A stretch of DNA of 64,000 bases, taken from a virus. Under the pieces are notes generated by a model. That model was not told where the DNA came from and made no database searches. It worked only from the letters and a program-made list of their open reading frames with translations. Below, one piece after another: positions 1 through 64,000 of this stretch (position 1 is its first letter; each line of letters begins with the position of its first letter). Made by a program: the position numbers and the translations under genes. The DNA is taken from positions 1 through 64,000 of IMG/VR virus record IMGVR_UViG_3300045836_000088; one strand, 5' to 3'.

Positions 1-10
1 AAAAGGTACT

Positions 11-241
11 ATGGACTTAGACCTTAGAGACGAACCAATTATAGTTCGGTATTTTTATTGGTTTAAAGCACTTATATGTGTGTTTTTAGGCAGAAATAAA
101 GCCAGTTATATAGGAGATACTATAACAGTTATTAGCTATGATGAATATCAAGCATACGAGTATATATCATGGCGTAGCGTATGGGTGAAAAGGGGACTAT
201 TTAAAGGATGGCAGGTTTGCTGCGCTTCTGATTCTAATTAA
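11..241 (+). CDS. hypothetical phage protein
   Basis: ORF in tightly packed + strand gene array. Confidence 0.6.
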   Translation: MDLDLRDEPIIVRYFYWFKALICVFLGRNKASYIGDTITVISYDEYQAYEYISWRSVWVKRGLFKGWQVCCASDSN

Positions 242-252
242 AAAATACCATA

Positions 253-657
253 ATGAACTTTGATTTTTACATAGTAAAGGGTAGTATAGCTACTCCTGAA
301 AACCCATATTTTGGTAAATTCTCAGAAGATCCAGTAGTCAATATGGATATTATGATCTCGCGTGATGAGTTCGAGGAATTTGCCAAAGCTAACACCATAC
401 CCTGCATTAACGTACCTAATGGAAGATACCATAAGGATGAGTTAGATCCAATTATTGGATTTACAGAAAATGGTGTTGATTGGCGAGTTGTTGGCAATGA
501 CGAGGATTATGGCAACGGATATGAGAGAACGTGCTTAATCAGGAAATCTTCATCCCCCGAAAAGTTAATTAAGCTATCTGATGTTGTAAAGGTGCTAGAA
601 GATCACGCGGGCCTTGAAATTGATAGTATAATTATGAGTAAAATCAAATCTCTTTAA
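253..657 (+). CDS. hypothetical phage protein
   Basis: 134 aa ORF, A-rich leader, operon packing. Confidence 0.7.
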   Translation: MNFDFYIVKGSIATPENPYFGKFSEDPVVNMDIMISRDEFEEFAKANTIPCINVPNGRYHKDELDPIIGFTENGVDWRVVGNDEDYGNGYERTCLIRKSSSPEKLIKLSDVVKVLEDHAGLEIDSIIMSKIKSL

Positions 658-659
658 CC

Positions 660-1175
660 ATGAAAGATAACTTACAACTAAAAGCAAGATACTTTGCAAA
701 TTATTTGGGGCAAAATATTCAATATAATTTCATAACACGTGAATTTCAGGATGAAACTAGATATGCTATTTTAAATGGTCTGGATATAACTGTAAATAAT
801 TTAATAACTATCCCAGTAGATAGGAATGGTGTATTAATGTATTATTTAAGGGATAGATCGATACATGTAGATAAATGCGAATTACTACTACGCCCTATAT
901 CGTCCTTAACCGATGAAGAAGCTATACGGGTAGCTAAAATATACGCTGATACTATTACAGAAAACTACTCAAAAGAACAGCTAATAAAAGAAGGTAAGCG
1001 GCTGGTTAAGATAATGTTTGGGTATAAGGATAGTAAGTGGAATATGCTTAACATATATGCCTGCTATGAATACCTTAAATCACTATCCGTTGCAGTTCCT
1101 TGCTTTGACCCCACAACCAACCAACTCATCCCCATAGGAACACTTATAGAATGGGGGTGGATAAAACTTATTTAA
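660..1175 (+). CDS. hypothetical phage protein (LLLRPISSLTDEEA motif seen in Bacteroidota phage early proteins)
   Basis: 171 aa ORF, operon packing. Confidence 0.7.
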   Translation: MKDNLQLKARYFANYLGQNIQYNFITREFQDETRYAILNGLDITVNNLITIPVDRNGVLMYYLRDRSIHVDKCELLLRPISSLTDEEAIRVAKIYADTITENYSKEQLIKEGKRLVKIMFGYKDSKWNMLNIYACYEYLKSLSVAVPCFDPTTNQLIPIGTLIEWGWIKLI

Positions 1176-1196
1176 CACACTTTAATGATTTAAAAG

Positions 1197-1580
1197 ATGA
1201 AAGCAGAAGAATATTCATTAACAGAACTCAAATTACAGTTTGAGCAAAAAAGAAAAGAGGCAAGGGATCTTGGTAATTTAATTTTAGAATTAGAGGAAAA
1301 GCAAGAGTTACCTTTATTAAAGGAGCAGTTCGAGGGCAAATATTTCAAATTTGAAAACTCTTATGGCAGCGAAGAAAAGTGGAATGGTTACTATTTTATA
1401 AAATCAATATCTGGTCGTAACGAGATTGACGCTATAAAATTCGAAACAGATATTAATGGTAAGACTTATATAAAAAACGGCGATTACTACTCTATAAATT
1501 TGATAAAAGATGACACTGAAATATCTGAAGAAGAGTTTATGGAACATTATCAAAAAGCCTTACAAGCACTATCTATTTAA
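1197..1580 (+). CDS. hypothetical phage protein
   Basis: 127 aa ORF, N-terminal coiled-coil character. Confidence 0.7.
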   Translation: MKAEEYSLTELKLQFEQKRKEARDLGNLILELEEKQELPLLKEQFEGKYFKFENSYGSEEKWNGYYFIKSISGRNEIDAIKFETDINGKTYIKNGDYYSINLIKDDTEISEEEFMEHYQKALQALSI

Positions 1581-1582
1581 CC

Positions 1583-2308
1583 ATGCTAAACCAAGAAACA
1601 CTTAATAATTATAGCTGGATAACCTCAAGTGATGGTAAGTCCATAAGACCGGAAAATCCGCATAAAGAAAAGTTGGGGTATTATCCAGTGCAAGAGCTTA
1701 ACCCTAAATGGCAAACTTTTGAAAGTGATACCAAAGACCTTACCTTTCCCTGCGAAGGATTAAAACCAGGTGTTGTTTATAGGCCTAATGAGTTGCGGAT
1801 AGTTTGGCAAGATAAAAATATCTTATGTTCAGAATGGCTTGATGCCAATAAAAGTCTTTATTCCAGTTTTGAAAATTTCCAATTAAAAATGAATATTCAG
1901 TGCAGGGATTACCGTATCTGTATCAAACTTGCAGAAGGAAAGCAATCAGATCATATTGCCGATGGCGGGAAAATGATAGAAGAAAAGCAACAACTGACCG
2001 ACACGAATGTCGGCCAGTCAACGGTTGAGGCGGCAGAGCAGGCAGCAAGGTTAGAAAGCCAAATTCTCGATGATAACCAAACAATGCTTTTGGCTGTAGA
2101 AGAGTATATAGGTAAAAATATTCTTTATAGCGATCTTGACATTTTCAAAGCAGGCGCAAAATGGCAACTCCAAAATATCAATTTGGATGAAATACTGGAA
2201 CTGATAGCAAGCCGGGCGAAAACAGATCCTAACTGGATGAATTGTATTGTTGATAAACAATCTATCCTAGACTGCAAAGAAGATATTATTAAACTTTTAG
2301 GTAAATAA
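1583..2308 (+). CDS. hypothetical phage protein
   Basis: 241 aa ORF. Confidence 0.7.
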   Translation: MLNQETLNNYSWITSSDGKSIRPENPHKEKLGYYPVQELNPKWQTFESDTKDLTFPCEGLKPGVVYRPNELRIVWQDKNILCSEWLDANKSLYSSFENFQLKMNIQCRDYRICIKLAEGKQSDHIADGGKMIEEKQQLTDTNVGQSTVEAAEQAARLESQILDDNQTMLLAVEEYIGKNILYSDLDIFKAGAKWQLQNINLDEILELIASRAKTDPNWMNCIVDKQSILDCKEDIIKLLGK

Positions 2309-2311
2309 CCC

Positions 2312-2345
2312 CCTCAAAAGCCCACCCCTTATTGGCATATCTTTA
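2312..2345 (+). promoter_or_regulatory. putative phage-specific promoter CCTCAAAA-N18-TATCTTTA
   Basis: Same spacing as motif copies at 12769, 31522, 41947. Confidence 0.45.
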
Positions 2346-2360
2346 AAATAAAAAAAGTTT

Positions 2361-2876
2361 ATGTCAACAGTAACCAATACGGCTATACAGCATGAAACAT
2401 TTATCCAAAAAGTAGAAGAACTTGCAGAACGTTTTGGAGAATGGGTAGCCCAAGAATTTCATAGTGCCAGTAACCTCTATAACGAATTAAGCGACCTTGA
2501 AAAGAAAGGTGCTACTTGGGCTTATGGCGTAATAGCAATCGTTAATAAGAACTTAGATAAAGACGCGGTAGTAATACTGCCCATTATTCAAAAAGCCTTT
2601 CCTGACCTCTCTATTGACGTATTACACGGCTTTGTAGATACTGTACTTAATGATCTTAATGCAGTACAATCAAATGTACCTGTAACTTTAGAAGACGCCT
2701 TAAATGCCTTAGTAAAATACTTAGGTACCTTTAAAGGTAATGCTTGGGCGCAGGTAAGCCAAAGTTTAGGAAACTTACTAGCTATTGCCTTTTCTCCTGA
2801 AACTCCTATTCAAAAGTTTATTCAGGTAGCAGAATTAGTATATCAGGTAGTAGTAAAGCCTTTATTAGACTTGTAA
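2361..2876 (+). CDS. hypothetical helical protein with own promoter and terminator
   Basis: 171 aa ORF. Confidence 0.75.
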   Translation: MSTVTNTAIQHETFIQKVEELAERFGEWVAQEFHSASNLYNELSDLEKKGATWAYGVIAIVNKNLDKDAVVILPIIQKAFPDLSIDVLHGFVDTVLNDLNAVQSNVPVTLEDALNALVKYLGTFKGNAWAQVSQSLGNLLAIAFSPETPIQKFIQVAELVYQVVVKPLLDL

Positions 2877-2889
2877 AAAGATTTTTAAG

Positions 2890-2923
2890 AGCATAGGCGG
2901 TATTTCCCTGCCTATGCTTATTT
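2890..2923 (+). terminator. intrinsic terminator
   Basis: AGCATAGGC/GCCTATGCT stem followed by T-rich tail. Confidence 0.6.
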
Positions 2924-2954
2924 AACCCCTCAACCTAAAGCAAACTAAAAGATT

Positions 2955-3149
2955 ATGAAAAAGATATTTAAAGATTTTGAAGGGGATGAATTAAATATAT
3001 CCGTAACCTCTGTTGTTTTTATTGATGCCGCTAAAAGTAGCTTAGTATTTGATGCTAAATCGGCAAAGGCATTAGCTGAATGGCTTTTACAGGCCGTTAA
3101 CGAGAAAATTAATAACGGGAGCGCGGTTGGTTTAAAAACGAACGCTTAA
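2955..3149 (+). CDS. hypothetical protein
   Basis: 64 aa ORF with A-rich leader. Confidence 0.6.
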   Translation: MKKIFKDFEGDELNISVTSVVFIDAAKSSLVFDAKSAKALAEWLLQAVNEKINNGSAVGLKTNA

Positions 3150-3174
3150 CTCTTTCTAACCAATACTAACAATT

Positions 3175-3390
3175 ATGAAAACACTTACTAAGAAGCAAAA
3201 ATTCGTACTGGAAGAAGTTAAGAAAGGTGGCTCTTTATTGGAAGAAGTACTATCTGGCAAGCTGTACTTTTCAGACAGTGAAGGCAATTGCCACATTATC
3301 CATCAAGCAACTCTTGAAAAGTTGTGTCGTTTAGATTTACTTCAAATAGGCCACCCTCCAGCATTGGATTTAATTCGATATATCGTCTAA
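3175..3390 (+). CDS. hypothetical protein
   Basis: 71 aa ORF with A-rich leader. Confidence 0.6.
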   Translation: MKTLTKKQKFVLEEVKKGGSLLEEVLSGKLYFSDSEGNCHIIHQATLEKLCRLDLLQIGHPPALDLIRYIV

Positions 3391-3429
3391 CCAATACTAA
3401 TTACTTACCCCCTTTAAAAAAAAATAGAT

Positions 3430-3606
3430 ATGGAAATACATACTCAGCTCAAATGGATTGTAATATGTCTAGCCGGAATGATATTCTTTATGTTCAGAGC
3501 GTGCTATTGTTTTGATAATCGCATTTACGGACCGTTTGTGATTGATCTGTTTTTGGTATTTGCCTATCCGTCTGTAATTATTCTTGCCCAAATTTTTAGA
3601 AAATAA
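3430..3606 (+). CDS. small two-TM membrane protein (not in ORF track)
   Basis: Manual translation MEIHTQLKWIVICLAGMIFFMFRAC...VIILAQIFRK, after A-rich leader. Confidence 0.5.
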   Translation: MEIHTQLKWIVICLAGMIFFMFRACYCFDNRIYGPFVIDLFLVFAYPSVIILAQIFRK

Positions 3607-3647
3607 AGCCCCAGTAATTTATTTAATACAGCTAAATAGTAAATACA

Positions 3648-3884
3648 ATGACCGAGGAAGAATTTAAACGTCGTTCCTTCAAGCATAGTCAGCCATTAGA
3701 TTATGTGAACCCGCGTACTAATGATCGCTTAGAGTGCCTACTCACTGCTGTAAACTTTGATCATGGCACTTTTTGTTTATGGGTAATACCATTTGATAAC
3801 GAAACTGCCTATTGCGAAGGCTATGATTTTTGGGTGAGCTACGAGCATGTATTCCCGCCTAAACATAAATTAAAGAAGGCTTAA
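3648..3884 (+). CDS. hypothetical protein
   Basis: 78 aa ORF. Confidence 0.6.
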   Translation: MTEEEFKRRSFKHSQPLDYVNPRTNDRLECLLTAVNFDHGTFCLWVIPFDNETAYCEGYDFWVSYEHVFPPKHKLKKA

Positions 3885-4050
3885 CCCTACATGAAGCAGA
3901 GCGAAGCTAAAACCCTGCTATCCCCAAACAGTACAGATAAAGCATATAATAGCTCCTGCTATACATATAAGCCCACATAGCTTATCTCCATTGGTAAATA
4001 TGTTTTTCATAGGTAGATGTAATTACTGATAAATTATTTTCCTTATATTC

Positions 4051-4305
4051 TTACTGATCTCCTCCAGCTTGATTTCGTAAAGCTTCTTTAGTCTCATTAA
4101 CTTTTCTAACTCTTTCGATTTCTCGCTGGAGGGAGTGGATTGCTTTTTCAAGGTCTTCTATTTCTTTATTTGGGTCTTTAAATCCGGCTCTACAGATGTA
4201 CTTTATGGCATTACCTCTACTATAGTTTAAGTTCTTAGCGTGGATAAAGTCCATTACTTCTATGCCGCCTTGTGTATAATGTGATGGTGAAAAAACTGCG
4301 CTCAT
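4051..4305 (-). CDS. DUF3310 / SaV-like (T7 gp1.7-type nucleotide kinase family) protein
   Basis: PSHYTQGGIEVMDFI...GNAIKYICRAGFK...EDLEKA signature. Confidence 0.85.
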   Translation of the reverse strand: MSAVFSPSHYTQGGIEVMDFIHAKNLNYSRGNAIKYICRAGFKDPNKEIEDLEKAIHSLQREIERVRKVNETKEALRNQAGGDQ

Positions 4306-4730
4306 TAGGCTACTTTTATTTTGGATTTTGTTAAATAATTAATTGCATTTCCGATAATTGAAATATCTTCTTTTAAAAGTCCTATTGCCCTGTTACATGG
4401 GTCACAAAGAAGCCCCCTTATCTGTCCTGTATCATGGCAATGGTCAACACAAAGATGTTTCTTCCTGCCTGCCATGCTCTCTGCCGCAGTCCTGTTACAT
4501 ATCGCGCATCTATTGTTTTGGCTCGCCAATATTTCATTATATGATGCTACGGTAAGTCCGTACATTTTAAATAAGTCATACTCGCGTTCATAACCCTCTC
4601 TGCGTTTAAGCTTCTTTGGGTATTTTTTATAACACTCTTTGCATTTTGATTTAACGCCACATGGTCTATTGTTTCTCTTGTGATATTCAGTTAGCGGTTT
4701 ATTTATTTTACAGGTGCTGCAAACTTTCAT
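4305..4730 (-). CDS. endonuclease VII-family (HNH-type) nuclease
   Basis: QNNRCAIC...LCVDHCHDTGQIRGLLCDPCNRAIG; N-terminal CxxC zinc motifs. Confidence 0.9.
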   Translation of the reverse strand: MKVCSTCKINKPLTEYHKRNNRPCGVKSKCKECYKKYPKKLKRREGYEREYDLFKMYGLTVASYNEILASQNNRCAICNRTAAESMAGRKKHLCVDHCHDTGQIRGLLCDPCNRAIGLLKEDISIIGNAINYLTKSKIKVA

Positions 4731-4740
4731 ATTTGAGGAA

Positions 4741-5982
4741 TTAGAATAAATGTGTAGTTCTTGTTATTTGCCCGTATATAGGGCAGTGAATAAATGCTTC
4801 CATAGCCTTAGGAGCATGAACAAACCCTTTAGTAAAATGCCATCTATCCGTACCGCTAATGCTCCTTACATATTCTACGTTACAATAATCTTCAGCTACT
4901 AAGGATAAACCAGTATTAAGTACTGTTACGCCCCTATAATCTTTCTCTTGCGCTACGCTTTCAGTACCTTTCTTAGCGGTTTTCTTTTTGTGGTGGATAT
5001 GATGGCAATACCAATAAGCATATTTGCTTAACGACCATGCGGCTTTGGCTTCAGTTTTCATTAAGTCCGGCAACTCTGATTCTTTAGCACCGTCAGCATG
5101 TGTAAGGCCAATTAAGGATGTGCCATACTGTACGTACTTTCTATGAATAGGGTCACAATCGAAAGTGATATTATGATTATTATGGTAATGGGATCTGATT
5201 GCATCCGCTAAGAAAAAGCCACTCACAAAATCATGATTCGATGGACAGAAAACAAAGTGTACATCTGCAATAGTTAAGAGCCTGTCTATAGCCGCTATTG
5301 TAGCCCTTTTAGCAGATAAATAATGCTCATGCCACATTCTGTCAGTATCTTGTGGTGTACCTGATGTAGTGGTTCTAAAAGCGTTATCAGTATGCAGTAT
5401 ATCATTACCACCAACAAAGATTATCTTTTCAAAATCATAGCCTGAAACTTTGTTTATCAATCCTTCGATACCATCCGCAAATCTCTTTTCAGTTAGAGAT
5501 AAGTTTGATTCCTCGCCCGTTTCTGTAGCACTTGAGTATTTGCCAAAGTGAGCGTCAGCAGGGTCTACTACAAGTAAATAAGGATGTTGGTATTGAGGAC
5601 GTTTGATAACTGGATATACAGGTGCATGAGCTTTCATTTCAGCAACTATGCTATCCTTTATCTCATTGTATGTAGGTGCTTTTTCGCCTTTTACATGGAT
5701 AGATAAATGCTTGCCTTTCCACCAAAAGTTAGATACTTTTTCAGGGTTTATCCCTCTTTCAGCACATTCCACCTCCAGTTCAGATACGCTGTCCGGTAAT
5801 AAACCTTCGGTACGCTGTTTTGCTACCGCTCTACCTATTCTTTTACGTAAGGCATTTTCAGTAGTAACAGATTGTGCGCCATGCTGCTTAATAACATCCC
5901 TTGCGGCTTTCCGCAACGAGGCACCTTCCGTTACTACTTTATCAACCCCGTCCTGAATAAGTGCATTTAGGTCAACACTCAT
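4741..5982 (-). CDS. calcineurin-like metallophosphoesterase
   Basis: DAHFGK, GGNDILH, PSNHD, THAD, HHIHH metal-binding motifs. Confidence 0.85.
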   Translation of the reverse strand: MSVDLNALIQDGVDKVVTEGASLRKAARDVIKQHGAQSVTTENALRKRIGRAVAKQRTEGLLPDSVSELEVECAERGINPEKVSNFWWKGKHLSIHVKGEKAPTYNEIKDSIVAEMKAHAPVYPVIKRPQYQHPYLLVVDPADAHFGKYSSATETGEESNLSLTEKRFADGIEGLINKVSGYDFEKIIFVGGNDILHTDNAFRTTTSGTPQDTDRMWHEHYLSAKRATIAAIDRLLTIADVHFVFCPSNHDFVSGFFLADAIRSHYHNNHNITFDCDPIHRKYVQYGTSLIGLTHADGAKESELPDLMKTEAKAAWSLSKYAYWYCHHIHHKKKTAKKGTESVAQEKDYRGVTVLNTGLSLVAEDYCNVEYVRSISGTDRWHFTKGFVHAPKAMEAFIHCPIYGQITRTTHLF

Positions 5983-5985
5983 TAT

Positions 5986-6366
5986 TTATTGTTGAGGTTG
6001 AGAATTAGCAGATACTTGCTCTACTATATTTGTCAATTGCTGCATAGCTTGATCTTCTGTGCCTAAAACACCTTTTACAGCGGCATCTTTAACTACAGCT
6101 ACATCCTGAATTAAGGCAGGTATATCCTGAATAAGAGCAGCAGGGTTTTTAAGGTCATTAGAGAGCTTATCAACGTTCTTTTGGGTTAACTGAGCTATGA
6201 GTACCCCACCGAAGCAATGCTTTACTATATCTTCTGTAATAGCGTCAGATAAGAAGTGTGCTTTACAGGCTTCAAGTGCTATAACGGCAACAACGAGTAA
6301 GGCAATCTGTACACCGACAAAATAAGGGTGTGCCGGAGAAAATAGTCTCTGAAATAATGTCTTCAT
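5986..6366 (-). CDS. membrane protein, possible holin/lysis accessory
   Basis: Hydrophobic N-terminal helices, directly downstream of endolysin. Confidence 0.5.
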   Translation of the reverse strand: MKTLFQRLFSPAHPYFVGVQIALLVVAVIALEACKAHFLSDAITEDIVKHCFGGVLIAQLTQKNVDKLSNDLKNPAALIQDIPALIQDVAVVKDAAVKGVLGTEDQAMQQLTNIVEQVSANSQPQQ

Positions 6367-6436
6367 GTTCTTTGTTTCTTTTGTTACCTCTAAGTTGGCT
6401 ATTAAAACAAAGCAGTTTTGATGGGGTATAAAAGCG

Positions 6437-6469
6437 AAAAAACCGTCTTAGCCTCGCGCCTTGACGGTT
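6437..6469 (-). terminator. intrinsic terminator after endolysin
   Basis: AACCGTC/GACGGTT stem with U-tract on minus strand. Confidence 0.6.
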
Positions 6470-6509
6470 CCCAACCTAAACCTAAACACTATTATGAAAA
6501 ACTAATTAA

Positions 6510-7064
6510 CTATGCTACGCTCTTATAAGGAGTTATTCTTGAATACCAACTTGCTTTAAATTGTCCCTGAGTAGGGTCATGCTGAATAATGGCATCATAG
6601 TAATCTTTACGTAACTCATTAAACTTGCCTAATACTACTGCCGGACTTTGGCTATTTACAGCCTCTATAGTCTTATCGCCAATAATCCCATCTGATAATA
6701 CACCTACTGCCTTTTGTAAGAGCCTTGCACTTCTCCCTGTTCCTGCATTTACACCAAAGTCAACTACTGCATTTGCTATCTGTTGATCTTTGATTTTATC
6801 AAGGTTCAAGGGGTTCCAAAAGTTAGCTTTATAGAATGACTTTACTAAGCTCATTAAGGTGCTATTATCCATTAATAAGCTATCTAAGGATTCATTAGGC
6901 TTTTTATTAGCTTTAATGGTATCTATGGTAGGCCATCCGCTCCACTTAGGCCAGTAAACACGGGAAATTCCAAATGCAGTTTCTTGTCCGTGGTCATTCT
7001 TATTCCAAGAATAGCCTCCTTCATGCCGGAGAATTAAACCTATTGCATTCTGAAAATCTGCCAT
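6510..7064 (-). CDS. endolysin, glycoside hydrolase family 108 with C-terminal peptidoglycan-binding domain
   Basis: LRHEGGY, ETAFGIS, DFGVNAG, DGIIGDKT motifs; likely start MADFQ at 7064. Confidence 0.9.
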   Translation of the reverse strand: MADFQNAIGLILRHEGGYSWNKNDHGQETAFGISRVYWPKWSGWPTIDTIKANKKPNESLDSLLMDNSTLMSLVKSFYKANFWNPLNLDKIKDQQIANAVVDFGVNAGTGRSARLLQKAVGVLSDGIIGDKTIEAVNSQSPAVVLGKFNELRKDYYDAIIQHDPTQGQFKASWYSRITPYKSVA

Positions 7065-7136
7065 ACCCAAATTTACCTTGAATACTAAGGCGTTTTTTAA
7101 GAGTCTTATTTGTCTAATATTTATATTTTTGATTAA

Positions 7137-7412
7137 ATGAAGCCTAAGCGGAAAAAACATAGAAGCGAGAGTGATAAGAGATCCAATCCTACCAGTATCA
7201 GAATTAAAATAATTAATGAAACTAAAGGGACATTCTCAGAGGGTAGATTAGGAAAAATATTTAAGATAGTTAAAGAGAAATCATGGCATCAACCCCGCTC
7301 ATATTATAAAATACATCAATTGGAAATATCAAAACTTAATTTAGGACGAGATGTACGAGTAAGCAAAGATGATGTTGAGATTTATGATGAAATCCCAAGA
7401 TGGGGAAAATAA
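7137..7412 (+). CDS. small basic hypothetical protein, opposite to lysis genes
   Basis: 91 aa ORF filling intergenic gap. Confidence 0.5.
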   Translation: MKPKRKKHRSESDKRSNPTSIRIKIINETKGTFSEGRLGKIFKIVKEKSWHQPRSYYKIHQLEISKLNLGRDVRVSKDDVEIYDEIPRWGK

Positions 7413-7473
7413 AAAAGCCCCACTTCGAGTAAGTGAGGCCAGCCATATATGTATAACAGTTCGAGAAAAAATC

Positions 7474-7719
7474 TTATTTACGTCTGCTTTTAAACCATTT
7501 TACCACTGCGCTAATCGCCGAAAATACCGCCATTAAAAACCCTACCAGTACCGTAGTCCCCTTTAAATAAGCCTGACAAACAGGATCTGTAAGCAACGCT
7601 GATACCCAACTCCCCCCAATACTTAATACCACTCCTCCACTCAATAACTTCAAGTCCTTATTTGAGCCAAGACTAATTAATACATGACTATATAAGTCCC
7701 TTAACTGTGCATAGCTCAT
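7474..7719 (-). CDS. putative holin
   Basis: Two hydrophobic segments, basic C-terminus KWFKSRRK, upstream of lysin. Confidence 0.55.
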   Translation of the reverse strand: MSYAQLRDLYSHVLISLGSNKDLKLLSGGVVLSIGGSWVSALLTDPVCQAYLKGTTVLVGFLMAVFSAISAVVKWFKSRRK

Positions 7720-7819
7720 TCTTTCTTACTATTATATCGTGATTTAATACTACCCTTTTCATACCCTTAAAAATAAGGTATTAGGTATAGTGATTTTAAG
7801 GCATAAAAAAAGCCGGAAG

Positions 7820-8095
7820 TTACTTATTACCACTTTGCGGTACGTACCGCTGATAGATCATCTTTTGCAGCCTGTCCAGAAATGAAGAAGCATCATAGGC
7901 TTCTTTAGCTGATACATGGTCAGCATCAGGAAGCATTTTTTTAAATGTTTCTATAGCCTGATATAGGGTGATGGCGCTTTGTTTGGTAATGGCAAATACA
8001 CCGGATGTATCTTGCTTTACAGTATCTTTTTTAGCTTGAGCAAAGCTTGCCAGAGCTACCCCAGCAAGCAATAATGTTAATATTAAGGTTTTCAT
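7820..8095 (-). CDS. small protein with Sec signal peptide
   Basis: MKTLILTLLLAGVALASFA-Q N-terminus. Confidence 0.7.
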   Translation of the reverse strand: MKTLILTLLLAGVALASFAQAKKDTVKQDTSGVFAITKQSAITLYQAIETFKKMLPDADHVSAKEAYDASSFLDRLQKMIYQRYVPQSGNK

Positions 8096-8107
8096 TTGTT
8101 CATTTGT

Positions 8108-11100
8108 TTAGTTAGCCGATATTTTACGCCAAAGAGAACCGTTACTTTCAAGGTAGTAAGTTGTACCGTTGGTAAGCGCGGTGATCGCATTGCCGGAAGC
8201 ATCATACACCGTGCTTGCCGGAAACGACCATTGGAACCCGCTTGCGGTGTTGGTTACGATAACCTTAATAGTCATGCCGGCATAGCTGGAGGCTGTAGGC
8301 AAAGAAGCTGTTCGCGCTGCTGTTATGGTTGGCAGTTCAACATATTGATTTGCCGTCGTAATGGTATAATTAGCATCTGTAGCGGTAGCAATTACATTTA
8401 CATTTTGCTGATCAATTTGTCTCTTAGCACCTCCTAATTGAATATACAAGTGAGTACCATCATACCCCCCGGCTCCATCGTTTAAACTTGATGGTAAAGA
8501 TCCAGATCTGAATCTAAATTGCGCGTAGGTAGATGTTCCTCCCTGGAAATCAACCAAATCAGTTGCAGACTGCGAACCAAATGCCCATTTACCGGTATTG
8601 TCCATTGCTGCTCTTTGGGTAGGGGTAAATGATCCCCCAACTGAAAGACCTGACTGCCCGTAGAATGTTAAGCCACCGTTGTATGAGGTTACAGCGCCCA
8701 TATAAGTATCTTTTGCTACATAGTTGGAGCCGTTATAGGCAGCACCACCTAACAGGAAAAAGTTATTTGAGCCAGCAGATCCAGCGTACAAGCCATTATC
8801 TGAGGCTCCAAATGCCGCGTGTATTTGTGCAGCACCTGTGCTGTTCGCAATATCTAAAGCATAACGTGGAGTTAATGATTTATAATTCTTATCACCCAAC
8901 ATCGCCCATCCATTAGGACTAAGTATTAAAGGGAAATAGTTACCAATCTTTTTGGCTTTACTTTTGGGGTTAAAGAATGCAATAAACTGATTCGACATTA
9001 CTTTATGGCCTTCATTGCTTGGGTGCAAACTATCGAAAGGCGCATACAATGGATTGCCACTACCATCTGCCATTGGGGTATAAAAATCAATACAATTCTG
9101 ATACCCGTAAGTACTTAATAGCCATGAATTAAAAGTTTGTACAGCTGTTTTATAGGTGGAATTATCGCTTCTTGGCGTTAATAAGCAAATAAATAGATTA
9201 GTGCCAACTGTATAGCCATTGGATGTAAGCGAATTGACAAGGTTTGCATATTTAGTCTCTGTAGTACTTGTACCGTCAGAGGCAATATTATTGGTACCTA
9301 TTGAAAGGACAATTGTTGATGCCTGTGTGGCTAATATCTCGCTGAGATTAACATCGTCAATAGATTGGCCTGCTGTAGCATTTAAAAGCGTGGTGACGTT
9401 AGCATAATTCGAAACTAGTTCAATCCACTTATCAAAAGCATTGTCGGTAAAGAGCCCTCTGGTTATTGAATCACCAATTACGAAATAAGTAGGCGACTTA
9501 TTTTCGTTTCTGTCTACTTTAAAAAGCGTCACATCAAATGTCCCCTGTATAACGCCGATACCAAAACGGAAAGCATTAGGGAACATTACACTTACCGGAT
9601 ACGTCTGAATAAACTCGTACTCTGACGTATTGGTCATGCCCGTATTCTGATCTATTACTGTTGTTAAAATTTTATTTCTAATGAACTTTATTTTAACATT
9701 TAGCACGTCACCAGTGGTTATAGTCATACCATTGGTTGAGCTTAAAAATGGCGTAATGGAGTTATTGTAGTAGTATTTTATATAGCCATCTACCCCAACG
9801 CCAATTTGAAAGCTTGCATTATTATGAACAGCGTTCGATTGAAGCGTATAAAATAAGGCGTCACCACTATTTGTTGATCCTACTGTAGCGGTGCTACTGA
9901 TCGTAAAAGCCTCACTGTTACTATTTCCGTAAGCAGAATAAGTAATATACTTGCTAAGCGAAGTACTACTGGCGGTGGTCAGGTGCAACTTATTACTTAC
10001 AATAGTTATAGTGCCGCCACTATTATCTGTCCAGTTGGAGCCTAAAGAAGCTCTGCTAAAGGTATCGTTTATAACTGTTCCAACTTCTGGTTGGGAGTAG
10101 GCGGTAGGGTCAATTCCGCTACTTGTCAAATACGCAGCATCATTATTGAAATAACTCACATTCGTTGGGAATGTATTTAGTGAGCCATCACCCCTAATAT
10201 ACTGTGCAGTTGTGCCCGTTGGATTATTAAACTTTCCGGTAATCGCACTGGCATTGGTAGCTATAGCATTATCGTGATTGGCTAATGCCTGTTCTAAATT
10301 ATCGCCTACAGAGTAAGATGATCCTGTCGAAGTCGGCTTTGTACTTATGGTATTTGTCTGGCCGTTAGTTATCCCATAGCCACTTAACATTGTTGGGGTA
10401 CTTGTAATTTTAGACCAAGGAAAAGAAGCAATCCAGCTTGGATTTGCATAACTGCCAGTGAGTAAAGGGTATTTAGTATCGGCTGTAGCCGCTGTTTGAT
10501 ACGGGCTAAGTGCTGCTGTTACTGCTGATGTGCTTGGGTAATCTGTCGCACTATTGGTAAGACTTGTTACTTTGTTGGCCTGATTTTCAGGGGTGAACCC
10601 TAAAGCGGCTTGTTTTCCATTAAAAGTAGTCCAATCGGCGGCACTTAAATATCCCGGCTGCAAAGTGCTTGCTTGTTGGATAGTTACATTGTTATTGCCG
10701 TCTACTGCTAAAGGTGAGCTATATGTGTAAGTACTTCCGCTTACTTTCTGAATCAGGTTTGCATCTGCCTGCCCGTCTTTAAACCAATACTCTAATACTG
10801 ACCCGCCAGTCATTACCCCTGTAGTGGCATTAATAGTACCTGTAGGGTTAATGTATATAGGGAAGTTACCCGTCCTGTTTTTAGCCGTAGACAGATAAGT
10901 TAATACCTCTGCTGTAGACTGATAAGGCCGGTAAACAAAGTGCGTAGCATCATAGTAGTAGCTACGCGCATCTGCCGGAATACCATTAACGCCGAGCGGC
11001 TTACTTACTACAGTATGGGCACTTGGTGAATAAGTCTGCGCATGTGTTTGCACAAAGGCTCCTAAAAATGTAAGGAGCAATAAAGAACTGATTGTTATTT

Positions 11101-11110
11101 TCTTAAACAT
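8108..11110 (-). CDS. tail fibre/spike-like protein with SGNH/GDSL hydrolase domain and N-terminal signal peptide
   Basis: IGDSIT, SIGTNN, DSLHPS motifs; fibre-type segments (GYLSAADWTTFNGKQ, TPTMLSGYGIT, AQYIRGDGS). Confidence 0.75.
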   Translation of the reverse strand: MFKKITISSLLLLTFLGAFVQTHAQTYSPSAHTVVSKPLGVNGIPADARSYYYDATHFVYRPYQSTAEVLTYLSTAKNRTGNFPIYINPTGTINATTGVMTGGSVLEYWFKDGQADANLIQKVSGSTYTYSSPLAVDGNNNVTIQQASTLQPGYLSAADWTTFNGKQAALGFTPENQANKVTSLTNSATDYPSTSAVTAALSPYQTAATADTKYPLLTGSYANPSWIASFPWSKITSTPTMLSGYGITNGQTNTISTKPTSTGSSYSVGDNLEQALANHDNAIATNASAITGKFNNPTGTTAQYIRGDGSLNTFPTNVSYFNNDAAYLTSSGIDPTAYSQPEVGTVINDTFSRASLGSNWTDNSGGTITIVSNKLHLTTASSTSLSKYITYSAYGNSNSEAFTISSTATVGSTNSGDALFYTLQSNAVHNNASFQIGVGVDGYIKYYYNNSITPFLSSTNGMTITTGDVLNVKIKFIRNKILTTVIDQNTGMTNTSEYEFIQTYPVSVMFPNAFRFGIGVIQGTFDVTLFKVDRNENKSPTYFVIGDSITRGLFTDNAFDKWIELVSNYANVTTLLNATAGQSIDDVNLSEILATQASTIVLSIGTNNIASDGTSTTETKYANLVNSLTSNGYTVGTNLFICLLTPRSDNSTYKTAVQTFNSWLLSTYGYQNCIDFYTPMADGSGNPLYAPFDSLHPSNEGHKVMSNQFIAFFNPKSKAKKIGNYFPLILSPNGWAMLGDKNYKSLTPRYALDIANSTGAAQIHAAFGASDNGLYAGSAGSNNFFLLGGAAYNGSNYVAKDTYMGAVTSYNGGLTFYGQSGLSVGGSFTPTQRAAMDNTGKWAFGSQSATDLVDFQGGTSTYAQFRFRSGSLPSSLNDGAGGYDGTHLYIQLGGAKRQIDQQNVNVIATATDANYTITTANQYVELPTITAARTASLPTASSYAGMTIKVIVTNTASGFQWSFPASTVYDASGNAITALTNGTTYYLESNGSLWRKISAN

Positions 11111-11116
11111 TGCTTT

Positions 11117-12184
11117 TTATGCTGAATAAGTGAATACTGGATTAGTTGGATCGATAGTAGCTATCTGCCTTGTGAAGTAATAGGTATAGCCGCCTGTAGT
11201 TACAGGAGTATTGTATAACTGGTCAGGTATTTGGCCGTTGTTTAATACGCTGTTATACCATGTAATAAAGGCTATCTGTGTACTTGGCACCTTGAATACA
11301 ATAAACTTCTGATCGTAGCTAGTAGGCCATGTAATAGCCAATGAACTTGCGCCAAGTGTAAAGCCTGCTGTATTAGGTAGCGGAACTGCTGTGATATTCG
11401 CTGACGGGTCTGTATCTGAATAACCAAATGATACTGTTGCCTGAATAGTCTCGCTTTTCTGCGCTGAACCTGATGTATATGGAGACTGCGCGACTTGGCT
11501 TGCAGTGATAGTCACACTTCCCGGTGCTACTGCGTGTAGTTGATTTCCATTCACTATAGTTGCTATTGTTGTATCAGAAGATTGGAAGGTTATTGCAGCA
11601 GGGCTATTTGAGGTAGCTACAAGTGTTTGATCTGCGTCACCAACTTGCATTGGGTTGGGCTGCGTAAAGTTGATTACAGTGGTGATAATTGCTGTAACAG
11701 TTATTGATTGACTTGTTACGCTTGCTGATGTATAACCACTTATAGCCGCCTGACTTGCTGTTACTGTACAAGTACCACCACCTACAGCATGTAATTTGCC
11801 ATTAACTATAGTAGCAACATTAGGGTTAGAAGTAGTATAAGTAACAGTTGCGGAGCTATTAGAAGTAGTATATAACGTCTGGTCAGCATCCCCAACATTC
11901 ATATTGGTAGGCTGAGAGGTGAAGGTCAATACTGTTGTAGTTGCAGGACTATAGTTACCTAAATACTCAGCAAGAAGTGTATATAATTCTTCTGTTGTGC
12001 CATTATAAATGGCGTTATCAACTTGCTTTCTTAAAGCCCACGTTACGACATTCAGCTTAAATAGCTCCGTTTTATAAGGAAGCGGCAAACAAGCCGGATA
12101 GTTGCTTAATATTGTCGCTGATTCACTAGCCAACAAAGCTTCTCCGGCTAATAATGTTGCCTGTATGGTAGATGGGTCTGTCAT
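11117..12184 (-). CDS. virion protein with two Ig-like (Big_2-type) domains
   Basis: Tandem repeats TYTTSNPNVATIVNGKLHAVGGGTCTVTASQ / TFQSSDTTIATIVNGNQLHAVAPGSVTITASQ. Confidence 0.75.
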   Translation of the reverse strand: MTDPSTIQATLLAGEALLASESATILSNYPACLPLPYKTELFKLNVVTWALRKQVDNAIYNGTTEELYTLLAEYLGNYSPATTTVLTFTSQPTNMNVGDADQTLYTTSNSSATVTYTTSNPNVATIVNGKLHAVGGGTCTVTASQAAISGYTSASVTSQSITVTAIITTVINFTQPNPMQVGDADQTLVATSNSPAAITFQSSDTTIATIVNGNQLHAVAPGSVTITASQVAQSPYTSGSAQKSETIQATVSFGYSDTDPSANITAVPLPNTAGFTLGASSLAITWPTSYDQKFIVFKVPSTQIAFITWYNSVLNNGQIPDQLYNTPVTTGGYTYYFTRQIATIDPTNPVFTYSA

Positions 12185-12423
12185 TTTCTGATACGATTAA
12201 GGATAGTATAGGCACTATTGATAAAGTTGGAAAAGCTGACTAAATCCCCTTGATTAAGGACTATATCAGCACTTCTCAGAAACAGAAAAGACATTTCCAT
12301 ATATATCTTCTCCATTTTTCTCATAGGGCAACATCCATAGCTTTCAAGGTATTTAGGAACCAAGTCAGCAAAACGCTCCCACGCTGAATTATAAATCGTT
12401 TGATATTGGGTAGGGACTGCCAT
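12181..12423 (-). CDS. hypothetical protein (tail region)
   Basis: Overlapping stop/start coupling. Confidence 0.65.
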   Translation of the reverse strand: MAVPTQYQTIYNSAWERFADLVPKYLESYGCCPMRKMEKIYMEMSFLFLRSADIVLNQGDLVSFSNFINSAYTILNRIRK

Positions 12424-12424
12424 T

Positions 12425-12748
12425 TTAAACCTTACTTGCTTGGTATTGAACTAAGGAATACATAGCATTTTCATAGTTCACAGTCAGGTAAACTACCAGT
12501 GTATCGGTATTGGCTATACCTACTGGAGGATTGCCAAACGTCCACGAATAAGAGGGCAACCCATTAGCATCAAAGCTCTGAGAAAAGGTTGTTGTTGCAT
12601 CAATACCAAATGTTTTGCCGAGTGTGTTATCCACTACGCGCAATAGGCTATTTTCCGATAAATCGAAGCCTGTTACATTTGAAATTGTTAATACGTTCCC
12701 CGCTAGTGTTGCGGTATATACGTTCTGTTTACCTATGATAAGCTGCAT
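12425..12748 (-). CDS. hypothetical virion-associated protein
   Basis: Beta-rich 107 aa ORF at head of tail operon. Confidence 0.65.
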   Translation of the reverse strand: MQLIIGKQNVYTATLAGNVLTISNVTGFDLSENSLLRVVDNTLGKTFGIDATTTFSQSFDANGLPSYSWTFGNPPVGIANTDTLVVYLTVNYENAMYSLVQYQASKV

Positions 12749-12768
12749 ACTATTGTCTTATTGCTTAT

Positions 12769-12802
12769 CAAAAGTACCCGTTAAAGAGGCTCAGTTTTGG
12801 GG
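12769..12802 (-). promoter_or_regulatory. putative late promoter CCCCAAAA-N18-TACTTTTG
   Basis: TAnnTTTG -7 element plus conserved upstream motif. Confidence 0.55.
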
Positions 12803-12816
12803 GTGTAAACTGCACT

Positions 12817-12848
12817 AAAAAAGCCCGCACAATCAAAGTACGAGCTTT
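12817..12848 (-). terminator. intrinsic terminator after integrase
   Basis: Hairpin with U-tract on minus strand. Confidence 0.55.
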
Positions 12849-12872
12849 CTGGTTGGGTTGTTTTATGTATGT

Positions 12873-14177
12873 TTAGAAGGTTAGATCTTCTTCCTTGTAA
12901 ATTTTAACTAAAGTAATATCGTAATCTTTCTTATAATCTTCTGTAGTTTTTGTGTTGCTATGTCTCGCGGCGTGGCTTATTTCGTATGATGATTTACCCA
13001 ACATCATCATGTGTACAATGCGAGTATGTTTCCATCCATACATTGTGTAATCATTACTCAATTTGCATTTCTCTCTAACTTTATCCCACCTCCTTGAAAA
13101 CCAGTTTTTATCACATTGATATGGGCTTGGCAATCCTTGTTTGCCGAAAATATAGTAGTGTTTGGGAAGCTTTCTTAGCCCCATATCATTAATTGCCCGC
13201 GCTAATTCATCAGGGTAATCTCGGTTCTGATCACTGTCATTTTTTGTCCATTCTTTCCTGAACCTAATTTGGTGGAGGTCGAAATCAATGTCACCAACCT
13301 TAATATTCATAAGCTCCTTATTGGAACGAATCATTACCCAATAAATGAACTGGCAGGCTCGATATAGCGGTTCTACCTTCCTAATCTCCGGCTTAACCTG
13401 CTTTGCTATTATCCTATCAAACCACTTATGTAAGGTAGTTGTAGTCTTTATCTTCTCGATTTTACCCTCTAATGGGTTTTTGGCTACATAGTCTTCTGCA
13501 TAAAGCCATCTGAATAACGTATTAGCATATTCCCAATGATGGTTGACAGTCCCCGGCTTCCATTTCCTATCTTTTACTACTTTTCCCATAGCATCAGAGA
13601 TATGCCTATATCTTATATCCCCAACTTTAATATCTTCAGGGATGCCATCTAGAATCCATTCAATTGCGCTCTCGTATGCCTCTATCGTTTTGGCCTCTAC
13701 ATCCCTGCTTTTTCTGTTCTGGATAAATGCATTAAATGCTTCTTTAGCAACAATAGCCTTTCGACGGTCTTCCTCCTTTACGGTTTTGGAATGAGCAATT
13801 TCCTTTTTTACCTCACCGGTAATCTTAAATGACTTTAATTGATCTTCAAAAGGATTGATTAGTCCAAGCTTCAACGAATATTCAACAAGCTCTCTTATTT
13901 CCTCTGCACGTTCTTCACGCAGGAGCTCTTTTTGCAATCTCTGTTCTTCTGTTAAATTTTTTACGGTGAACCCCTCATTTAAGCCTTTGTATACTTTAAA
14001 TCGCTTAGTTGATCTTGGGTAAAGATCTGGATAGTTTTTCTGTAATTCGGCGGGGACGGCATAGTGAAACTCAATATACCATTTATTCGGATTAGTCTTA
14101 ACAATCCTTGGTTTAGTATAAGGTTTAATATCCCTTATCTTCTTACTTCTTTTATAGTCAGGATAAATTAATGCCAT
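12873..14177 (-). CDS. int: tyrosine recombinase / phage integrase
   Basis: R (MIRSNKEL), K (WTKND), YGWKHTR, ARHS...TEDY catalytic pattern; N-terminal arm-binding-like region; next to attP. Confidence 0.9.
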   Translation of the reverse strand: MALIYPDYKRSKKIRDIKPYTKPRIVKTNPNKWYIEFHYAVPAELQKNYPDLYPRSTKRFKVYKGLNEGFTVKNLTEEQRLQKELLREERAEEIRELVEYSLKLGLINPFEDQLKSFKITGEVKKEIAHSKTVKEEDRRKAIVAKEAFNAFIQNRKSRDVEAKTIEAYESAIEWILDGIPEDIKVGDIRYRHISDAMGKVVKDRKWKPGTVNHHWEYANTLFRWLYAEDYVAKNPLEGKIEKIKTTTTLHKWFDRIIAKQVKPEIRKVEPLYRACQFIYWVMIRSNKELMNIKVGDIDFDLHQIRFRKEWTKNDSDQNRDYPDELARAINDMGLRKLPKHYYIFGKQGLPSPYQCDKNWFSRRWDKVREKCKLSNDYTMYGWKHTRIVHMMMLGKSSYEISHAARHSNTKTTEDYKKDYDITLVKIYKEEDLTF

Positions 14178-14326
14178 AGTTGGTGAGGTTAAAGCATTTC
14201 AACTTTACCTATTAGTCAATCTGTAGTAAATCGAATAATCGGTACTAAATTAAATGTTTGATTAGAATGTAGAGTAATGTTTATGGTTTTTCGGCGGTTA
14301 TTTGCAGAGTAATAGGCTATTTTTAA

Positions 14327-14506
14327 GGGACATTTCGCGTGTCCCTGCTGTGTCCCCTAATTTTTCGACACCTCATTTTGTGCGTTTTTAATAGGTTTTG
14401 GTGGATTTAGTGCCCAGGGAGAGACTCGAAACATGAAATAAAAAACAGCATTTTTGACCTTTAAATGGCGTTTTTATGAATAGTATTGTGTCCCTTATGT
14501 GTCCCT
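14327..14506. other. attP: 20-bp core 14411-14430 matching a tRNA 3' end (probably tRNA-Leu), flanked by GTGTCCC arm-type repeats
   Basis: Minus strand TTCGAGTCTCTCCCTGGGCA = T-loop, T-stem 3' half and acceptor stem; tandem GTGTCCC pairs 11 bp apart at 14339/14350 and 14488/14499; inverted GGGACA at 14327. Confidence 0.8.
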
Positions 14507-14533
14507 AAACTTACCTTCTTTAAAAGCGTGTTG

Positions 14534-14564
14534 CAAAGGTAAAAAGGCTGAGCAGAATTCCAAA
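14534..14564 (-). promoter_or_regulatory. Bacteroidota sigmaA-type promoter reading across attP toward int
   Basis: TTTG-N19-TACCTTTG on minus strand. Confidence 0.6.
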
Positions 14565-14670
14565 TTATTTGTTAATTGAGTGCAGTACAATTGTGTATAT
14601 CAATTGTTTAAAATAATTTGAAAATTCCGGCTTTATTAATTTGAAGTTAAATATTGGCGGCGTTATTTGC

Positions 14671-15570
14671 CTAAGACTGTACTTGATCCATGTAGCCTTT
14701 TACGAGATATATCCTTCTTATGTCATGCTTGGCAACAGTAAAAGAATCGTATTGTCTTCTCCCGCTTGGCGCGGTAGCAGTGTTATCAGAGTCGGCAATG
14801 ATTGTATCTTCAGAATCGCCTTTTAATAACCGCTTGATTGTGCTGTACCCATCAAACTCAATCCAGTACACCTCCCCATAAGAAATATATTTTGCTGTAA
14901 CTTTTTTAAGAAATACCACACCTCCGGGTCTGTATATCGGCAACATCGATTCTCCTCTTACAACCCTCCCAAATTCGCAGTCTGAAAATTGAGGTGCAAA
15001 CACGTGGTACTTCGGTGAAACTTCTGGCTCATCATTATATACTTCCACTGCACTTCCCATAACTGGCAATTCATAAACAGGTGTCATTTTCTGCCCTGTT
15101 GATAAAGTGGGTGTCATGTTTACTACAATACCCATGCGCTCTGATTCATGAGTATCATGCGCCTTACTGGATGTTAATTCAATTCCCTTGATATCTATAC
15201 CAAAGTTTTCTTTGATTAGCGATAAAACGTCAGTCCCAATATCAGTCTTAGTGTACAGTGCTTGCAATGCTTCGACAGTTATATTTAATTCTTTTGCCGC
15301 CTGCTCATCAGATATACCTTTATCCTTTAATGCTTTTTTTAATTGACGGCCGGTTACTACAGTTTGTTTTGAAAACTGCTTGCTTTGAGCCGGTTTTACA
15401 TCTGTCAACGATATGTTGAGTTCAGTTTCTAGTCGCCTAACAAAATTAGGGTCAGGATGAGCACTTTTAATGTAATTATAAAAAGTAACTCGTGTTATCC
15501 CCAATCTCCCCGCAACTTCTGTAACTGTTTTCTTTTGTCTTTTAATCTCGCTTAAGACTGTTTGTTCCAT
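14671..15570 (-). CDS. CI-like repressor: two XRE HTH domains plus S24 (LexA-type) peptidase
   Basis: VTEVAGRLGITRVTFYNY; ISDEQAAKELNITVEAL; VRGESMLP (Ser) and STIKRL (Lys). Confidence 0.88.
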   Translation of the reverse strand: MEQTVLSEIKRQKKTVTEVAGRLGITRVTFYNYIKSAHPDPNFVRRLETELNISLTDVKPAQSKQFSKQTVVTGRQLKKALKDKGISDEQAAKELNITVEALQALYTKTDIGTDVLSLIKENFGIDIKGIELTSSKAHDTHESERMGIVVNMTPTLSTGQKMTPVYELPVMGSAVEVYNDEPEVSPKYHVFAPQFSDCEFGRVVRGESMLPIYRPGGVVFLKKVTAKYISYGEVYWIEFDGYSTIKRLLKGDSEDTIIADSDNTATAPSGRRQYDSFTVAKHDIRRIYLVKGYMDQVQS

Positions 15571-15594
15571 TCAGGTTGAATAAAAATAAAAATA

Positions 15595-15660
15595 TTTACA
15601 AGTGTATTGACAAATGTAAAAACATGTGTATATTTGTGAAGTAATATTGACAAATATAAA
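15595..15660 (+). promoter_or_regulatory. lytic promoter with tandem ACA-N2-TGTA operators
   Basis: TTG...TATATTTG; 12-bp periodic repeats; 34 bp identical to 54767-54800. Confidence 0.75.
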
Positions 15661-15682
15661 TAACTATTAAACATTGCACAAC

Positions 15683-15883
15683 ATGGAAATGCCTAAATCC
15701 CGCAGAGAACTGCTTGAGGAAATACACCCCGGTGAGGGTTTACCTATAACTCAAACGGAAAGGCACTCGTGGCAAAGCACAGTGACCGCTATAAACAAGA
15801 AACTTGGAAAAAAGTTTACAATTCGCACCGATCCTTCCACAAAAGAAATACGTGTCTGGAAGTTAAAATTAAAAATTGAATAA
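15683..15883 (+). CDS. small putative DNA-binding protein, first gene divergent from repressor
   Basis: Cro position; resembles C-terminal domain of 55660-56622. Confidence 0.6.
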   Translation: MEMPKSRRELLEEIHPGEGLPITQTERHSWQSTVTAINKKLGKKFTIRTDPSTKEIRVWKLKLKIE

Positions 15884-16121
15884 AGCAATGTACGTAGCCC
15901 ATTCTAAAATAAGGGTAGTATCTAAACCATATGCCCAGCCTAAAAAAACACGAGCCGAAGTTTTACACGAAAATGCCTTATTGTTTGCAGCGGACTTTAC
16001 ACTGACTATAAGTAGAAATGCAAAAAAAGAGTCAGAGTATATTTTAAGAAGTACGCTTAATGATGAGGAATATGAATATTACCTATTGACAAGAACTGGT
16101 AACAACCCGAAGGCTATTTAA
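15876..16121 (+). CDS. hypothetical protein (paralogous C-terminus to 49814-50101)
   Basis: LNDEEYEYYL...AI motif. Confidence 0.6.
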   Translation: MNKAMYVAHSKIRVVSKPYAQPKKTRAEVLHENALLFAADFTLTISRNAKKESEYILRSTLNDEEYEYYLLTRTGNNPKAI

Positions 16122-16122
16122 C

Positions 16123-16326
16123 ATGAACTTAGATTATAAAGCAATTGCGACATTTTTAAGAGCCAAGGTCGAAAGTGAAGGTAAGTTACAGACAGAAATC
16201 GCAAAAGAGATAGGCATCAGCATGTCTTCTCTGCAAAGGGCATTAAAGGGTCAATTGAAAGACATTGATCCTTTAATGGCTATCTGTAACTTTATTGGCA
16301 AATCAATTTATTTGTTTGTTAAATAG
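16123..16326 (+). CDS. XRE/Cro-like HTH regulator
   Basis: LQTEIAKEIGISMSSLQRALKG. Confidence 0.8.
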   Translation: MNLDYKAIATFLRAKVESEGKLQTEIAKEIGISMSSLQRALKGQLKDIDPLMAICNFIGKSIYLFVK

Positions 16327-16331
16327 CATTC

Positions 16332-19300
16332 CTACTCCTCGTCGTTATCTAAATTATAACCCATTAATTTAGCAGCATCTTTAGCTTTCTGAACACCGAC
16401 CCGTATTTTGAAATCCTTAATAAACTTATCTTCTCCCTGTGGGGTGGTTATTGCTTCTTTAACGTTTGATATTTGTTTTACTGTTGGTATTCCTTCAGCT
16501 ATAGCCCCACCTGTAGCGTATGTCCCTCTTAGTATGGCATCTGTTTGACTTTCGCCTTTATCATCCACGTAATGATCGTGAACAATACCCCATGTTGCGC
16601 CCATCTGCATAGCCTGAAACTGGTAGGTGTGTTGCACTTCTTTAGGGATTGATACACCGAATAAATTGAGGTAGTCAGCGTCCGGCACATCTACTGTTTT
16701 ATCCCTTTCTTTGTCTGAATAGAATTTAGTATAAAGGCCGCCTGCTGATTTACCGGCCAAGTAAAAACCTAATGTCCAGTAGGCCGCAGCAATCGCCCCT
16801 TTCTTGATATGAAGTAGTAAAGCCTCCTTTTCATCGGTAGTCAGGTTGTCTATACCTTTTTTTAGCTGACTATTTACATCTAAGGCTTTCCATAGATTAT
16901 AGGGTAATTTAAAGGCTAACATACTCCGGCCTATCATGTTAGTGGGAACTGTATTAATAGGGATAAAGAAGTTGTAAATAGCAGATGCGGCATATTGTAC
17001 ATCACCCTTTAGCTTGTTTAGCTTAGATGCTGACTGTACATTTTCAATTCCTTTCTTCTCCAATTCATTTAAGTACTGCTTGAATATATTGGCGCGTTTA
17101 GGGCTATTCTGGAATATCTCATATTCTGCTCTTTTCCATGCTGCCTGCCTTGCGCTTTCCAACATCAAAGGGTGGGTAGCATCAATGCCATTATCAGCGT
17201 ACCATTTCATCTGATTAGCAAATGCAGCTTCAAATGTTGCTCTCCTTACAGGGTCTTTGATGATGATATGACCATCTGCTGCGAATAAGTCAAGAAACGG
17301 AATATGGTTTTCATGCGGTCTTGTACTTAACTCCTTTGATAGCTCTGTATCGCCTGATTTAATGATACTCCAAGTGCTTTTAGCTGCTTTAACAGGGTTC
17401 ATAAACTCCTTGTACCATTTTGCTTCGGCTGATAAGTTAACATCACCCTCAATAGGTGCGCCTTTAGCTAATAAAGGAAATGCTTTAGAGGCAACTTTAC
17501 CAACTGCTTGTTCCGGTAATCTATGCAGGAATGACCCTAACACAGCAGATGAAGCAAGCTTGGTGTAAACCGCGTTGGATGCAAAGAAAATAACACGCCT
17601 GCCCCAACGGTTAGTCCAATCCATTGCCCTCATCATCTTACTTTTTTTGCTATTCATGGCCTCTTTCTCAAGGACGCGTAAACGCTGTTTTAAAGCAATT
17701 CTCTCCTTATTATTCTTAATCCATTCAGGGTTATTCTCCCATGTGCGTTTAATGTTTGGCAACTTAAAGAACTCACCTTTGTCGATCTTGGATTGCAGGG
17801 TTCTAACTTCCTTTTTAATATCCTCAATAGAAGCATCAGGATTTTCATTGCCTAATTTCTTCCTAAGTTCCCGCACCTGCTTCTGTAACGCTTTTACTTC
17901 AGGGCTTGCTTCGCCTTTAGCTTTTGTTTTGGCAACAATTCCTTTTTCAAGCTCTGCTATTTTAGCTAAGTTCCGCGCCTGCGCCCTTAAATCAGCGATT
18001 TGCTTTTCCAGTTCAGGGCGCGTTTTTTCAGACCGATATTTACCCGCTATAATGTCCCTTATATCATCTTTGGTGATACCGCTTACAACGTCTTTTAAAG
18101 CATCGTGGACATTAGTTAATACATCATCAAGCTTGTCTATCCCTTGTTCTGAAAAACTCCTTACAAGCCTTAAAACGTGGGGAGCAATAGCGTTTAACTG
18201 CGGAACACCGGGGAGTGTTAAGTTTGCCTGTCCGAAGGACTTTTTAAAGTCACGCTTTAAATCTTCGAGAATAGAAGCACGTTCCTTTGAATACTGTTCT
18301 GCGGTTTTTTTCTCCCGCTTGATACCTAATACGCTTTTCTTGCGCTTAAATACCTCTACATTGGCTTTAGCCTGTTCGTCTGCAATCTGCTTTTCAAGCT
18401 TTTCGTTCTTAGCTTGTATCTCGTCAAACTTCTGTTGCAGTTCTGCTAATTCCTTTTTGACATCATCGGGTATATCGCTCCCATAGATAGTTTTAATGCG
18501 GTCAATAGCATTCAGGATTTCACCCTGCTCGTTGGTAGCAAGCTGTCTTGACCTAAATGCGTTGGATTCGGCATTACCCATGATTTGTGAAGCGTCTAAT
18601 CTTCTAGCTTCGAGGTCGTGCCAGTTTAATAACTGTTGGGTAATAGTAGCCAAGTTGCCTTTTGCTTCTTGGTTATCGGGATTGTTCTTTAACTCATCCT
18701 CTAAATCAAGTTTGGCACTAATAAGATTGCGCTTAGTTTCGGCAAGTTGTCTTTCGTAGTAATTCATTGCCAACTCCTCATCCGCACTAAAGCCTACTTT
18801 CTTAGGGTCATCAATATGGGCAAGTGCTTTGCTAATAACATCTAAAGGGTTTATGTCGCCATTATCAACTAATTCCTTACCACGTACCAATCCCTCATCC
18901 ATTGTCAGCCTTTTAGGAAGATCCAATGGTTTTATTCCTAACTCACCACGCAAGGCATCATTAATAACTTTCTTTACCCCAATAGCCTTTTCTTCGGGCT
19001 GTGACACTTCTTTGGGAAGTTCATCTAAACCGCCTAATAGCTCGTTAAAATGACTTTCAACTTCCTGAGGATTAATACCACCGCTATTAGCCTTAATGTG
19101 GTCTACAGCGGCTTTAATTGCGTCAGCTAGTTTACCACCTTGCTCTATAACGGTGGCTGCTGTTTCTAAGGCTCCATCATATACTGCGGCACCTACACCT
19201 TGTAAACCGCCATAGACCTGTCCTTTTTGAGTTTTTAAGGAGCGGATTTTATCAGCGATAGCTTTGGCTTTTTCTGAATGTGTTACTTGCTCTTGCGTTT

Positions 19301-21446
19301 CTGGCTCAACGCTATTGCTACTGCCTGTTTGTTGGCTTTCTTCTTGCCGAATTTCGCCTCCGTTCTCTGGTATGTTTTCCCCTTGTGCAGTTCCTTGATG
19401 TTCGCTGACACTGTTTTGCTCGATGTTCCCTTCTTGAGCGGCATTGTTTGGTTCCTCCTTATTTATAATAGGTTCAATACCTTCATTAACTGGCGCAGCT
19501 TCGCTTTGCTCTTGGTTTGGTAATACTGGTGCCTCAGTTGGCGTATTACCAACTCCTTGTTCTTCTTGTAGTTTATCATTGGGTTGTTTTTCTACCTGTT
19601 CAAGGTCATATCTTGACTTACTGATGTTTTCTTTCTTACCGTCAGGATAAATCTTTTGGTATTTACCTGTTTCATCATCACCAACATACTGCACCTTCTT
19701 CCCATAAGCAATTGACTTTAACTTGTCATTAGCTTGGTCAATCTTGTCAATAAGTAATTGCTCCTCTTTTGAAGGAATATCTTTAACTGCCGGATCATGG
19801 CTTTCTTTAGCTTTTTGTAGCTCGTTTAAGCGATTAACTAGTTCATCCCTGCCATTGATGAGGTCTACTGCTTTAACTTGCTTAGATGGCTTAATATCGC
19901 GTGGTAAGGACTTGGCTATTCTTGCAATATTATCTACTTGCTTAAAAGTAGCGTCCATTTCTTCAGGCGACCATTTATCAGGCTTGTTTTGGTCAAAACC
20001 ATGATTATATAGGTCTTCTTTAACTTTATTAACATTCTCCTCGCTTGGGTCGCGCATTAAGCTTTCCACAACACTATTCTTGTAATTAGAATAAGGCGTA
20101 AGCTTGCCTAAATCGCCTATTGTTCCCAATGCGCCGAAGAAAGGGGCTTGTTTAGTAGCAGTATCATAAATACCACTGGCTAAGTCACCTAAATTCTCAT
20201 TAAAAACGGGCTTATCATTAAGCACATCAACGCCTTTTTTCAGCAGGAAGTTAGAGCCTTGTAATGCAGATAAATCAACTACAGCTTTATTATAGTGCTT
20301 TATAGCATTTATTCCAGTGGTTGCAAGTTTATCACTCCATTTCTTTGCGCCGTCTTCTAATAATTGGGTGAATGCGTCTCCTGTTAATTCTTTCCCTGCC
20401 GCTTTCTTTAAAGCATCTGCTGAGATAGTCCCAACAATATCAGCTTTTACACCTGCGGGTAGCTTACCAAACAAACCATTGCCTAAGTCCCCCATAAGGA
20501 GTTTATTTACGACACCTGAACCTAATATAAAGGCATCTTTTAGGTGTGGATTGATAACTGCACCGTTCTTTTCGGCCTGATCTAAAACCTCTTTACCTTG
20601 GCCTGCACCTTGCAGGAAAAACGTAGCTCCTCCTGTTGATTCTGCCCCTGCTATCGATGGCAGAATTTCTGCTATACCACCTACGTTAGATAGTAATTTA
20701 TTATGCTCAAGATTAGCTTGGTCGCCTTGCGTTAATCCAAAGTTTGATTTTTGGTCAGCTTTATCGAAAGCTACATCAGCGGCTATTTGTCCAGCCTGAT
20801 TAAAAACGTCATCTGGTTGTAGCTTGCTTGCTACCCACGCACCCCCTTTAGCCATTTGAATAGCACCTTTGGTAGCTTTTGACCCTAAATATGCAATAGG
20901 GGCTAATAGCTTACCTGTTGGGCTACGCATAAAATCCCAATGGTCTTTTTCTTCTTGTGTTAATGGTCTTATTTCTCCCTGATCGGTCGGAGCATTCGCC
21001 ATTATCTTACGGCTGCTTTCAGGAAGACTATTAATCAATTGTTTTAAGTGATTGGATAGCTCCTGTTGTTTTTTAGTCTCTTTATCGAAGTTTTGCTTAT
21101 CTGCTTTTTGCAGATGTTCTCTCAGTGATGGGCTAGCAAATGAATATTGTAAGCTAGGTGTGCTTAATACTTGTTCATTTAAACCATTCGAAGAAACGTT
21201 TGAAACAGGCTGAGAAGTTTCTTTTTTTTTTAAGCCAACGGAATTGTAAAAATCATCCTGCGACCTGTCAAATCCTGCTACATTTTCTTTTAAAGCAGCA
21301 TAAGCGCGACTGGCATACCCGCTATCCTGCATTGCCTGTTTAAACTGTTCAGGTGTTTTATCAAACCCTTGTAAGTTATCTTTTAAGGCAGCGTAAACCC
21401 TGTCAATATAGGGTTGCTGATTGATATTTTGCGTACCGTCTGGCAT
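16332..21446 (-). CDS. large internal virion / ejection protein
   Basis: 1704 aa, helical/coiled-coil, last gene of podovirus ejection cluster. Confidence 0.7.
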   Translation of the reverse strand: MPDGTQNINQQPYIDRVYAALKDNLQGFDKTPEQFKQAMQDSGYASRAYAALKENVAGFDRSQDDFYNSVGLKKKETSQPVSNVSSNGLNEQVLSTPSLQYSFASPSLREHLQKADKQNFDKETKKQQELSNHLKQLINSLPESSRKIMANAPTDQGEIRPLTQEEKDHWDFMRSPTGKLLAPIAYLGSKATKGAIQMAKGGAWVASKLQPDDVFNQAGQIAADVAFDKADQKSNFGLTQGDQANLEHNKLLSNVGGIAEILPSIAGAESTGGATFFLQGAGQGKEVLDQAEKNGAVINPHLKDAFILGSGVVNKLLMGDLGNGLFGKLPAGVKADIVGTISADALKKAAGKELTGDAFTQLLEDGAKKWSDKLATTGINAIKHYNKAVVDLSALQGSNFLLKKGVDVLNDKPVFNENLGDLASGIYDTATKQAPFFGALGTIGDLGKLTPYSNYKNSVVESLMRDPSEENVNKVKEDLYNHGFDQNKPDKWSPEEMDATFKQVDNIARIAKSLPRDIKPSKQVKAVDLINGRDELVNRLNELQKAKESHDPAVKDIPSKEEQLLIDKIDQANDKLKSIAYGKKVQYVGDDETGKYQKIYPDGKKENISKSRYDLEQVEKQPNDKLQEEQGVGNTPTEAPVLPNQEQSEAAPVNEGIEPIINKEEPNNAAQEGNIEQNSVSEHQGTAQGENIPENGGEIRQEESQQTGSSNSVEPETQEQVTHSEKAKAIADKIRSLKTQKGQVYGGLQGVGAAVYDGALETAATVIEQGGKLADAIKAAVDHIKANSGGINPQEVESHFNELLGGLDELPKEVSQPEEKAIGVKKVINDALRGELGIKPLDLPKRLTMDEGLVRGKELVDNGDINPLDVISKALAHIDDPKKVGFSADEELAMNYYERQLAETKRNLISAKLDLEDELKNNPDNQEAKGNLATITQQLLNWHDLEARRLDASQIMGNAESNAFRSRQLATNEQGEILNAIDRIKTIYGSDIPDDVKKELAELQQKFDEIQAKNEKLEKQIADEQAKANVEVFKRKKSVLGIKREKKTAEQYSKERASILEDLKRDFKKSFGQANLTLPGVPQLNAIAPHVLRLVRSFSEQGIDKLDDVLTNVHDALKDVVSGITKDDIRDIIAGKYRSEKTRPELEKQIADLRAQARNLAKIAELEKGIVAKTKAKGEASPEVKALQKQVRELRKKLGNENPDASIEDIKKEVRTLQSKIDKGEFFKLPNIKRTWENNPEWIKNNKERIALKQRLRVLEKEAMNSKKSKMMRAMDWTNRWGRRVIFFASNAVYTKLASSAVLGSFLHRLPEQAVGKVASKAFPLLAKGAPIEGDVNLSAEAKWYKEFMNPVKAAKSTWSIIKSGDTELSKELSTRPHENHIPFLDLFAADGHIIIKDPVRRATFEAAFANQMKWYADNGIDATHPLMLESARQAAWKRAEYEIFQNSPKRANIFKQYLNELEKKGIENVQSASKLNKLKGDVQYAASAIYNFFIPINTVPTNMIGRSMLAFKLPYNLWKALDVNSQLKKGIDNLTTDEKEALLLHIKKGAIAAAYWTLGFYLAGKSAGGLYTKFYSDKERDKTVDVPDADYLNLFGVSIPKEVQHTYQFQAMQMGATWGIVHDHYVDDKGESQTDAILRGTYATGGAIAEGIPTVKQISNVKEAITTPQGEDKFIKDFKIRVGVQKAKDAAKLMGYNLDNDEE

Positions 21447-22852
21447 TATAATCCGTAATTAGCTGCTGACTTTTTACCTTTTACTCCGTGTTTAGCCTCT
21501 GGAATGACACCATGTCCGCCTTTAACTGATTCCATTTGATTGAGCTTACTCAAATTAATATTCTGCTCTGTAGCCATTGGAACCGCTGCGCTCAAATAGT
21601 TCGGATCATTAGGGTTAAGCCTGTATGTTTTAGCAGGAACCTTCACTGTTGTCTCTGGTAATAATTTACTTGCTTTACTGCTCTGCTCAAAAGGAATAGG
21701 CTCACCACCAAACCCTAATATTGCGCCTTGCTTATCAGGATTCTTAGCGTACTTATTCCTTAATAATGTATTAGCCTCAATATTCTTTTTATTCGGTTCT
21801 ACATGTGCCGGAAACTCAAATACATGCTCTCCTGTCTTTGGATCTATATAGATATTCGGTTGTTTATCTCCATACTGGCCTTTAGGAATAAGCGTCTTTA
21901 ATTTGGAGAAGTCTCCAGTCTGAGCCTGATTAATAAGCATAGTTTGAGCAGGTGTATATTGTGTTCCAGCTAATCCATGTTGCATTTCCCATGCCTTATG
22001 AGCATAGAAGTTATCAGGTTGTGGGTCTACTTTTTCTACCGGGGCGTGATATTCCGACACATCACCTGACGCATCTATATATTTTTGAATAGCTGCTTGT
22101 TTTGCTGCCTTTGGGTCTGCTCCAGTAAACAAATCAGGGTATATATCATTGAAGAACTTCTTAATATCAGGTCTGCTATCATACAATTGTGAATAATAAT
22201 CAGCCCTATCTTTTGGGTCAACAGTCCGACTATTTTGGGTGAATGTAGCCATCCTGTTACCAATTTTCTTTCTGATAATGGTTGGTGTTCCAAACGGTGT
22301 TTGCTTCAATAATGCCTGATCTCCCTTGTCTAGTTCATCCATAATCTTTTTATGGTCTACGGCTCTTTCTAATGAACTATAATCGCCAATAAAGTCCGGA
22401 TGGCTTAGTGGAGTATCAAAGTTTTTTAACGCTTTATTTACGGCATCATCTGTTAACTGGTGACGGGTAGCATCATTCATTAGGAATTGGTGCATCTGGT
22501 TATCTTTCACCAACTGTTGCTTTGATTCACCTACCAAACTAGATACCTGATTATAGGCTTTATCAGCGTCAGACTGTAATACAGCTTTCTTATATGGGTC
22601 TTTCTCATTCATGGCTGCGGTAGCTTTACTGCGCCAATCATTATAACCGTTTACATAATCCTTTAGGTCTGCATCACGCATACCGTCAGACTTTAACGAA
22701 GATTGTTTGTCAGCTAATTGCTTTAACTCAGCTTGCCTTTGGGCTTGCTGTCTCGCCATAGCCTGTGCATAATCAGCTAATAAAGGTTGTGTATTGATAA
22801 TTTGGGCACCACCTTTGCCTATTCCGTAAAACTGTGCGTTATCTACTGACAT
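21446..22852 (-). CDS. putative internal virion / ejection protein
   Basis: Q/A-rich helical N-terminus, position. Confidence 0.6.
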   Translation of the reverse strand: MSVDNAQFYGIGKGGAQIINTQPLLADYAQAMARQQAQRQAELKQLADKQSSLKSDGMRDADLKDYVNGYNDWRSKATAAMNEKDPYKKAVLQSDADKAYNQVSSLVGESKQQLVKDNQMHQFLMNDATRHQLTDDAVNKALKNFDTPLSHPDFIGDYSSLERAVDHKKIMDELDKGDQALLKQTPFGTPTIIRKKIGNRMATFTQNSRTVDPKDRADYYSQLYDSRPDIKKFFNDIYPDLFTGADPKAAKQAAIQKYIDASGDVSEYHAPVEKVDPQPDNFYAHKAWEMQHGLAGTQYTPAQTMLINQAQTGDFSKLKTLIPKGQYGDKQPNIYIDPKTGEHVFEFPAHVEPNKKNIEANTLLRNKYAKNPDKQGAILGFGGEPIPFEQSSKASKLLPETTVKVPAKTYRLNPNDPNYLSAAVPMATEQNINLSKLNQMESVKGGHGVIPEAKHGVKGKKSAANYGL

Positions 22853-23571
22853 TATTCTGGCTGATAGTTATTATAATCTTCGTTATATCCCGATACGTCA
22901 CCGAATTGCACAGGCGTAAATTGAGGATTACCTATAGTTAAGTATTTTGTCAATCCCGGATTTTGAGAAGCACCAAAATCGCCTGTGGGTTGTGGAGTAG
23001 TCTTGCCACCTGTAGGATTCCCACTTTGAGCCATAGCATACATACTTCCAATTTGCCCCAAATCGGTTAACCCACCTGATATATTCTGTGTTCCTGCGCC
23101 TCTTAAAGCCTGTGATTTGGCTAAGTTCTCTGAATACTTATCCTTGTAGTTGTAGTTGAAAGCATTTTGCTTCTGCTGTGCTAATATCCCTCTCTGCTGA
23201 ATTAAAGCTAATGTATTCCTATTGCGTTGCATAGCATCTTCCGCGTTAAGGTTATTATTAGCATCATTTCCGGCTCTAACAATAGAAGCTAAGTTTGCAC
23301 CGGGATTGGCACTACGGCCTAAAGTCATTAAAGCACCTGCCTGATTGCGGTTGATCGCGTTAACCTGATTGTTATATGATTGCTGCGGAATACCTTGCTG
23401 CGCCATCTGCTCCGCTGTTCTTACATTCTGCTCATATTCCGGCTGCACTGTCTCCACAGGTCTGATATTGGCCTTATCTATCTTATTAGCCTGATGATTT
23501 TGAATAGCACCGTAGGCTATTTTACCTAATGCGCCTACACCTGCTATACCTCCTGCGATTATACCACTCAT
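22852..23571 (-). CDS. putative ejection/pilot protein
   Basis: Gly/Ala hydrophobic N-terminus then Q/N-rich helices. Confidence 0.6.
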   Translation of the reverse strand: MSGIIAGGIAGVGALGKIAYGAIQNHQANKIDKANIRPVETVQPEYEQNVRTAEQMAQQGIPQQSYNNQVNAINRNQAGALMTLGRSANPGANLASIVRAGNDANNNLNAEDAMQRNRNTLALIQQRGILAQQKQNAFNYNYKDKYSENLAKSQALRGAGTQNISGGLTDLGQIGSMYAMAQSGNPTGGKTTPQPTGDFGASQNPGLTKYLTIGNPQFTPVQFGDVSGYNEDYNNYQPE

Positions 23572-24041
23572 GCTATTTCCTCCACTTTATTTAAATATGG
23601 ATTTTCATATTTCTCAAAAATCATATTGTGCAATTCTTTAGTATCTGTAAGATTATCTGGATTAGGATGATAGGTAACAAACACCACATAGTCCAATGTA
23701 AAGACAATGCGCTTTGTGCCAGCTTTAGTTACTCCCCGAAAAGGCGCATCCATTTTCTGCCATCCTGATTCCTTTGTCCAAATCAGCATAGAGCCTAATA
23801 CATGTTCAAAAAAATGGTCAGCCTTGTGGGTTTCAGATGTGAAGAAAATATTTGCGGGTACATGCCTTTCCCTACGATATAAGCCGGGAGTGACTTCCTC
23901 GTGTAATGGCATATCCGGCTGCGGCAACGCCAGCATAGCAGCTTCCATCTGCAAAATGCGATCATCAACGCTCTTTTCAGGCGTTAAATTCTCGACTAAT
24001 TGCAAGACATCTTCAAAATCAACTGCTTTTGCTATTTCCAT
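23568..24041 (-). CDS. cupin-like phage protein
   Basis: HEEVTPGLYRRERHVPA...THKADHF...GTKR motif. Confidence 0.6.
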   Translation of the reverse strand: MEIAKAVDFEDVLQLVENLTPEKSVDDRILQMEAAMLALPQPDMPLHEEVTPGLYRRERHVPANIFFTSETHKADHFFEHVLGSMLIWTKESGWQKMDAPFRGVTKAGTKRIVFTLDYVVFVTYHPNPDNLTDTKELHNMIFEKYENPYLNKVEEIA

Positions 24042-24072
24042 CTAAACCAAAGATACCCCAAATAACAAAGCG

Positions 24073-24990
24073 TTATCGGGCACCTGATTTGGACAAACTT
24101 GCGTTTACAGCTACAGAAAACAGTTTTAAAGAGGTACTTCCGTTTGTTGTGATGAGTTCTATGGTAATGTAATTTCCTTTGAGCGGTGCCCCATTAATCA
24201 GGTCTTCATTTTTGTCTCTTAAAAACCCTGCTGAATAGATACCTTCTTTGGCATACACGTTTACGATAGTGGTTCCATCTGTTAGGACATCCTTTAAAAA
24301 GTCAGTATCGATCAATTCTGATACCTGCCCTAAAGAAGTAGAAATACCGTCTGTAGTGGTGATTAAAAGTTCGTTAGCCTGAAGTACAATACTATTGAAT
24401 GTTTTAACGCTTACAGGTTGTTTATTATATACAAACTTTAACTTAGACTGGTACTGGCTCCCAAAGAAGTTATTACGGCTGTTACCGCCGTTTAGCTGGC
24501 CGTATAAGGCACCATTACTAAACAAGTAGGTGTTAGTGAATAATGAGAATCCGTAATCAGGTACAAAGGTTCTAAAGTCTGACCATTTATTGCTTTTAGC
24601 GGAATAGACAATGGTATTTTGAGCGTCATTGTCCGGTGCGGGTATTTGCGCCTGAATATTGAATAAGGCTATCTTGCAGGCTGCATTGGAATAAAATGTC
24701 AACTGCCCACCGTCTGCGGTTATCGTATCTGACACAAGCCCTGCTGTGGTGATTGTTTGTCCATTGTTTGCGCCTATAGAGCAACGTACATTACCGCTGG
24801 AAATGCTAATTACATTATAGGTGATATTATACAATGTTCCGGCAACAGGAGTAAATGATGTCAGGTGAATAGTTCCGGCATTACAACTTTCATGGATAGC
24901 GTATGTACCGTCAACACTCCATCCTGTGTCTTTAGCTGCTTGCTTCAGATCAATAATAATCGGGCTGTTTTGTAATTCGGTATAAGACAT
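24073..24990 (-). CDS. C-terminal part of tail muzzle/stabilisation protein with N-terminal beta-sandwich
   Basis: TIVYSAKSNKWSDF...RNNFFGSQY...KTFNSI...KEGIYS motifs. Confidence 0.6.
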   Translation of the reverse strand: MSYTELQNSPIIIDLKQAAKDTGWSVDGTYAIHESCNAGTIHLTSFTPVAGTLYNITYNVISISSGNVRCSIGANNGQTITTAGLVSDTITADGGQLTFYSNAACKIALFNIQAQIPAPDNDAQNTIVYSAKSNKWSDFRTFVPDYGFSLFTNTYLFSNGALYGQLNGGNSRNNFFGSQYQSKLKFVYNKQPVSVKTFNSIVLQANELLITTTDGISTSLGQVSELIDTDFLKDVLTDGTTIVNVYAKEGIYSAGFLRDKNEDLINGAPLKGNYITIELITTNGSTSLKLFSVAVNASLSKSGAR

Positions 24991-27900
24991 TATTTTAATG
25001 TTAATGAAGCTGTATTTGTTGACTTATCATAACCCATTACGGCTATATCCTGTGAATTGGCTATCAGTGATGATGTGCTTTGTTTAGTAAGCGTTACCGG
25101 TAACGTAATATCATCTACCTGCGTACCGCCGCTGTTTACAAAATCAGTACCTACCAATGACATTGTACCGCCCTTGTAGGTTGTTACCTCTACTGAAATA
25201 CTTCCTGTTCCTAAAGACTGATACCAAACTGCGTTCATTCTAACTTGTACAGGGTTTGCCACTGCCGGGAAGTCTGTATTGAACTGTTTTATATCCACAA
25301 GTATTGCTTCAACTCCGTCTCCAGTAGTATTGTCTGTACCCCAATTCAGATAAGGCGTAGCTGATCCTTGTGGAATGATACGGTTATCAGGTGGCGTACC
25401 TGTTGTTGCAGGTGGCGTAGGGTTCTGATTATAACCTACCCAATTAGTACGGCTGTTTGGATCACCATCATAAGCTGTTCCGGTATTTTCAAAACCTGTA
25501 AAGGTATCTAAGTCAACACCTGACCCTGTATGCCATACATAGCGTAATACCATGTAGTCAAAGTCAGCGAGTGATATTTTAGTCCTCGCATTGAATGTTG
25601 CAGACTGGTTTGAAATAGTCAGTGTACAACTGGTTACAGTGTTATACGCTGAAGAAGTTAATACCCTTACAATGACATTATCACCTGCATTCACTGTACC
25701 TGCTGTGGATGTAAATACGCCGCCATTAATGCTGTACTCACCACCTGTTATTGATATTGGCGCAGGAGAAGTATTACCGCTTACGGTGATTTGATCTGAA
25801 GTAACTTCCGTGCTTAGTTCCTGATTGTTTTTGTCAGTAAAGCTAAACGGATTGACGTTTTGCGTTCCCATTGTGGTTACATGGAATGATGCACTTTGGT
25901 TGCTGATAGTGAGCGTACATCCAGTTTGCACCTCATAGATGCTACTGCTCAATACCTCTACTTGTACAACATCATTGGGATTTACGGTTCCTGCAATACT
26001 TGTGAATGTGCCACCATTTATTGAGTATTGACCGCCGACAATTGAAATAGGAACAGCTATATCATTTCCAGTTACGGAAATGGTTTTTGATTGTATTTCT
26101 GTATTCAATGGTTGGTTAACAGCATCTACAAAGGAGAATGGGTTAACATTGGTGTTGCCTGCTGTCCAATTCAAACATAAATTCTTAGTTACTACACCGC
26201 CTGTCGTATTAAAGCTGAAAGTTGCAACATTATTCCCTGTAAAGTTGGCACTTGGATTAAATGTTACTTCTCCTGTTGAACTATCATAAGTATGCGTAGT
26301 ATTGGCTCCGTCTGTGATATTTGTTACATCTGTTCCGGCTATACTATAATTGTCATAAATATTCCATCCAGATGTGTCAAAAGTTACAGTTAAGAAAGAA
26401 CCGCCTGCCTGCTCTATAGATAATACAAACTCGTTATAATAAGCATCGTAGTAGCCAATAATCTTTTTGCCTGATGCGTAAGCTGCTTGTAGTGTGGCTT
26501 TGAAAAACTTGCTCATTTTGCCACTAATAGGCAACACACCATCCAGCCCTACACGTATTGGCTCACTTCTATTTGGGTCAACGAAATACCCGTTGTTGTT
26601 GTAATAACAGAAGCTTTCTTTAGCCTTGCCGATACCTATATTGCCACTTTGATTATATCTTACGTTGTTAAATAGCTTTTCGGATATAGCCACTTGTTGC
26701 TGCTCGGTGTTATCCTCAATAATCGAGATATTAACTGGTATATAGCCTACTTTTAGTTCCTGAATAACGATTAAGTATTCATTGCGCTGCCAAAGTATTT
26801 GTATAGATTCAAAACTTGATGAAGTCTGACCGTCACCATCACCATATAAGTTAGCCTTATAGAACTTGGTTAATCCGTTATTCTTACTGCCAACTACGTA
26901 ACTTTCACTAGGTATAATACTGGCTTTTAATTGCGTTGTCTCTAATTCATCATAATAACTTCGTGGTCGGCCATAAGAATTAAATGCTGAAGGGTAGAAG
27001 TCCGAAAAATTAAAGTCAGTAGCCAATACTTCATAAGCTGAATTTGGGTCTACGGCACCTGAATACTGTCTTGTTTTGTAATAAACATCCCCGTCAGTAA
27101 TCATACCACTCATTACATCGTGCATCCCGTTAGTAATGGTAAATCTTTCACCGATCTCATACCATACTGTACTATTTTGGGATGTTGATGCCGTCTGAAC
27201 TTGTTGTTTTGGCGAGTATAACCGCAGGAATACGTCTTTCCCTGCTATAGTAGTCATATCAATCGAAGATGATTTTTCAACCTTCACTAAGTATGAACCT
27301 AAGTTATACCCTAATACTTCAATATCGATACAAGGGTTATTCAGGTATGTTGGTGTTGATCCTGTTAAATAATAATGGAATGTGCATCTATCGCCATCTG
27401 AGTAGCTATACGTAAGTACAGTATTTGCCCCGGCATTGGTGTACTTTTGGTTAAACAGGTAAAGCGGATTAATCTTAATAGCAATAATGTTTCCGCTTGG
27501 TGTTAAATCACCAAACTCTTTGGGTACTATATCCCATGATTTGCCATTGAATACAACATAATCACCTGTATTGTACTGCTGAACCCCATTACCTAAATTA
27601 ATAGTACTATTAGAAAGGCTTGGTGTTGTAATTTGATATGCGTCACCTACTGTTCCTGCATTGGGGGCTAAAGTCGGAGAATTGGTTCCTGCGTTCCAAC
27701 TTCCGATATAATTAACCACATTACCCAATACATCTAGTATCTTATCAGTTGTCTTATTTTCCGTAATTAGCCATTGATAATCTACTGCACCTTCAGGGGC
27801 TGCTGCTGATGCTAACTGCCATGACAATTTAAGTGCCTGACCATTTAACTGCGCGTATGACGGTGTATTAATGATAAAGCTATTATCAGTGCATAACGGG

Positions 27901-29450
27901 AAGAACCTGCCGTATTGGTCACGATACGATAAAGCTGCTTGATAACTAGAATTATCTAAAAACGAATGAATAGAACGACTTACTGTCGCACCTGCGTTAT
28001 ACAATGTAACTGGCGCGGATTGGAGACCAAAATAAGGCTGTCCTACAATCTTTATACCTACAGAACCGGGGGCAGTATAAACAGATGATCCGGGAATTGT
28101 TTCACCGAAAGATAATACCGCATTATACAAGTCGCCATTCTGTGATGATGGGACGGTGTAAGTATATGTTAACGTATTCTGTGCGTTCCTAATGTCGGCT
28201 AACACTATAGTCAATACATCACCAGTCTGAGGACTGCCACCATATTGTACAATGATTAACCTTTTATGATTACCTAATCCGCTTCCGCTAGAACCGGCAA
28301 AGCTGTAGTCAACATAAACAGGGTTACCATTAGGATTTAGCGGAACTGTAATATTAGGGTCGTAACCTATTGGCTTTATCGTTGCTTGCGTAGTTGGCCT
28401 GTCGAAACCAACGCCTAAACCACCCAATGCAATAATATTGTTATTAATACGCTCTATTGCATTCGCATACAATGGCACATAGTCATAAGGTTGATCTGTT
28501 TCTGTAGCCGCTACGGGTATATTAATACTTTCGTTGTAAAAAAGGAAAGTATAGATATTGGTTGTAGGGTCATAAGCCTCATAAATCTCTTGCGATATAT
28601 CAATTAATGTATTAGTAAGTCCAGTTACATAAGACCTGTCAACGCTCTTGATAATATTAAAGTCAAAGGTGCCGTACCTCGCAGCTATATTAATAGTTTG
28701 CACTCTTTCGCTGCCAATATTTACAGATACTTTTATGCAATTATTTTGCGTCACATCCGTACCTACCGTTGGCGTACTCTCTTGATCTGGAACTATACGC
28801 TTTGACCATGTACCCCATGCAGAATAGGTGTAATCCATGCCAACATACTGAGAAGTAAACTGGAATAGCTTACCCTTAACAAAGTTGGATGCTTTGCCTG
28901 TATCACTTAAATAGCCTGCTGATATTGGTGTAAGGTTCTGAGGTTTAATCAAAGAGAAGTCCTCTGCTGTAACAGTTCCATATACCCCATTTTTAAGGCT
29001 TATTAGGTTAGTAAACCCAACTGGCGATGTTCCGCTTACCCACGCAATAAAAGTGTCGTTTATCAGCCTTATTTGAACGTACTCCTGTGGGTCTAAAGTA
29101 AGCAGTGATATACCGCCACTATTGGTTTTATCAGTATAGATTGGTGTTACGATATTAGTGTCGTAATCATACAATAGTATTTGATGAAATCCTGCTGAAT
29201 TATAGATAAAGGCAACAGCCTGACGAATAGATTCAAAGGCATTACAGCCAACACATTTATTTAATCCCTGCCGTTGGGTGTATGGTATAAGCGTTGTTCC
29301 TTCTATGTTGGTATTATATCCTTCTTCACCCTCAGATGTTCCGGTATTACGTAGGTTAACTGCTTTTAAATAGTCGTTCAGCGCAACCAATTCAGGTGCG
29401 CTGTTCATATCCATTCCCCCGGTAAATTGTTTTAAATCGTCTGCCTGCAT
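24990..29450 (-). CDS. tail muzzle/nozzle (stabilisation) protein with accessory Ig-like repeats
   Basis: FTGGMDMNS...YLKAVNLR N-terminus, GIGKAKESF, IIGYYDAYYNEF motifs; two ~97 aa repeats. Confidence 0.7.
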   Translation of the reverse strand: MQADDLKQFTGGMDMNSAPELVALNDYLKAVNLRNTGTSEGEEGYNTNIEGTTLIPYTQRQGLNKCVGCNAFESIRQAVAFIYNSAGFHQILLYDYDTNIVTPIYTDKTNSGGISLLTLDPQEYVQIRLINDTFIAWVSGTSPVGFTNLISLKNGVYGTVTAEDFSLIKPQNLTPISAGYLSDTGKASNFVKGKLFQFTSQYVGMDYTYSAWGTWSKRIVPDQESTPTVGTDVTQNNCIKVSVNIGSERVQTINIAARYGTFDFNIIKSVDRSYVTGLTNTLIDISQEIYEAYDPTTNIYTFLFYNESINIPVAATETDQPYDYVPLYANAIERINNNIIALGGLGVGFDRPTTQATIKPIGYDPNITVPLNPNGNPVYVDYSFAGSSGSGLGNHKRLIIVQYGGSPQTGDVLTIVLADIRNAQNTLTYTYTVPSSQNGDLYNAVLSFGETIPGSSVYTAPGSVGIKIVGQPYFGLQSAPVTLYNAGATVSRSIHSFLDNSSYQAALSYRDQYGRFFPLCTDNSFIINTPSYAQLNGQALKLSWQLASAAAPEGAVDYQWLITENKTTDKILDVLGNVVNYIGSWNAGTNSPTLAPNAGTVGDAYQITTPSLSNSTINLGNGVQQYNTGDYVVFNGKSWDIVPKEFGDLTPSGNIIAIKINPLYLFNQKYTNAGANTVLTYSYSDGDRCTFHYYLTGSTPTYLNNPCIDIEVLGYNLGSYLVKVEKSSSIDMTTIAGKDVFLRLYSPKQQVQTASTSQNSTVWYEIGERFTITNGMHDVMSGMITDGDVYYKTRQYSGAVDPNSAYEVLATDFNFSDFYPSAFNSYGRPRSYYDELETTQLKASIIPSESYVVGSKNNGLTKFYKANLYGDGDGQTSSSFESIQILWQRNEYLIVIQELKVGYIPVNISIIEDNTEQQQVAISEKLFNNVRYNQSGNIGIGKAKESFCYYNNNGYFVDPNRSEPIRVGLDGVLPISGKMSKFFKATLQAAYASGKKIIGYYDAYYNEFVLSIEQAGGSFLTVTFDTSGWNIYDNYSIAGTDVTNITDGANTTHTYDSSTGEVTFNPSANFTGNNVATFSFNTTGGVVTKNLCLNWTAGNTNVNPFSFVDAVNQPLNTEIQSKTISVTGNDIAVPISIVGGQYSINGGTFTSIAGTVNPNDVVQVEVLSSSIYEVQTGCTLTISNQSASFHVTTMGTQNVNPFSFTDKNNQELSTEVTSDQITVSGNTSPAPISITGGEYSINGGVFTSTAGTVNAGDNVIVRVLTSSAYNTVTSCTLTISNQSATFNARTKISLADFDYMVLRYVWHTGSGVDLDTFTGFENTGTAYDGDPNSRTNWVGYNQNPTPPATTGTPPDNRIIPQGSATPYLNWGTDNTTGDGVEAILVDIKQFNTDFPAVANPVQVRMNAVWYQSLGTGSISVEVTTYKGGTMSLVGTDFVNSGGTQVDDITLPVTLTKQSTSSLIANSQDIAVMGYDKSTNTASLTLK

Positions 29451-30235
29451 TATGCTTTAGGGGTTAGGTTAGTTGCACTTCTAATCGCTTCGTTAAAGTC
29501 TGACAGGTTAAATGGATTGATTCGGCTTTTAGCTTTGCGCTTTTCATTATAGTATCGACGCTCATATTCAGCTACTACACCTGCCGGATATTTCTTGATC
29601 TGGTCAATAGAGTTTTGCCACCTGATCCATGCTAACATTGCTTCGGCAGCTCTGCTATCTATGGTATAATCTTCTGCATCCTCATCAAATCCGCTTGAAA
29701 GGTATTCTAATAATATTTGTGAGTACTGGAAGTCTGGATTTAATACAATAGTCTCTGTCTTTACATCTATTGTGTATTCTCCAATTGAAGCTGTTCCGCT
29801 TGGCAGGCCATATAGATTATAACTGGTGCCTGAATAGAAATAGTTAAAGTAATATGACAGGTTATAACCTCCGTAATATCCGTTCTGACCATCAAGACCA
29901 ATACTATTAATAGTGGGGATACTTACATTTGCATTAGCCTCATCATAAAAAACAGCATGTCTTTTAGCTAATTGGTTATTGCGCTTTAAAGTCACAAACT
30001 CGCCTGCGTTATTGATAATTCCTATTTTACTGTAGTTGATGTAATCATCTGGCAGGAACACAGTTTTATTATCTTCAACATTCAGTAGTTCGGTCTTAAA
30101 TGTCCCGCATATATCAAGGTTAAATTCATTCTCTACGCCTCTAACAGCAAGATTATAAAGCCTTACAAACTGATTTTGGGACAAATCACTTGAAGAAATA
30201 AACTGTGCCACTATTTTCTTTATCGTTGTCTGCAT
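29450..30235 (-). CDS. tail ring/adaptor protein
   Basis: LPDDYINYSKIG motif; position between capsid and muzzle genes. Confidence 0.6.
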   Translation of the reverse strand: MQTTIKKIVAQFISSSDLSQNQFVRLYNLAVRGVENEFNLDICGTFKTELLNVEDNKTVFLPDDYINYSKIGIINNAGEFVTLKRNNQLAKRHAVFYDEANANVSIPTINSIGLDGQNGYYGGYNLSYYFNYFYSGTSYNLYGLPSGTASIGEYTIDVKTETIVLNPDFQYSQILLEYLSSGFDEDAEDYTIDSRAAEAMLAWIRWQNSIDQIKKYPAGVVAEYERRYYNEKRKAKSRINPFNLSDFNEAIRSATNLTPKA

Positions 30236-30879
30236 TATGATGGTATGCTTACTTCGTCATTTAATGTATCTCTCTGTCTGTTAGCTGTTGACATCAATCT
30301 CGCAATTACCTTTTCTGATAATAAAGCCTCGTAGTTTTTCGGCAACTGCAAGACGGTATCTAACAAAGCTCCGTCAGGCATTGCGCCAATAAGATTGATG
30401 TTTACTGCTGAAAAGTTATATTCAATGGTATTGTCAAATACTATTTTAGTATCTTCTATATAAGCAGTTACAAATCCCCTTACAGGCGGCAACATATCCT
30501 GCGCGAACTTTGCCCTGTTTGGCATAAGTACGATTTGCTTCTTTGGAATAACCTTACCATTGAGTATAGGAATTATCTTTTGTACTTCCTGATTTGATGG
30601 TAAAGCGGTTGGAATAGCCGGAAGTTGGATATATGTATCACCCGTCAGATCATCGGTTTGTACGGCGATATTTTTAAAAGTAGCAATGAATGTATCGTTA
30701 GCGTACGTAGTTTCACCCGCATTGCTATTCTCAAAGGCATTTTGTCGCGCAATAGCCGCCCATTCCTCAGATATAAGTTGCGCTACATGCTTTAATGAAA
30801 AGTTGCTATCATCTGACCTCTGCCCCCTATAGAAAGTGGTCAATATTTTCTCGGCCTGTACTCTGTAGGTAGTTGTCAT
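30235..30879 (-). CDS. tail ring/adaptor protein
   Basis: Position, size, YIQLPAIP motif. Confidence 0.55.
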   Translation of the reverse strand: MTTTYRVQAEKILTTFYRGQRSDDSNFSLKHVAQLISEEWAAIARQNAFENSNAGETTYANDTFIATFKNIAVQTDDLTGDTYIQLPAIPTALPSNQEVQKIIPILNGKVIPKKQIVLMPNRAKFAQDMLPPVRGFVTAYIEDTKIVFDNTIEYNFSAVNINLIGAMPDGALLDTVLQLPKNYEALLSEKVIARLMSTANRQRDTLNDEVSIPS

Positions 30880-31517
30880 GCGTTAAGTTTTTCTTGAGTA
30901 ATAGCAAAGTTTTCCAGTTCCGAATCGCGGAAGTTCACACCCAAATCAGTCAGCATTAAATAGCAGATTTGATCTATATCTGTATCACTCCATACTGGCT
31001 GCACAGAATTTCCGGCATCATATACCGGCCTGTTACCTACCAGTGTGTATGCCCATTTTGAGGGTGTAGGTTTTTTTAGATAAACTAAAATTGCATCCCC
31101 CAAAGTGACAGGATAAAACTTTAGCGTAGTCGAATACCTGATATAAATTGGAAATTCAGCGTCAGGGGCATCATAGGCACTTGATAAATGATTAGCTTTT
31201 CTGTCATCTTCCACTTCTGTTACTTCCACCTCTATTCCATCATGCACGTGTGTAATGGAATCAACGTGAAGGAGGTCTGCCGGAAAAGCGTAAAGACCAT
31301 TAGTGTCAATGGTTATTGGCGTAGGGTCTGACTTTACTTTAGCAACGGTATCATTAATCTTTTCAGTGCTTCCGTATAGCTTATACTGGCTGTTGAAATA
31401 CCTCATTTCAGCACGAGGCCAAAGCAAATTAAAGTCATCTGGGCTGATTGTACCCAAATAACCGCCTTTAGTTGCCCTGTATTTGACCAGTTTAAAGCAT
31501 TCGTCTATCGTTGCCAT
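30876..31517 (-). CDS. tail ring/adaptor protein
   Basis: GYLGTISPDDFN, YLKKPTPSKWAY motifs. Confidence 0.6.
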   Translation of the reverse strand: MATIDECFKLVKYRATKGGYLGTISPDDFNLLWPRAEMRYFNSQYKLYGSTEKINDTVAKVKSDPTPITIDTNGLYAFPADLLHVDSITHVHDGIEVEVTEVEDDRKANHLSSAYDAPDAEFPIYIRYSTTLKFYPVTLGDAILVYLKKPTPSKWAYTLVGNRPVYDAGNSVQPVWSDTDIDQICYLMLTDLGVNFRDSELENFAITQEKLNA

Positions 31518-31521
31518 ACAT

Positions 31522-31555
31522 CAAATATCCCCAATAAACAGCCTGTATTTTAGGG
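31522..31555 (-). promoter_or_regulatory. putative late promoter CCCTAAAA-N18-GATATTTG
   Basis: Motif with conserved spacing, just upstream of 31517 start. Confidence 0.5.
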
Positions 31556-31614
31556 CATAAAAAAGGGGGCCAGCGTCACGCTGAAACCCCCTCACATTAT
31601 GGACAGAGAAAAAC

Positions 31615-32526
31615 TTATTCCGCCAGAGCTAATTTTTCTAACTGCTCATATAAACTTACTACCGCTCTGTCGCCTTGGATTACCATAGAGGCTAACTGTT
31701 CGGCTGCGTCACCTTCCTTTACATCGCATATTACTTTGTTAGTATCTGTAAGCACAATTTTGCCGGGATAAACCGAAGCGGAAATGGTATTATCGCGTAA
31801 AGCCATCGCGAAGTTGAACTTGTACTTATTTAATGGGTTCACAAACTGCTTTAAGAAAGCGTCAGGGAATTGTTTAGCCTTAAAGATAAACTCGGTACGT
31901 ATTCTGTCCTCATCTTCTTCAGGGTTTTGAACATCAATACCGAAGAACATAGCTACAGGCAACATGTCTGCCAAATCGCATTCACGTGCTGCCTTTTCTG
32001 CCTCAAATGCCTTATCTGCATCGGTACGCATTTTTTGTCTTTGCTCATCCTCATTAACGAGGTAAAATATAGCCGGAGTTTCGTTAATAGGCTCTTTTAC
32101 GCCTTTGAACACATCCTGAACGGTCAACGCATCAAGCAAAGCGGTATTATTTCCATTTACCCTTAATGAACCGTTTCTGAAAATAATATGGTTTTGTGGA
32201 TTTTCAAGCTGTTGTTTAGTAGGCTCAGGGCTTACCTGATCTTTAACCCATATTGAGCTATAGCCGTACACATAACGCCAATTTTCAACCTCTCCGCGTT
32301 CTTCATTGTAACCCACGCCCTCATTAAGTGCGATATAAACAGGAGGAAAAGGGTTGTCAAGCATTTGGCCTGTCTTTAAATCTCTCGGTTTTGCACTTTC
32401 ATAGGTATTAATTAACTGGAAATGGTATCTTTTTTTATGATCCCATTTACTTGCAGCTTTCTTTCCCAACTTATTACCAAAGTTTGGATTGCCGCGTTTT
32501 GTTGTTTTTTCTTCTGCTTCTGCCAT
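31615..32526 (-). CDS. conserved phage protein downstream of major capsid gene
   Basis: 303 aa; YVYGYSSIWVKDQ...IIFRNGSLRV motif. Confidence 0.7.
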   Translation of the reverse strand: MAEAEEKTTKRGNPNFGNKLGKKAASKWDHKKRYHFQLINTYESAKPRDLKTGQMLDNPFPPVYIALNEGVGYNEERGEVENWRYVYGYSSIWVKDQVSPEPTKQQLENPQNHIIFRNGSLRVNGNNTALLDALTVQDVFKGVKEPINETPAIFYLVNEDEQRQKMRTDADKAFEAEKAARECDLADMLPVAMFFGIDVQNPEEDEDRIRTEFIFKAKQFPDAFLKQFVNPLNKYKFNFAMALRDNTISASVYPGKIVLTDTNKVICDVKEGDAAEQLASMVIQGDRAVVSLYEQLEKLALAE

Positions 32527-32553
32527 AAAATTTTAATTGATATAAGATAAAAT

Positions 32554-32581
32554 AAGCCCGACAACTAAGTATCGGGCTTTT
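32554..32581. terminator. terminator after capsid gene
   Basis: AAGCCCGA/TCGGGCTT stem. Confidence 0.65.
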
Positions 32582-32592
32582 AAATTTAATTA

Positions 32593-33951
32593 TTACACAC
32601 CTTGCATGATTGCGTACTGTTGTGCGCCTGCAACTCTTACACCCCAATAGCCGATAGTAGTCATTACTTTCTCAGCTTTGGTTGAAGTAGGTCTATCAGC
32701 GAACAAACCGTTTTCAGCCATGTGCCATTTGTTACCGCCAAATGGAGTTTGATACATGATAGTGAAACGCGGAACGGTCACGGTAGTACCGCTTTCATTT
32801 ACTCCTGAAGTTTTACCTTGAGGAATGAATAAAGAGAAACGGTAGCGTTTACCCAAACCTGATGAACTGTACATCGCTTGCTCATCAAACAACTGGTAGT
32901 TGGTGAAGTTGTACTTACGTTTGTAGATTTTCAACGAATCGAAGTCCCTTGAAATATCTATACCACCTCTTTTACCTGCATTGTCAGCATAAACAATTGC
33001 CCCGTTGTTAATTTCGGTAAAAATTGAGTTCTGCATCTCAATGTAAGATTGGTTGTCAGACAGTACGTCATACTCTTTAGGCGCACCAATAGAGCTTAAA
33101 GCACGCTCTAATTGAGCAAAAGTGGTAGTTACGCCCCAAGTATTATAAGTACCATTCACACCGTTAGCCTGAACTTGCTTAATTACACCGTTAGTGCCTT
33201 CCTCAGCGTAAGGCAGGTTATTTGCCTGAGTACCTTCCATAATCAGGTATTCGCGCTCTAAAAGCAATGCTAAGTCATCGTCCTGCTTTTGTTTGTAGGT
33301 ATATGAGTACTGGCCGTTAACCTGAAAATCGATCTTTTCAGCAGCAGACAAATCACCAATGGTAGTATCTTTACGGATTTCGGTACAGTAGTTGGTGTAT
33401 TTGTCAATATCGCGGATAACAGTTTGTGTTTTGTCTGACTGCTCACCTAAGTAAAGGAAGCCACGACCTAACAACTCATCACCTGCAAGTGTTGATACAT
33501 TTTCTCCTGTGTTAAGCGGAGTTAACACGAAGGTATGCGCATTTGGTGTAGATGTATTAGGAACAGCACTTACACGACCGTCAACGCCTGTACGGGAGTT
33601 GCGGAAGATCATTCCTAATGCAGGCAATGATTTAGTACCACTCTGAGAATAACCACCTGCACCTACGGTAATAGTAGCAGATGCGCCGTTGGCTACTGAT
33701 ACCGCACTTGATGAAGTCACAAAGCCCAAGAATGAGCCCCTGTTCTGATACCACAAAAATGCTTTGTTTGGTGACTTCTCAATATTACCTGCAAGCTCAT
33801 TAACCATCACGTATGGCACGAAATTGCGGGTTTCGATAAACTTATCATAAGGGTGAACGGTTACAATGTTCAACCCTGAGATCAAACCGTAACGGGTTAC
33901 GGAAGAATCGGTATAATTCGCCGGTGTGGCGTTTGGTGTTGTGATTGACAT
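32593..33951 (-). CDS. major capsid protein
   Basis: 452 aa after portal and scaffold; NYCTEIRKD, GTNGVIKQV HK97-type motifs; strong codon bias; followed by terminator. Confidence 0.8.
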   Translation of the reverse strand: MSITTPNATPANYTDSSVTRYGLISGLNIVTVHPYDKFIETRNFVPYVMVNELAGNIEKSPNKAFLWYQNRGSFLGFVTSSSAVSVANGASATITVGAGGYSQSGTKSLPALGMIFRNSRTGVDGRVSAVPNTSTPNAHTFVLTPLNTGENVSTLAGDELLGRGFLYLGEQSDKTQTVIRDIDKYTNYCTEIRKDTTIGDLSAAEKIDFQVNGQYSYTYKQKQDDDLALLLEREYLIMEGTQANNLPYAEEGTNGVIKQVQANGVNGTYNTWGVTTTFAQLERALSSIGAPKEYDVLSDNQSYIEMQNSIFTEINNGAIVYADNAGKRGGIDISRDFDSLKIYKRKYNFTNYQLFDEQAMYSSSGLGKRYRFSLFIPQGKTSGVNESGTTVTVPRFTIMYQTPFGGNKWHMAENGLFADRPTSTKAEKVMTTIGYWGVRVAGAQQYAIMQGV

Positions 33952-33980
33952 TTTCTAAAATTTTAATTGTTTGGATTAGT

Positions 33981-35024
33981 TTAACCCCATAATAATGCCC
34001 CAACATCGGCAGGTGTACCTTGTGTACCTTGCGATCTTTCACCTTCAAAATCAATGTTCTTGATCTCTTTGGCAATTACGCCTTTGGTAGCGGCAACCGC
34101 AGCTTGACTATAGACGGATTTAACGATTTTACTAAGGTTCTCCAAAGTATGCACATCCTCGGCAATCTTCAAGACATTCAAAGTTCCATCTTCATTTTTC
34201 CATCCTCTTTGCGTCATAAATTGATCTCCAGTCCATCCCTTCATTGCTTCAACACGCGCCTTTCTATCATCATCGGTCATTTTAAAAACCACTTCCTCGG
34301 GGTTCTTATCATCACCAACATTGAACTTTAGATCGGCTAACTTTACGACTTCGGTATCAATTGCTGCTTCCCACTTCTTTTTCGCTTCCTCAACCTGTTC
34401 CGGAGTGGGTTGATTGGCTTGTACAGGAGCGGGTTCTTCCTGCTTTATTTTGGGTAATTTTATGGTTTTCTGCAATTCTGATAGCTTAATACGGGCATCC
34501 CTCGCATCCCTATTCAACGCCATTTCATTGCGTTCAACTTCGGCGTTATGCCTTACCGCATCTTCAAACTCTTTTGGCTGTAAATCCTTATCAATAGTTG
34601 ATAAATCTACTTTTTCAAGGTTATTGCCATATTTAAAGCGTACTTCAAGCTCGATCTCATCTTTACTCCAAGAAGGGTTATCCTTCCGCAACGCTTCTCT
34701 AACTACATCCAATGCAGCCATTGTCTTATAGTCCTTTTTACGCTCGCTGAGATAGCTATAAATATCATCCTCTTTGTCGTTCTGAATAGCCTCCAATAGC
34801 CATTTCTGATCATCGTTAAGCTCCGGGTACTTCTCTACAATCTTTTCGACCACCTTTTCAATAACCTGTGGCTCTTGTGCTGCTGCTGGCGGCTCAACAA
34901 CAGGTGTTTCCACTGTAGCTGCCGGAGTTTCAACTACTGGCGTTTCTACAACAGGTGTTTCGACTACTGGTGCTTCGGTTTGCTGCTCGACCGGTGCTTC
35001 GGGCATTCCCATATATCCTGACAT
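33981..35024 (-). CDS. putative scaffold protein
   Basis: Acidic, PVVET repeats, helical; directly upstream of capsid gene. Confidence 0.65.
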   Translation of the reverse strand: MSGYMGMPEAPVEQQTEAPVVETPVVETPVVETPAATVETPVVEPPAAAQEPQVIEKVVEKIVEKYPELNDDQKWLLEAIQNDKEDDIYSYLSERKKDYKTMAALDVVREALRKDNPSWSKDEIELEVRFKYGNNLEKVDLSTIDKDLQPKEFEDAVRHNAEVERNEMALNRDARDARIKLSELQKTIKLPKIKQEEPAPVQANQPTPEQVEEAKKKWEAAIDTEVVKLADLKFNVGDDKNPEEVVFKMTDDDRKARVEAMKGWTGDQFMTQRGWKNEDGTLNVLKIAEDVHTLENLSKIVKSVYSQAAVAATKGVIAKEIKNIDFEGERSQGTQGTPADVGALLWG

Positions 35025-35061
35025 AATTTTCTCTTTAAATTGTCCTTTATGTTAATTTTCT

Positions 35062-35514
35062 CTATTTACTATTACGATTATCAAACGCCTGTATATCTGT
35101 CCCATAATCCTTTACTACAGCATTGGTTTTAGGGTCTACCACAACCGCTACAGGGAACTTGTGACTTAATGTTTTACTTCCCGGCCACCCATCAACAGGA
35201 GACAGCCCCGGCATAATATCAGCCTCACTTTTTACACCGTCTACCTGCGCTTTACCTGCTTTCCAGTTCGCCACCAATTGGTCACGGTAGTCGTGCAAAT
35301 CCTGCTGAACGTGTGGTATAAAATCAGGACTAACCTGATACTGAGGATAGGCCATGTTGTACTTATTAAGTAACATCATACCTACTCGTTTATCGCGTCT
35401 ATCCAACATTGGATTGTTAGCCATTTTTTGCGCAGCAACAAAATCTACAAACTTATTCCAGTTTGTTTTCTGTTCCGGCGTTAATGCTCCTGATGATTTA
35501 TTTCCGTCTGGCAT
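35062..35514 (-). CDS. hypothetical protein
   Basis: 150 aa ORF between portal and scaffold. Confidence 0.7.
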   Translation of the reverse strand: MPDGNKSSGALTPEQKTNWNKFVDFVAAQKMANNPMLDRRDKRVGMMLLNKYNMAYPQYQVSPDFIPHVQQDLHDYRDQLVANWKAGKAQVDGVKSEADIMPGLSPVDGWPGSKTLSHKFPVAVVVDPKTNAVVKDYGTDIQAFDNRNSK

Positions 35515-35565
35515 ATGTCAAAAATATGTATTGGATTGATTTGATTTTGAGCCACTATTTTCCAT

Positions 35566-35599
35566 AAAAAAGCCCCCTTACACTCGCTGTTTGGGGGCT
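35566..35599 (-). terminator. intrinsic terminator after portal
   Basis: AGCCCCC/GGGGGCT stem with U-tract. Confidence 0.65.
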
Positions 35600-35632
35600 A
35601 AAAACGCAAACTAAAACTATATGAAACTACTA

Positions 35633-38071
35633 TTAAGCTGCTTGTTGTTCTTGTGGTGGCGGCTGTTGCTGTTGTTGTTCAGCCTGTAATTGTGCTTGTT
35701 GCTGTGCTTGTGCCTCTGCTGCTTCTTGGTCTTGCATTTCATGAATGGCATTGACCATTATTTGTTTTTGGGTTTGGTCTACTATTCCTAACCCGTCCCA
35801 AACAAATTGCGGTATGTCTTTCCATGTTTTAGTAGGGTCATTCAATATGCCCTCAATGATCTTAGCTTTGGCAATACCTACAAATTTCAGAATTTCAATT
35901 TCCTTACTATTTTCAAGCTGTGCGGCCATTTCTTTAGCCTTATTATCAGCCTTTAACTGCTCCAGTTGCATTTCACCATCTGATTTGGCTTTGGCTGCTG
36001 CAATAGCTGACTGAGTATTGTCTATTGAATTTTGTCTTGCTTGTTGCTCTAATTCCTTTTTGCGCCTGTTAATACGTGCTGCAAGCATGTACGAAGCATA
36101 CACCACATCTATTTCAGCTAATCGCCTTACATCAATAGCATCGTTTAGCTGGATTTCGTTTTGAGATAATGCTTGTGCGATATTCTGCTCTAAAAACTGT
36201 TGCTCGCTATCATCATTAACTACCTTTATCAGCACATCGAAGTTTGTCTTTTCAAAGTCGTCAGTAGCATTGATTTTAATATATTCAATATTGTTTGCTC
36301 CTAACGCTCTACGGTAGCCATCGTAAGAGTTTGTTTTACCAAATACCAGTATATCCCAACCTCTTAGTTGAACTAATTTAGCGGCTCTCTGCTTAATATT
36401 GATGTAAGAGTTGTAAATGTAATTTGACGCACTTTCGCCCATTTTTTGTGCATCATGTAGCACTTGTGCGCCCGTTCCTTGATTCCTGATTTCTCCTGCG
36501 TCAAGGCTATTGCTGCCGATAATACGATAGAGTGTGTCCCATCCCTGATTCCATTTCGCCATCAACTGTTCCAGCTTACCGGAAAATGGTACATTGTTAG
36601 CGGTAATAGGTTCCCTGCGCTGACCTTTTCCGTCATCCTCTAAACGCTTATAAAAGCCGATACCTGTTTGCTTTTTAATCTTATACAGGTCATAAGGGGA
36701 TAATGTACCTTCTCCTAAACCTATATCTACATCCGACATAGTAGAAATATCCACATCATAACCATCCGGCATAGCAGCTGCAATTATTTTCTGCTGTTGC
36801 AGGTCAATAAGCTGCATCATCTTAATGGTAGGTATCATAGTTTCAATCAATGGCGTATTTACCATTTGATTGTTACCATACATATAGACAGCGTATGATG
36901 AATAGATTTCCTGCAAGTTCTGTGAGGGCTTAATCATATTTTTAGATAAGCCCCATTCTAAAACATATTCAGTCTCAGCGATCATAACGCCCGTGTACTG
37001 AACGTAATATGGATTGCTTTGCAGGGTCTTTTCAGGGTCAGTAACGCGGGATATACGGTCTAACGTTTCCTTACCGAACCTATCTTGCCCTACTTTGTAT
37101 TTCAGGTTATAAAGCGTTTTAAAGTCCAATTCAATAACTTCAACGCGCCAGCTATCGTATGGCCTTGCTAATGCTGTAGTATAGGCGGCATCCCATCCAT
37201 AACTAAAGTCAGCAGGATTACCAAACTTACCTTTAGCATTTTGCGCCAATTCAAATAGCTTTTCTTCGCTTACTTTTCCCGGATATTTGAGGCGTATATC
37301 GGCAATAGACATATAGAATGCTTCGCCTATCCATTGCCAGTCCCTAAAGTCATTCCATTCTGTATAAGAAGTAATTAGATTTTCAGGCTTGATAAAGCGA
37401 ATTTTAATACGCCCTGTAGCGTCGATAAATACTTTTACACCTGCATATCCACAATTAATAAGATCGTCCATTAGGCGGTCTTTAATTACACCGTCAAAGT
37501 CATTTTCATACATGACAAGCGTAATTAACTCCTGCATCATTATTTCTTCTTCTTCCTTGTAGTTATAGCCAAACTCTACGTTAACTTCTTCCTCACTTTG
37601 CGGGTCGTTATCACTAAAATTCTCAATAGGAACACCAGATTGTTGCTGCAATTGCATAATTCGCAATTTCTCGCGCAATTTGAACAAGGCATTATCTTTA
37701 GCCTTTTTCTTTTTATCTGTGACGTATGGGTCTATTGAGTTACAGGATATTTTCTCTATCCGTTGGTTATACCGATCTTTTAGCCTGTTTAAAAAAGGAA
37801 TAGCTATAGGAAGTGGTGAGTAGTCAAGATTCACTACAGATAATTCCCCGTCAAGGTCAAGGCGGTCTTTATATTCATCCATAGGCTGTTTACCCATAGC
37901 GAAAGCCCTGTTATAGTCAAATCTCGCCTTACGTCCTGAACGTGTTTCGCCATTATACCCTGTATTCCACTTGTTGTATGCCCCGGTCATAAGTTTAAGA
38001 CCAAATGAAGGCAAGTCCTTTTGATCGTCCGGCAATAGAGGGTTTGGCATTGTTGATGTACCTGTGAGCAT
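35633..38071 (-). CDS. portal protein
   Basis: 812 aa after terminase; FAMGKQPMDEYK, NLDYSPLPIAIPF motifs; Q-rich tail. Confidence 0.85.
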   Translation of the reverse strand: MLTGTSTMPNPLLPDDQKDLPSFGLKLMTGAYNKWNTGYNGETRSGRKARFDYNRAFAMGKQPMDEYKDRLDLDGELSVVNLDYSPLPIAIPFLNRLKDRYNQRIEKISCNSIDPYVTDKKKKAKDNALFKLREKLRIMQLQQQSGVPIENFSDNDPQSEEEVNVEFGYNYKEEEEIMMQELITLVMYENDFDGVIKDRLMDDLINCGYAGVKVFIDATGRIKIRFIKPENLITSYTEWNDFRDWQWIGEAFYMSIADIRLKYPGKVSEEKLFELAQNAKGKFGNPADFSYGWDAAYTTALARPYDSWRVEVIELDFKTLYNLKYKVGQDRFGKETLDRISRVTDPEKTLQSNPYYVQYTGVMIAETEYVLEWGLSKNMIKPSQNLQEIYSSYAVYMYGNNQMVNTPLIETMIPTIKMMQLIDLQQQKIIAAAMPDGYDVDISTMSDVDIGLGEGTLSPYDLYKIKKQTGIGFYKRLEDDGKGQRREPITANNVPFSGKLEQLMAKWNQGWDTLYRIIGSNSLDAGEIRNQGTGAQVLHDAQKMGESASNYIYNSYINIKQRAAKLVQLRGWDILVFGKTNSYDGYRRALGANNIEYIKINATDDFEKTNFDVLIKVVNDDSEQQFLEQNIAQALSQNEIQLNDAIDVRRLAEIDVVYASYMLAARINRRKKELEQQARQNSIDNTQSAIAAAKAKSDGEMQLEQLKADNKAKEMAAQLENSKEIEILKFVGIAKAKIIEGILNDPTKTWKDIPQFVWDGLGIVDQTQKQIMVNAIHEMQDQEAAEAQAQQQAQLQAEQQQQQPPPQEQQAA

Positions 38072-38090
38072 ACTTACTTTTTTAACAAAC

Positions 38091-40196
38091 TTATCTATTA
38101 TAAGCGTTGCTTTTTTTGAGCTTTAAAAACGTCAAAACTTTGGTTTCTACCTTTTCTGACTGCTTCCATTCCTTTAATCCCATTAGTGAATAACCCCATG
38201 CCATGCAAGCGTCATAGTCGGTACGCTCATCTATATCAAACTTTACCATTTCTTTCAGCAGGCGCAGGAATTTTATCTTGTGCATATTGATTAAAGCATA
38301 TTCCTTCATTTCAGTAAGGTGCTGCTCTCTTGCTTCTTTATCCTGTGGTGCTATGCCGTACACTTCGGAACCATTCGCACGTTTACTGGTAATCAGGTAG
38401 CCAACTTTCTTAGGGGCATCCAATTCAGAAGCAAGCCTGTTTTCTACTGCGTAATCCTCCCAATCAGTAGGTGAGCGTTCTGCTAATAATTTAATTCCAT
38501 AGTATTCAAGTCCCCAAAATACCTGATCGTGGAAGTCGCGCTTTTTATCCGGCCTTCCCAAGAACATAGCCACTGGCATGTTGGAGTTTTCAGGGTCTAA
38601 CGCATCATATCGTTGGTGGATAATACAGCAAGCATCAGAACCGGGATCTACTGTGGCCTTAGCATTAGCATACGTATCTAAACCTGCCGCGCCAAACACC
38701 CCATTTGTAGGATATTTAATACTGCCATGATACTTATTTTGATTTGGCTGATCGATTAGCTTGAGGATGTACCACATGCCGTTCGGATCATCAACTGGAA
38801 CCTTCTCACCGCTGTCTTTTTTCTTAAAAGACATTCTACGGCCATTTTCCTTTTGACCTAATTTCCGGCATTCTTCCTCAATAATTGCAATTTGAGCGTT
38901 AAGCTCATCTAATTTGAAGTTACACCTGTTATTAGCTCCTTTGAATACCTCTTGCCATGTGAAAGGATTTTTTAAAATCTCCTCCAATAGCATTTCGGCA
39001 TCATTCTCTAACATCTTTCGGTTTTCTTCCAGATAAGTTTTCGCACCGATATATGGGTCAGGACAAGGTAAACCAGTAGATGGGTCTATAAATGTTTTAA
39101 GATATTCTGTCTGCTCTTTAGTTGGATTTTCAATGATTGATTCACCGTATTTACCGACGTAGCCCAAAAAGCCTTTATAAGCCGGTATAAAGAACCTTTT
39201 CAATTTACTTACTGTTCTCCCAAAGCGATCTTTTTTGCCGTTTATATGGTCTGAATTGTCCCATATTGCCCTGAAGTTATCACCACCTTCATCACCTTTG
39301 TTGACTGTGGTAAACAACGAAACGTGACCACCGATCATAGCACCAACAACCAATGTGTCGCTGATGCGGGTTAAACACTTTTGAACGTTATATTTCTTCC
39401 ATTTTCCAGCCTCATCAATAGTTACGTGCCTTACCCGTCTTCCGTCATAAGCATTCTCGGAAGTATCAAGCCAGTTTACACGGTTATTCTTACCCTTATC
39501 GCCACTGGCCTTTGTATTATTCTTAGTGATCTTTTGGGATGGTTTTGCAATATGTATTTCAGATTCCGTAACCTTGTTTAAGTCCGGCATCAAAAATTCA
39601 GGCAGATTTTCAAGGGAGTGCTTCACGAAGAAATACATCTCCTGCGCATCCGTACCTGTTTTTGAAACAATACCCTGTAATGTATTGGATTCCAGTATAG
39701 CGATCAATAATTTATTGGATGCAGACATAGAGGACAAGCCCAAACGTCTACCTTTAATACCACAATCGCCTAAACAGAATTGGTCTTTCTCGCATATCTC
39801 AAAAAACCGCATGTACTCAAGGGAAGTTTCCTTATAAATTGGTTGTATGCCTTCTTGTAGGGTATGCCATTGATGGAAGAAGTAACAATAGTTATTGAAG
39901 TAGGTAGGAACTCCATTAATCATTATCCAATCTCCGGTGTGCAATCTTTCAATTTCTTCCTCAAACCATTGGCGTTGGTTATTATCAGCAATATCCCACC
40001 AACAATCACCTTTCTTAGGGTCAGTATTCCAATCCCACTGCTCATGTTCTGTTCGCCTTGACCATACCTGATCTTTAACCGGTAAATCATACCCCCGAAT
40101 TGTATTTAAAGCAGGAATAGGGGGACATACATACGTAAGTCCCTGAACTTCTATCGTGAGGATTTGTCCTTCTTTATATTTAGGCTTTGGCGGCAT
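38091..40196 (-). CDS. terL: terminase large subunit
   Basis: KGRRLGLS Walker A, VTIDEAGKW Walker B, GLDTY and DYDACMA nuclease residues; ATG at 40196 preferred (ORF open to 40229). Confidence 0.9.
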   Translation of the reverse strand: MPPKPKYKEGQILTIEVQGLTYVCPPIPALNTIRGYDLPVKDQVWSRRTEHEQWDWNTDPKKGDCWWDIADNNQRQWFEEEIERLHTGDWIMINGVPTYFNNYCYFFHQWHTLQEGIQPIYKETSLEYMRFFEICEKDQFCLGDCGIKGRRLGLSSMSASNKLLIAILESNTLQGIVSKTGTDAQEMYFFVKHSLENLPEFLMPDLNKVTESEIHIAKPSQKITKNNTKASGDKGKNNRVNWLDTSENAYDGRRVRHVTIDEAGKWKKYNVQKCLTRISDTLVVGAMIGGHVSLFTTVNKGDEGGDNFRAIWDNSDHINGKKDRFGRTVSKLKRFFIPAYKGFLGYVGKYGESIIENPTKEQTEYLKTFIDPSTGLPCPDPYIGAKTYLEENRKMLENDAEMLLEEILKNPFTWQEVFKGANNRCNFKLDELNAQIAIIEEECRKLGQKENGRRMSFKKKDSGEKVPVDDPNGMWYILKLIDQPNQNKYHGSIKYPTNGVFGAAGLDTYANAKATVDPGSDACCIIHQRYDALDPENSNMPVAMFLGRPDKKRDFHDQVFWGLEYYGIKLLAERSPTDWEDYAVENRLASELDAPKKVGYLITSKRANGSEVYGIAPQDKEAREQHLTEMKEYALINMHKIKFLRLLKEMVKFDIDERTDYDACMAWGYSLMGLKEWKQSEKVETKVLTFLKLKKSNAYNR

Positions 40197-40587
40197 TTTT
40201 CTTCTTGAAATTTTCGCTTGCCTCCTCAAATGGGTTGCGGTGCTCTTTGATTTCAGTCTTGGTGGTTACAGTAGTTTCTTTAACTGTAGTTTCGGTATTT
40301 GATATGCCTTTGGTAGTTCTTTCAATATTTAACAGCTTGTCACTCTTATCAAAAAGCACCATTACGCGGGTGAATATAGTATCGTTTTTGTCTGACTTGA
40401 TATAGTTAAGGTTTTTACCGTTCTCCCCGGCTTTACCAGTCCTGATCTTGATTAAATCTTGAGCATAGCCATCGCTAATTAGATTAAGCTCTACAAGTAG
40501 ACTACTGGCACCATTCAAAGCACCATGTGCCCACTCAATGTATTCCTGCACTTCTTTTGGCAGATTATCTAAGTTTGGTTTCTCCAT
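40180..40587 (-). CDS. putative terminase small subunit
   Basis: Small helical ORF overlapping terL start. Confidence 0.5.
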   Translation of the reverse strand: MEKPNLDNLPKEVQEYIEWAHGALNGASSLLVELNLISDGYAQDLIKIRTGKAGENGKNLNYIKSDKNDTIFTRVMVLFDKSDKLLNIERTTKGISNTETTVKETTVTTKTEIKEHRNPFEEASENFKKKNAAKA

Positions 40588-41323
40588 ACTTTAACTTTTC
40601 TTTAATCACTCCTTTAGCCTTAAACTCTTTTTTGTAAGCGTCATATAATTGCTGGCCTTTTACACTCATCGTATAGTAGACGTAAACACCTTTTTTAAAC
40701 CGCTCCACATATCCATCTTTAAGCAATAGTTTCAGCCCTCTATCTGCTCTGAACCTTGTTATCCCCCAATCAGCGCCATTATCAGCCCTAAACATTTGAT
40801 AATGGCGCATAATCAACAAGACCTCTACACATATCTGCTCCAATCCGTACTTTTCAGTTATACTCTGTAAAACATAGAAAGAGCTTATACCTGCCGCTAT
40901 AGATACATCTGCCGACCTTACACTCCTTACCTGTTTCTTGTATATCTGTTCCGCTATAACTTTAGCCTGAGAATAGATAGTGCTTTTATACTTCCGCTTT
41001 TCGATAGTTAGCTTTTTCTTTTCCTCGACTAACTTTTTGGCATAATTGCGCCGTATTTCTCGTACAAGCGCATTTGCCTGCGGTTCAAGCTTATGGATTC
41101 GGCGTTTGAAAAACCTCACATAAGCCTGTTGATTTTCTATTTTACGCCACAGTTCCGGGATAATTACCGCTTTGATATACTTTACTGACTTACCTTGTGT
41201 AATCAGACGTTTTTCACGCGGCTTTCTGATTTTATTGAAGTCTGCCTTTTCTTTCGGTGATTCAGAAATATCTACAGCAATAAAACCGCTTTTTTTTATC
41301 CAAAAACCTTTTTTGCGTGGCAT
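40565..41323 (-). CDS. basic protein with C-terminal winged-HTH (MarR-like)
   Basis: GLKLLLKDGYVERF...YYTMSVKGQQLY. Confidence 0.6.
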   Translation of the reverse strand: MPRKKGFWIKKSGFIAVDISESPKEKADFNKIRKPREKRLITQGKSVKYIKAVIIPELWRKIENQQAYVRFFKRRIHKLEPQANALVREIRRNYAKKLVEEKKKLTIEKRKYKSTIYSQAKVIAEQIYKKQVRSVRSADVSIAAGISSFYVLQSITEKYGLEQICVEVLLIMRHYQMFRADNGADWGITRFRADRGLKLLLKDGYVERFKKGVYVYYTMSVKGQQLYDAYKKEFKAKGVIKEKLKYGETKLR

Positions 41324-41325
41324 AA

Positions 41326-41925
41326 TCAGGAAGCTTTGTCTAAAATTTTACCTACAATCTCATGTTCCATGATCTTCACATATTCCTTATCCTGATATTT
41401 GATTGTATAGTTATTCTTATCAATGCTTAAAACAGTATCACCAACATCAAACACGTTATTTTCAGGCACAACAACTATTTTAAGACGTAGATTATCTTTC
41501 TTGCCGCCTTGAATGATGATACCACCATCAGTTACTTTCTCCTGTTCAAATACAGGTTCGGCTAGATATAAGTCTTTTACTGGCTTAATTTTCCCGTCTT
41601 GCTCAATGGTAAAGAATACGAAATAGGCATCTATCCAATAGCCATCGTCATGCTTTTCTGCTGTCTCATAGGCCATGTAATGCACAAATAATCTATCACC
41701 AACCTTGTATGGGTATTTACTATTGGCATGGATTACAGTACATATTTGGGGGTCTGTTTCAAGCTTATTATGGTTCTCGTCAAACTTTGTGTGAGTTTCA
41801 GCGTCACCATGCGAGTATAGCCACATATCAGGTCTGATAATGTCTATTCCATTAAATCCTTTGCCAACTACTTTATTATGTGATGTATCAAACTGTACTA
41901 CTAATTGTCCGTTAATGCAATTCAT
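41326..41925 (-). CDS. GroES/Cpn10-like protein
   Basis: EKVTDGGIII...VGDTVL...YQDKEYVKIMEHEIVGKI; second KVGDRLF unit. Confidence 0.65.
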   Translation of the reverse strand: MNCINGQLVVQFDTSHNKVVGKGFNGIDIIRPDMWLYSHGDAETHTKFDENHNKLETDPQICTVIHANSKYPYKVGDRLFVHYMAYETAEKHDDGYWIDAYFVFFTIEQDGKIKPVKDLYLAEPVFEQEKVTDGGIIIQGGKKDNLRLKIVVVPENNVFDVGDTVLSIDKNNYTIKYQDKEYVKIMEHEIVGKILDKAS

Positions 41926-41946
41926 ATAATTTCGCTCTGTCTATAC

Positions 41947-41990
41947 CAAAATTACCCCTTAAAAACACGTGATTTTGAGCACTACATTTG
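41947..41990. promoter_or_regulatory. overlapping divergent promoters of the late motif class
   Basis: Minus GCTCAAAA-N18-TAATTTTG; plus CCTTAAAA-N18-TACATTTG. Confidence 0.6.
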
Positions 41991-42023
41991 GTGTAGATTA
42001 ATCACTTTAAAAAGTAAAAAGTC

Positions 42024-42254
42024 ATGGCGAATTTTATTCAGGTTACAGTTTATCAGGATTTAGACGGAAATGCAGTAGCGGGTGTTGCCCGTCAGCTTGC
42101 AGTTAAAAATTGCTTTCAGTTTATTCCTGACACCAGTGTTGCAAATGCTAACACGCGTATTGAGGTTCTTTACAACAAAGACAATGCGTTAAAGTCAGGA
42201 AGGTTGTATGTATCAGAAGCGGCAACTGCATTGACTACTGCCGCAAACACCTAA
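42024..42254 (+). CDS. small hypothetical protein, possibly virion-associated
   Basis: Own promoter and terminator. Confidence 0.7.
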   Translation: MANFIQVTVYQDLDGNAVAGVARQLAVKNCFQFIPDTSVANANTRIEVLYNKDNALKSGRLYVSEAATALTTAANT

Positions 42255-42297
42255 ATTGGTTTTTTAATAGGTTGATTTATGTTTAATTAGGGGAAAG

Positions 42298-42362
42298 GCC
42301 GCTGTAAAAAGCGGCTTTTTTGTTGTAATAAAAAAGCACGTGCCAATCGGTTACGTGCTTTT
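42298..42362. terminator. two terminators between convergent genes
   Basis: GCCGCT/AGCGGC+T6; AAAAAGCACGT/ACGTGCTTTT. Confidence 0.65.
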
Positions 42363-42389
42363 AATATATAATGGAGAGTTTGAGTGCTA

Positions 42390-42683
42390 TTAAATAGTTG
42401 GGAATCCAGCTTTGCCGATATAAACCCAAAGACTTTGCGGCGCAACTACGCTTCCTGCTTCAACGCCTTGATCTTTAAGTTCAGGGTGGTTTTCAATATC
42501 GCTTTCAGTGATAACATACACTTCTGCTGTAGCTGCTTTTTCTTTTGATACCGAAGCTTCGTTATGAACTACTGGTTCGTTTAATGGTGCTTGTTCTGGT
42601 TGTTGTGTCTCGATTGCTGCCTGAGTTTCAACAACTGGGGGTGTGCTTTCTGGAGCTTGTGTTCCTTGTTCTGTATTTTCCAT
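42390..42683 (-). CDS. acidic low-complexity hypothetical protein
   Basis: 97 aa ORF. Confidence 0.65.
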   Translation of the reverse strand: MENTEQGTQAPESTPPVVETQAAIETQQPEQAPLNEPVVHNEASVSKEKAATAEVYVITESDIENHPELKDQGVEAGSVVAPQSLWVYIGKAGFPTI

Positions 42684-42777
42684 AATTACTACTTGATTTT
42701 TTTATAAAAGTAGATAATAAAAAACCCCGCTTTTGGCAGGGCTTCATTGTTAGAAATATATGATAGAGATGAATAAT

Positions 42778-42948
42778 TTAAGTGTTTTTGGGTGCTGAAT
42801 TGATGCCATGTTCAAGTTTTTCAATCTCTTGATTCTTATACATTATCATAAGCATAATCACATCTTCATTTCGAAACACACCATCATTATATTGCCATTC
42901 TTTGGCTTTTTGATCTAAATACCAATTTATCATTTCTTGTGGTTTCAT
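42778..42948 (-). CDS. small hypothetical protein (56 aa, not in ORF track)
   Basis: Manual translation MKPQEMINWYLDQKAKEW...; leader carries AACCGCTAAAAACC motif. Confidence 0.55.
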   Translation of the reverse strand: MKPQEMINWYLDQKAKEWQYNDGVFRNEDVIMLMIMYKNQEIEKLEHGINSAPKNT

Positions 42949-42975
42949 GTTTTTTTGGTTTTTAGCGGTTATAAT

Positions 42976-43782
42976 TTAATTAAGAGCATTATTTACTACC
43001 ATTTCATCACTCGCCTCATCACCCCATGCAGTAACGATCAAATATCCACTTACACCGTTATCATGGACTATTGGGTATAATACTACAGGGTCAGGAATCT
43101 CTTTTATTAACTTATGCCCCTCTTGCTTATAGCCTTTCATATCCATATCTTTAATTGGGGCGCATATGAACAATTTTGGAGTTCCTTCTATACAATAATA
43201 AGAATTACCTATACCATTACCTCTCAGATCGTTTTTAAGTTGAATATAACTTTCATAATGTTCTTTCGTAATTAACTTTCGGTCACCAAATCCGAAACTC
43301 ACATAATAACAACTTTTAAGATCAGGATGAGAATTATAAAACTGCTCTATTTGAGTTAAGTTTTTAGCTGGAACAAAGCCCTTATATTGGCTTACTTCAC
43401 CAAGCACTAGGTTGTATTTTTCACAAATCTTTTTTGCTATTTCTTCAGAAACGAACTTATAATTTGGATATAGTATTTTATAATCACTTACTACTTGACT
43501 TATATTTTTTTGTTCTTCAGTGGCTTTTTTAAATTCATTTAGGCTTACCACTTCTTTCGTCGATGTAAACCCAAATTCATTCAGCTTATTTGCCTTTTCT
43601 TGATTTGATAAGGTTATACTAGATAGTATATTATTAGCTGATGCAAGTAATTTATCACCAGCAGTCATAAATTCGTTATGAATTTCCTGAACTTCTTTAG
43701 GGTATGTATTTGATACAACTTCCATTGCATCAGTTTCTAACTCTGATTTGGCTTCTGATTTTAAAAAATTAAAAATTTTCAT
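42976..43782 (-). CDS. conserved hypothetical phage protein
   Basis: 268 aa; PDPVVL...YLIVTAWGDEASD. Confidence 0.75.
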   Translation of the reverse strand: MKIFNFLKSEAKSELETDAMEVVSNTYPKEVQEIHNEFMTAGDKLLASANNILSSITLSNQEKANKLNEFGFTSTKEVVSLNEFKKATEEQKNISQVVSDYKILYPNYKFVSEEIAKKICEKYNLVLGEVSQYKGFVPAKNLTQIEQFYNSHPDLKSCYYVSFGFGDRKLITKEHYESYIQLKNDLRGNGIGNSYYCIEGTPKLFICAPIKDMDMKGYKQEGHKLIKEIPDPVVLYPIVHDNGVSGYLIVTAWGDEASDEMVVNNALN

Positions 43783-43810
43783 GTGTTTAGTTTTTTTGAC
43801 GGTTATTTAA

Positions 43811-44509
43811 TTATTGCGCTACTGCTACTGGCTCTCCCCATAAAGATAGTTGGCTATCATCATTCTTTGCTGACTTCTTGCGCCTAATATGAACTACTTT
43901 GCATTCTTCCTGTTCTTCAATAGCTTTTACTAAGCTTAAAGTATCATCTGAGAAATAAATATTGGCACTGATTACATTTCCTTGCTCATCTGTATTCTTG
44001 GATGATGTTATTTTAAATTGTCGCTCAGTATCGTACTTGTCTGTTGTATTTACTTCCAGTTCGCCAAACTTATCATTGCTGAAAACAATCTCGTCTAAAT
44101 TTTCGTGATCTATCAGCATCGCAATGTTCATCTTATTGATAAGCTCGTTTGGATGATAGCCAAAACGAGTTGCGGCTTCGTAATTGCAATCTTTGATTAA
44201 TCCTAACGGAGATATTGTAATGGTAGGCTTTTGTTGTTTACCCAACTTATAAGTGATGTTATTTGGTAAATCAAAGTTGACAATCATCTTTTTGATGTCA
44301 GACATGTTAGCTTTACGTTTAATGGCTTTTGCTGCCTCATTACCTACATTACGTAGTGTAACTTCAAGCATGTGAGCATACATCGAATAGAGGATGATTG
44401 TTAAATCTTTTGCTTCCTCTTTGTTGTCTACTGACATATATTCTATCACCGCTGCTTTGAACTCAGGGTGAATTAGCGCATCTAAAATGGTTCTCCTAAT
44501 AGTTCTCAT
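43811..44509 (-). CDS. PAS-domain protein
   Basis: ITISPLGLIKDCNYEAATRFGYHPNELINKMNIAMLI...DEQGNVISANIYFSD matches PAS consensus. Confidence 0.65.
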   Translation of the reverse strand: MRTIRRTILDALIHPEFKAAVIEYMSVDNKEEAKDLTIILYSMYAHMLEVTLRNVGNEAAKAIKRKANMSDIKKMIVNFDLPNNITYKLGKQQKPTITISPLGLIKDCNYEAATRFGYHPNELINKMNIAMLIDHENLDEIVFSNDKFGELEVNTTDKYDTERQFKITSSKNTDEQGNVISANIYFSDDTLSLVKAIEEQEECKVVHIRRKKSAKNDDSQLSLWGEPVAVAQ

Positions 44510-44602
44510 CGTTTTTGGGTGTTAAGTTGTTTTTGTTAGTATAAATTTAGGGATAAGTATTTGGTATTTAGGCTATTGTTCAAAAATAGGAGATTTCAAC
44601 AG

Positions 44603-44959
44603 TTAGCTATGAATACCATGTGCAAGCCTGCCTTCGCTAACATTCCTTTCCAATAACCACTTCTCAATCTTATCAGCATTCTGCAAGAGTTCTTGGCATG
44701 TTTGGTTAGGAAGTTTACCGGCCTGATCTAACGCTATCAGTCGGTAATCAACTTTTAGTTTATTAATAGGTGGCAAAAAAGCTAACTCATCTAATAGTAT
44801 ATGTTTATCTTTCCTACCATCATAGCTTTTCTCAGATTGTTGAGATAAAGAATCTATTGAGCTTCTTTGGTAATTATTTGCTTGTAAATTATCTTCTGCT
44901 TTCATTTTTTTTAAAATTTTATCTTGTTTAAATATTAACCATAAAGTGCCCAATGCCAT
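44603..44959 (-). CDS. hypothetical protein with N-terminal hydrophobic patch
   Basis: 118 aa, operon packing. Confidence 0.6.
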   Translation of the reverse strand: MALGTLWLIFKQDKILKKMKAEDNLQANNYQRSSIDSLSQQSEKSYDGRKDKHILLDELAFLPPINKLKVDYRLIALDQAGKLPNQTCQELLQNADKIEKWLLERNVSEGRLAHGIHS

Positions 44960-44961
44960 AA

Positions 44962-45336
44962 TCAGATAATTTTTAAGTCGTTTTCAATTTCTGCTATTTG
45001 TTGTTTAAAATCCTTGTCGGAGTAAATTAGGTCTTCAACTGTTTGAATACCGTAGATCACTGTTGAATGGTTCTTTCCTCCTAATTTCTCACCTATTGCT
45101 GCCAAGCTCATTTTAGTATACTTATCAAGAAAGTACATTGCTATTTGCCTTGCTTTTACTATCTCACGCTTGTTTGTTTTTTCTGATATTTTAAGCGGAC
45201 TTATCTTGTAATAGTTGCATACTACGTATACTATCCAATTGGCATTTTGCAATTTAAAGTCGTGTTGAATGGTATCATGTAACCCTACAAAAATTTCAGG
45301 GCTTATCATTTCTTTTACTGGTGCTTGTGCTATCAT
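44962..45336 (-). CDS. DnaA C-terminal (domain IV) HTH protein
   Basis: VKARQIAMYF...SLAAIGEKLGGKNHSTVIYG. Confidence 0.88.
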   Translation of the reverse strand: MIAQAPVKEMISPEIFVGLHDTIQHDFKLQNANWIVYVVCNYYKISPLKISEKTNKREIVKARQIAMYFLDKYTKMSLAAIGEKLGGKNHSTVIYGIQTVEDLIYSDKDFKQQIAEIENDLKII

Positions 45337-45662
45337 TTTGAATTTCTTATGGCAATCAACTTGCCGTTAACATATAGTTCCTGATATTTCTCTGATCTGT
45401 AGCCTACCGTACTTAGGTTTTTAATTTGTCCTTTCTTTGTTTCTTCTGCCCAAGCAAAGAAGCAGGGAGCTATAAAACCTAATTTTTTAACGTAACGGTA
45501 GTCATTGGTAAATTCATAGTCGTAGTTTCCTTCATCTATAAACTCCTTTACTGTTTTTATAAATCGTTCTCTTAATTCTTCTTTTTCGATTAAGTGCGTA
45601 TCTAAAAGCTGGCCGGGAGTTAGTTTATGAAGTTGGGCATAGACCTTTTCTTTAAAGGTCAT
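45333..45662 (-). CDS. hypothetical protein
   Basis: ATGA overlap coupling. Confidence 0.65.
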   Translation of the reverse strand: MTFKEKVYAQLHKLTPGQLLDTHLIEKEELRERFIKTVKEFIDEGNYDYEFTNDYRYVKKLGFIAPCFFAWAEETKKGQIKNLSTVGYRSEKYQELYVNGKLIAIRNSK

Positions 45663-46522
45663 GTGGTAAGTGATTTTAGCAATTCTTTAGCTATTGCTCG
45701 TACGACTGGTTCACTAACGCCATTGCCACATAGTTTATAACGCCGGCCATCGCTTAACTCCTTTACTAGTCCATTGAATTTTCCATACTTTGTCCAGTTG
45801 TCCGGCAATCCCTGTAAGCGTTCGCATTCTATAGGGGTGCACTCTCTTATTCTTCCATCTGTGGTTACTATGAATGTCCCGTTCCAATTCGAGTACTGTC
45901 TTGCCCTTTGTGTAAGTGCAACATTGTAAGTTTCTTTCTCAATCTCTCCGAATCCGATACAAACTCCGACTTCTTCTCCGAAAGGAAATACTTGTCTGCT
46001 ACCTGATCCTCTAAGATGTCCGACAAAGTATAACCGCTCTCTATTTTGGGGTAGAAACCAGCGTGTATTAAAAAGCTGCATTTCAATGTCGTATTGTGGA
46101 CAACTTTCATTAAGGTAGGCGAGTACTTCAAGGCTTTCAATGATGTCAATTCCTTCATTGACAGAGAGCAGCCCGTGTACGTTTTCAGCAACGAAATTCC
46201 GAGGTTTAAATTTGTTGATGATTTTAACTGCCTCGTACAATAAGCCGCTTCGTGTACCTTCTCGTTGTCCTTTGCGCTTTCCAGCAATGCTGTTATCCTG
46301 GCAAGGCCATCCGAAAGTAAAGAGGTCAAGTTCTTTGATAATTCCGGTAGAGCAAATAGTGTCGATTGATCCTGCATAAATTGAGTTTGGGAAATTGTAA
46401 CTGTAGTTAGCTATTGCATACTTATCTATTTCTGAGAAATAACAGGTATCAAACTTCCATCCTGCGTTCTCAAAGCCTAAATGGAATCCTCCGTAACCTG
46501 AAAATCCGTCTAAGTAATTCAT
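45659..46522 (-). CDS. DNA cytosine-5 methyltransferase
   Basis: FSGYGG (I), GWPCQ (IV), ENV (VI), QNRER (VIII), ECERLQGLP (IX), GNGV (X). Confidence 0.93.
   Translation of the reverse strand: MNYLDGFSGYGGFHLGFENAGWKFDTCYFSEIDKYAIANYSYNFPNSIYAGSIDTICSTGIIKELDLFTFGWPCQDNSIAGKRKGQREGTRSGLLYEAVKIINKFKPRNFVAENVHGLLSVNEGIDIIESLEVLAYLNESCPQYDIEMQLFNTRWFLPQNRERLYFVGHLRGSGSRQVFPFGEEVGVCIGFGEIEKETYNVALTQRARQYSNWNGTFIVTTDGRIRECTPIECERLQGLPDNWTKYGKFNGLVKELSDGRRYKLCGNGVSEPVVRAIAKELLKSLTT
45868..46377 (-). CDS. overprinted ORF inside methyltransferase, M.EcoHK31I beta-like subunit candidate
   Basis: ATG start, 169 aa, TLSDILEDQVADKYFLSEK motif typical of C5-MTase variable regions. Confidence 0.55.
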   Translation of the reverse strand: MQDQSTLFALPELSKNLTSLLSDGLARITALLESAKDNEKVHEAAYCTRQLKSSTNLNLGISLLKTYTGCSLSMKELTSLKALKYSPTLMKVVHNTTLKCSFLIHAGFYPKIESGYTLSDILEDQVADKYFLSEKKSEFVSDSERLRKKLTMLHLHKGQDSTRIGTGHS

Positions 46523-46560
46523 ATCTCTGTTAGTATTTAAGTGGTTTTTTGACGGTTTAA

Positions 46561-48489
46561 TTAAAATGGTGGTTCTTGGTCATCTACTTCTCCTAAGTCT
46601 GGAGCAATAATTTTTGAGTTATCATATCCGTAATTGGGTGTTATTTTAAATTCTGTTTGTACTACTCTGCTCGGATCGAATACATTAAATTTAGGCTTAT
46701 AGAACTCACTATTTTCGATAGCTTTTTGCATGTAATCAGTTCCGCTAAAAATGAAACGCCTTGTTCTCCTGTTGAAGTTGAACGTGACTGTTCCCTTTCT
46801 GCCTACTATCTTTTGCCTCCTGATTTTCTTGGAATGAAGCTCACACAAATCACTTGACGGATCTACTTGGTGGTTTGGCCTGTTGTAGATTAAAATATTA
46901 TCCATCTTGTTATTCCACATCGCACCATCAGCTATATCAAACACATCAGGGCAAGGGTAATTCCCATGTGCGTCTTTTTTAGCACCTCCTTTTGGATGCG
47001 CCACAATTGAGAAGAATAGGTTATTTTGCTTTGAAAATCTTGCGCAGTCACTAAGAAATGTCTCAAGGTATTTATCAGTTCTGCCACCTGCGCTGCCATA
47101 ATCGTTAGCCAATTGGTTGAATGGGTCTATCACTACCCCTTTTACTTTTTCTTTGATTATAAGCTCTAAAAATCGCTCTTTAATATACTGAGGTGTTGGG
47201 CTTAAGTCTTTTGGGTAGACATAGAATAAATACTTACTGATAAAGTCGTATGCGTTCTCGTAAGCGTCCTGTGAAGGTTGATTTGGATTATCAGGAGTAC
47301 AATCACATCCCAATAGCGTTTCCGTTAAATTGTGGTAAAAATCAACATCCATTTCCTCAGGGGTGAAAAAAGCGTACTTCTCCCCATACATCAAAATGCG
47401 CATAAGAAGTTTCCAACTCCAGAATGAACTTTTACCATAGTTTCCGTAACCAGATAATAGCGTTATTTCACCTGAATTAAACTTGAAAATTGCATCAAGG
47501 TCAGTAACTCCTACCCCCTTGACTGCCTTATATCCATTCCTGTAAATATCTAATGCACCTTCCTTTACGTCCTCGCCAAAGATTACGTCTTTAGGTTTGA
47601 CGTTTAAGTCAACCATTTCCTGAGTGATCTCAATTTCTTTTCGTAAGGTTTTGTCTACCAGTACATCCTTATCGAATTGAGCCGAACCAAATAGGTTTTT
47701 ATTGGATTTGTAGGCACTTTTAATCGTGGTGGCACATTCATGCTCTGAAAACTTATTTGCGCCTATATCGAAGTTATTTTGGATAAATCCGTAGGTAACT
47801 TCTTCTTCAAGACCAAACCTACAACAAGCGGAAGCTAACTTGAAAATGAAAATATTGCGTTCCCCTGTTACAAAGGCATCACCCTTATTGGTTAGCCATG
47901 TTACAATTTTGTCGAATATTTGAGCCTCGTTAGCTAACGTTTGCTTTACCTCAACCTTTTCAACAACTTTTACTTTGGTGAATACTTTTGCTGACTTGTT
48001 GATGTAAATTTCAGGGTCGTAGCTCTCGTAGCATACACGGCTTTCATTGGAACCGCTTTTATCAGCATCGGTGAACATTTCACATAATGCTTCAAAGTGT
48101 TGCCTGTGTTGTTTACCGTCCGCTATTTTGACAAGCATTTTTACGCCGTTGTTGCGTGGAGAAATCCAGCAAGCGTAAGCGTATTCTGATTCGCACAACT
48201 GTTTTTTCCGGCTTTCAGCGTCAAATATGTTATCGAAGTCAAGTATGATAAATCCGCTGTGCTTGATAAGGAGTTCATCTTTTCGCTCATTGAACTCACC
48301 GGAGAAACATACGCTTGGCAATCCACGCTTCAGGCTGTCTTGCCTTTCCTTGTCCAAGTAGGAACGAATTTCAGTTATGGTGGCTTTACTTGCCCCTTTC
48401 TTGATACGCTCTAAAGCCTTGTCAATTGGGATATGAAAAGCTTGCTTATCGTAAATATTTTTGAATATCGTGCATTTCATAGCTACCAC
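46561..48489 (-). CDS. primase-helicase (VirE/BT4734-like N-terminus, PriCT, SF4-type helicase)
   Basis: LPSVCFSGEF, ILDFD, GERN...FKLA, SGYGNYGKS Walker A, VVIDPFN, IVAHPK. Confidence 0.82.
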   Translation of the reverse strand: MVAMKCTIFKNIYDKQAFHIPIDKALERIKKGASKATITEIRSYLDKERQDSLKRGLPSVCFSGEFNERKDELLIKHSGFIILDFDNIFDAESRKKQLCESEYAYACWISPRNNGVKMLVKIADGKQHRQHFEALCEMFTDADKSGSNESRVCYESYDPEIYINKSAKVFTKVKVVEKVEVKQTLANEAQIFDKIVTWLTNKGDAFVTGERNIFIFKLASACCRFGLEEEVTYGFIQNNFDIGANKFSEHECATTIKSAYKSNKNLFGSAQFDKDVLVDKTLRKEIEITQEMVDLNVKPKDVIFGEDVKEGALDIYRNGYKAVKGVGVTDLDAIFKFNSGEITLLSGYGNYGKSSFWSWKLLMRILMYGEKYAFFTPEEMDVDFYHNLTETLLGCDCTPDNPNQPSQDAYENAYDFISKYLFYVYPKDLSPTPQYIKERFLELIIKEKVKGVVIDPFNQLANDYGSAGGRTDKYLETFLSDCARFSKQNNLFFSIVAHPKGGAKKDAHGNYPCPDVFDIADGAMWNNKMDNILIYNRPNHQVDPSSDLCELHSKKIRRQKIVGRKGTVTFNFNRRTRRFIFSGTDYMQKAIENSEFYKPKFNVFDPSRVVQTEFKITPNYGYDNSKIIAPDLGEVDDQEPPF

Positions 48490-49214
48490 TCGTTGTTTGC
48501 TAAAGGTTGATGTTGGCTTTGTTTATTTTCGAAAAGAGGAACCACCACAACTTCATCATTCCAGCATTCACCGTTAAGCCAAGTCAAAGGATTTTTTCGA
48601 AATTTCAATTCAGGAGTTTTTGCAATGTAGGCGGGCAGCACAGTAAGTATTTTTTCATGCAACTTCTCGTCAATACTTACCCACTTTTTTTCGCACTTGC
48701 GCCTGTCTTCTTTCTTCCCATACATTTCCCAAAAAGTGTCGAAAGACGCAAGTATATGTTTCTTTGTTTCTTTGTTTATTTGTTTATAAGAGTGTCCGCT
48801 TACAAGGGTATCTACCGATCCGCTTACTGATCCATCTACAAGGCCGTCTACCGTTTCTTTACCAGTCCAATTATCGGATAAGTAAGTTAGGCTCTTATCA
48901 AGGCATCCATTAGATAAAATTCTATTATTGATAATGGAAATTACAGTTGGTTTATGTCTGTTATCGGATTTGAATATTATAGATACAAATCCGAACTCAA
49001 CTAATTCGTTTAGTGCCTTCCATACTGTTTTTCTGTTGTTACATCCGCAGGCTGCACAAGCATCATCAGTATTAAAATTGAACTTTTCAGAAAAGCCTTT
49101 ACGGTTATTAATTTCTATCAACCACATATACAAGCATCCCTGCATGGGGGTTACTTTTTCAGGGTTTTCAAAAGCAAAGTCAAACCACTGTCTTGATAAT
49201 AGATATCCATTCAT
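48483..49214 (-). CDS. phage replication initiator (lambda O/DnaD-like)
   Basis: N-terminal wHTH (ALNELVEFGFV), linker repeats, FDTFWEMYGKK...PLTWLNGECWNDE C-terminus; upstream of helicase. Confidence 0.75.
   Translation of the reverse strand: MNGYLLSRQWFDFAFENPEKVTPMQGCLYMWLIEINNRKGFSEKFNFNTDDACAACGCNNRKTVWKALNELVEFGFVSIIFKSDNRHKPTVISIINNRILSNGCLDKSLTYLSDNWTGKETVDGLVDGSVSGSVDTLVSGHSYKQINKETKKHILASFDTFWEMYGKKEDRRKCEKKWVSIDEKLHEKILTVLPAYIAKTPELKFRKNPLTWLNGECWNDEVVVVPLFENKQSQHQPLANNEW
48757..48853. repeat. putative replication origin: five degenerate 12-bp iterons plus T-rich 8-bp repeats
   Basis: gtccgcttacaa/gggtatctaccg/atccgcttactg/atccatctacaa/ggccgtctaccg at 48794-48853; TGTTTCTT-type repeats adjacent. 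Confidence 0.5.
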
Positions 49215-49249
49215 ACTTACGTTTTGTAAAAGCGTTAAAGACAAAAAAA

Positions 49250-49414
49250 TTAAGCTGATAACTTTATGAATTGCTTGCCGGAAATTACAACTACTTTCAA
49301 TTGCTTTTCTTTGTCTGCTATCCAGTTGTAAACTGTTTGTCTTGTTACGCCTTGCTTTTTGGCATAGTCAGTAATGGAGTAGAGTTTTGTGATGTCTTGT
49401 TTAACCTGTTCCAT
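49250..49414 (-). CDS. excisionase/AlpA-like small HTH protein (54 aa, not in ORF track)
   Basis: Manual translation MEQVKQDITKLYSITDYAKKQGVTRQTVYNWIADKEKQLKVVVISGKQFIKLSA. Confidence 0.75.
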   Translation of the reverse strand: MEQVKQDITKLYSITDYAKKQGVTRQTVYNWIADKEKQLKVVVISGKQFIKLSA

Positions 49415-49444
49415 AAAAATGTCTTCTGTATCTGTTTGTTAAAT

Positions 49445-49480
49445 CAAAGTTAGTAACAAAATCAAGGGACACAATACTAT
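49445..49480 (-). promoter_or_regulatory. promoter of xis/replication operon overlapped by a 17-bp attP arm-site copy
   Basis: TTG-N19-TAACTTTG; 49464-49480 is the reverse complement of 14480-14496. Confidence 0.65.
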
Positions 49481-49647
49481 ATTCTCAAATCATGGCACGA
49501 AAGTTATCAACATTGAGCCAAAAGCCTATTTGTATATAATTATAAGCACTTTTGTATACTAAATAAAACAAAAAAATTCTAGAAACATGGATATTATACA
49601 AGAGAAAGTAGACACAGATAGTGTATATACCGAACAGTTATTGCACG

Positions 49648-49763
49648 AAAAAAACCCCACGACAACCAAATCGTGGGGGCAAATACTTTATGGGAACCAC
49701 CCCATGAAGTTAACCGCCAAAAACCCTTAAATACTATGTGAAGTAATCAGATGGGAATTGGTA
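49648..49763 (-). ncRNA. candidate trans-acting small RNA
   Basis: TATATTTG at 49767-49774, terminator CCCCACGA/TCGTGGGG+U7, body complementary to several gene leaders. Confidence 0.5.
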
Positions 49764-49813
49764 CAACAAATATATACTTTGTACAAATATTTTAATACAC
49801 AAGGTAAATTCTT

Positions 49814-50101
49814 TTGTTAAATTCGATTATGGAACTAAAGGAACAAATAAGAAATACAATAAATGTTCTTACCAAGTTATTAGAGCGTCTTGAGAACGAT
49901 GGAGTACCTCATAATCTCCAGAAACGAAAAACAAAAAAGCAGCAACAATATGATACTGAAAATGAATTTACTAATGTTTTAAATAGCAAAAGAATAAAAA
50001 AAGTCGAAGACGAATGTGAACTTCTGAGGAGAAGAATTTTAAACCAAGAGGAGTATGAGTACTATTTAGAAAGAAAGAACAAACCACAGCAAGCTATCTA
50101 A
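49814..50101 (+). CDS. hypothetical protein (likely ATG 49829), paralogous to 15876-16121
   Basis: LNQEEYEYYL...AI motif. Confidence 0.6.
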   Translation: MLNSIMELKEQIRNTINVLTKLLERLENDGVPHNLQKRKTKKQQQYDTENEFTNVLNSKRIKKVEDECELLRRRILNQEEYEYYLERKNKPQQAI

Positions 50102-50144
50102 AACCGCCAAACCAACCAAATACTATTTACTTATAGAAAATATT

Positions 50145-50173
50145 AAAGCCTCCAGTAAAAAAGGAGGCTTTTT
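50145..50173. terminator. bidirectional terminator
   Basis: AAAGCCTCC/GGAGGCTTT. Confidence 0.65.
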
Positions 50174-50196
50174 CAGTTAATGTATGTGAGTGATTA

Positions 50197-50772
50197 TTAT
50201 TCGCCAGCTAACGGATCATCGTCGTCATCTTCAAACTCATTGTTCTTTCCGTAATGCTCTCCTAAGTTATCTTTAGGAACAGGCTTTAAAGTAAATCCCG
50301 CTTTTTTAACTTTATTGTCAATAATATCACCGAGTGGGTCTGCCATTTCACCAATATGATTATTGAACGCTATTTGCTCATCAGTTTCTTCATCTGTGCC
50401 GGTAAAGTCCATGCGTTTCTGATAATCGCTTGGATGAAAGGGCTCACGTTTTAATTGTTCACCATTCTGCTTATCAAGATACACGCGCTCGTTAGTAGTA
50501 AAGTCAAGGTAAAGTTCCGCTGTCTTGTCTATAAACGCATAGCCATTTGTAATGTAGCCTGAGTTTAATTTAATCTCAGCTTGCAGCTTATCGATACGGT
50601 TTTTGTATTCAGAAGCGATAGCCTTTTTCTCAGCTTCGATTTCTGACTTATCGTTTACTGTTTGTGCAAGGATAGCTGACTTCTGTAAAAGTTCTTCTGG
50701 ACTGAAAATGTGCTTTACGTTAACGGTTACAACGTCAGCTAATAGCTCTAATGTTTGTTCTTGAATTTCCAT
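50197..50772 (-). CDS. hypothetical coiled-coil protein with acidic tail
   Basis: 191 aa ORF. Confidence 0.75.
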   Translation of the reverse strand: MEIQEQTLELLADVVTVNVKHIFSPEELLQKSAILAQTVNDKSEIEAEKKAIASEYKNRIDKLQAEIKLNSGYITNGYAFIDKTAELYLDFTTNERVYLDKQNGEQLKREPFHPSDYQKRMDFTGTDEETDEQIAFNNHIGEMADPLGDIIDNKVKKAGFTLKPVPKDNLGEHYGKNNEFEDDDDDPLAGE

Positions 50773-50833
50773 AATATTTTAGTTTTTGACGGTGATGTAA
50801 ATTTAAGCGTTAGTTGATGTACTTTTTACCGCT

Positions 50834-51202
50834 TTAAATGTGCTTCTCAAGAAATTCTATTTGCTTTACTAGGTCTCTGTAATAATAGTTATTGAACTTA
50901 TCAATAAGTGATCCAGTTTCCCTAAAAACCTTTTCAATATTGAATATTAACCCATCTCCAGCATGAGTATCAACTGTTTTTTGCTGTACCTCAGTATTTG
51001 CAATTACACATTCCTGTGCGTTATCTGGATGCTCACTCCTGTTTAGCTTTAGGCCGATTTCTCGTAATCTATCTGTTGCTTTTACAATATCAACTAAACA
51101 TTGCTCTAGGCACCAGTTTTGACCATTTAGGCTATTTATTTGCCTTTCTAAAACTGTTGGTTCCCTTTGTTCAATTACCCCTTGTACTTTTTGTGTTTCC
51201 AT
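50834..51202 (-). CDS. hypothetical protein
   Basis: 122 aa ORF. Confidence 0.65.
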   Translation of the reverse strand: METQKVQGVIEQREPTVLERQINSLNGQNWCLEQCLVDIVKATDRLREIGLKLNRSEHPDNAQECVIANTEVQQKTVDTHAGDGLIFNIEKVFRETGSLIDKFNNYYYRDLVKQIEFLEKHI

Positions 51203-51207
51203 GTTTT

Positions 51208-51672
51208 TTAGTTATTAAATTTAATATTTGCTTGTTGGTCAGGTAAAGGCAGATTAAGGTTTAGAAAATCCAATGCCCATAACCTGATTTGTTCTGTGAA
51301 CTCCATAAATTCTATTGTTGATAGTTCAGTAGTGCTTCTAACGCGTTTCAATACTTCGCCAGAGCTTGTATCAGCCATTATTTCACCGTTAGCGTCTCTT
51401 ATATCCACTGAAAGGAACTTATGCTTTAAAACGTCTTTAATTACGTCTTTATCCATTCCTGTTTCGTCTGCTATCTCCTGAATATACCAGTGTAATACTG
51501 CATTCTGTGGTAAAGACCTTTTCTTTTTCCTGCTGGCGATAGTAACTGTTACTCGATCACCGTCTTTAAAAGCATTTTTAAGCTCATTGTACACCCATCT
51601 TTCATTAGGGAAGTGCAGTGAAGCATCTTTTCCAGTATGGATGATCTGAGCGTCTAATGTTCTGGTTGGCAT
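51208..51672 (-). CDS. NinB/Orf-like recombination protein
   Basis: KRSLPQNAVLHW...RSTTELSTIEFMEFTEQI. Confidence 0.8.
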   Translation of the reverse strand: MPTRTLDAQIIHTGKDASLHFPNERWVYNELKNAFKDGDRVTVTIASRKKKRSLPQNAVLHWYIQEIADETGMDKDVIKDVLKHKFLSVDIRDANGEIMADTSSGEVLKRVRSTTELSTIEFMEFTEQIRLWALDFLNLNLPLPDQQANIKFNN

Positions 51673-51673
51673 C

Positions 51674-52057
51674 TTAACGCAATGCTAAATAGGTTATTAA
51701 GACTATCACTGCTTGATGCATGAACTGATCCACACCAAATACATACCAGTGGAAGACATTTGCTGGACTTTGAAGTGAAGGGAACCAATAATTCAATTTT
51801 CCTTTTAGCACGTCTATACCACAATGTGTAAACAGCTCTATCTGGCATATTAAAACCCAATAAATAGGGTTTGAGCAAAAGAATATCAATACAAAAGCCA
51901 TTAAGAAGTAATGAACACAAGCGTGTTCAAATATTGGCAGGAATGGTGTGCCTAACTTTTTTGCTTGTAACATATATGGCCTTGATAAATGCGTGTAGTC
52001 TGCTGCCCAATGAGCAATGTTTAATAATATTAGCAGCAATAGTGATTTTTCGTTCAT
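51674..52057 (-). CDS. DUF3307-like membrane protein
   Basis: AHWAADY, HACVH, THCGID, GVDQFMH histidine pattern in TM helices. Confidence 0.75.
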   Translation of the reverse strand: MNEKSLLLLILLNIAHWAADYTHLSRPYMLQAKKLGTPFLPIFEHACVHYFLMAFVLIFFCSNPIYWVLICQIELFTHCGIDVLKGKLNYWFPSLQSPANVFHWYVFGVDQFMHQAVIVLITYLALR

Positions 52058-52296
52058 ATAATTTTATTAATTACTTCTTTAGCTTCTGTTCTTAGTCTGT
52101 TTATTAAATCAGGTGTATTTATACTTTTTGGAATGGTTCCCACATCTATAGATAATCCTAGCGTGTAATTAATTGGAATAACAGTTACACCATGTTCTTT
52201 TAGCTTCTCAATTATGTATTCATTTTCGAATGATAATTGCTGTGCTTGTTCAATAAATACTTGCATAAAAACGCTGTTTAAATAGGCGCTAGCCAA
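52054..52296 (-). CDS. hypothetical protein
   Basis: Operon packing. Confidence 0.55.
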   Translation of the reverse strand: MASAYLNSVFMQVFIEQAQQLSFENEYIIEKLKEHGVTVIPINYTLGLSIDVGTIPKSINTPDLINRLRTEAKEVINKII

Positions 52297-52491
52297 TTAT
52301 TTCTGAAATATATTTTTTGGAGTTGGGTATTCTTCTAAATCAATACAATCACTTAACAGGTCTAAAAAATATTCCTCCCATTGTTCATAAACATGCTTTA
52401 CAGCATCTCTCTCAGTTTGATTGTTACATCTATTCATTAGAACATTACAAACCGTTCCTGCTGCGTGCTCTGCTCTTTCTGATATTGTCAT
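52297..52491 (-). CDS. hypothetical protein
   Basis: Operon packing. Confidence 0.6.
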   Translation of the reverse strand: MTISERAEHAAGTVCNVLMNRCNNQTERDAVKHVYEQWEEYFLDLLSDCIDLEEYPTPKNIFQK

Positions 52492-52494
52492 AAA

Positions 52495-52992
52495 TTATTT
52501 AATTACGTTCTTAGGAAATATTGTTGGCCTATTGCCATTGAATAGGAAATGTGGATTAATCCAGTAGTAACCTTGCTTATACATTGGCGAGAGGTAATTA
52601 GCTCCTAATAGCTCATCTAATGCTGATTTATAGGTATTGTAAGAGCTTACCTTACTTTCTTCCATATACCTTACCCTGTTAAGCCAAAACCAGTCTTTAT
52701 TTACATCTACCTCATATATCACCCATAGTAACAGATCCTTTGCTCTCGGACTTAACTTCACCATTTCAAGCCTTCTCTTACTATCAGAAAATACCTTACA
52801 GAATGGCGCTCTCTCTAACTCCAGTTCCATAGGCAGCATAATTCCTTCTTTATCCCTTTTCCATGCACCATTAACGGGTATCTTATTGACATCTATCTTC
52901 AGGTTAAACAGGAATGGGTTTGTCCCAATCTTCTTTAAGTCTATATCTGGCTTATTATACTTGTTCCCCATTGCGTTAACTAAAATCGTCAA
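52495..52992 (-). CDS. RepL-like winged-helix protein
   Basis: TYKSALDELL...YYWINPHFLFNGNR. Confidence 0.65.
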   Translation of the reverse strand: MTILVNAMGNKYNKPDIDLKKIGTNPFLFNLKIDVNKIPVNGAWKRDKEGIMLPMELELERAPFCKVFSDSKRRLEMVKLSPRAKDLLLWVIYEVDVNKDWFWLNRVRYMEESKVSSYNTYKSALDELLGANYLSPMYKQGYYWINPHFLFNGNRPTIFPKNVIK

Positions 52993-53780
52993 TATATTGA
53001 TGCTATTTCAGGTAGTTGATATGCGCATATTTCCAAATAATTGAAACAATTGCATCTCTTACTATCATCTCATTTTATTGATAGTTCTATTCAAAATATT
53101 GATACCTGATTTTCTGCATTTATGAGCTATTAAGCCACTTTTTAAGCCTCTTACGCGCTTACCATCGATTCGGTATCTATATATACTTTATCCATACCCA
53201 CTTAATGCTAGTTGTTTAATTTTTTTAGAAGGTCTATGACTAGGGACTATCCCCCATAACAAACCACCCTACCCATGCAGAACGAAACGCGAATCCACAG
53301 ACCGGGGTGGGCTGAAAAAAGATTTTGCTTTGAGCTATGAAAGATTAATCCGCCTGGCTGAGAAATGAGAACTAAAGCCGGTGTTGAAAGATTTTACTTT
53401 GAGTGATAGTCCTTGCAGGTTAAGTAAGATCGCTCCTTATATCTCCTTAAAACAAGTGTGCTAAAAGAATAGGTTGGTTATAGGAAGGGTTGAGAGAATG
53501 TTTGGTAGGTGGGATAATCCCCCTCGCACCCTTCGGGCGAAAGTAAAACTTTCAATCCTGACAGAGCTATAATAGTCTATTGATTAGTCATGGTTATCAT
53601 AACATAAAGTTATTAAAGGATAGATTCATTAATGCTTAGAAGTTATAAATGTGTGATAGATAAGGTATTGTTTTGATTAGTATTTCCGCTACGCTTCAAT
53701 ATAGCCTCCGGCGGTATGGTATTTTGTTTTAATGTTGTTATTGTTTATGTTGGTGGGAAATTTTAAATTTTAGACGAGTT

Positions 53781-54170
53781 ATGAAAATTAAAAGCCTTGT
53801 ACCTGTAATTGTTTTGTTGCCATTTATTGGATGTAAGAAAGATAGCGGTAATATATCTGCGCCCATCGATATTACTGTAAGTGGGTTGACTGCGAAGACA
53901 TCAATATCTATTACCGCTGTTGATGAGACGGAGAGTAATAAGCAAGTATTACAGGTTACTAATCAGTATGGTAATACTACATACCACACAGCCATTGTTA
54001 GCGCGGGTGATAAAATTAAAATTACTGTAACTGCAAATATGGATGATAATTTACAAGGTGACGGGGATGGCTCGTTTCAGTTTATGTTTAAAGGGCGTTC
54101 TGTTGGTGGTCATAGCGGACAAATAAACAGGGTTGGATTTACGCAAGATGTGACAGCAATTGCCAATTAA
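53781..54170 (+). CDS. lipoprotein (moron-like)
   Basis: MKIKSLVPVIVLLPFIG-C-KKDS lipoprotein signal. Confidence 0.75.
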   Translation: MKIKSLVPVIVLLPFIGCKKDSGNISAPIDITVSGLTAKTSISITAVDETESNKQVLQVTNQYGNTTYHTAIVSAGDKIKITVTANMDDNLQGDGDGSFQFMFKGRSVGGHSGQINRVGFTQDVTAIAN

Positions 54171-54175
54171 TCATA

Positions 54176-54559
54176 ATGAAAGGGGATTTAAATCTTACAA
54201 TAGCAGGGGTTTTCTTAAAGCTTGTATTACCTGTATGTTTTATACTGAATAATAGTAATTACTATAACATATCATTATACCACTTTATATCTTTATTAGG
54301 GACTTTTTGTTTTTGTATTTCATTTTGGAATGAGATCAAGAGAGAAAATAAATTTTTAATTATTTTATCAATAGTTGGTGTATTGGTTTATCAACCCTTT
54401 TACTCTGTCTTAAAAACAGACACCCTTGCTGGAGATATTATAATAGATAAAATTATCCCTCTCTTTACTATAGCATGGTGTCTGTTGTCGATAATAATAG
54501 ATGCAGCAAGAATAATTAAAGATTACAAAAACCGCGGAAGCCGCACCCGCACCTTGTAA
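54176..54559 (+). CDS. multi-pass membrane protein (moron-like)
   Basis: Four hydrophobic segments, low GC. Confidence 0.7.
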   Translation: MKGDLNLTIAGVFLKLVLPVCFILNNSNYYNISLYHFISLLGTFCFCISFWNEIKRENKFLIILSIVGVLVYQPFYSVLKTDTLAGDIIIDKIIPLFTIAWCLLSIIIDAARIIKDYKNRGSRTRTL

Positions 54560-54581
54560 GCATTTTCGCTTGTTTTTCTAC

Positions 54582-54610
54582 AAAGCCACTATTCGGTAGT
54601 GGCTTTTTTT
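54582..54610 (+). terminator. intrinsic terminator
   Basis: GCCACTA-TTCGG-TAGTGGC followed by T7. Confidence 0.8.
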
Positions 54611-54757
54611 ATTGCCTAAATTTTAGACAAGTCTATTTTATAGAAAATCACCTATTCTATTTAGTTATATACCCAGACTAAATAAGTCTATTCCTATTAG
54701 ATAATCAGCATCCCATATTACTTATAGTTATACCTAACTACATCCCGCCAATCTCAT

Positions 54758-54823
54758 TTTACAAACGTATTGACAAATGTAAAAACATGTGTATATTTGT
54801 TGTGTTGTCTTTACAACTGTAAA
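54758..54823 (+). promoter_or_regulatory. early promoter with ACA-N2-TGTA operators (twin of 15595-15637)
   Basis: 34-bp identity; perfect TTTACA-AC-TGTAAA palindrome at 54810-54823. Confidence 0.75.
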
Positions 54824-55070
54824 TAACAACACCGCTCATTGCTGGTATTGAGCCATAGACCAGAGGCGAGAGATTGAACGCCAAATTTCAATCCGGTTAC
54901 TGTGTCCGATAAACACCTTAAAAAACGAGTGCAGTCTCGGAGGATAACTAAAAGCTGCCGTGAACCTTAAATAGAGTAGTAACGAAACAATCCGGTAAAG
55001 CCTGAAACAAAGCAACGGTAAAAATTAATAGCTAATGTGGCCTATTAATATAATAGACTGTTGCCAGCCA
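54802..55070 (+). ncRNA. structured leader RNA with multiple hairpins and pseudoknots
   Basis: No ORF; at least nine complementary stems found by eye; directly after promoter. Confidence 0.6.
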
Positions 55071-55126
55071 GTAAAGAAACACAGAGCAGCTATTTTAATT
55101 AACTGTCAATAAAACTATTAAACACT

Positions 55127-55342
55127 ATGAACTCACCCATATTAACAGTTAGCCAAATAGAAGAAAGAGCGATAACAACCGATATTAAGGCAGATGAATT
55201 TAAAGAAAACCTTTGGTTTTACCTCTGCTATAATAAGAAAGCAGTTAAAAGCCTTGCCAAAGAATTAAACGTATACCCAACATTAGGTAATGTCAATCAA
55301 GGTCTTTTAGATTATTTCTTCGCTCATGTTGGCATGAATTGA
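55127..55342 (+). CDS. hypothetical early protein
   Basis: First ORF after leader. Confidence 0.65.
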   Translation: MNSPILTVSQIEERAITTDIKADEFKENLWFYLCYNKKAVKSLAKELNVYPTLGNVNQGLLDYFFAHVGMN

Positions 55343-55385
55343 AATTAACTATTTATATTTATCACCCCAAAAAATAAAACACAAA

Positions 55386-55652
55386 ATGAAAACTACAATT
55401 GCTATTACCGGCCAAATCAATGGAAACTTTGCGCTTAAAAACGCAATTGAAACCTATAATTCAGAAACTAAAAAGGGAATGTTTAATAGTTTCAACATTA
55501 CATTTCCTTCCAAAAAAGAAGCTAAAAAAGCACTTTGGGAAGCGTTTAAGTATTTAAGGAGTGATAAACAAGATGCTGAAGCCTCTATGCTATCATATAG
55601 CAAATATGGCTCACTGAGCTACGACGCCTCAAAAGCCGTTATTTTAGATTAA
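55386..55652 (+). CDS. hypothetical early protein
   Basis: 88 aa ORF. Confidence 0.7.
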   Translation: MKTTIAITGQINGNFALKNAIETYNSETKKGMFNSFNITFPSKKEAKKALWEAFKYLRSDKQDAEASMLSYSKYGSLSYDASKAVILD

Positions 55653-55659
55653 TTGTTAT

Positions 55660-56622
55660 ATGGCAACAAGAACACGCTGGACAGACGATCATCGGCAATA
55701 TGTTATTGATAACTATTTTAAACTTCCAGTGGCAGATATAGCTAAGCATTTAGGGAGAACTGAATATAGTATTAGAATATTTGCAAGTCATAATAATTTA
55801 ACTGCTGACAAGCGAGGTAGACCCAGCGGTAAACCTTGGACTGATGAAGAAATTGAAATAGTTAAAAACGTTCAGTTATCAATAAAAGAGGTAGCTAAAG
55901 AAATTAGCCGTACCTATTCCGCAGTTAAAGCTAAAAGGCTATCATTAGGCATAGTTACAGAAAAAAAAGATGTTGACTACTGGAAGCAGGGAGAAGTAGA
56001 TATTTTAAAAAACAATCCTGAACTAACAAATAAAGAGATTGCCGAAATACTAAGACGCACTGAGCAATCAGTACAATTAAAAAGGGCAAGGTTAGGGCTA
56101 AAGGGGCCGTCCGAATTATGGAGTGCAGACGAAATAAAGTATCTTAAAAAATATTATTTCAAGCAATCAAAAAAAGAAATAGCCGATGCTTTAAACAGAT
56201 CAGCAACCGCCGTAATGTCAAAGGCTTATGAATTAGGCATTACTAAAAAAACAGATTATTGGAGCAAGGTAGAAATTCAGATATTAACTGAAAATATACA
56301 GCTGCCAAATATCGAAATATCACGGCTAATAAATAAAACAGCAGATCAAATTGCTTACAAAAAAGCATATCTAAATAGCCGCAAAGGTAATAGGAATAGA
56401 AATGTAACTTTTGAAGAGCTCGAAGATAATGTTCCTCTTGAATACAAGTCAAAAAGCAATAGGTATGCTGATTTACTGGAAGCCATGAATGTAAATCAAT
56501 CATTTGAGTTCCCAACATCTGAAATTCAACATATTCAGGCTGCAAAAAATCTATTCCCTGACAAAATATTTAAGATAAAACCAATAGACGAAACCACAAG
56601 CCGCTTATGGAGACTATATTAA
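55660..56622 (+). CDS. Myb/SANT-like HTH repeat DNA-binding protein
   Basis: Five ~48 aa repeats W(T/S/K)xxE...IAxxLxR(T/S). Confidence 0.75.
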   Translation: MATRTRWTDDHRQYVIDNYFKLPVADIAKHLGRTEYSIRIFASHNNLTADKRGRPSGKPWTDEEIEIVKNVQLSIKEVAKEISRTYSAVKAKRLSLGIVTEKKDVDYWKQGEVDILKNNPELTNKEIAEILRRTEQSVQLKRARLGLKGPSELWSADEIKYLKKYYFKQSKKEIADALNRSATAVMSKAYELGITKKTDYWSKVEIQILTENIQLPNIEISRLINKTADQIAYKKAYLNSRKGNRNRNVTFEELEDNVPLEYKSKSNRYADLLEAMNVNQSFEFPTSEIQHIQAAKNLFPDKIFKIKPIDETTSRLWRLY

Positions 56623-56731
56623 ATAAAAAGTAAATCACAACTCAATAACCAATGCAGCCCGATTGATTGAAATCTTTCGGGCTTTTTTATTTCTAACCGT
56701 CAATAACCAACCACTTAAACAAAACACAATA

Positions 56732-57268
56732 ATGAAAACCTTAACTATTATGGAAACCGCAAAAGTTTATGTAGGAACCTACGCAAAGTATACAAACGGC
56801 TCAATTGCCGGAGAATGGTTAGACCTTTCTGACTATTCAAGCAAAGAAGAATTTCTTGAAGCTTGCGCGGAATTGCACAGCGATGAAGAAGACCCTGAAT
56901 TTATGTTTCAGGACTTTGAAAATATACCTGATGGTTTAATCTGTGAAAGCTGGATAAGTGAGGGCTTTTTTACCTATCAGGAAGTATTAAACGAAATAGA
57001 TAACCCTGAAGCGTTTAAAGTGTTTATTAATCACATGGGTTATGATTTAGCAAAAGAAGACGCTGAAGACCTTAAAGATAGCTTTGAAGATGCTTATTGT
57101 GGCGAATACAATAGCGAATTGGATTATGCCTATGAAATAGCGGACGAAATGATGCCAAGTGACGCGCCTGACTTCTTAACCAGATACTTTGATTACGAAG
57201 CGTTTTGCAGGGACTTGTTTATTAGTGACAATTGGTATGAAGGCGGTTTTGTCTTCCGTAATATTTAA
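56732..57268 (+). CDS. ardA: antirestriction protein ArdA
   Basis: VYVGTYAKYTNGSIAGEWLDL, DPEFMFQDFE, YFDYEAFCRDL; highly acidic. Confidence 0.92.
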   Translation: MKTLTIMETAKVYVGTYAKYTNGSIAGEWLDLSDYSSKEEFLEACAELHSDEEDPEFMFQDFENIPDGLICESWISEGFFTYQEVLNEIDNPEAFKVFINHMGYDLAKEDAEDLKDSFEDAYCGEYNSELDYAYEIADEMMPSDAPDFLTRYFDYEAFCRDLFISDNWYEGGFVFRNI

Positions 57269-57469
57269 TCCACCTCTCCCCCTCTTTAAGCCCTTGCAAA
57301 TAAATAAAGTAAGGGCTTTTATTATTTAAAACCTTAAACGTTATGATCGCCACCTTTTCAGACGGTACAACCCTAACCCTTATAGGGTATAGTTATCTTA
57401 ATGCTTTAGACTTAGTTAAGTCTGTAGCTAATACTTTTAATTTGCAATTCACATACAAGATAAAGTAGC

Positions 57470-57733
57470 ATGGAACAACTTGATAAAGGAACATGGGTGA
57501 AGTATCAGTCAAGATACTATTGTATACAATCTAACGGAAAGTCATCAAAAGGTAACTTGGTTTACAATTGTATTGGTTTGGATGAGATTGTAAAAGGCGC
57601 AAACAACTATGCAATACCTCATAGAATAGCGGCAGAACAAGTTATTATTTTGTCCGATACCGAAAAAGCCAAAATCAAAGAATCTTTATTAAATAAAATC
57701 TCATTTATAAACTCATTTATCGGATCATTATGA
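57470..57733 (+). CDS. hypothetical protein
   Basis: Early gene array. Confidence 0.6.
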   Translation: MEQLDKGTWVKYQSRYYCIQSNGKSSKGNLVYNCIGLDEIVKGANNYAIPHRIAAEQVIILSDTEKAKIKESLLNKISFINSFIGSL

Positions 57734-58005
57734 AAACCAAAGCAACATCCAATTTAAATTTCGTTCAGGACATGGAAGTAGAATTAACGCTTTCAGAAAA
57801 CAAAGCTAATCTAAAATTCAGCACTGGATTTGAGGCCGAATGTATCTTGTTTAATAGTGTTAATGGAATTGATATCTATACTTATCCTTCAAGGAATGGT
57901 GAAACACACTTCCTGCATGTTAGAAAAGTAGATAATGAGTTGTTCTGCCAAACAGTTCAGACCGGGACAAGTCCAGGCGGTAGCACTTTTAGATTTACTC
58001 TTTAA
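57730..58005 (+). CDS. hypothetical protein
   Basis: ATGA overlap. Confidence 0.6.
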   Translation: MKTKATSNLNFVQDMEVELTLSENKANLKFSTGFEAECILFNSVNGIDIYTYPSRNGETHFLHVRKVDNELFCQTVQTGTSPGGSTFRFTL

Positions 58006-58049
58006 TTACAATAACTGTAAATAGTCAGCAAACACAATAAAAATAAGCA

Positions 58050-58247
58050 ATGACAAAGCAAGAAGCTATCGAGGCTATGAGAGCCGGTAAAAAAGTAACT
58101 CATGAATGGTTTACACCCGATGAATGGATGACCATGCAAGGCGGCTTAATTCACTTAGAAGATGGTGTTAAATGTCCTCCTTCTGAATTTTGGAGATGGC
58201 GCACTGACAGTAGCTGGAATGATGGTTATTCACTATATAATAGTTAA
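58050..58247 (+). CDS. hypothetical protein
   Basis: EAIEAMRAGKKVTHEWF, common phage small-protein pattern. Confidence 0.7.
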   Translation: MTKQEAIEAMRAGKKVTHEWFTPDEWMTMQGGLIHLEDGVKCPPSEFWRWRTDSSWNDGYSLYNS

Positions 58248-58271
58248 ACACAATTAAAATAAATAGAAAAA

Positions 58272-58481
58272 ATGGGAACAAATATACTTCGCATAAATCC
58301 TGCTTATCAGGTTAAGCGTACTGTAATGTTTAACGGGACTTCACCAATAGGTAAACCCGTTCAATTAATCAGGGAATCATCAGAAAGGGGTATTTTTTAT
58401 GAAATTATGGTAGATGGCAAATTAAAGGCCGGAGCCACTAATATTAATGATGCTTCTGATTTACTTAAAAAGAGGATTTAA
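58272..58481 (+). CDS. hypothetical protein
   Basis: Early gene array. Confidence 0.6.
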   Translation: MGTNILRINPAYQVKRTVMFNGTSPIGKPVQLIRESSERGIFYEIMVDGKLKAGATNINDASDLLKKRI

Positions 58482-58484
58482 AGT

Positions 58485-58697
58485 ATGGCAATAGAGAACA
58501 AGTGGCACGATTCGCCGGAGCTATTAGATAAAATGGACATCGATAGAACTATTGTTTTGTTTGATAATGGTGAAATCAGGCGTTATAACGAAGAATTCCC
58601 ATTTTCTCAGGCAATAGCATTCTTTGAGTTGCCAGAATATAAGCCTGATGATATTAACCCTAATTCATTCGAGGCTCAAGGTTATCCACCTTATTAA
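58485..58697 (+). CDS. hypothetical protein
   Basis: Early gene array. Confidence 0.6.
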   Translation: MAIENKWHDSPELLDKMDIDRTIVLFDNGEIRRYNEEFPFSQAIAFFELPEYKPDDINPNSFEAQGYPPY

Positions 58698-58916
58698 TCC
58701 CCCTAACCGTAAATAGTTTAGTTTGTTTTAACCCCCAATAAACTAAAACAATATGGCAAGCATTTACAATTCGTGGATTTCAACAATTCACTACCGAATA
58801 ACAAGTGGTTATACATCACTCTATTATTTATCTTATTATAAGTGTTGGAAGGCAGAAACAGTAACCAGTCTTTAACTAAAAATAATTAACCCTATTAACC
58901 AATAAATAGTAAAATA

Positions 58917-59492
58917 ATGAAAATAGAAAACGAGGTTTTTGATAATGTATCGTTTAATGATAGTCAGCTAGTAAAACCAGCTATTTTGGACTGGATATGT
59001 AACAAATTTAATCTTCCTAAATATAACCACTCATTCCGCGATCAATGGATTTATATAGGCATATGGGATAATATACTGTCAGTAAGTCTTGATAAAAGAG
59101 ACGAAAGTCAGGCGCAGCTACTTGAATTAGTACCAAGGGAATATATTGGATGCGATCAGGTTAACACCGGTAAGCGAGTAAACTTGGACAGTCTGTATTT
59201 TCATATCGATAAAGAGTTTGAAATCGAATACCCAGAAATTATAAAAATCACGCTATATCAAAAACATAAGAAAAGGGATGATGACGGCGATATTTTTTAT
59301 ACATATACCCACTTAATTCATTTGAGCGACGGAAGTAAATTACAGCACTATGGATATGAGGGAACGCCAGACCTTAAACTCAATGAAAGTTGGTCTTTAT
59401 TGAAAAATAAGATACAATTTAGACATATATATAAATTACTTCATTTATTCAACAATTTAACCCCCAATAGCCAAATACTTCATTTAAATTAA
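58917..59492 (+). CDS. hypothetical protein
   Basis: 191 aa ORF. Confidence 0.7.
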   Translation: MKIENEVFDNVSFNDSQLVKPAILDWICNKFNLPKYNHSFRDQWIYIGIWDNILSVSLDKRDESQAQLLELVPREYIGCDQVNTGKRVNLDSLYFHIDKEFEIEYPEIIKITLYQKHKKRDDDGDIFYTYTHLIHLSDGSKLQHYGYEGTPDLKLNESWSLLKNKIQFRHIYKLLHLFNNLTPNSQILHLN

Positions 59493-59553
59493 ATATATAA
59501 CACTTAAACCAAAAATGGATAATAAATCATTAACGCCTGTAATCTAACAACCC

Positions 59554-59826
59554 ATGAAAATAAAAGACCTACCCGAACCAATAAAAAAACGCGCCCTTGA
59601 ATGCCAAAAAGAACAAGGTAATGAGCCTAATGAGGAATTGGAGTTAGCTAATGGCAGAAACCATGGTAATTTTTGGTGGGATGAAACAAAGGAGTGTAGT
59701 ATTTGGGATAAGGTAGATAATGGTAACTTTCACCCATTTTATAATTTTCACAATATGCCAATACTCACCCGTTCCCAAATTGCAGAAAAGTTTGGCATTA
59801 CAGGAGACTTTGAAATTATAGATTAA
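59554..59826 (+). CDS. hypothetical protein
   Basis: MKIKDLPEPIK...FWWDETKE...LTRSQIAEKFG. Confidence 0.7.
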   Translation: MKIKDLPEPIKKRALECQKEQGNEPNEELELANGRNHGNFWWDETKECSIWDKVDNGNFHPFYNFHNMPILTRSQIAEKFGITGDFEIID

Positions 59827-59917
59827 AAGACATTAGGGGCAAAGTTTAACTTAAAATATCTTAAAAAGATCTCCGGTTGAAAAGCCCCGCCGGAATTGTG
59901 ATTAAGGTTTAGGTTGG

Positions 59918-59954
59918 AAGCCGCAGCGTAGCGAGTACAAAGCGGCTTTTTTTT
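59918..59954 (+). terminator. intrinsic terminator
   Basis: AAGCCGC/GCGGCTT stem with T-tract. Confidence 0.65.
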
Positions 59955-59989
59955 ACATTTGCCTTATCCATTCGTTAAACTTACCAAAC

Positions 59990-60325
59990 ATGAAAGAACA
60001 TAAACGAAAAATAGGCAGACCTGAAGCACCGGACGAACTAAAAGCGAAGCCACGATCAAGCCCGCGCTTAACAGACGATGAAATGCTTATTCTTGAGCGC
60101 GAGTTTGGCAAAAATGCAACCATAAGCAAGGCTATTAAGTTCCTTATTAAACACCTTATCGATAAAAACCTTAAAATGACAGGTATAGTAGAAGCAAGTA
60201 AAGACGAGAAAACAGAATTAGCTATCACAGAAGCTGCCAGTCATTTAAAAGAGTTTATAAGGCTAAATAAGGAGTTTGGAGACATTGACGTTAAAGAGAT
60301 AGCCCAACAAGCCTTTAAGAAATAA
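59990..60325 (+). CDS. putative ribbon-helix-helix-type DNA-binding protein
   Basis: GRP...SPRLTDDE...TISKAIKFLI. Confidence 0.55.
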   Translation: MKEHKRKIGRPEAPDELKAKPRSSPRLTDDEMLILEREFGKNATISKAIKFLIKHLIDKNLKMTGIVEASKDEKTELAITEAASHLKEFIRLNKEFGDIDVKEIAQQAFKK

Positions 60326-60442
60326 TAATGGTTTATATCACCTTAAAATAGCTAGTACAACAATTCAGTATAAATAATATACTTCAATATATACTACTTA
60401 GGCCGTTAATAACAATTTAACGGCTTTTTTATTTTTATAACT

Positions 60443-60730
60443 ATGGCACAGACATACACAGAGCGACTCTTTAACATAGGATTAGAGGCCGGACAAAGCA
60501 TTATCCTTTTTATGAAAGGTAAAGATTACCACCGTTTAAATGAGTTCTTAGGAGAGCGTTATTTTAACGCCTTAGTAAGAATAAACGGGCAGGTAAAAGT
60601 ATTAATACCAACAGGCAAAGTGATTGAATTAGGCGATCTTAAAAGCCATTCACTTGCCGCTATTGCAGACTATTTAAATAACCCTCAAGATGGAAAATTT
60701 AAAGCAATCGGTCTTAATAGCTCACATTAA
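60443..60730 (+). CDS. hypothetical protein
   Basis: 95 aa ORF. Confidence 0.6.
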   Translation: MAQTYTERLFNIGLEAGQSIILFMKGKDYHRLNEFLGERYFNALVRINGQVKVLIPTGKVIELGDLKSHSLAAIADYLNNPQDGKFKAIGLNSSH

Positions 60731-61015
60731 AGAATATGAGCTAAACTTAATAGAATATCCTTCACCCGACCAATCCGACATTATACAGCAGTATTTAAAC
60801 CCTTATACTTTCCTGTCGGATAATTACAACCAAATTCTTGAACATTATGAAAAGCACCGGAATTAAAAGCCGCATTCGGATTTATTGGAACCTCGATTGC
60901 GTAATTTTTACTGACGTTTCAGATTTAACCATTGAAGCCCCTTATCATGTGGCTGTAACTTCTGAAAGAGTAAGGCGCATAACTAAACGTAATTCATACA
61001 ACCCTTAATTATAAC

Positions 61016-61240
61016 ATGAAAACCCAAATACAGGAAACAGACCTACAGAAGTTTGTAAGGCTCTACGATTCAGACCGTATAAAAGAGTTTGGCACCTTTA
61101 TAGAGTGCAGACCACAAAAGCTTGAAACAGGGCTGTCACAAGCTAAAAACATTATCCAGCAATTTAATTTAAACCTTACTGCCACCTGTAAAGGAGATAT
61201 GGCAAGACGAAAAGCTTTTGAAGTAACCGTAAAAGAATAA
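61016..61240 (+). CDS. hypothetical protein
   Basis: 74 aa ORF. Confidence 0.6.
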   Translation: MKTQIQETDLQKFVRLYDSDRIKEFGTFIECRPQKLETGLSQAKNIIQQFNLNLTATCKGDMARRKAFEVTVKE

Positions 61241-61272
61241 ATAAACATTAACCGCTAAAAACCAAAACCACC

Positions 61273-61368
61273 ATGAAACAAGCATTTATTAAAGCATCAA
61301 CCTTTATCAAGGTTTGCATTATTGCCGAATTTGCTACTATAGTCTACATGTTAGCAAACGCTATTTAA
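61273..61368 (+). CDS. small hydrophobic peptide (31 aa)
   Basis: MKQAFIKASTFIKVCIIAEFATIVYMLANAI; leader has AACCGCTAAAAACC. Confidence 0.45.
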   Translation: MKQAFIKASTFIKVCIIAEFATIVYMLANAI

Positions 61369-61426
61369 TAGCTTCTCATCGCTTAAAACCACCTCTTTAT
61401 TAACCTTAATTTTAAATCAATCCGCT

Positions 61427-61615
61427 ATGGATATGGATATGCTATTTCTATTTGCCAGCCTCAAGGAGCAAGCAAATTTAGTACATCAAGGAGTAGACAG
61501 CGAACAAGCAACAAACATGCTATTCCTGAGTAATGAAGAAACATACATGAATGAAGTTCAACTACCTCAACTAGCCGAAGAACTGGAAGAAAGGAGACGT
61601 TATGAGGGTGTATAA
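61427..61615 (+). CDS. hypothetical protein
   Basis: 62 aa ORF. Confidence 0.55.
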   Translation: MDMDMLFLFASLKEQANLVHQGVDSEQATNMLFLSNEETYMNEVQLPQLAEELEERRRYEGV

Positions 61616-61832
61616 CAAGGTAGAAAAGCAAGCCTTTCAGCAAAGGCACTTGACTATTAATAATGAAAAGCCATTATCAAATGGGGTTTGGGTACTTAAA
61701 TACTGTGGCCGCCCCGTTTATGAACATAGTTACTTTCACTTCTGCAAAAGTGAAAAGAATAGGCTAATCAAATCAGGATATAAAGAAAGTGCCTTTACTT
61801 ATAGTAAAAGACAAATCAATAAAACTAATTAA
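61602..61832 (+). CDS. hypothetical protein
   Basis: 76 aa ORF. Confidence 0.55.
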   Translation: MRVYNKVEKQAFQQRHLTINNEKPLSNGVWVLKYCGRPVYEHSYFHFCKSEKNRLIKSGYKESAFTYSKRQINKTN

Positions 61833-61853
61833 CCATCAAATAACCAATCCACA

Positions 61854-62441
61854 ATGGAAAAGTCAGAAAGCATAAAAAATATAGGCATAGCCTTAATCAA
61901 GTTTAAAAAGCTTGTTGGGAAAATACCAAAGTCAAGTAAGAACCCTTTTTATAAATCAGAATATGCCGAACTACCGGACATTCTTGATGCAGTTGACCCT
62001 CATTTAATAGAATGCGGATTAGCATTAACACAGTGGCCGGCCGGAGAACATGAGCTTACAACCCTCCTTATTCATGAGAGCGGTGAATATATCATGGAAA
62101 CGTATAAAATGACACCTGCAAAGAATGATCCACAGGGAATAGGTTCATGTATCACTTATCAAAGAAGATACGCCGTAGGGGCTGTATTAAGCTTAAACAT
62201 TGATAAAGATGATGATGGCAACAGCGCAAGCGGTAAAAACGAACCAAACGAAGGTAAAACTACTCCACCGCAAAACGTAAAAAAGTTGCCTGACTTATTA
62301 CCGAACACTCCGCAATGGACTAACGCAGTTAAATATCTAAATAATGGAAGCGCAACAATAGAGCAGATTAAAGCCAGTTGCACACTTTCACCTGAAAACG
62401 AACAAGAACTTATTAAACAATCAAATTTACAAGCAGCATGA
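61854..62441 (+). CDS. ERF-family single-strand annealing protein
   Basis: KNPFYKSEYAEL, PQGIGSCITYQRRY, DDDGN. Confidence 0.9.
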   Translation: MEKSESIKNIGIALIKFKKLVGKIPKSSKNPFYKSEYAELPDILDAVDPHLIECGLALTQWPAGEHELTTLLIHESGEYIMETYKMTPAKNDPQGIGSCITYQRRYAVGAVLSLNIDKDDDGNSASGKNEPNEGKTTPPQNVKKLPDLLPNTPQWTNAVKYLNNGSATIEQIKASCTLSPENEQELIKQSNLQAA

Positions 62442-62701
62442 TAATCGCAGATTTATGTTTATCGGATATACCCGAAAGCGCAAGAACAGTAGGTAAAAAT
62501 GGCAAGGTTTACGCAAAGGTCGTAATAGACACACGTAAAGAAGCTGACCAGTTTGGCAATACTCATACCGTGTATATGAACCAAACCAAAGAAGAAAGAG
62601 AAGCTAAAACACCAAAGGCTTACATTGGCAGTGCTAAAGAGATTGTATTTAACAATAACAATCAAAGTCAGCCAAAAGGAAGCGTTAATTTGGGGTTTTA
62701 G
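62438..62701 (+). CDS. putative small ssDNA-binding protein
   Basis: After ERF; GKNGKVY...DQFGNTH...YIG motif, F-terminated tail. Confidence 0.55.
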   Translation: MIIADLCLSDIPESARTVGKNGKVYAKVVIDTRKEADQFGNTHTVYMNQTKEEREAKTPKAYIGSAKEIVFNNNNQSQPKGSVNLGF

Positions 62702-62912
62702 TCTCCTTTACCCAATACGAGGGAGAACCCGAATACAAATACTTACTAAAGTACAATACTATGCCCCAATTAGGAGATTATGTATATCAGCCTGATTGGG
62801 GCTTTTTTACAGCAGTACAAAGGGTATTACATGTTAATCAATTACATACTAAATACCCCTTAATTACTGCTACTAATAACCCTTATTATCAATCAATCTT
62901 TAAAGAAGATTT

Positions 62913-63386
62913 ATGACACAGGAACTACAACAAGAAAAAGGATTGGTCATTACAGAGCAGTCCTTTTTAGCTTTAAATAAAGGCTCTATAAACGACTTAG
63001 GTATGTCTTTAGTAGACAAGTGCCGGAATGGTGAAGCAAGCCCTACAGAAGCCTTAATAATGGCTAAAAAGCTAACAGAATTAAGCGAGCTTATTAAAAA
63101 TAATGTTGCTGATATGGCAACTAATGAATTAAAGCTTGCTAACAAAGAAACAAGGCACATGTTAGGTTGCGAGATCCGCGAACAAACAGTAGGAACCCGT
63201 TACGACTTTTCAACCTGCCAAGACCTAATATGGAACAGGCTTAGTAAAGAGCTTAAAGAGCGTGAAGCAATCTTAAAAGCCCTTAGTAAGCCAATGGAAA
63301 TGGTTGATACAGATACAGCCGAAACATGGACAGCTTACCCCCCCGTTAAATCAGGCAAGCTAAGTTTAGTTATCACAGTTAAATAA
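62913..63386 (+). CDS. hypothetical protein (recombination cluster)
   Basis: 157 aa; GTRYDFSTCQD...LKEREAILK. Confidence 0.7.
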   Translation: MTQELQQEKGLVITEQSFLALNKGSINDLGMSLVDKCRNGEASPTEALIMAKKLTELSELIKNNVADMATNELKLANKETRHMLGCEIREQTVGTRYDFSTCQDLIWNRLSKELKEREAILKALSKPMEMVDTDTAETWTAYPPVKSGKLSLVITVK

Positions 63387-63423
63387 TTCTAATTAATACT
63401 CATTAAACACTTAAAAAAAAATC

Positions 63424-63720
63424 ATGAAACAAAAATTCTCAATTATTCGCACACACTCAGCAGGGGTTTGGTTTGGCAACATTAAAAAATTAGATGGCTC
63501 TATAGCTATTGTTACCAATGCTCGCCGCTTATGGTATTGGTCGGGTGCAGCTTCTTTAAGTCAATTAGCTGTTGAAGGTACTAAAAGGCCAAACGATTGT
63601 AAGTTTACCGTTACCATTACAGACGAAGATGGCGTTTACTTGCCACAGGTAATTGAAGTATTGCCATGCACCGAAGAAGCAGTTAATAACATTAAAGCCG
63701 TAAAAGAATGGAAGATCTGA
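63424..63720 (+). CDS. DUF6948-like small beta-barrel phage protein
   Basis: IIRTHSAGVWFG...ARRLWYWSGAASLSQLAVEG signature. Confidence 0.75.
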   Translation: MKQKFSIIRTHSAGVWFGNIKKLDGSIAIVTNARRLWYWSGAASLSQLAVEGTKRPNDCKFTVTITDEDGVYLPQVIEVLPCTEEAVNNIKAVKEWKI

Positions 63721-64000
63721 TAAAAAGTTTCCTCGAAATACAGCCGGATGGCTATGGCTCTGGCTCTGGCTATGGCTCTGGCTATGGCTCTGGCTCTGGC
63801 TATGGCTCTGGCTCTGGCTCTGGCTATGGCTCTGGCGATGGCGATGGCGATGGCTCTGGCGATGGCTCTGGCGATGGCTATGGCTATGGCGATGGCTCTG
63901 GCGATGGCTATGGCTCTGGCGATGGCTATGGCTATGGCGATGGCTCTGGCGATGGCTATGGCTCTGGCGATGGCTATGGCTATGGCTCTGGCTATGGCTA
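63708..64000 (+). CDS. Gly-X (G-Y/S/D) repeat protein, truncated by window end
   Basis: ATG 63708, MEDLIKSFLEIQPD then GYGSGSGYG...GDG; overlaps upstream stop. Confidence 0.8.
   Translation, partial: MEDLIKSFLEIQPDGYGSGSGYGSGYGSGSGYGSGSGSGYGSGDGDGDGSGDGSGDGYGYGDGSGDGYGSGDGYGYGDGSGDGYGSGDGYGYGSGYG
63747..64000 (+). repeat. 6-bp coding tandem repeat GGC-(TAT/TCT/GAT)
   Basis: About 42 units directly visible. Confidence 0.95.

Follow-up and report, generated by a model that had tools for sequence, protein, structure and literature searches.

The minus strand of a phage genome carries, at 49648-49774, a short stretch that a first reading of the letters (the sequence-only reading) had taken for the gene of one small RNA repressing translation of a dispersed set of the phage's own genes. 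The question raised by this locus is whether such a unit exists, and whether pairing of its RNA explains a motif repeated in the leaders of those genes. The window, that is, the whole stretch of DNA analysed (64,000 nucleotides), corresponded to positions 1-64000 of a 72,594-bp virus record, which is complete according to CheckV. As judged from sequence, the source is a temperate soil phage with Bacteroidota-type signals. The nearest cultured relatives of its primase were found in phages of Flavobacterium, Cellulophaga, Maribacter, and Tenacibaculum: all below 60% identity (121 records). Bacteroidota mRNAs are described as having no Shine-Dalgarno sequences in an excerpt of a previous study (PMC6847099), and a Bacteroidota-type host fits this phage because the stretches upstream of its start codons were A/C-rich and without Shine-Dalgarno sequences. 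The genes to which we refer below are as follows:

12873-14177 (minus strand): tyrosine integrase gene
14671-15570: CI/LexA-like repressor with HTH_3 and Peptidase_S24 domains
45659-46522 (minus strand): C5 cytosine methyltransferase, ATG at 46522
46561-48480 (minus strand): primase/helicase of the replication module
48483-49214 (minus strand): replication initiator of the replication module
49250-49414 (minus strand): 54-aa HTH protein of the replication module
55660-56622: multi-HTH regulator, one of several HTH proteins of the phage
56732-57268 (plus strand): ArdA, ATG at 56732

The Bacteroidota -7 box (TAnnTTTG) occurred 61 times in the genome, and 17 of these 61 boxes were non-coding (non-coding DNA, 7,708 bases, makes up 10.6% of the genome), while at least seven preceded an ATG of the same strand by 21-47 nt. 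This enrichment in non-coding DNA, together with the spacing to ATGs, made TAnnTTTG usable as a promoter predictor in the phage. As a side observation at the end of the window, the gene at 63708-64523 (numbering of the full record) contains a 6-bp tandem repeat: behind a short N-terminal segment, its product has a long stretch of G-[S/Y/D] dipeptides (GYGSGSGYGSGDGDG...).

The elements of the proposed minus-strand unit were located as follows:

49767-49774 (minus strand): sigma-A-type -7 box TATATTTG of the candidate sRNA, an exact TAnnTTTG, as a consensus match only
49648-49762 (minus strand): candidate non-coding RNA of ~113-115 nt with three predicted hairpins
49710-49736 (minus strand): anti-motif, complementary to the extended leader motif (27 nt), at positions 27-53 of the predicted RNA
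49648-49678 (minus strand): intrinsic terminator, consisting of a stem-loop (49678-49655; 9 bp, 6 of them G-C) and T7

The -7 element, the strong terminator, and a minus-strand RNA of ~115 nt containing the complement of the leader motif had all been claimed in the sequence-only reading, and these claims held. The box was one of the 17 intergenic ones, and the next 353 nt contained no ORF start on the same strand. Since the -7 box of Flavobacterium psychrophilum spans -12 to -5 (in an excerpt of PMC9723704), a transcription start at ~49762 was predicted. The terminator ranked first among the terminator-like sites of 41000-58000, and no further minus-strand sigma-A box was found in 49775-50300. 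The plus strand reads TTAACCGCCAAAAACCCTTAAATACTA at 49710-49736, and the minus-strand RNA would carry its complement. The predicted RNA folded at -37.9 kcal/mol (z = -2.88 versus 200 shuffles), and the longest ATG-initiated ORF in the minus-strand unit was 5 aa (MGWFP). The whole window gave no Rfam match at the gathering score, nor did the minus strand of 49400-50100 match any family even at E-values up to 1.

Public sequencing runs were compared over 42000-61999, and two of them (X3 and X5) contained mosaic relatives, in which blocks of 90-99% identity are broken by unlike sequence; the figures of run X4 were identical to those of X5, and these are probably the same data, while run X2 possibly represents the source sample. 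One X5 contig matched 49417-49514, skipped 49515-49642, and matched 49643-49774 (alignment ends are approximate); the sequence flanking the latter block was unlike the phage over at least 160 nt at one end and 255 nt at the other. The read depth in this bin was explained by these pieces. From these limits, the conserved block spans the T-run of the terminator to the -7 box, as seen in one contig of one relative. A plus-strand ORF (49587-49730) lacks its start in the same relative, which skips 49515-49642. With the signals read from the sequence and this block in view, we consider it probable that a small, ORF-free transcription unit on the minus strand is real.

More distant relatives were also searched. 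Relatives of the replication initiator in IMG/VR, GTDB genomes, and JGI metagenomes showed a full-length identity of at most ~40% (local segments, at most ~60%), and none of them carried the motif more than once. No relative of the 191-aa neighbouring protein was found, and a 23-kb megablast query had no match among 50,697 phage records. Exact-pattern scans of IMG/VR returned 0 matches, where one pattern suited solely the methyltransferase copy; a 16-mer scan of IMG/VR returned only contigs with a single match among the matches listed (at least 80 contigs, 111 stretches). Seven distant loci (L204, L208, L006, L210, L205, L007, and L008) were screened by k-mers and revealed no analogous repeat; an apparent one in L006 was rejected as coding sequence.

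The unit is divergent from an orphan gene, which is flanked by the following features:

49761-49784: dyad GTACAAC-N10-TTTGTAC across both promoter boxes, which are back to back
49775-49782 (plus strand): TACTTTGT, a TAnnTTGY-type box and probable promoter of the plus-strand gene, start at ~49787
49829-50101 (plus strand): orphan 90-aa gene, divergent from the candidate sRNA unit
50100-50125 (plus strand): second extended-motif copy (AAAACCGCCAAACCAACCAAATACTA), 19.1 bits, duplex -24.6 kcal/mol

TAnnTTGY has been described as a promoter motif (SM5; excerpt of PMC9723704). The sequence TTGTACAAA of the dyad occurred once in the genome, and the dyad is a possible operator. Neither Pfam nor PHROG had a family for the 90-aa protein, Atlas gave no informative match, and among 5.8 billion proteins one relative was found (62% identity). 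Because the probable plus-strand promoter lies downstream of the motif copy at 49712, this copy would be outside the plus-strand mRNA; since, in addition, no plus-strand box was found upstream of it in 49300-49710, a role of the 49712 copy in a sense RNA is unlikely. The copy at 50100-50125 is directly 3' of the stop codon of the gene, before a terminator hairpin (50148-50168). This hairpin separates the convergent genes 49829-50101 (plus strand) and 50197-50772 (minus strand), and relatives keep its stem with a rewritten loop (50154-50162).

The leader motif (TTAACCGYYAAAAAMC) was found 22-23 or 35-37 nt upstream of the ATGs of six early genes, which encode the C5 methyltransferase, ArdA, and four proteins of unknown function. 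These strong leader copies and further copies are as follows, with the energies of the duplexes described below:

42957-42972 (minus strand): leader motif of a 56-aa gene (ATG 42948), duplex -23.3 kcal/mol
43791-43806 (minus strand): leader motif of a 268-aa gene (ATG 43782), duplex -19.6 kcal/mol
46531-46559 (minus strand): extended leader motif of the C5 methyltransferase, duplex -30.5 kcal/mol, target opening 1.45
50781-50796 (minus strand): leader motif of a 191-aa gene (ATG 50772), duplex -21.8 kcal/mol
56693-56725 (plus strand; motif 56693-56708): leader motif of ardA, duplex -20.6 kcal/mol
61248-61263 (plus strand): leader motif of a 31-aa hydrophobic ORF (ATG 61273), duplex -23.7 kcal/mol
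14286-14301 (minus strand): motif copy in the integrase leader, 18.5 bits, duplex -24.1 kcal/mol
55099-55114 (plus strand): weak copy (AACTGTC) before gene 55127, 15.0 bits
61829-61844 (plus strand): degenerate copy (AACCATC) with the ATG at 61854 23 nt on, 16.0 bits, duplex -14.1 kcal/mol

The distance from AACCG to ATG was 22, 22, 22, and 23 nt for the genes at 42948, 43782, 50772, and 61273, respectively, and 35 and 37 nt for methyltransferase and ardA, whose leaders have a common extension: C(A)CTTAAA(T/C)A. The integrase copy is located 122 nt before the ATG in a predicted 352-nt leader (-7 box at 14534-14541). When up to one mismatch was permitted, AACCGYYAAAAA gave 10 matches, and none of 100 shuffles reached this number (mean 2.45, largest 7). 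A weight matrix trained on eight copies, which therefore match by construction, also found 14299 on the minus strand at 18.5 bits and weaker copies at 55101, 59459, 61831, 58730, and 44523; in total, 20 matches scored at least 10 bits (2-15 in 20 shuffles). The nine copies of at least 18.5 bits were all non-coding and in short spacers of early regions, and every copy, including those at 49712 and 50102, was sense to its nearest gene. C/T was the sole variation in the CCGYY core of the strong copies, in agreement with the core variants named beforehand (GCC, GTC, GCT, and CTGTC). Degenerate variants (AACCCCC, AACCATC, AACACCC, and AACTGTC) occupied the same position upstream of other early genes, and degenerate copies preceded the genes starting at 61854, 58753, and 44509. 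The motif copies that the sequence-only reading had placed upstream of named genes were thus all present and sense to the following gene, and its "61273 peptide" corresponded to the 31-aa ORF with a strong leader copy; the one before 55127 proved weak, and its list had missed those at 50100-50125 and before 61854, 58753, and 44509. An 11-nt match of 49735-49745 to the 15.6-kb switch and CCGCCAA at 54745 were at the level of chance.

The same reading had named a motif equally common in host leaders as an observation that would count against it. In 151 Bacteroidota genomes, sampled evenly over the phylum and with the reversed pattern as a control, AACCGYYAAAAAMC gave 70 matches, with at least one in 56 genomes and a maximum of 4 per genome; the 72.6-kb phage alone contained 4 exact copies. 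Since the counts were near those of the reversed pattern, leaders of the sampled genomes do not have the motif as a generic element: it is phage-specific, and at background level in these 151 genomes. A function of the motif as a promoter was rejected, since it is unlike the -33/-7 elements and without a conserved upstream partner, and one copy is located between a stop codon and a terminator.

Scoring with the full-length RNA (RNAduplex) was non-discriminating (104 of the 110 start regions at -15 kcal/mol or below, versus a shuffle mean of 99), and the 27-nt anti-motif was therefore used instead as a seed against -40 to +10 of the 110 called genes, with 100 shuffled seeds as a control. The comparison with shuffled controls, which the sequence-only reading had put forward as a check, came out in favour of pairing. 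Duplexes of -20 kcal/mol or below were found in 5 of the 110 start regions (shuffled seeds: mean 0.12, maximum 3), and those of -16 kcal/mol or below in 13 (mean 2.8, maximum 7). The five best duplexes were, in order, those of methyltransferase, 61273, 42948, 50772, and ardA (-30.5 to -20.6 kcal/mol). Every strong leader copy contained one G-U, so that pairing is imperfect. The opening cost was 0.4-5.3 kcal/mol for the target sites, and 6.7 kcal/mol (14-nt core) and 12.7 kcal/mol (full 27 nt) for the predicted RNA. In the predicted ensemble, UUU and UUA were open and GGCGG was mostly paired (opening cost of the seed, 6.0-6.7 kcal/mol); the outcome hinges on the exact 5' end. In these models, net pairing energies stay favourable, and the seed is not ideally exposed.

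The reading that we prefer is as follows. The minus strand of 49648-49774 would be a small non-coding RNA gene of a temperate Bacteroidota phage, transcribed from the sigma-A-type -7 box (start near 49762) and ended by intrinsic termination near 49648. Its product would be an RNA of ~113 nt with three hairpins, in which positions 27-53 are complementary to the motif filling the short spacers before at least six early genes, and also present in the integrase leader and at the 3' end of the divergent gene. This RNA would pair over 14-25 bp with unstructured, A/C-rich leaders, between -27 and ~-9 from the ATG, and thereby block binding of the 30S subunit and repress translation of the whole set, either as an early-gene shut-off or as an immunity function expressed by the prophage. 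To our knowledge, Bacteroidota are a host phylum without Hfq. That one RNA represses a dispersed early regulon is plausible, at somewhat under an even chance. The signals in the sequence, the complementarity with its excess over chance, and the block conservation in one relative were observed directly; transcription of the unit, pairing in vivo, and repression as the effect are inferred.

Of the corresponding claim in the sequence-only reading, the transcription unit, the excess of pairing, and the specificity of the motif were supported. Since 49712 is one more copy of the repeat, complementarity of the opposite strand to the leaders is automatic. The degenerate variants would pair poorly, which suggests that the motif is maintained by a factor other than sRNA pairing, and the fixed motif-ATG distance of 22-23 nt is explicable without an sRNA. 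Given that all copies are sense and that degenerate variants exist, a protein site or a boundary element explains the repeat about equally.

Other features recorded elsewhere in the window are given here for completeness. A near-identical block of ~34-45 bp (GTATTGACAAATGTAAAAACATGTGTATATTTGT) is common to 15595-15660 and 54758-54805, with ATTGACAAAT at 15606, 15646, and 54769, and contigs of run X2 break at this block; it probably represents operators of the CI-like repressor at two distant early promoters. Two minus-strand -7 boxes (54762-54769 and 54774-54781) precede 1.8 kb without a gene on this strand, with terminator-like hairpins at 54606-54582 and 54551-54533; the minus strand of 54525-54781 is thus possibly the source of another small RNA, or of an antisense RNA facing the end of gene 54176-54559. 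A sub-threshold match to the type-P1 twister self-cleaving ribozyme was found at 55029-55092 on the plus strand (38.7 bits; gathering score, 67.2; E = 6e-6 for 5.8 kb and 4e-7 for 0.4 kb), with several consensus positions differing. It is located in the predicted 323-nt leader of a strong promoter (54792-54799), just 5' of gene 55127 and its weak motif copy (55099-55114). Between divergent operons, 52972-53780 comprises 800 bp without an ORF longer than 32 aa and without a canonical -7 box, and is partly G+C-rich; 52495-53703 was ~92-97% conserved in the X3 and X5 relatives. An origin, a structured RNA, or some other regulatory element may lie here.

We regard it as possible, at a chance well below even, that the motif is instead the site of a phage protein, either a stoperator-like DNA site within operons or an RNA operator, and that the complementarity of the minus strand is incidental; the 49712 and 50102 copies would then be further sites around the plus-strand gene, and the small unit may be real all the same. 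The stoperators of cluster A mycobacteriophages (L5 and Bxb1) are the closest likeness: an asymmetric, short, phage-specific motif in many intergenic spacers in one orientation, which consists, as described in an excerpt of PMC6550527, of 20-30 asymmetric 13-bp DNA sites per genome bound by the immunity repressor, mostly off promoters and oriented with transcription, one of them being a promoter operator. Here, too, the motif is asymmetric (14-16 bp), phage-specific rather than generic to the Bacteroidota genomes sampled, and confined in its nine strong copies to short non-coding spacers, sense to the local gene, with graded weaker variants at the same position as in a protein-site consensus, and the phage encodes several HTH proteins that might bind it (e.g., 55660-56622 and 49250-49414). 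However, there are nine strong copies, in early regions only, at a fixed distance from the ATG and with one inside the antisense unit. No copy is on a -7 box or overlaps a predicted early promoter, unlike a true operator (in stoperator systems the motif is the operator of the early lytic promoter), and the 15.6-kb switch and the 54.79-kb promoter have the different common block of ~34 bp that includes ATTGACAAAT. The fixed ATG distance speaks for translation and against a transcriptional roadblock, and the extent of the conserved block, from terminator to -7 box, is left unexplained by a protein site. No homologue of ProQ/FinO or bS21 was found in the phage; a search for RegA also found none, and was uninformative because the positive control likewise matched nothing.

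It is quite improbable that the motif copies merely mark boundaries, as parts of a duplicated intergenic cassette without regulatory function (stop codon, motif, A-rich spacer, and ATG), spread and kept because homologous recombination at these short common sequences reshuffles early-gene cassettes; the 49712 copy would then be the relic leader of a lost gene. Such an origin would account for the ATG at the canonical +24 after 49712, followed at once by TGA, for the two direct copies flanking the plus-strand gene 49829-50101, and for the extension CTTAAATACTA or a near variant in four copies, which suggests duplication. It would also account for the breaks or joints of homology at the motif copies 43793 (in relative X3), 49735, 58734, and 59458, among the matches listed and with approximate ends. 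One relative contig has 23 nt identical to 49713-49735, then 37 other letters, and then 54834 onward; relatives also lack or replace the 40-aa gene at 58753-58875 and most of 58917-59492, and the joints of these intervals (58734-58879 and 58933-59458) at degenerate motif copies indicate that small early genes turn over much like cassettes. In a mosaic phage, however, breaks are to be expected at gene boundaries anyway, and it is at gene boundaries that the motif is located. Furthermore, the 14-16-nt core is kept across unrelated spacers with only C/T variation, implying selection on the sequence, and the promoter and terminator around 49712 have no place in a boundary cassette. Terminated leaders that depend on antitermination, such as the PR'-tR' 6S transcript of lambda and the leader of P4, offer a further comparison, in which the unit would be a cis-acting leader of the replication operon, read through only when antiterminated. 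The unit is on the same strand as this operon, 234 nt upstream of its start at 49414, and its terminator is strong; but the operon has a well-placed -7 box of its own (TAACTTTG, 49445-49452, 31 nt before the ATG), the relative is without the 128 nt between the terminator and the operon promoter, no antiterminator homologue was found among the proteins scanned, and the anti-motif would be unexplained. A cis-acting leader is, thus, very improbable.

Among known regulators, T4 RegA is a translational repressor protein that shuts off many early mRNAs at their initiation regions, and the RNA proposed in the preferred reading resembles it as one regulator over many early mRNAs, but RegA is a protein. 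The sar RNA of P22 and OOP RNA of lambda are classically transcribed opposite their single target, whereas the candidate is encoded away from its putative targets and matched to them via a repeated motif. As given in parts of a recent review (PMC12197685), sar (68/69 nt) and OOP (77 nt) have their own promoter and terminator and repress by base-pairing, and its table files OOP as cis and sar as trans. The same source describes c4 of P1/P7 as a phage RNA of ~77 nt that pairs around the ribosome-binding site of the ant mRNA and blocks translation. The candidate would be like c4 in that a phage RNA acts on mRNA encoded elsewhere; c4 has an immunity function (PMC12197685), which the candidate may share. 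It differs in that c4 has one transcript as its target and the candidate up to ~8-10 dispersed leaders as putative targets, in that its host phylum does not use Shine-Dalgarno sequences, and in that no sequence relation and no Rfam family connect it to c4. In the parts of this 2025 review that concern phage regulatory RNAs (c4, sar, OOP, and others), each has a single target and none is from a Bacteroidota phage; the terms "Bacteroid", "multiple targets", and "anti-restriction" do not occur in it. Nothing comparable was found in the literature searched.

A more elaborate version of the sRNA reading is doubtful: the phage would mark its early genes with its own leader element, one antisense RNA would mask the set, and the copy at 50100-50125 would act as a sponge. 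Within this version, and at the same low level of confidence, the RNA and motif pair, being common to mosaic relatives, could double as an RNA-based immunity determinant. The longest complementarity was found for the anti-restriction pair, ArdA and the C5 methyltransferase. If the sRNA reading is true, a single phage RNA acting on the phage's own dispersed early genes via a common leader would be a new regulatory design, and would provide a handle on the control of translation in bacteria without Shine-Dalgarno sequences and on the timing of phage anti-restriction functions. If the motif is a protein site, it would represent a stoperator-like system outside the actinobacteriophages.
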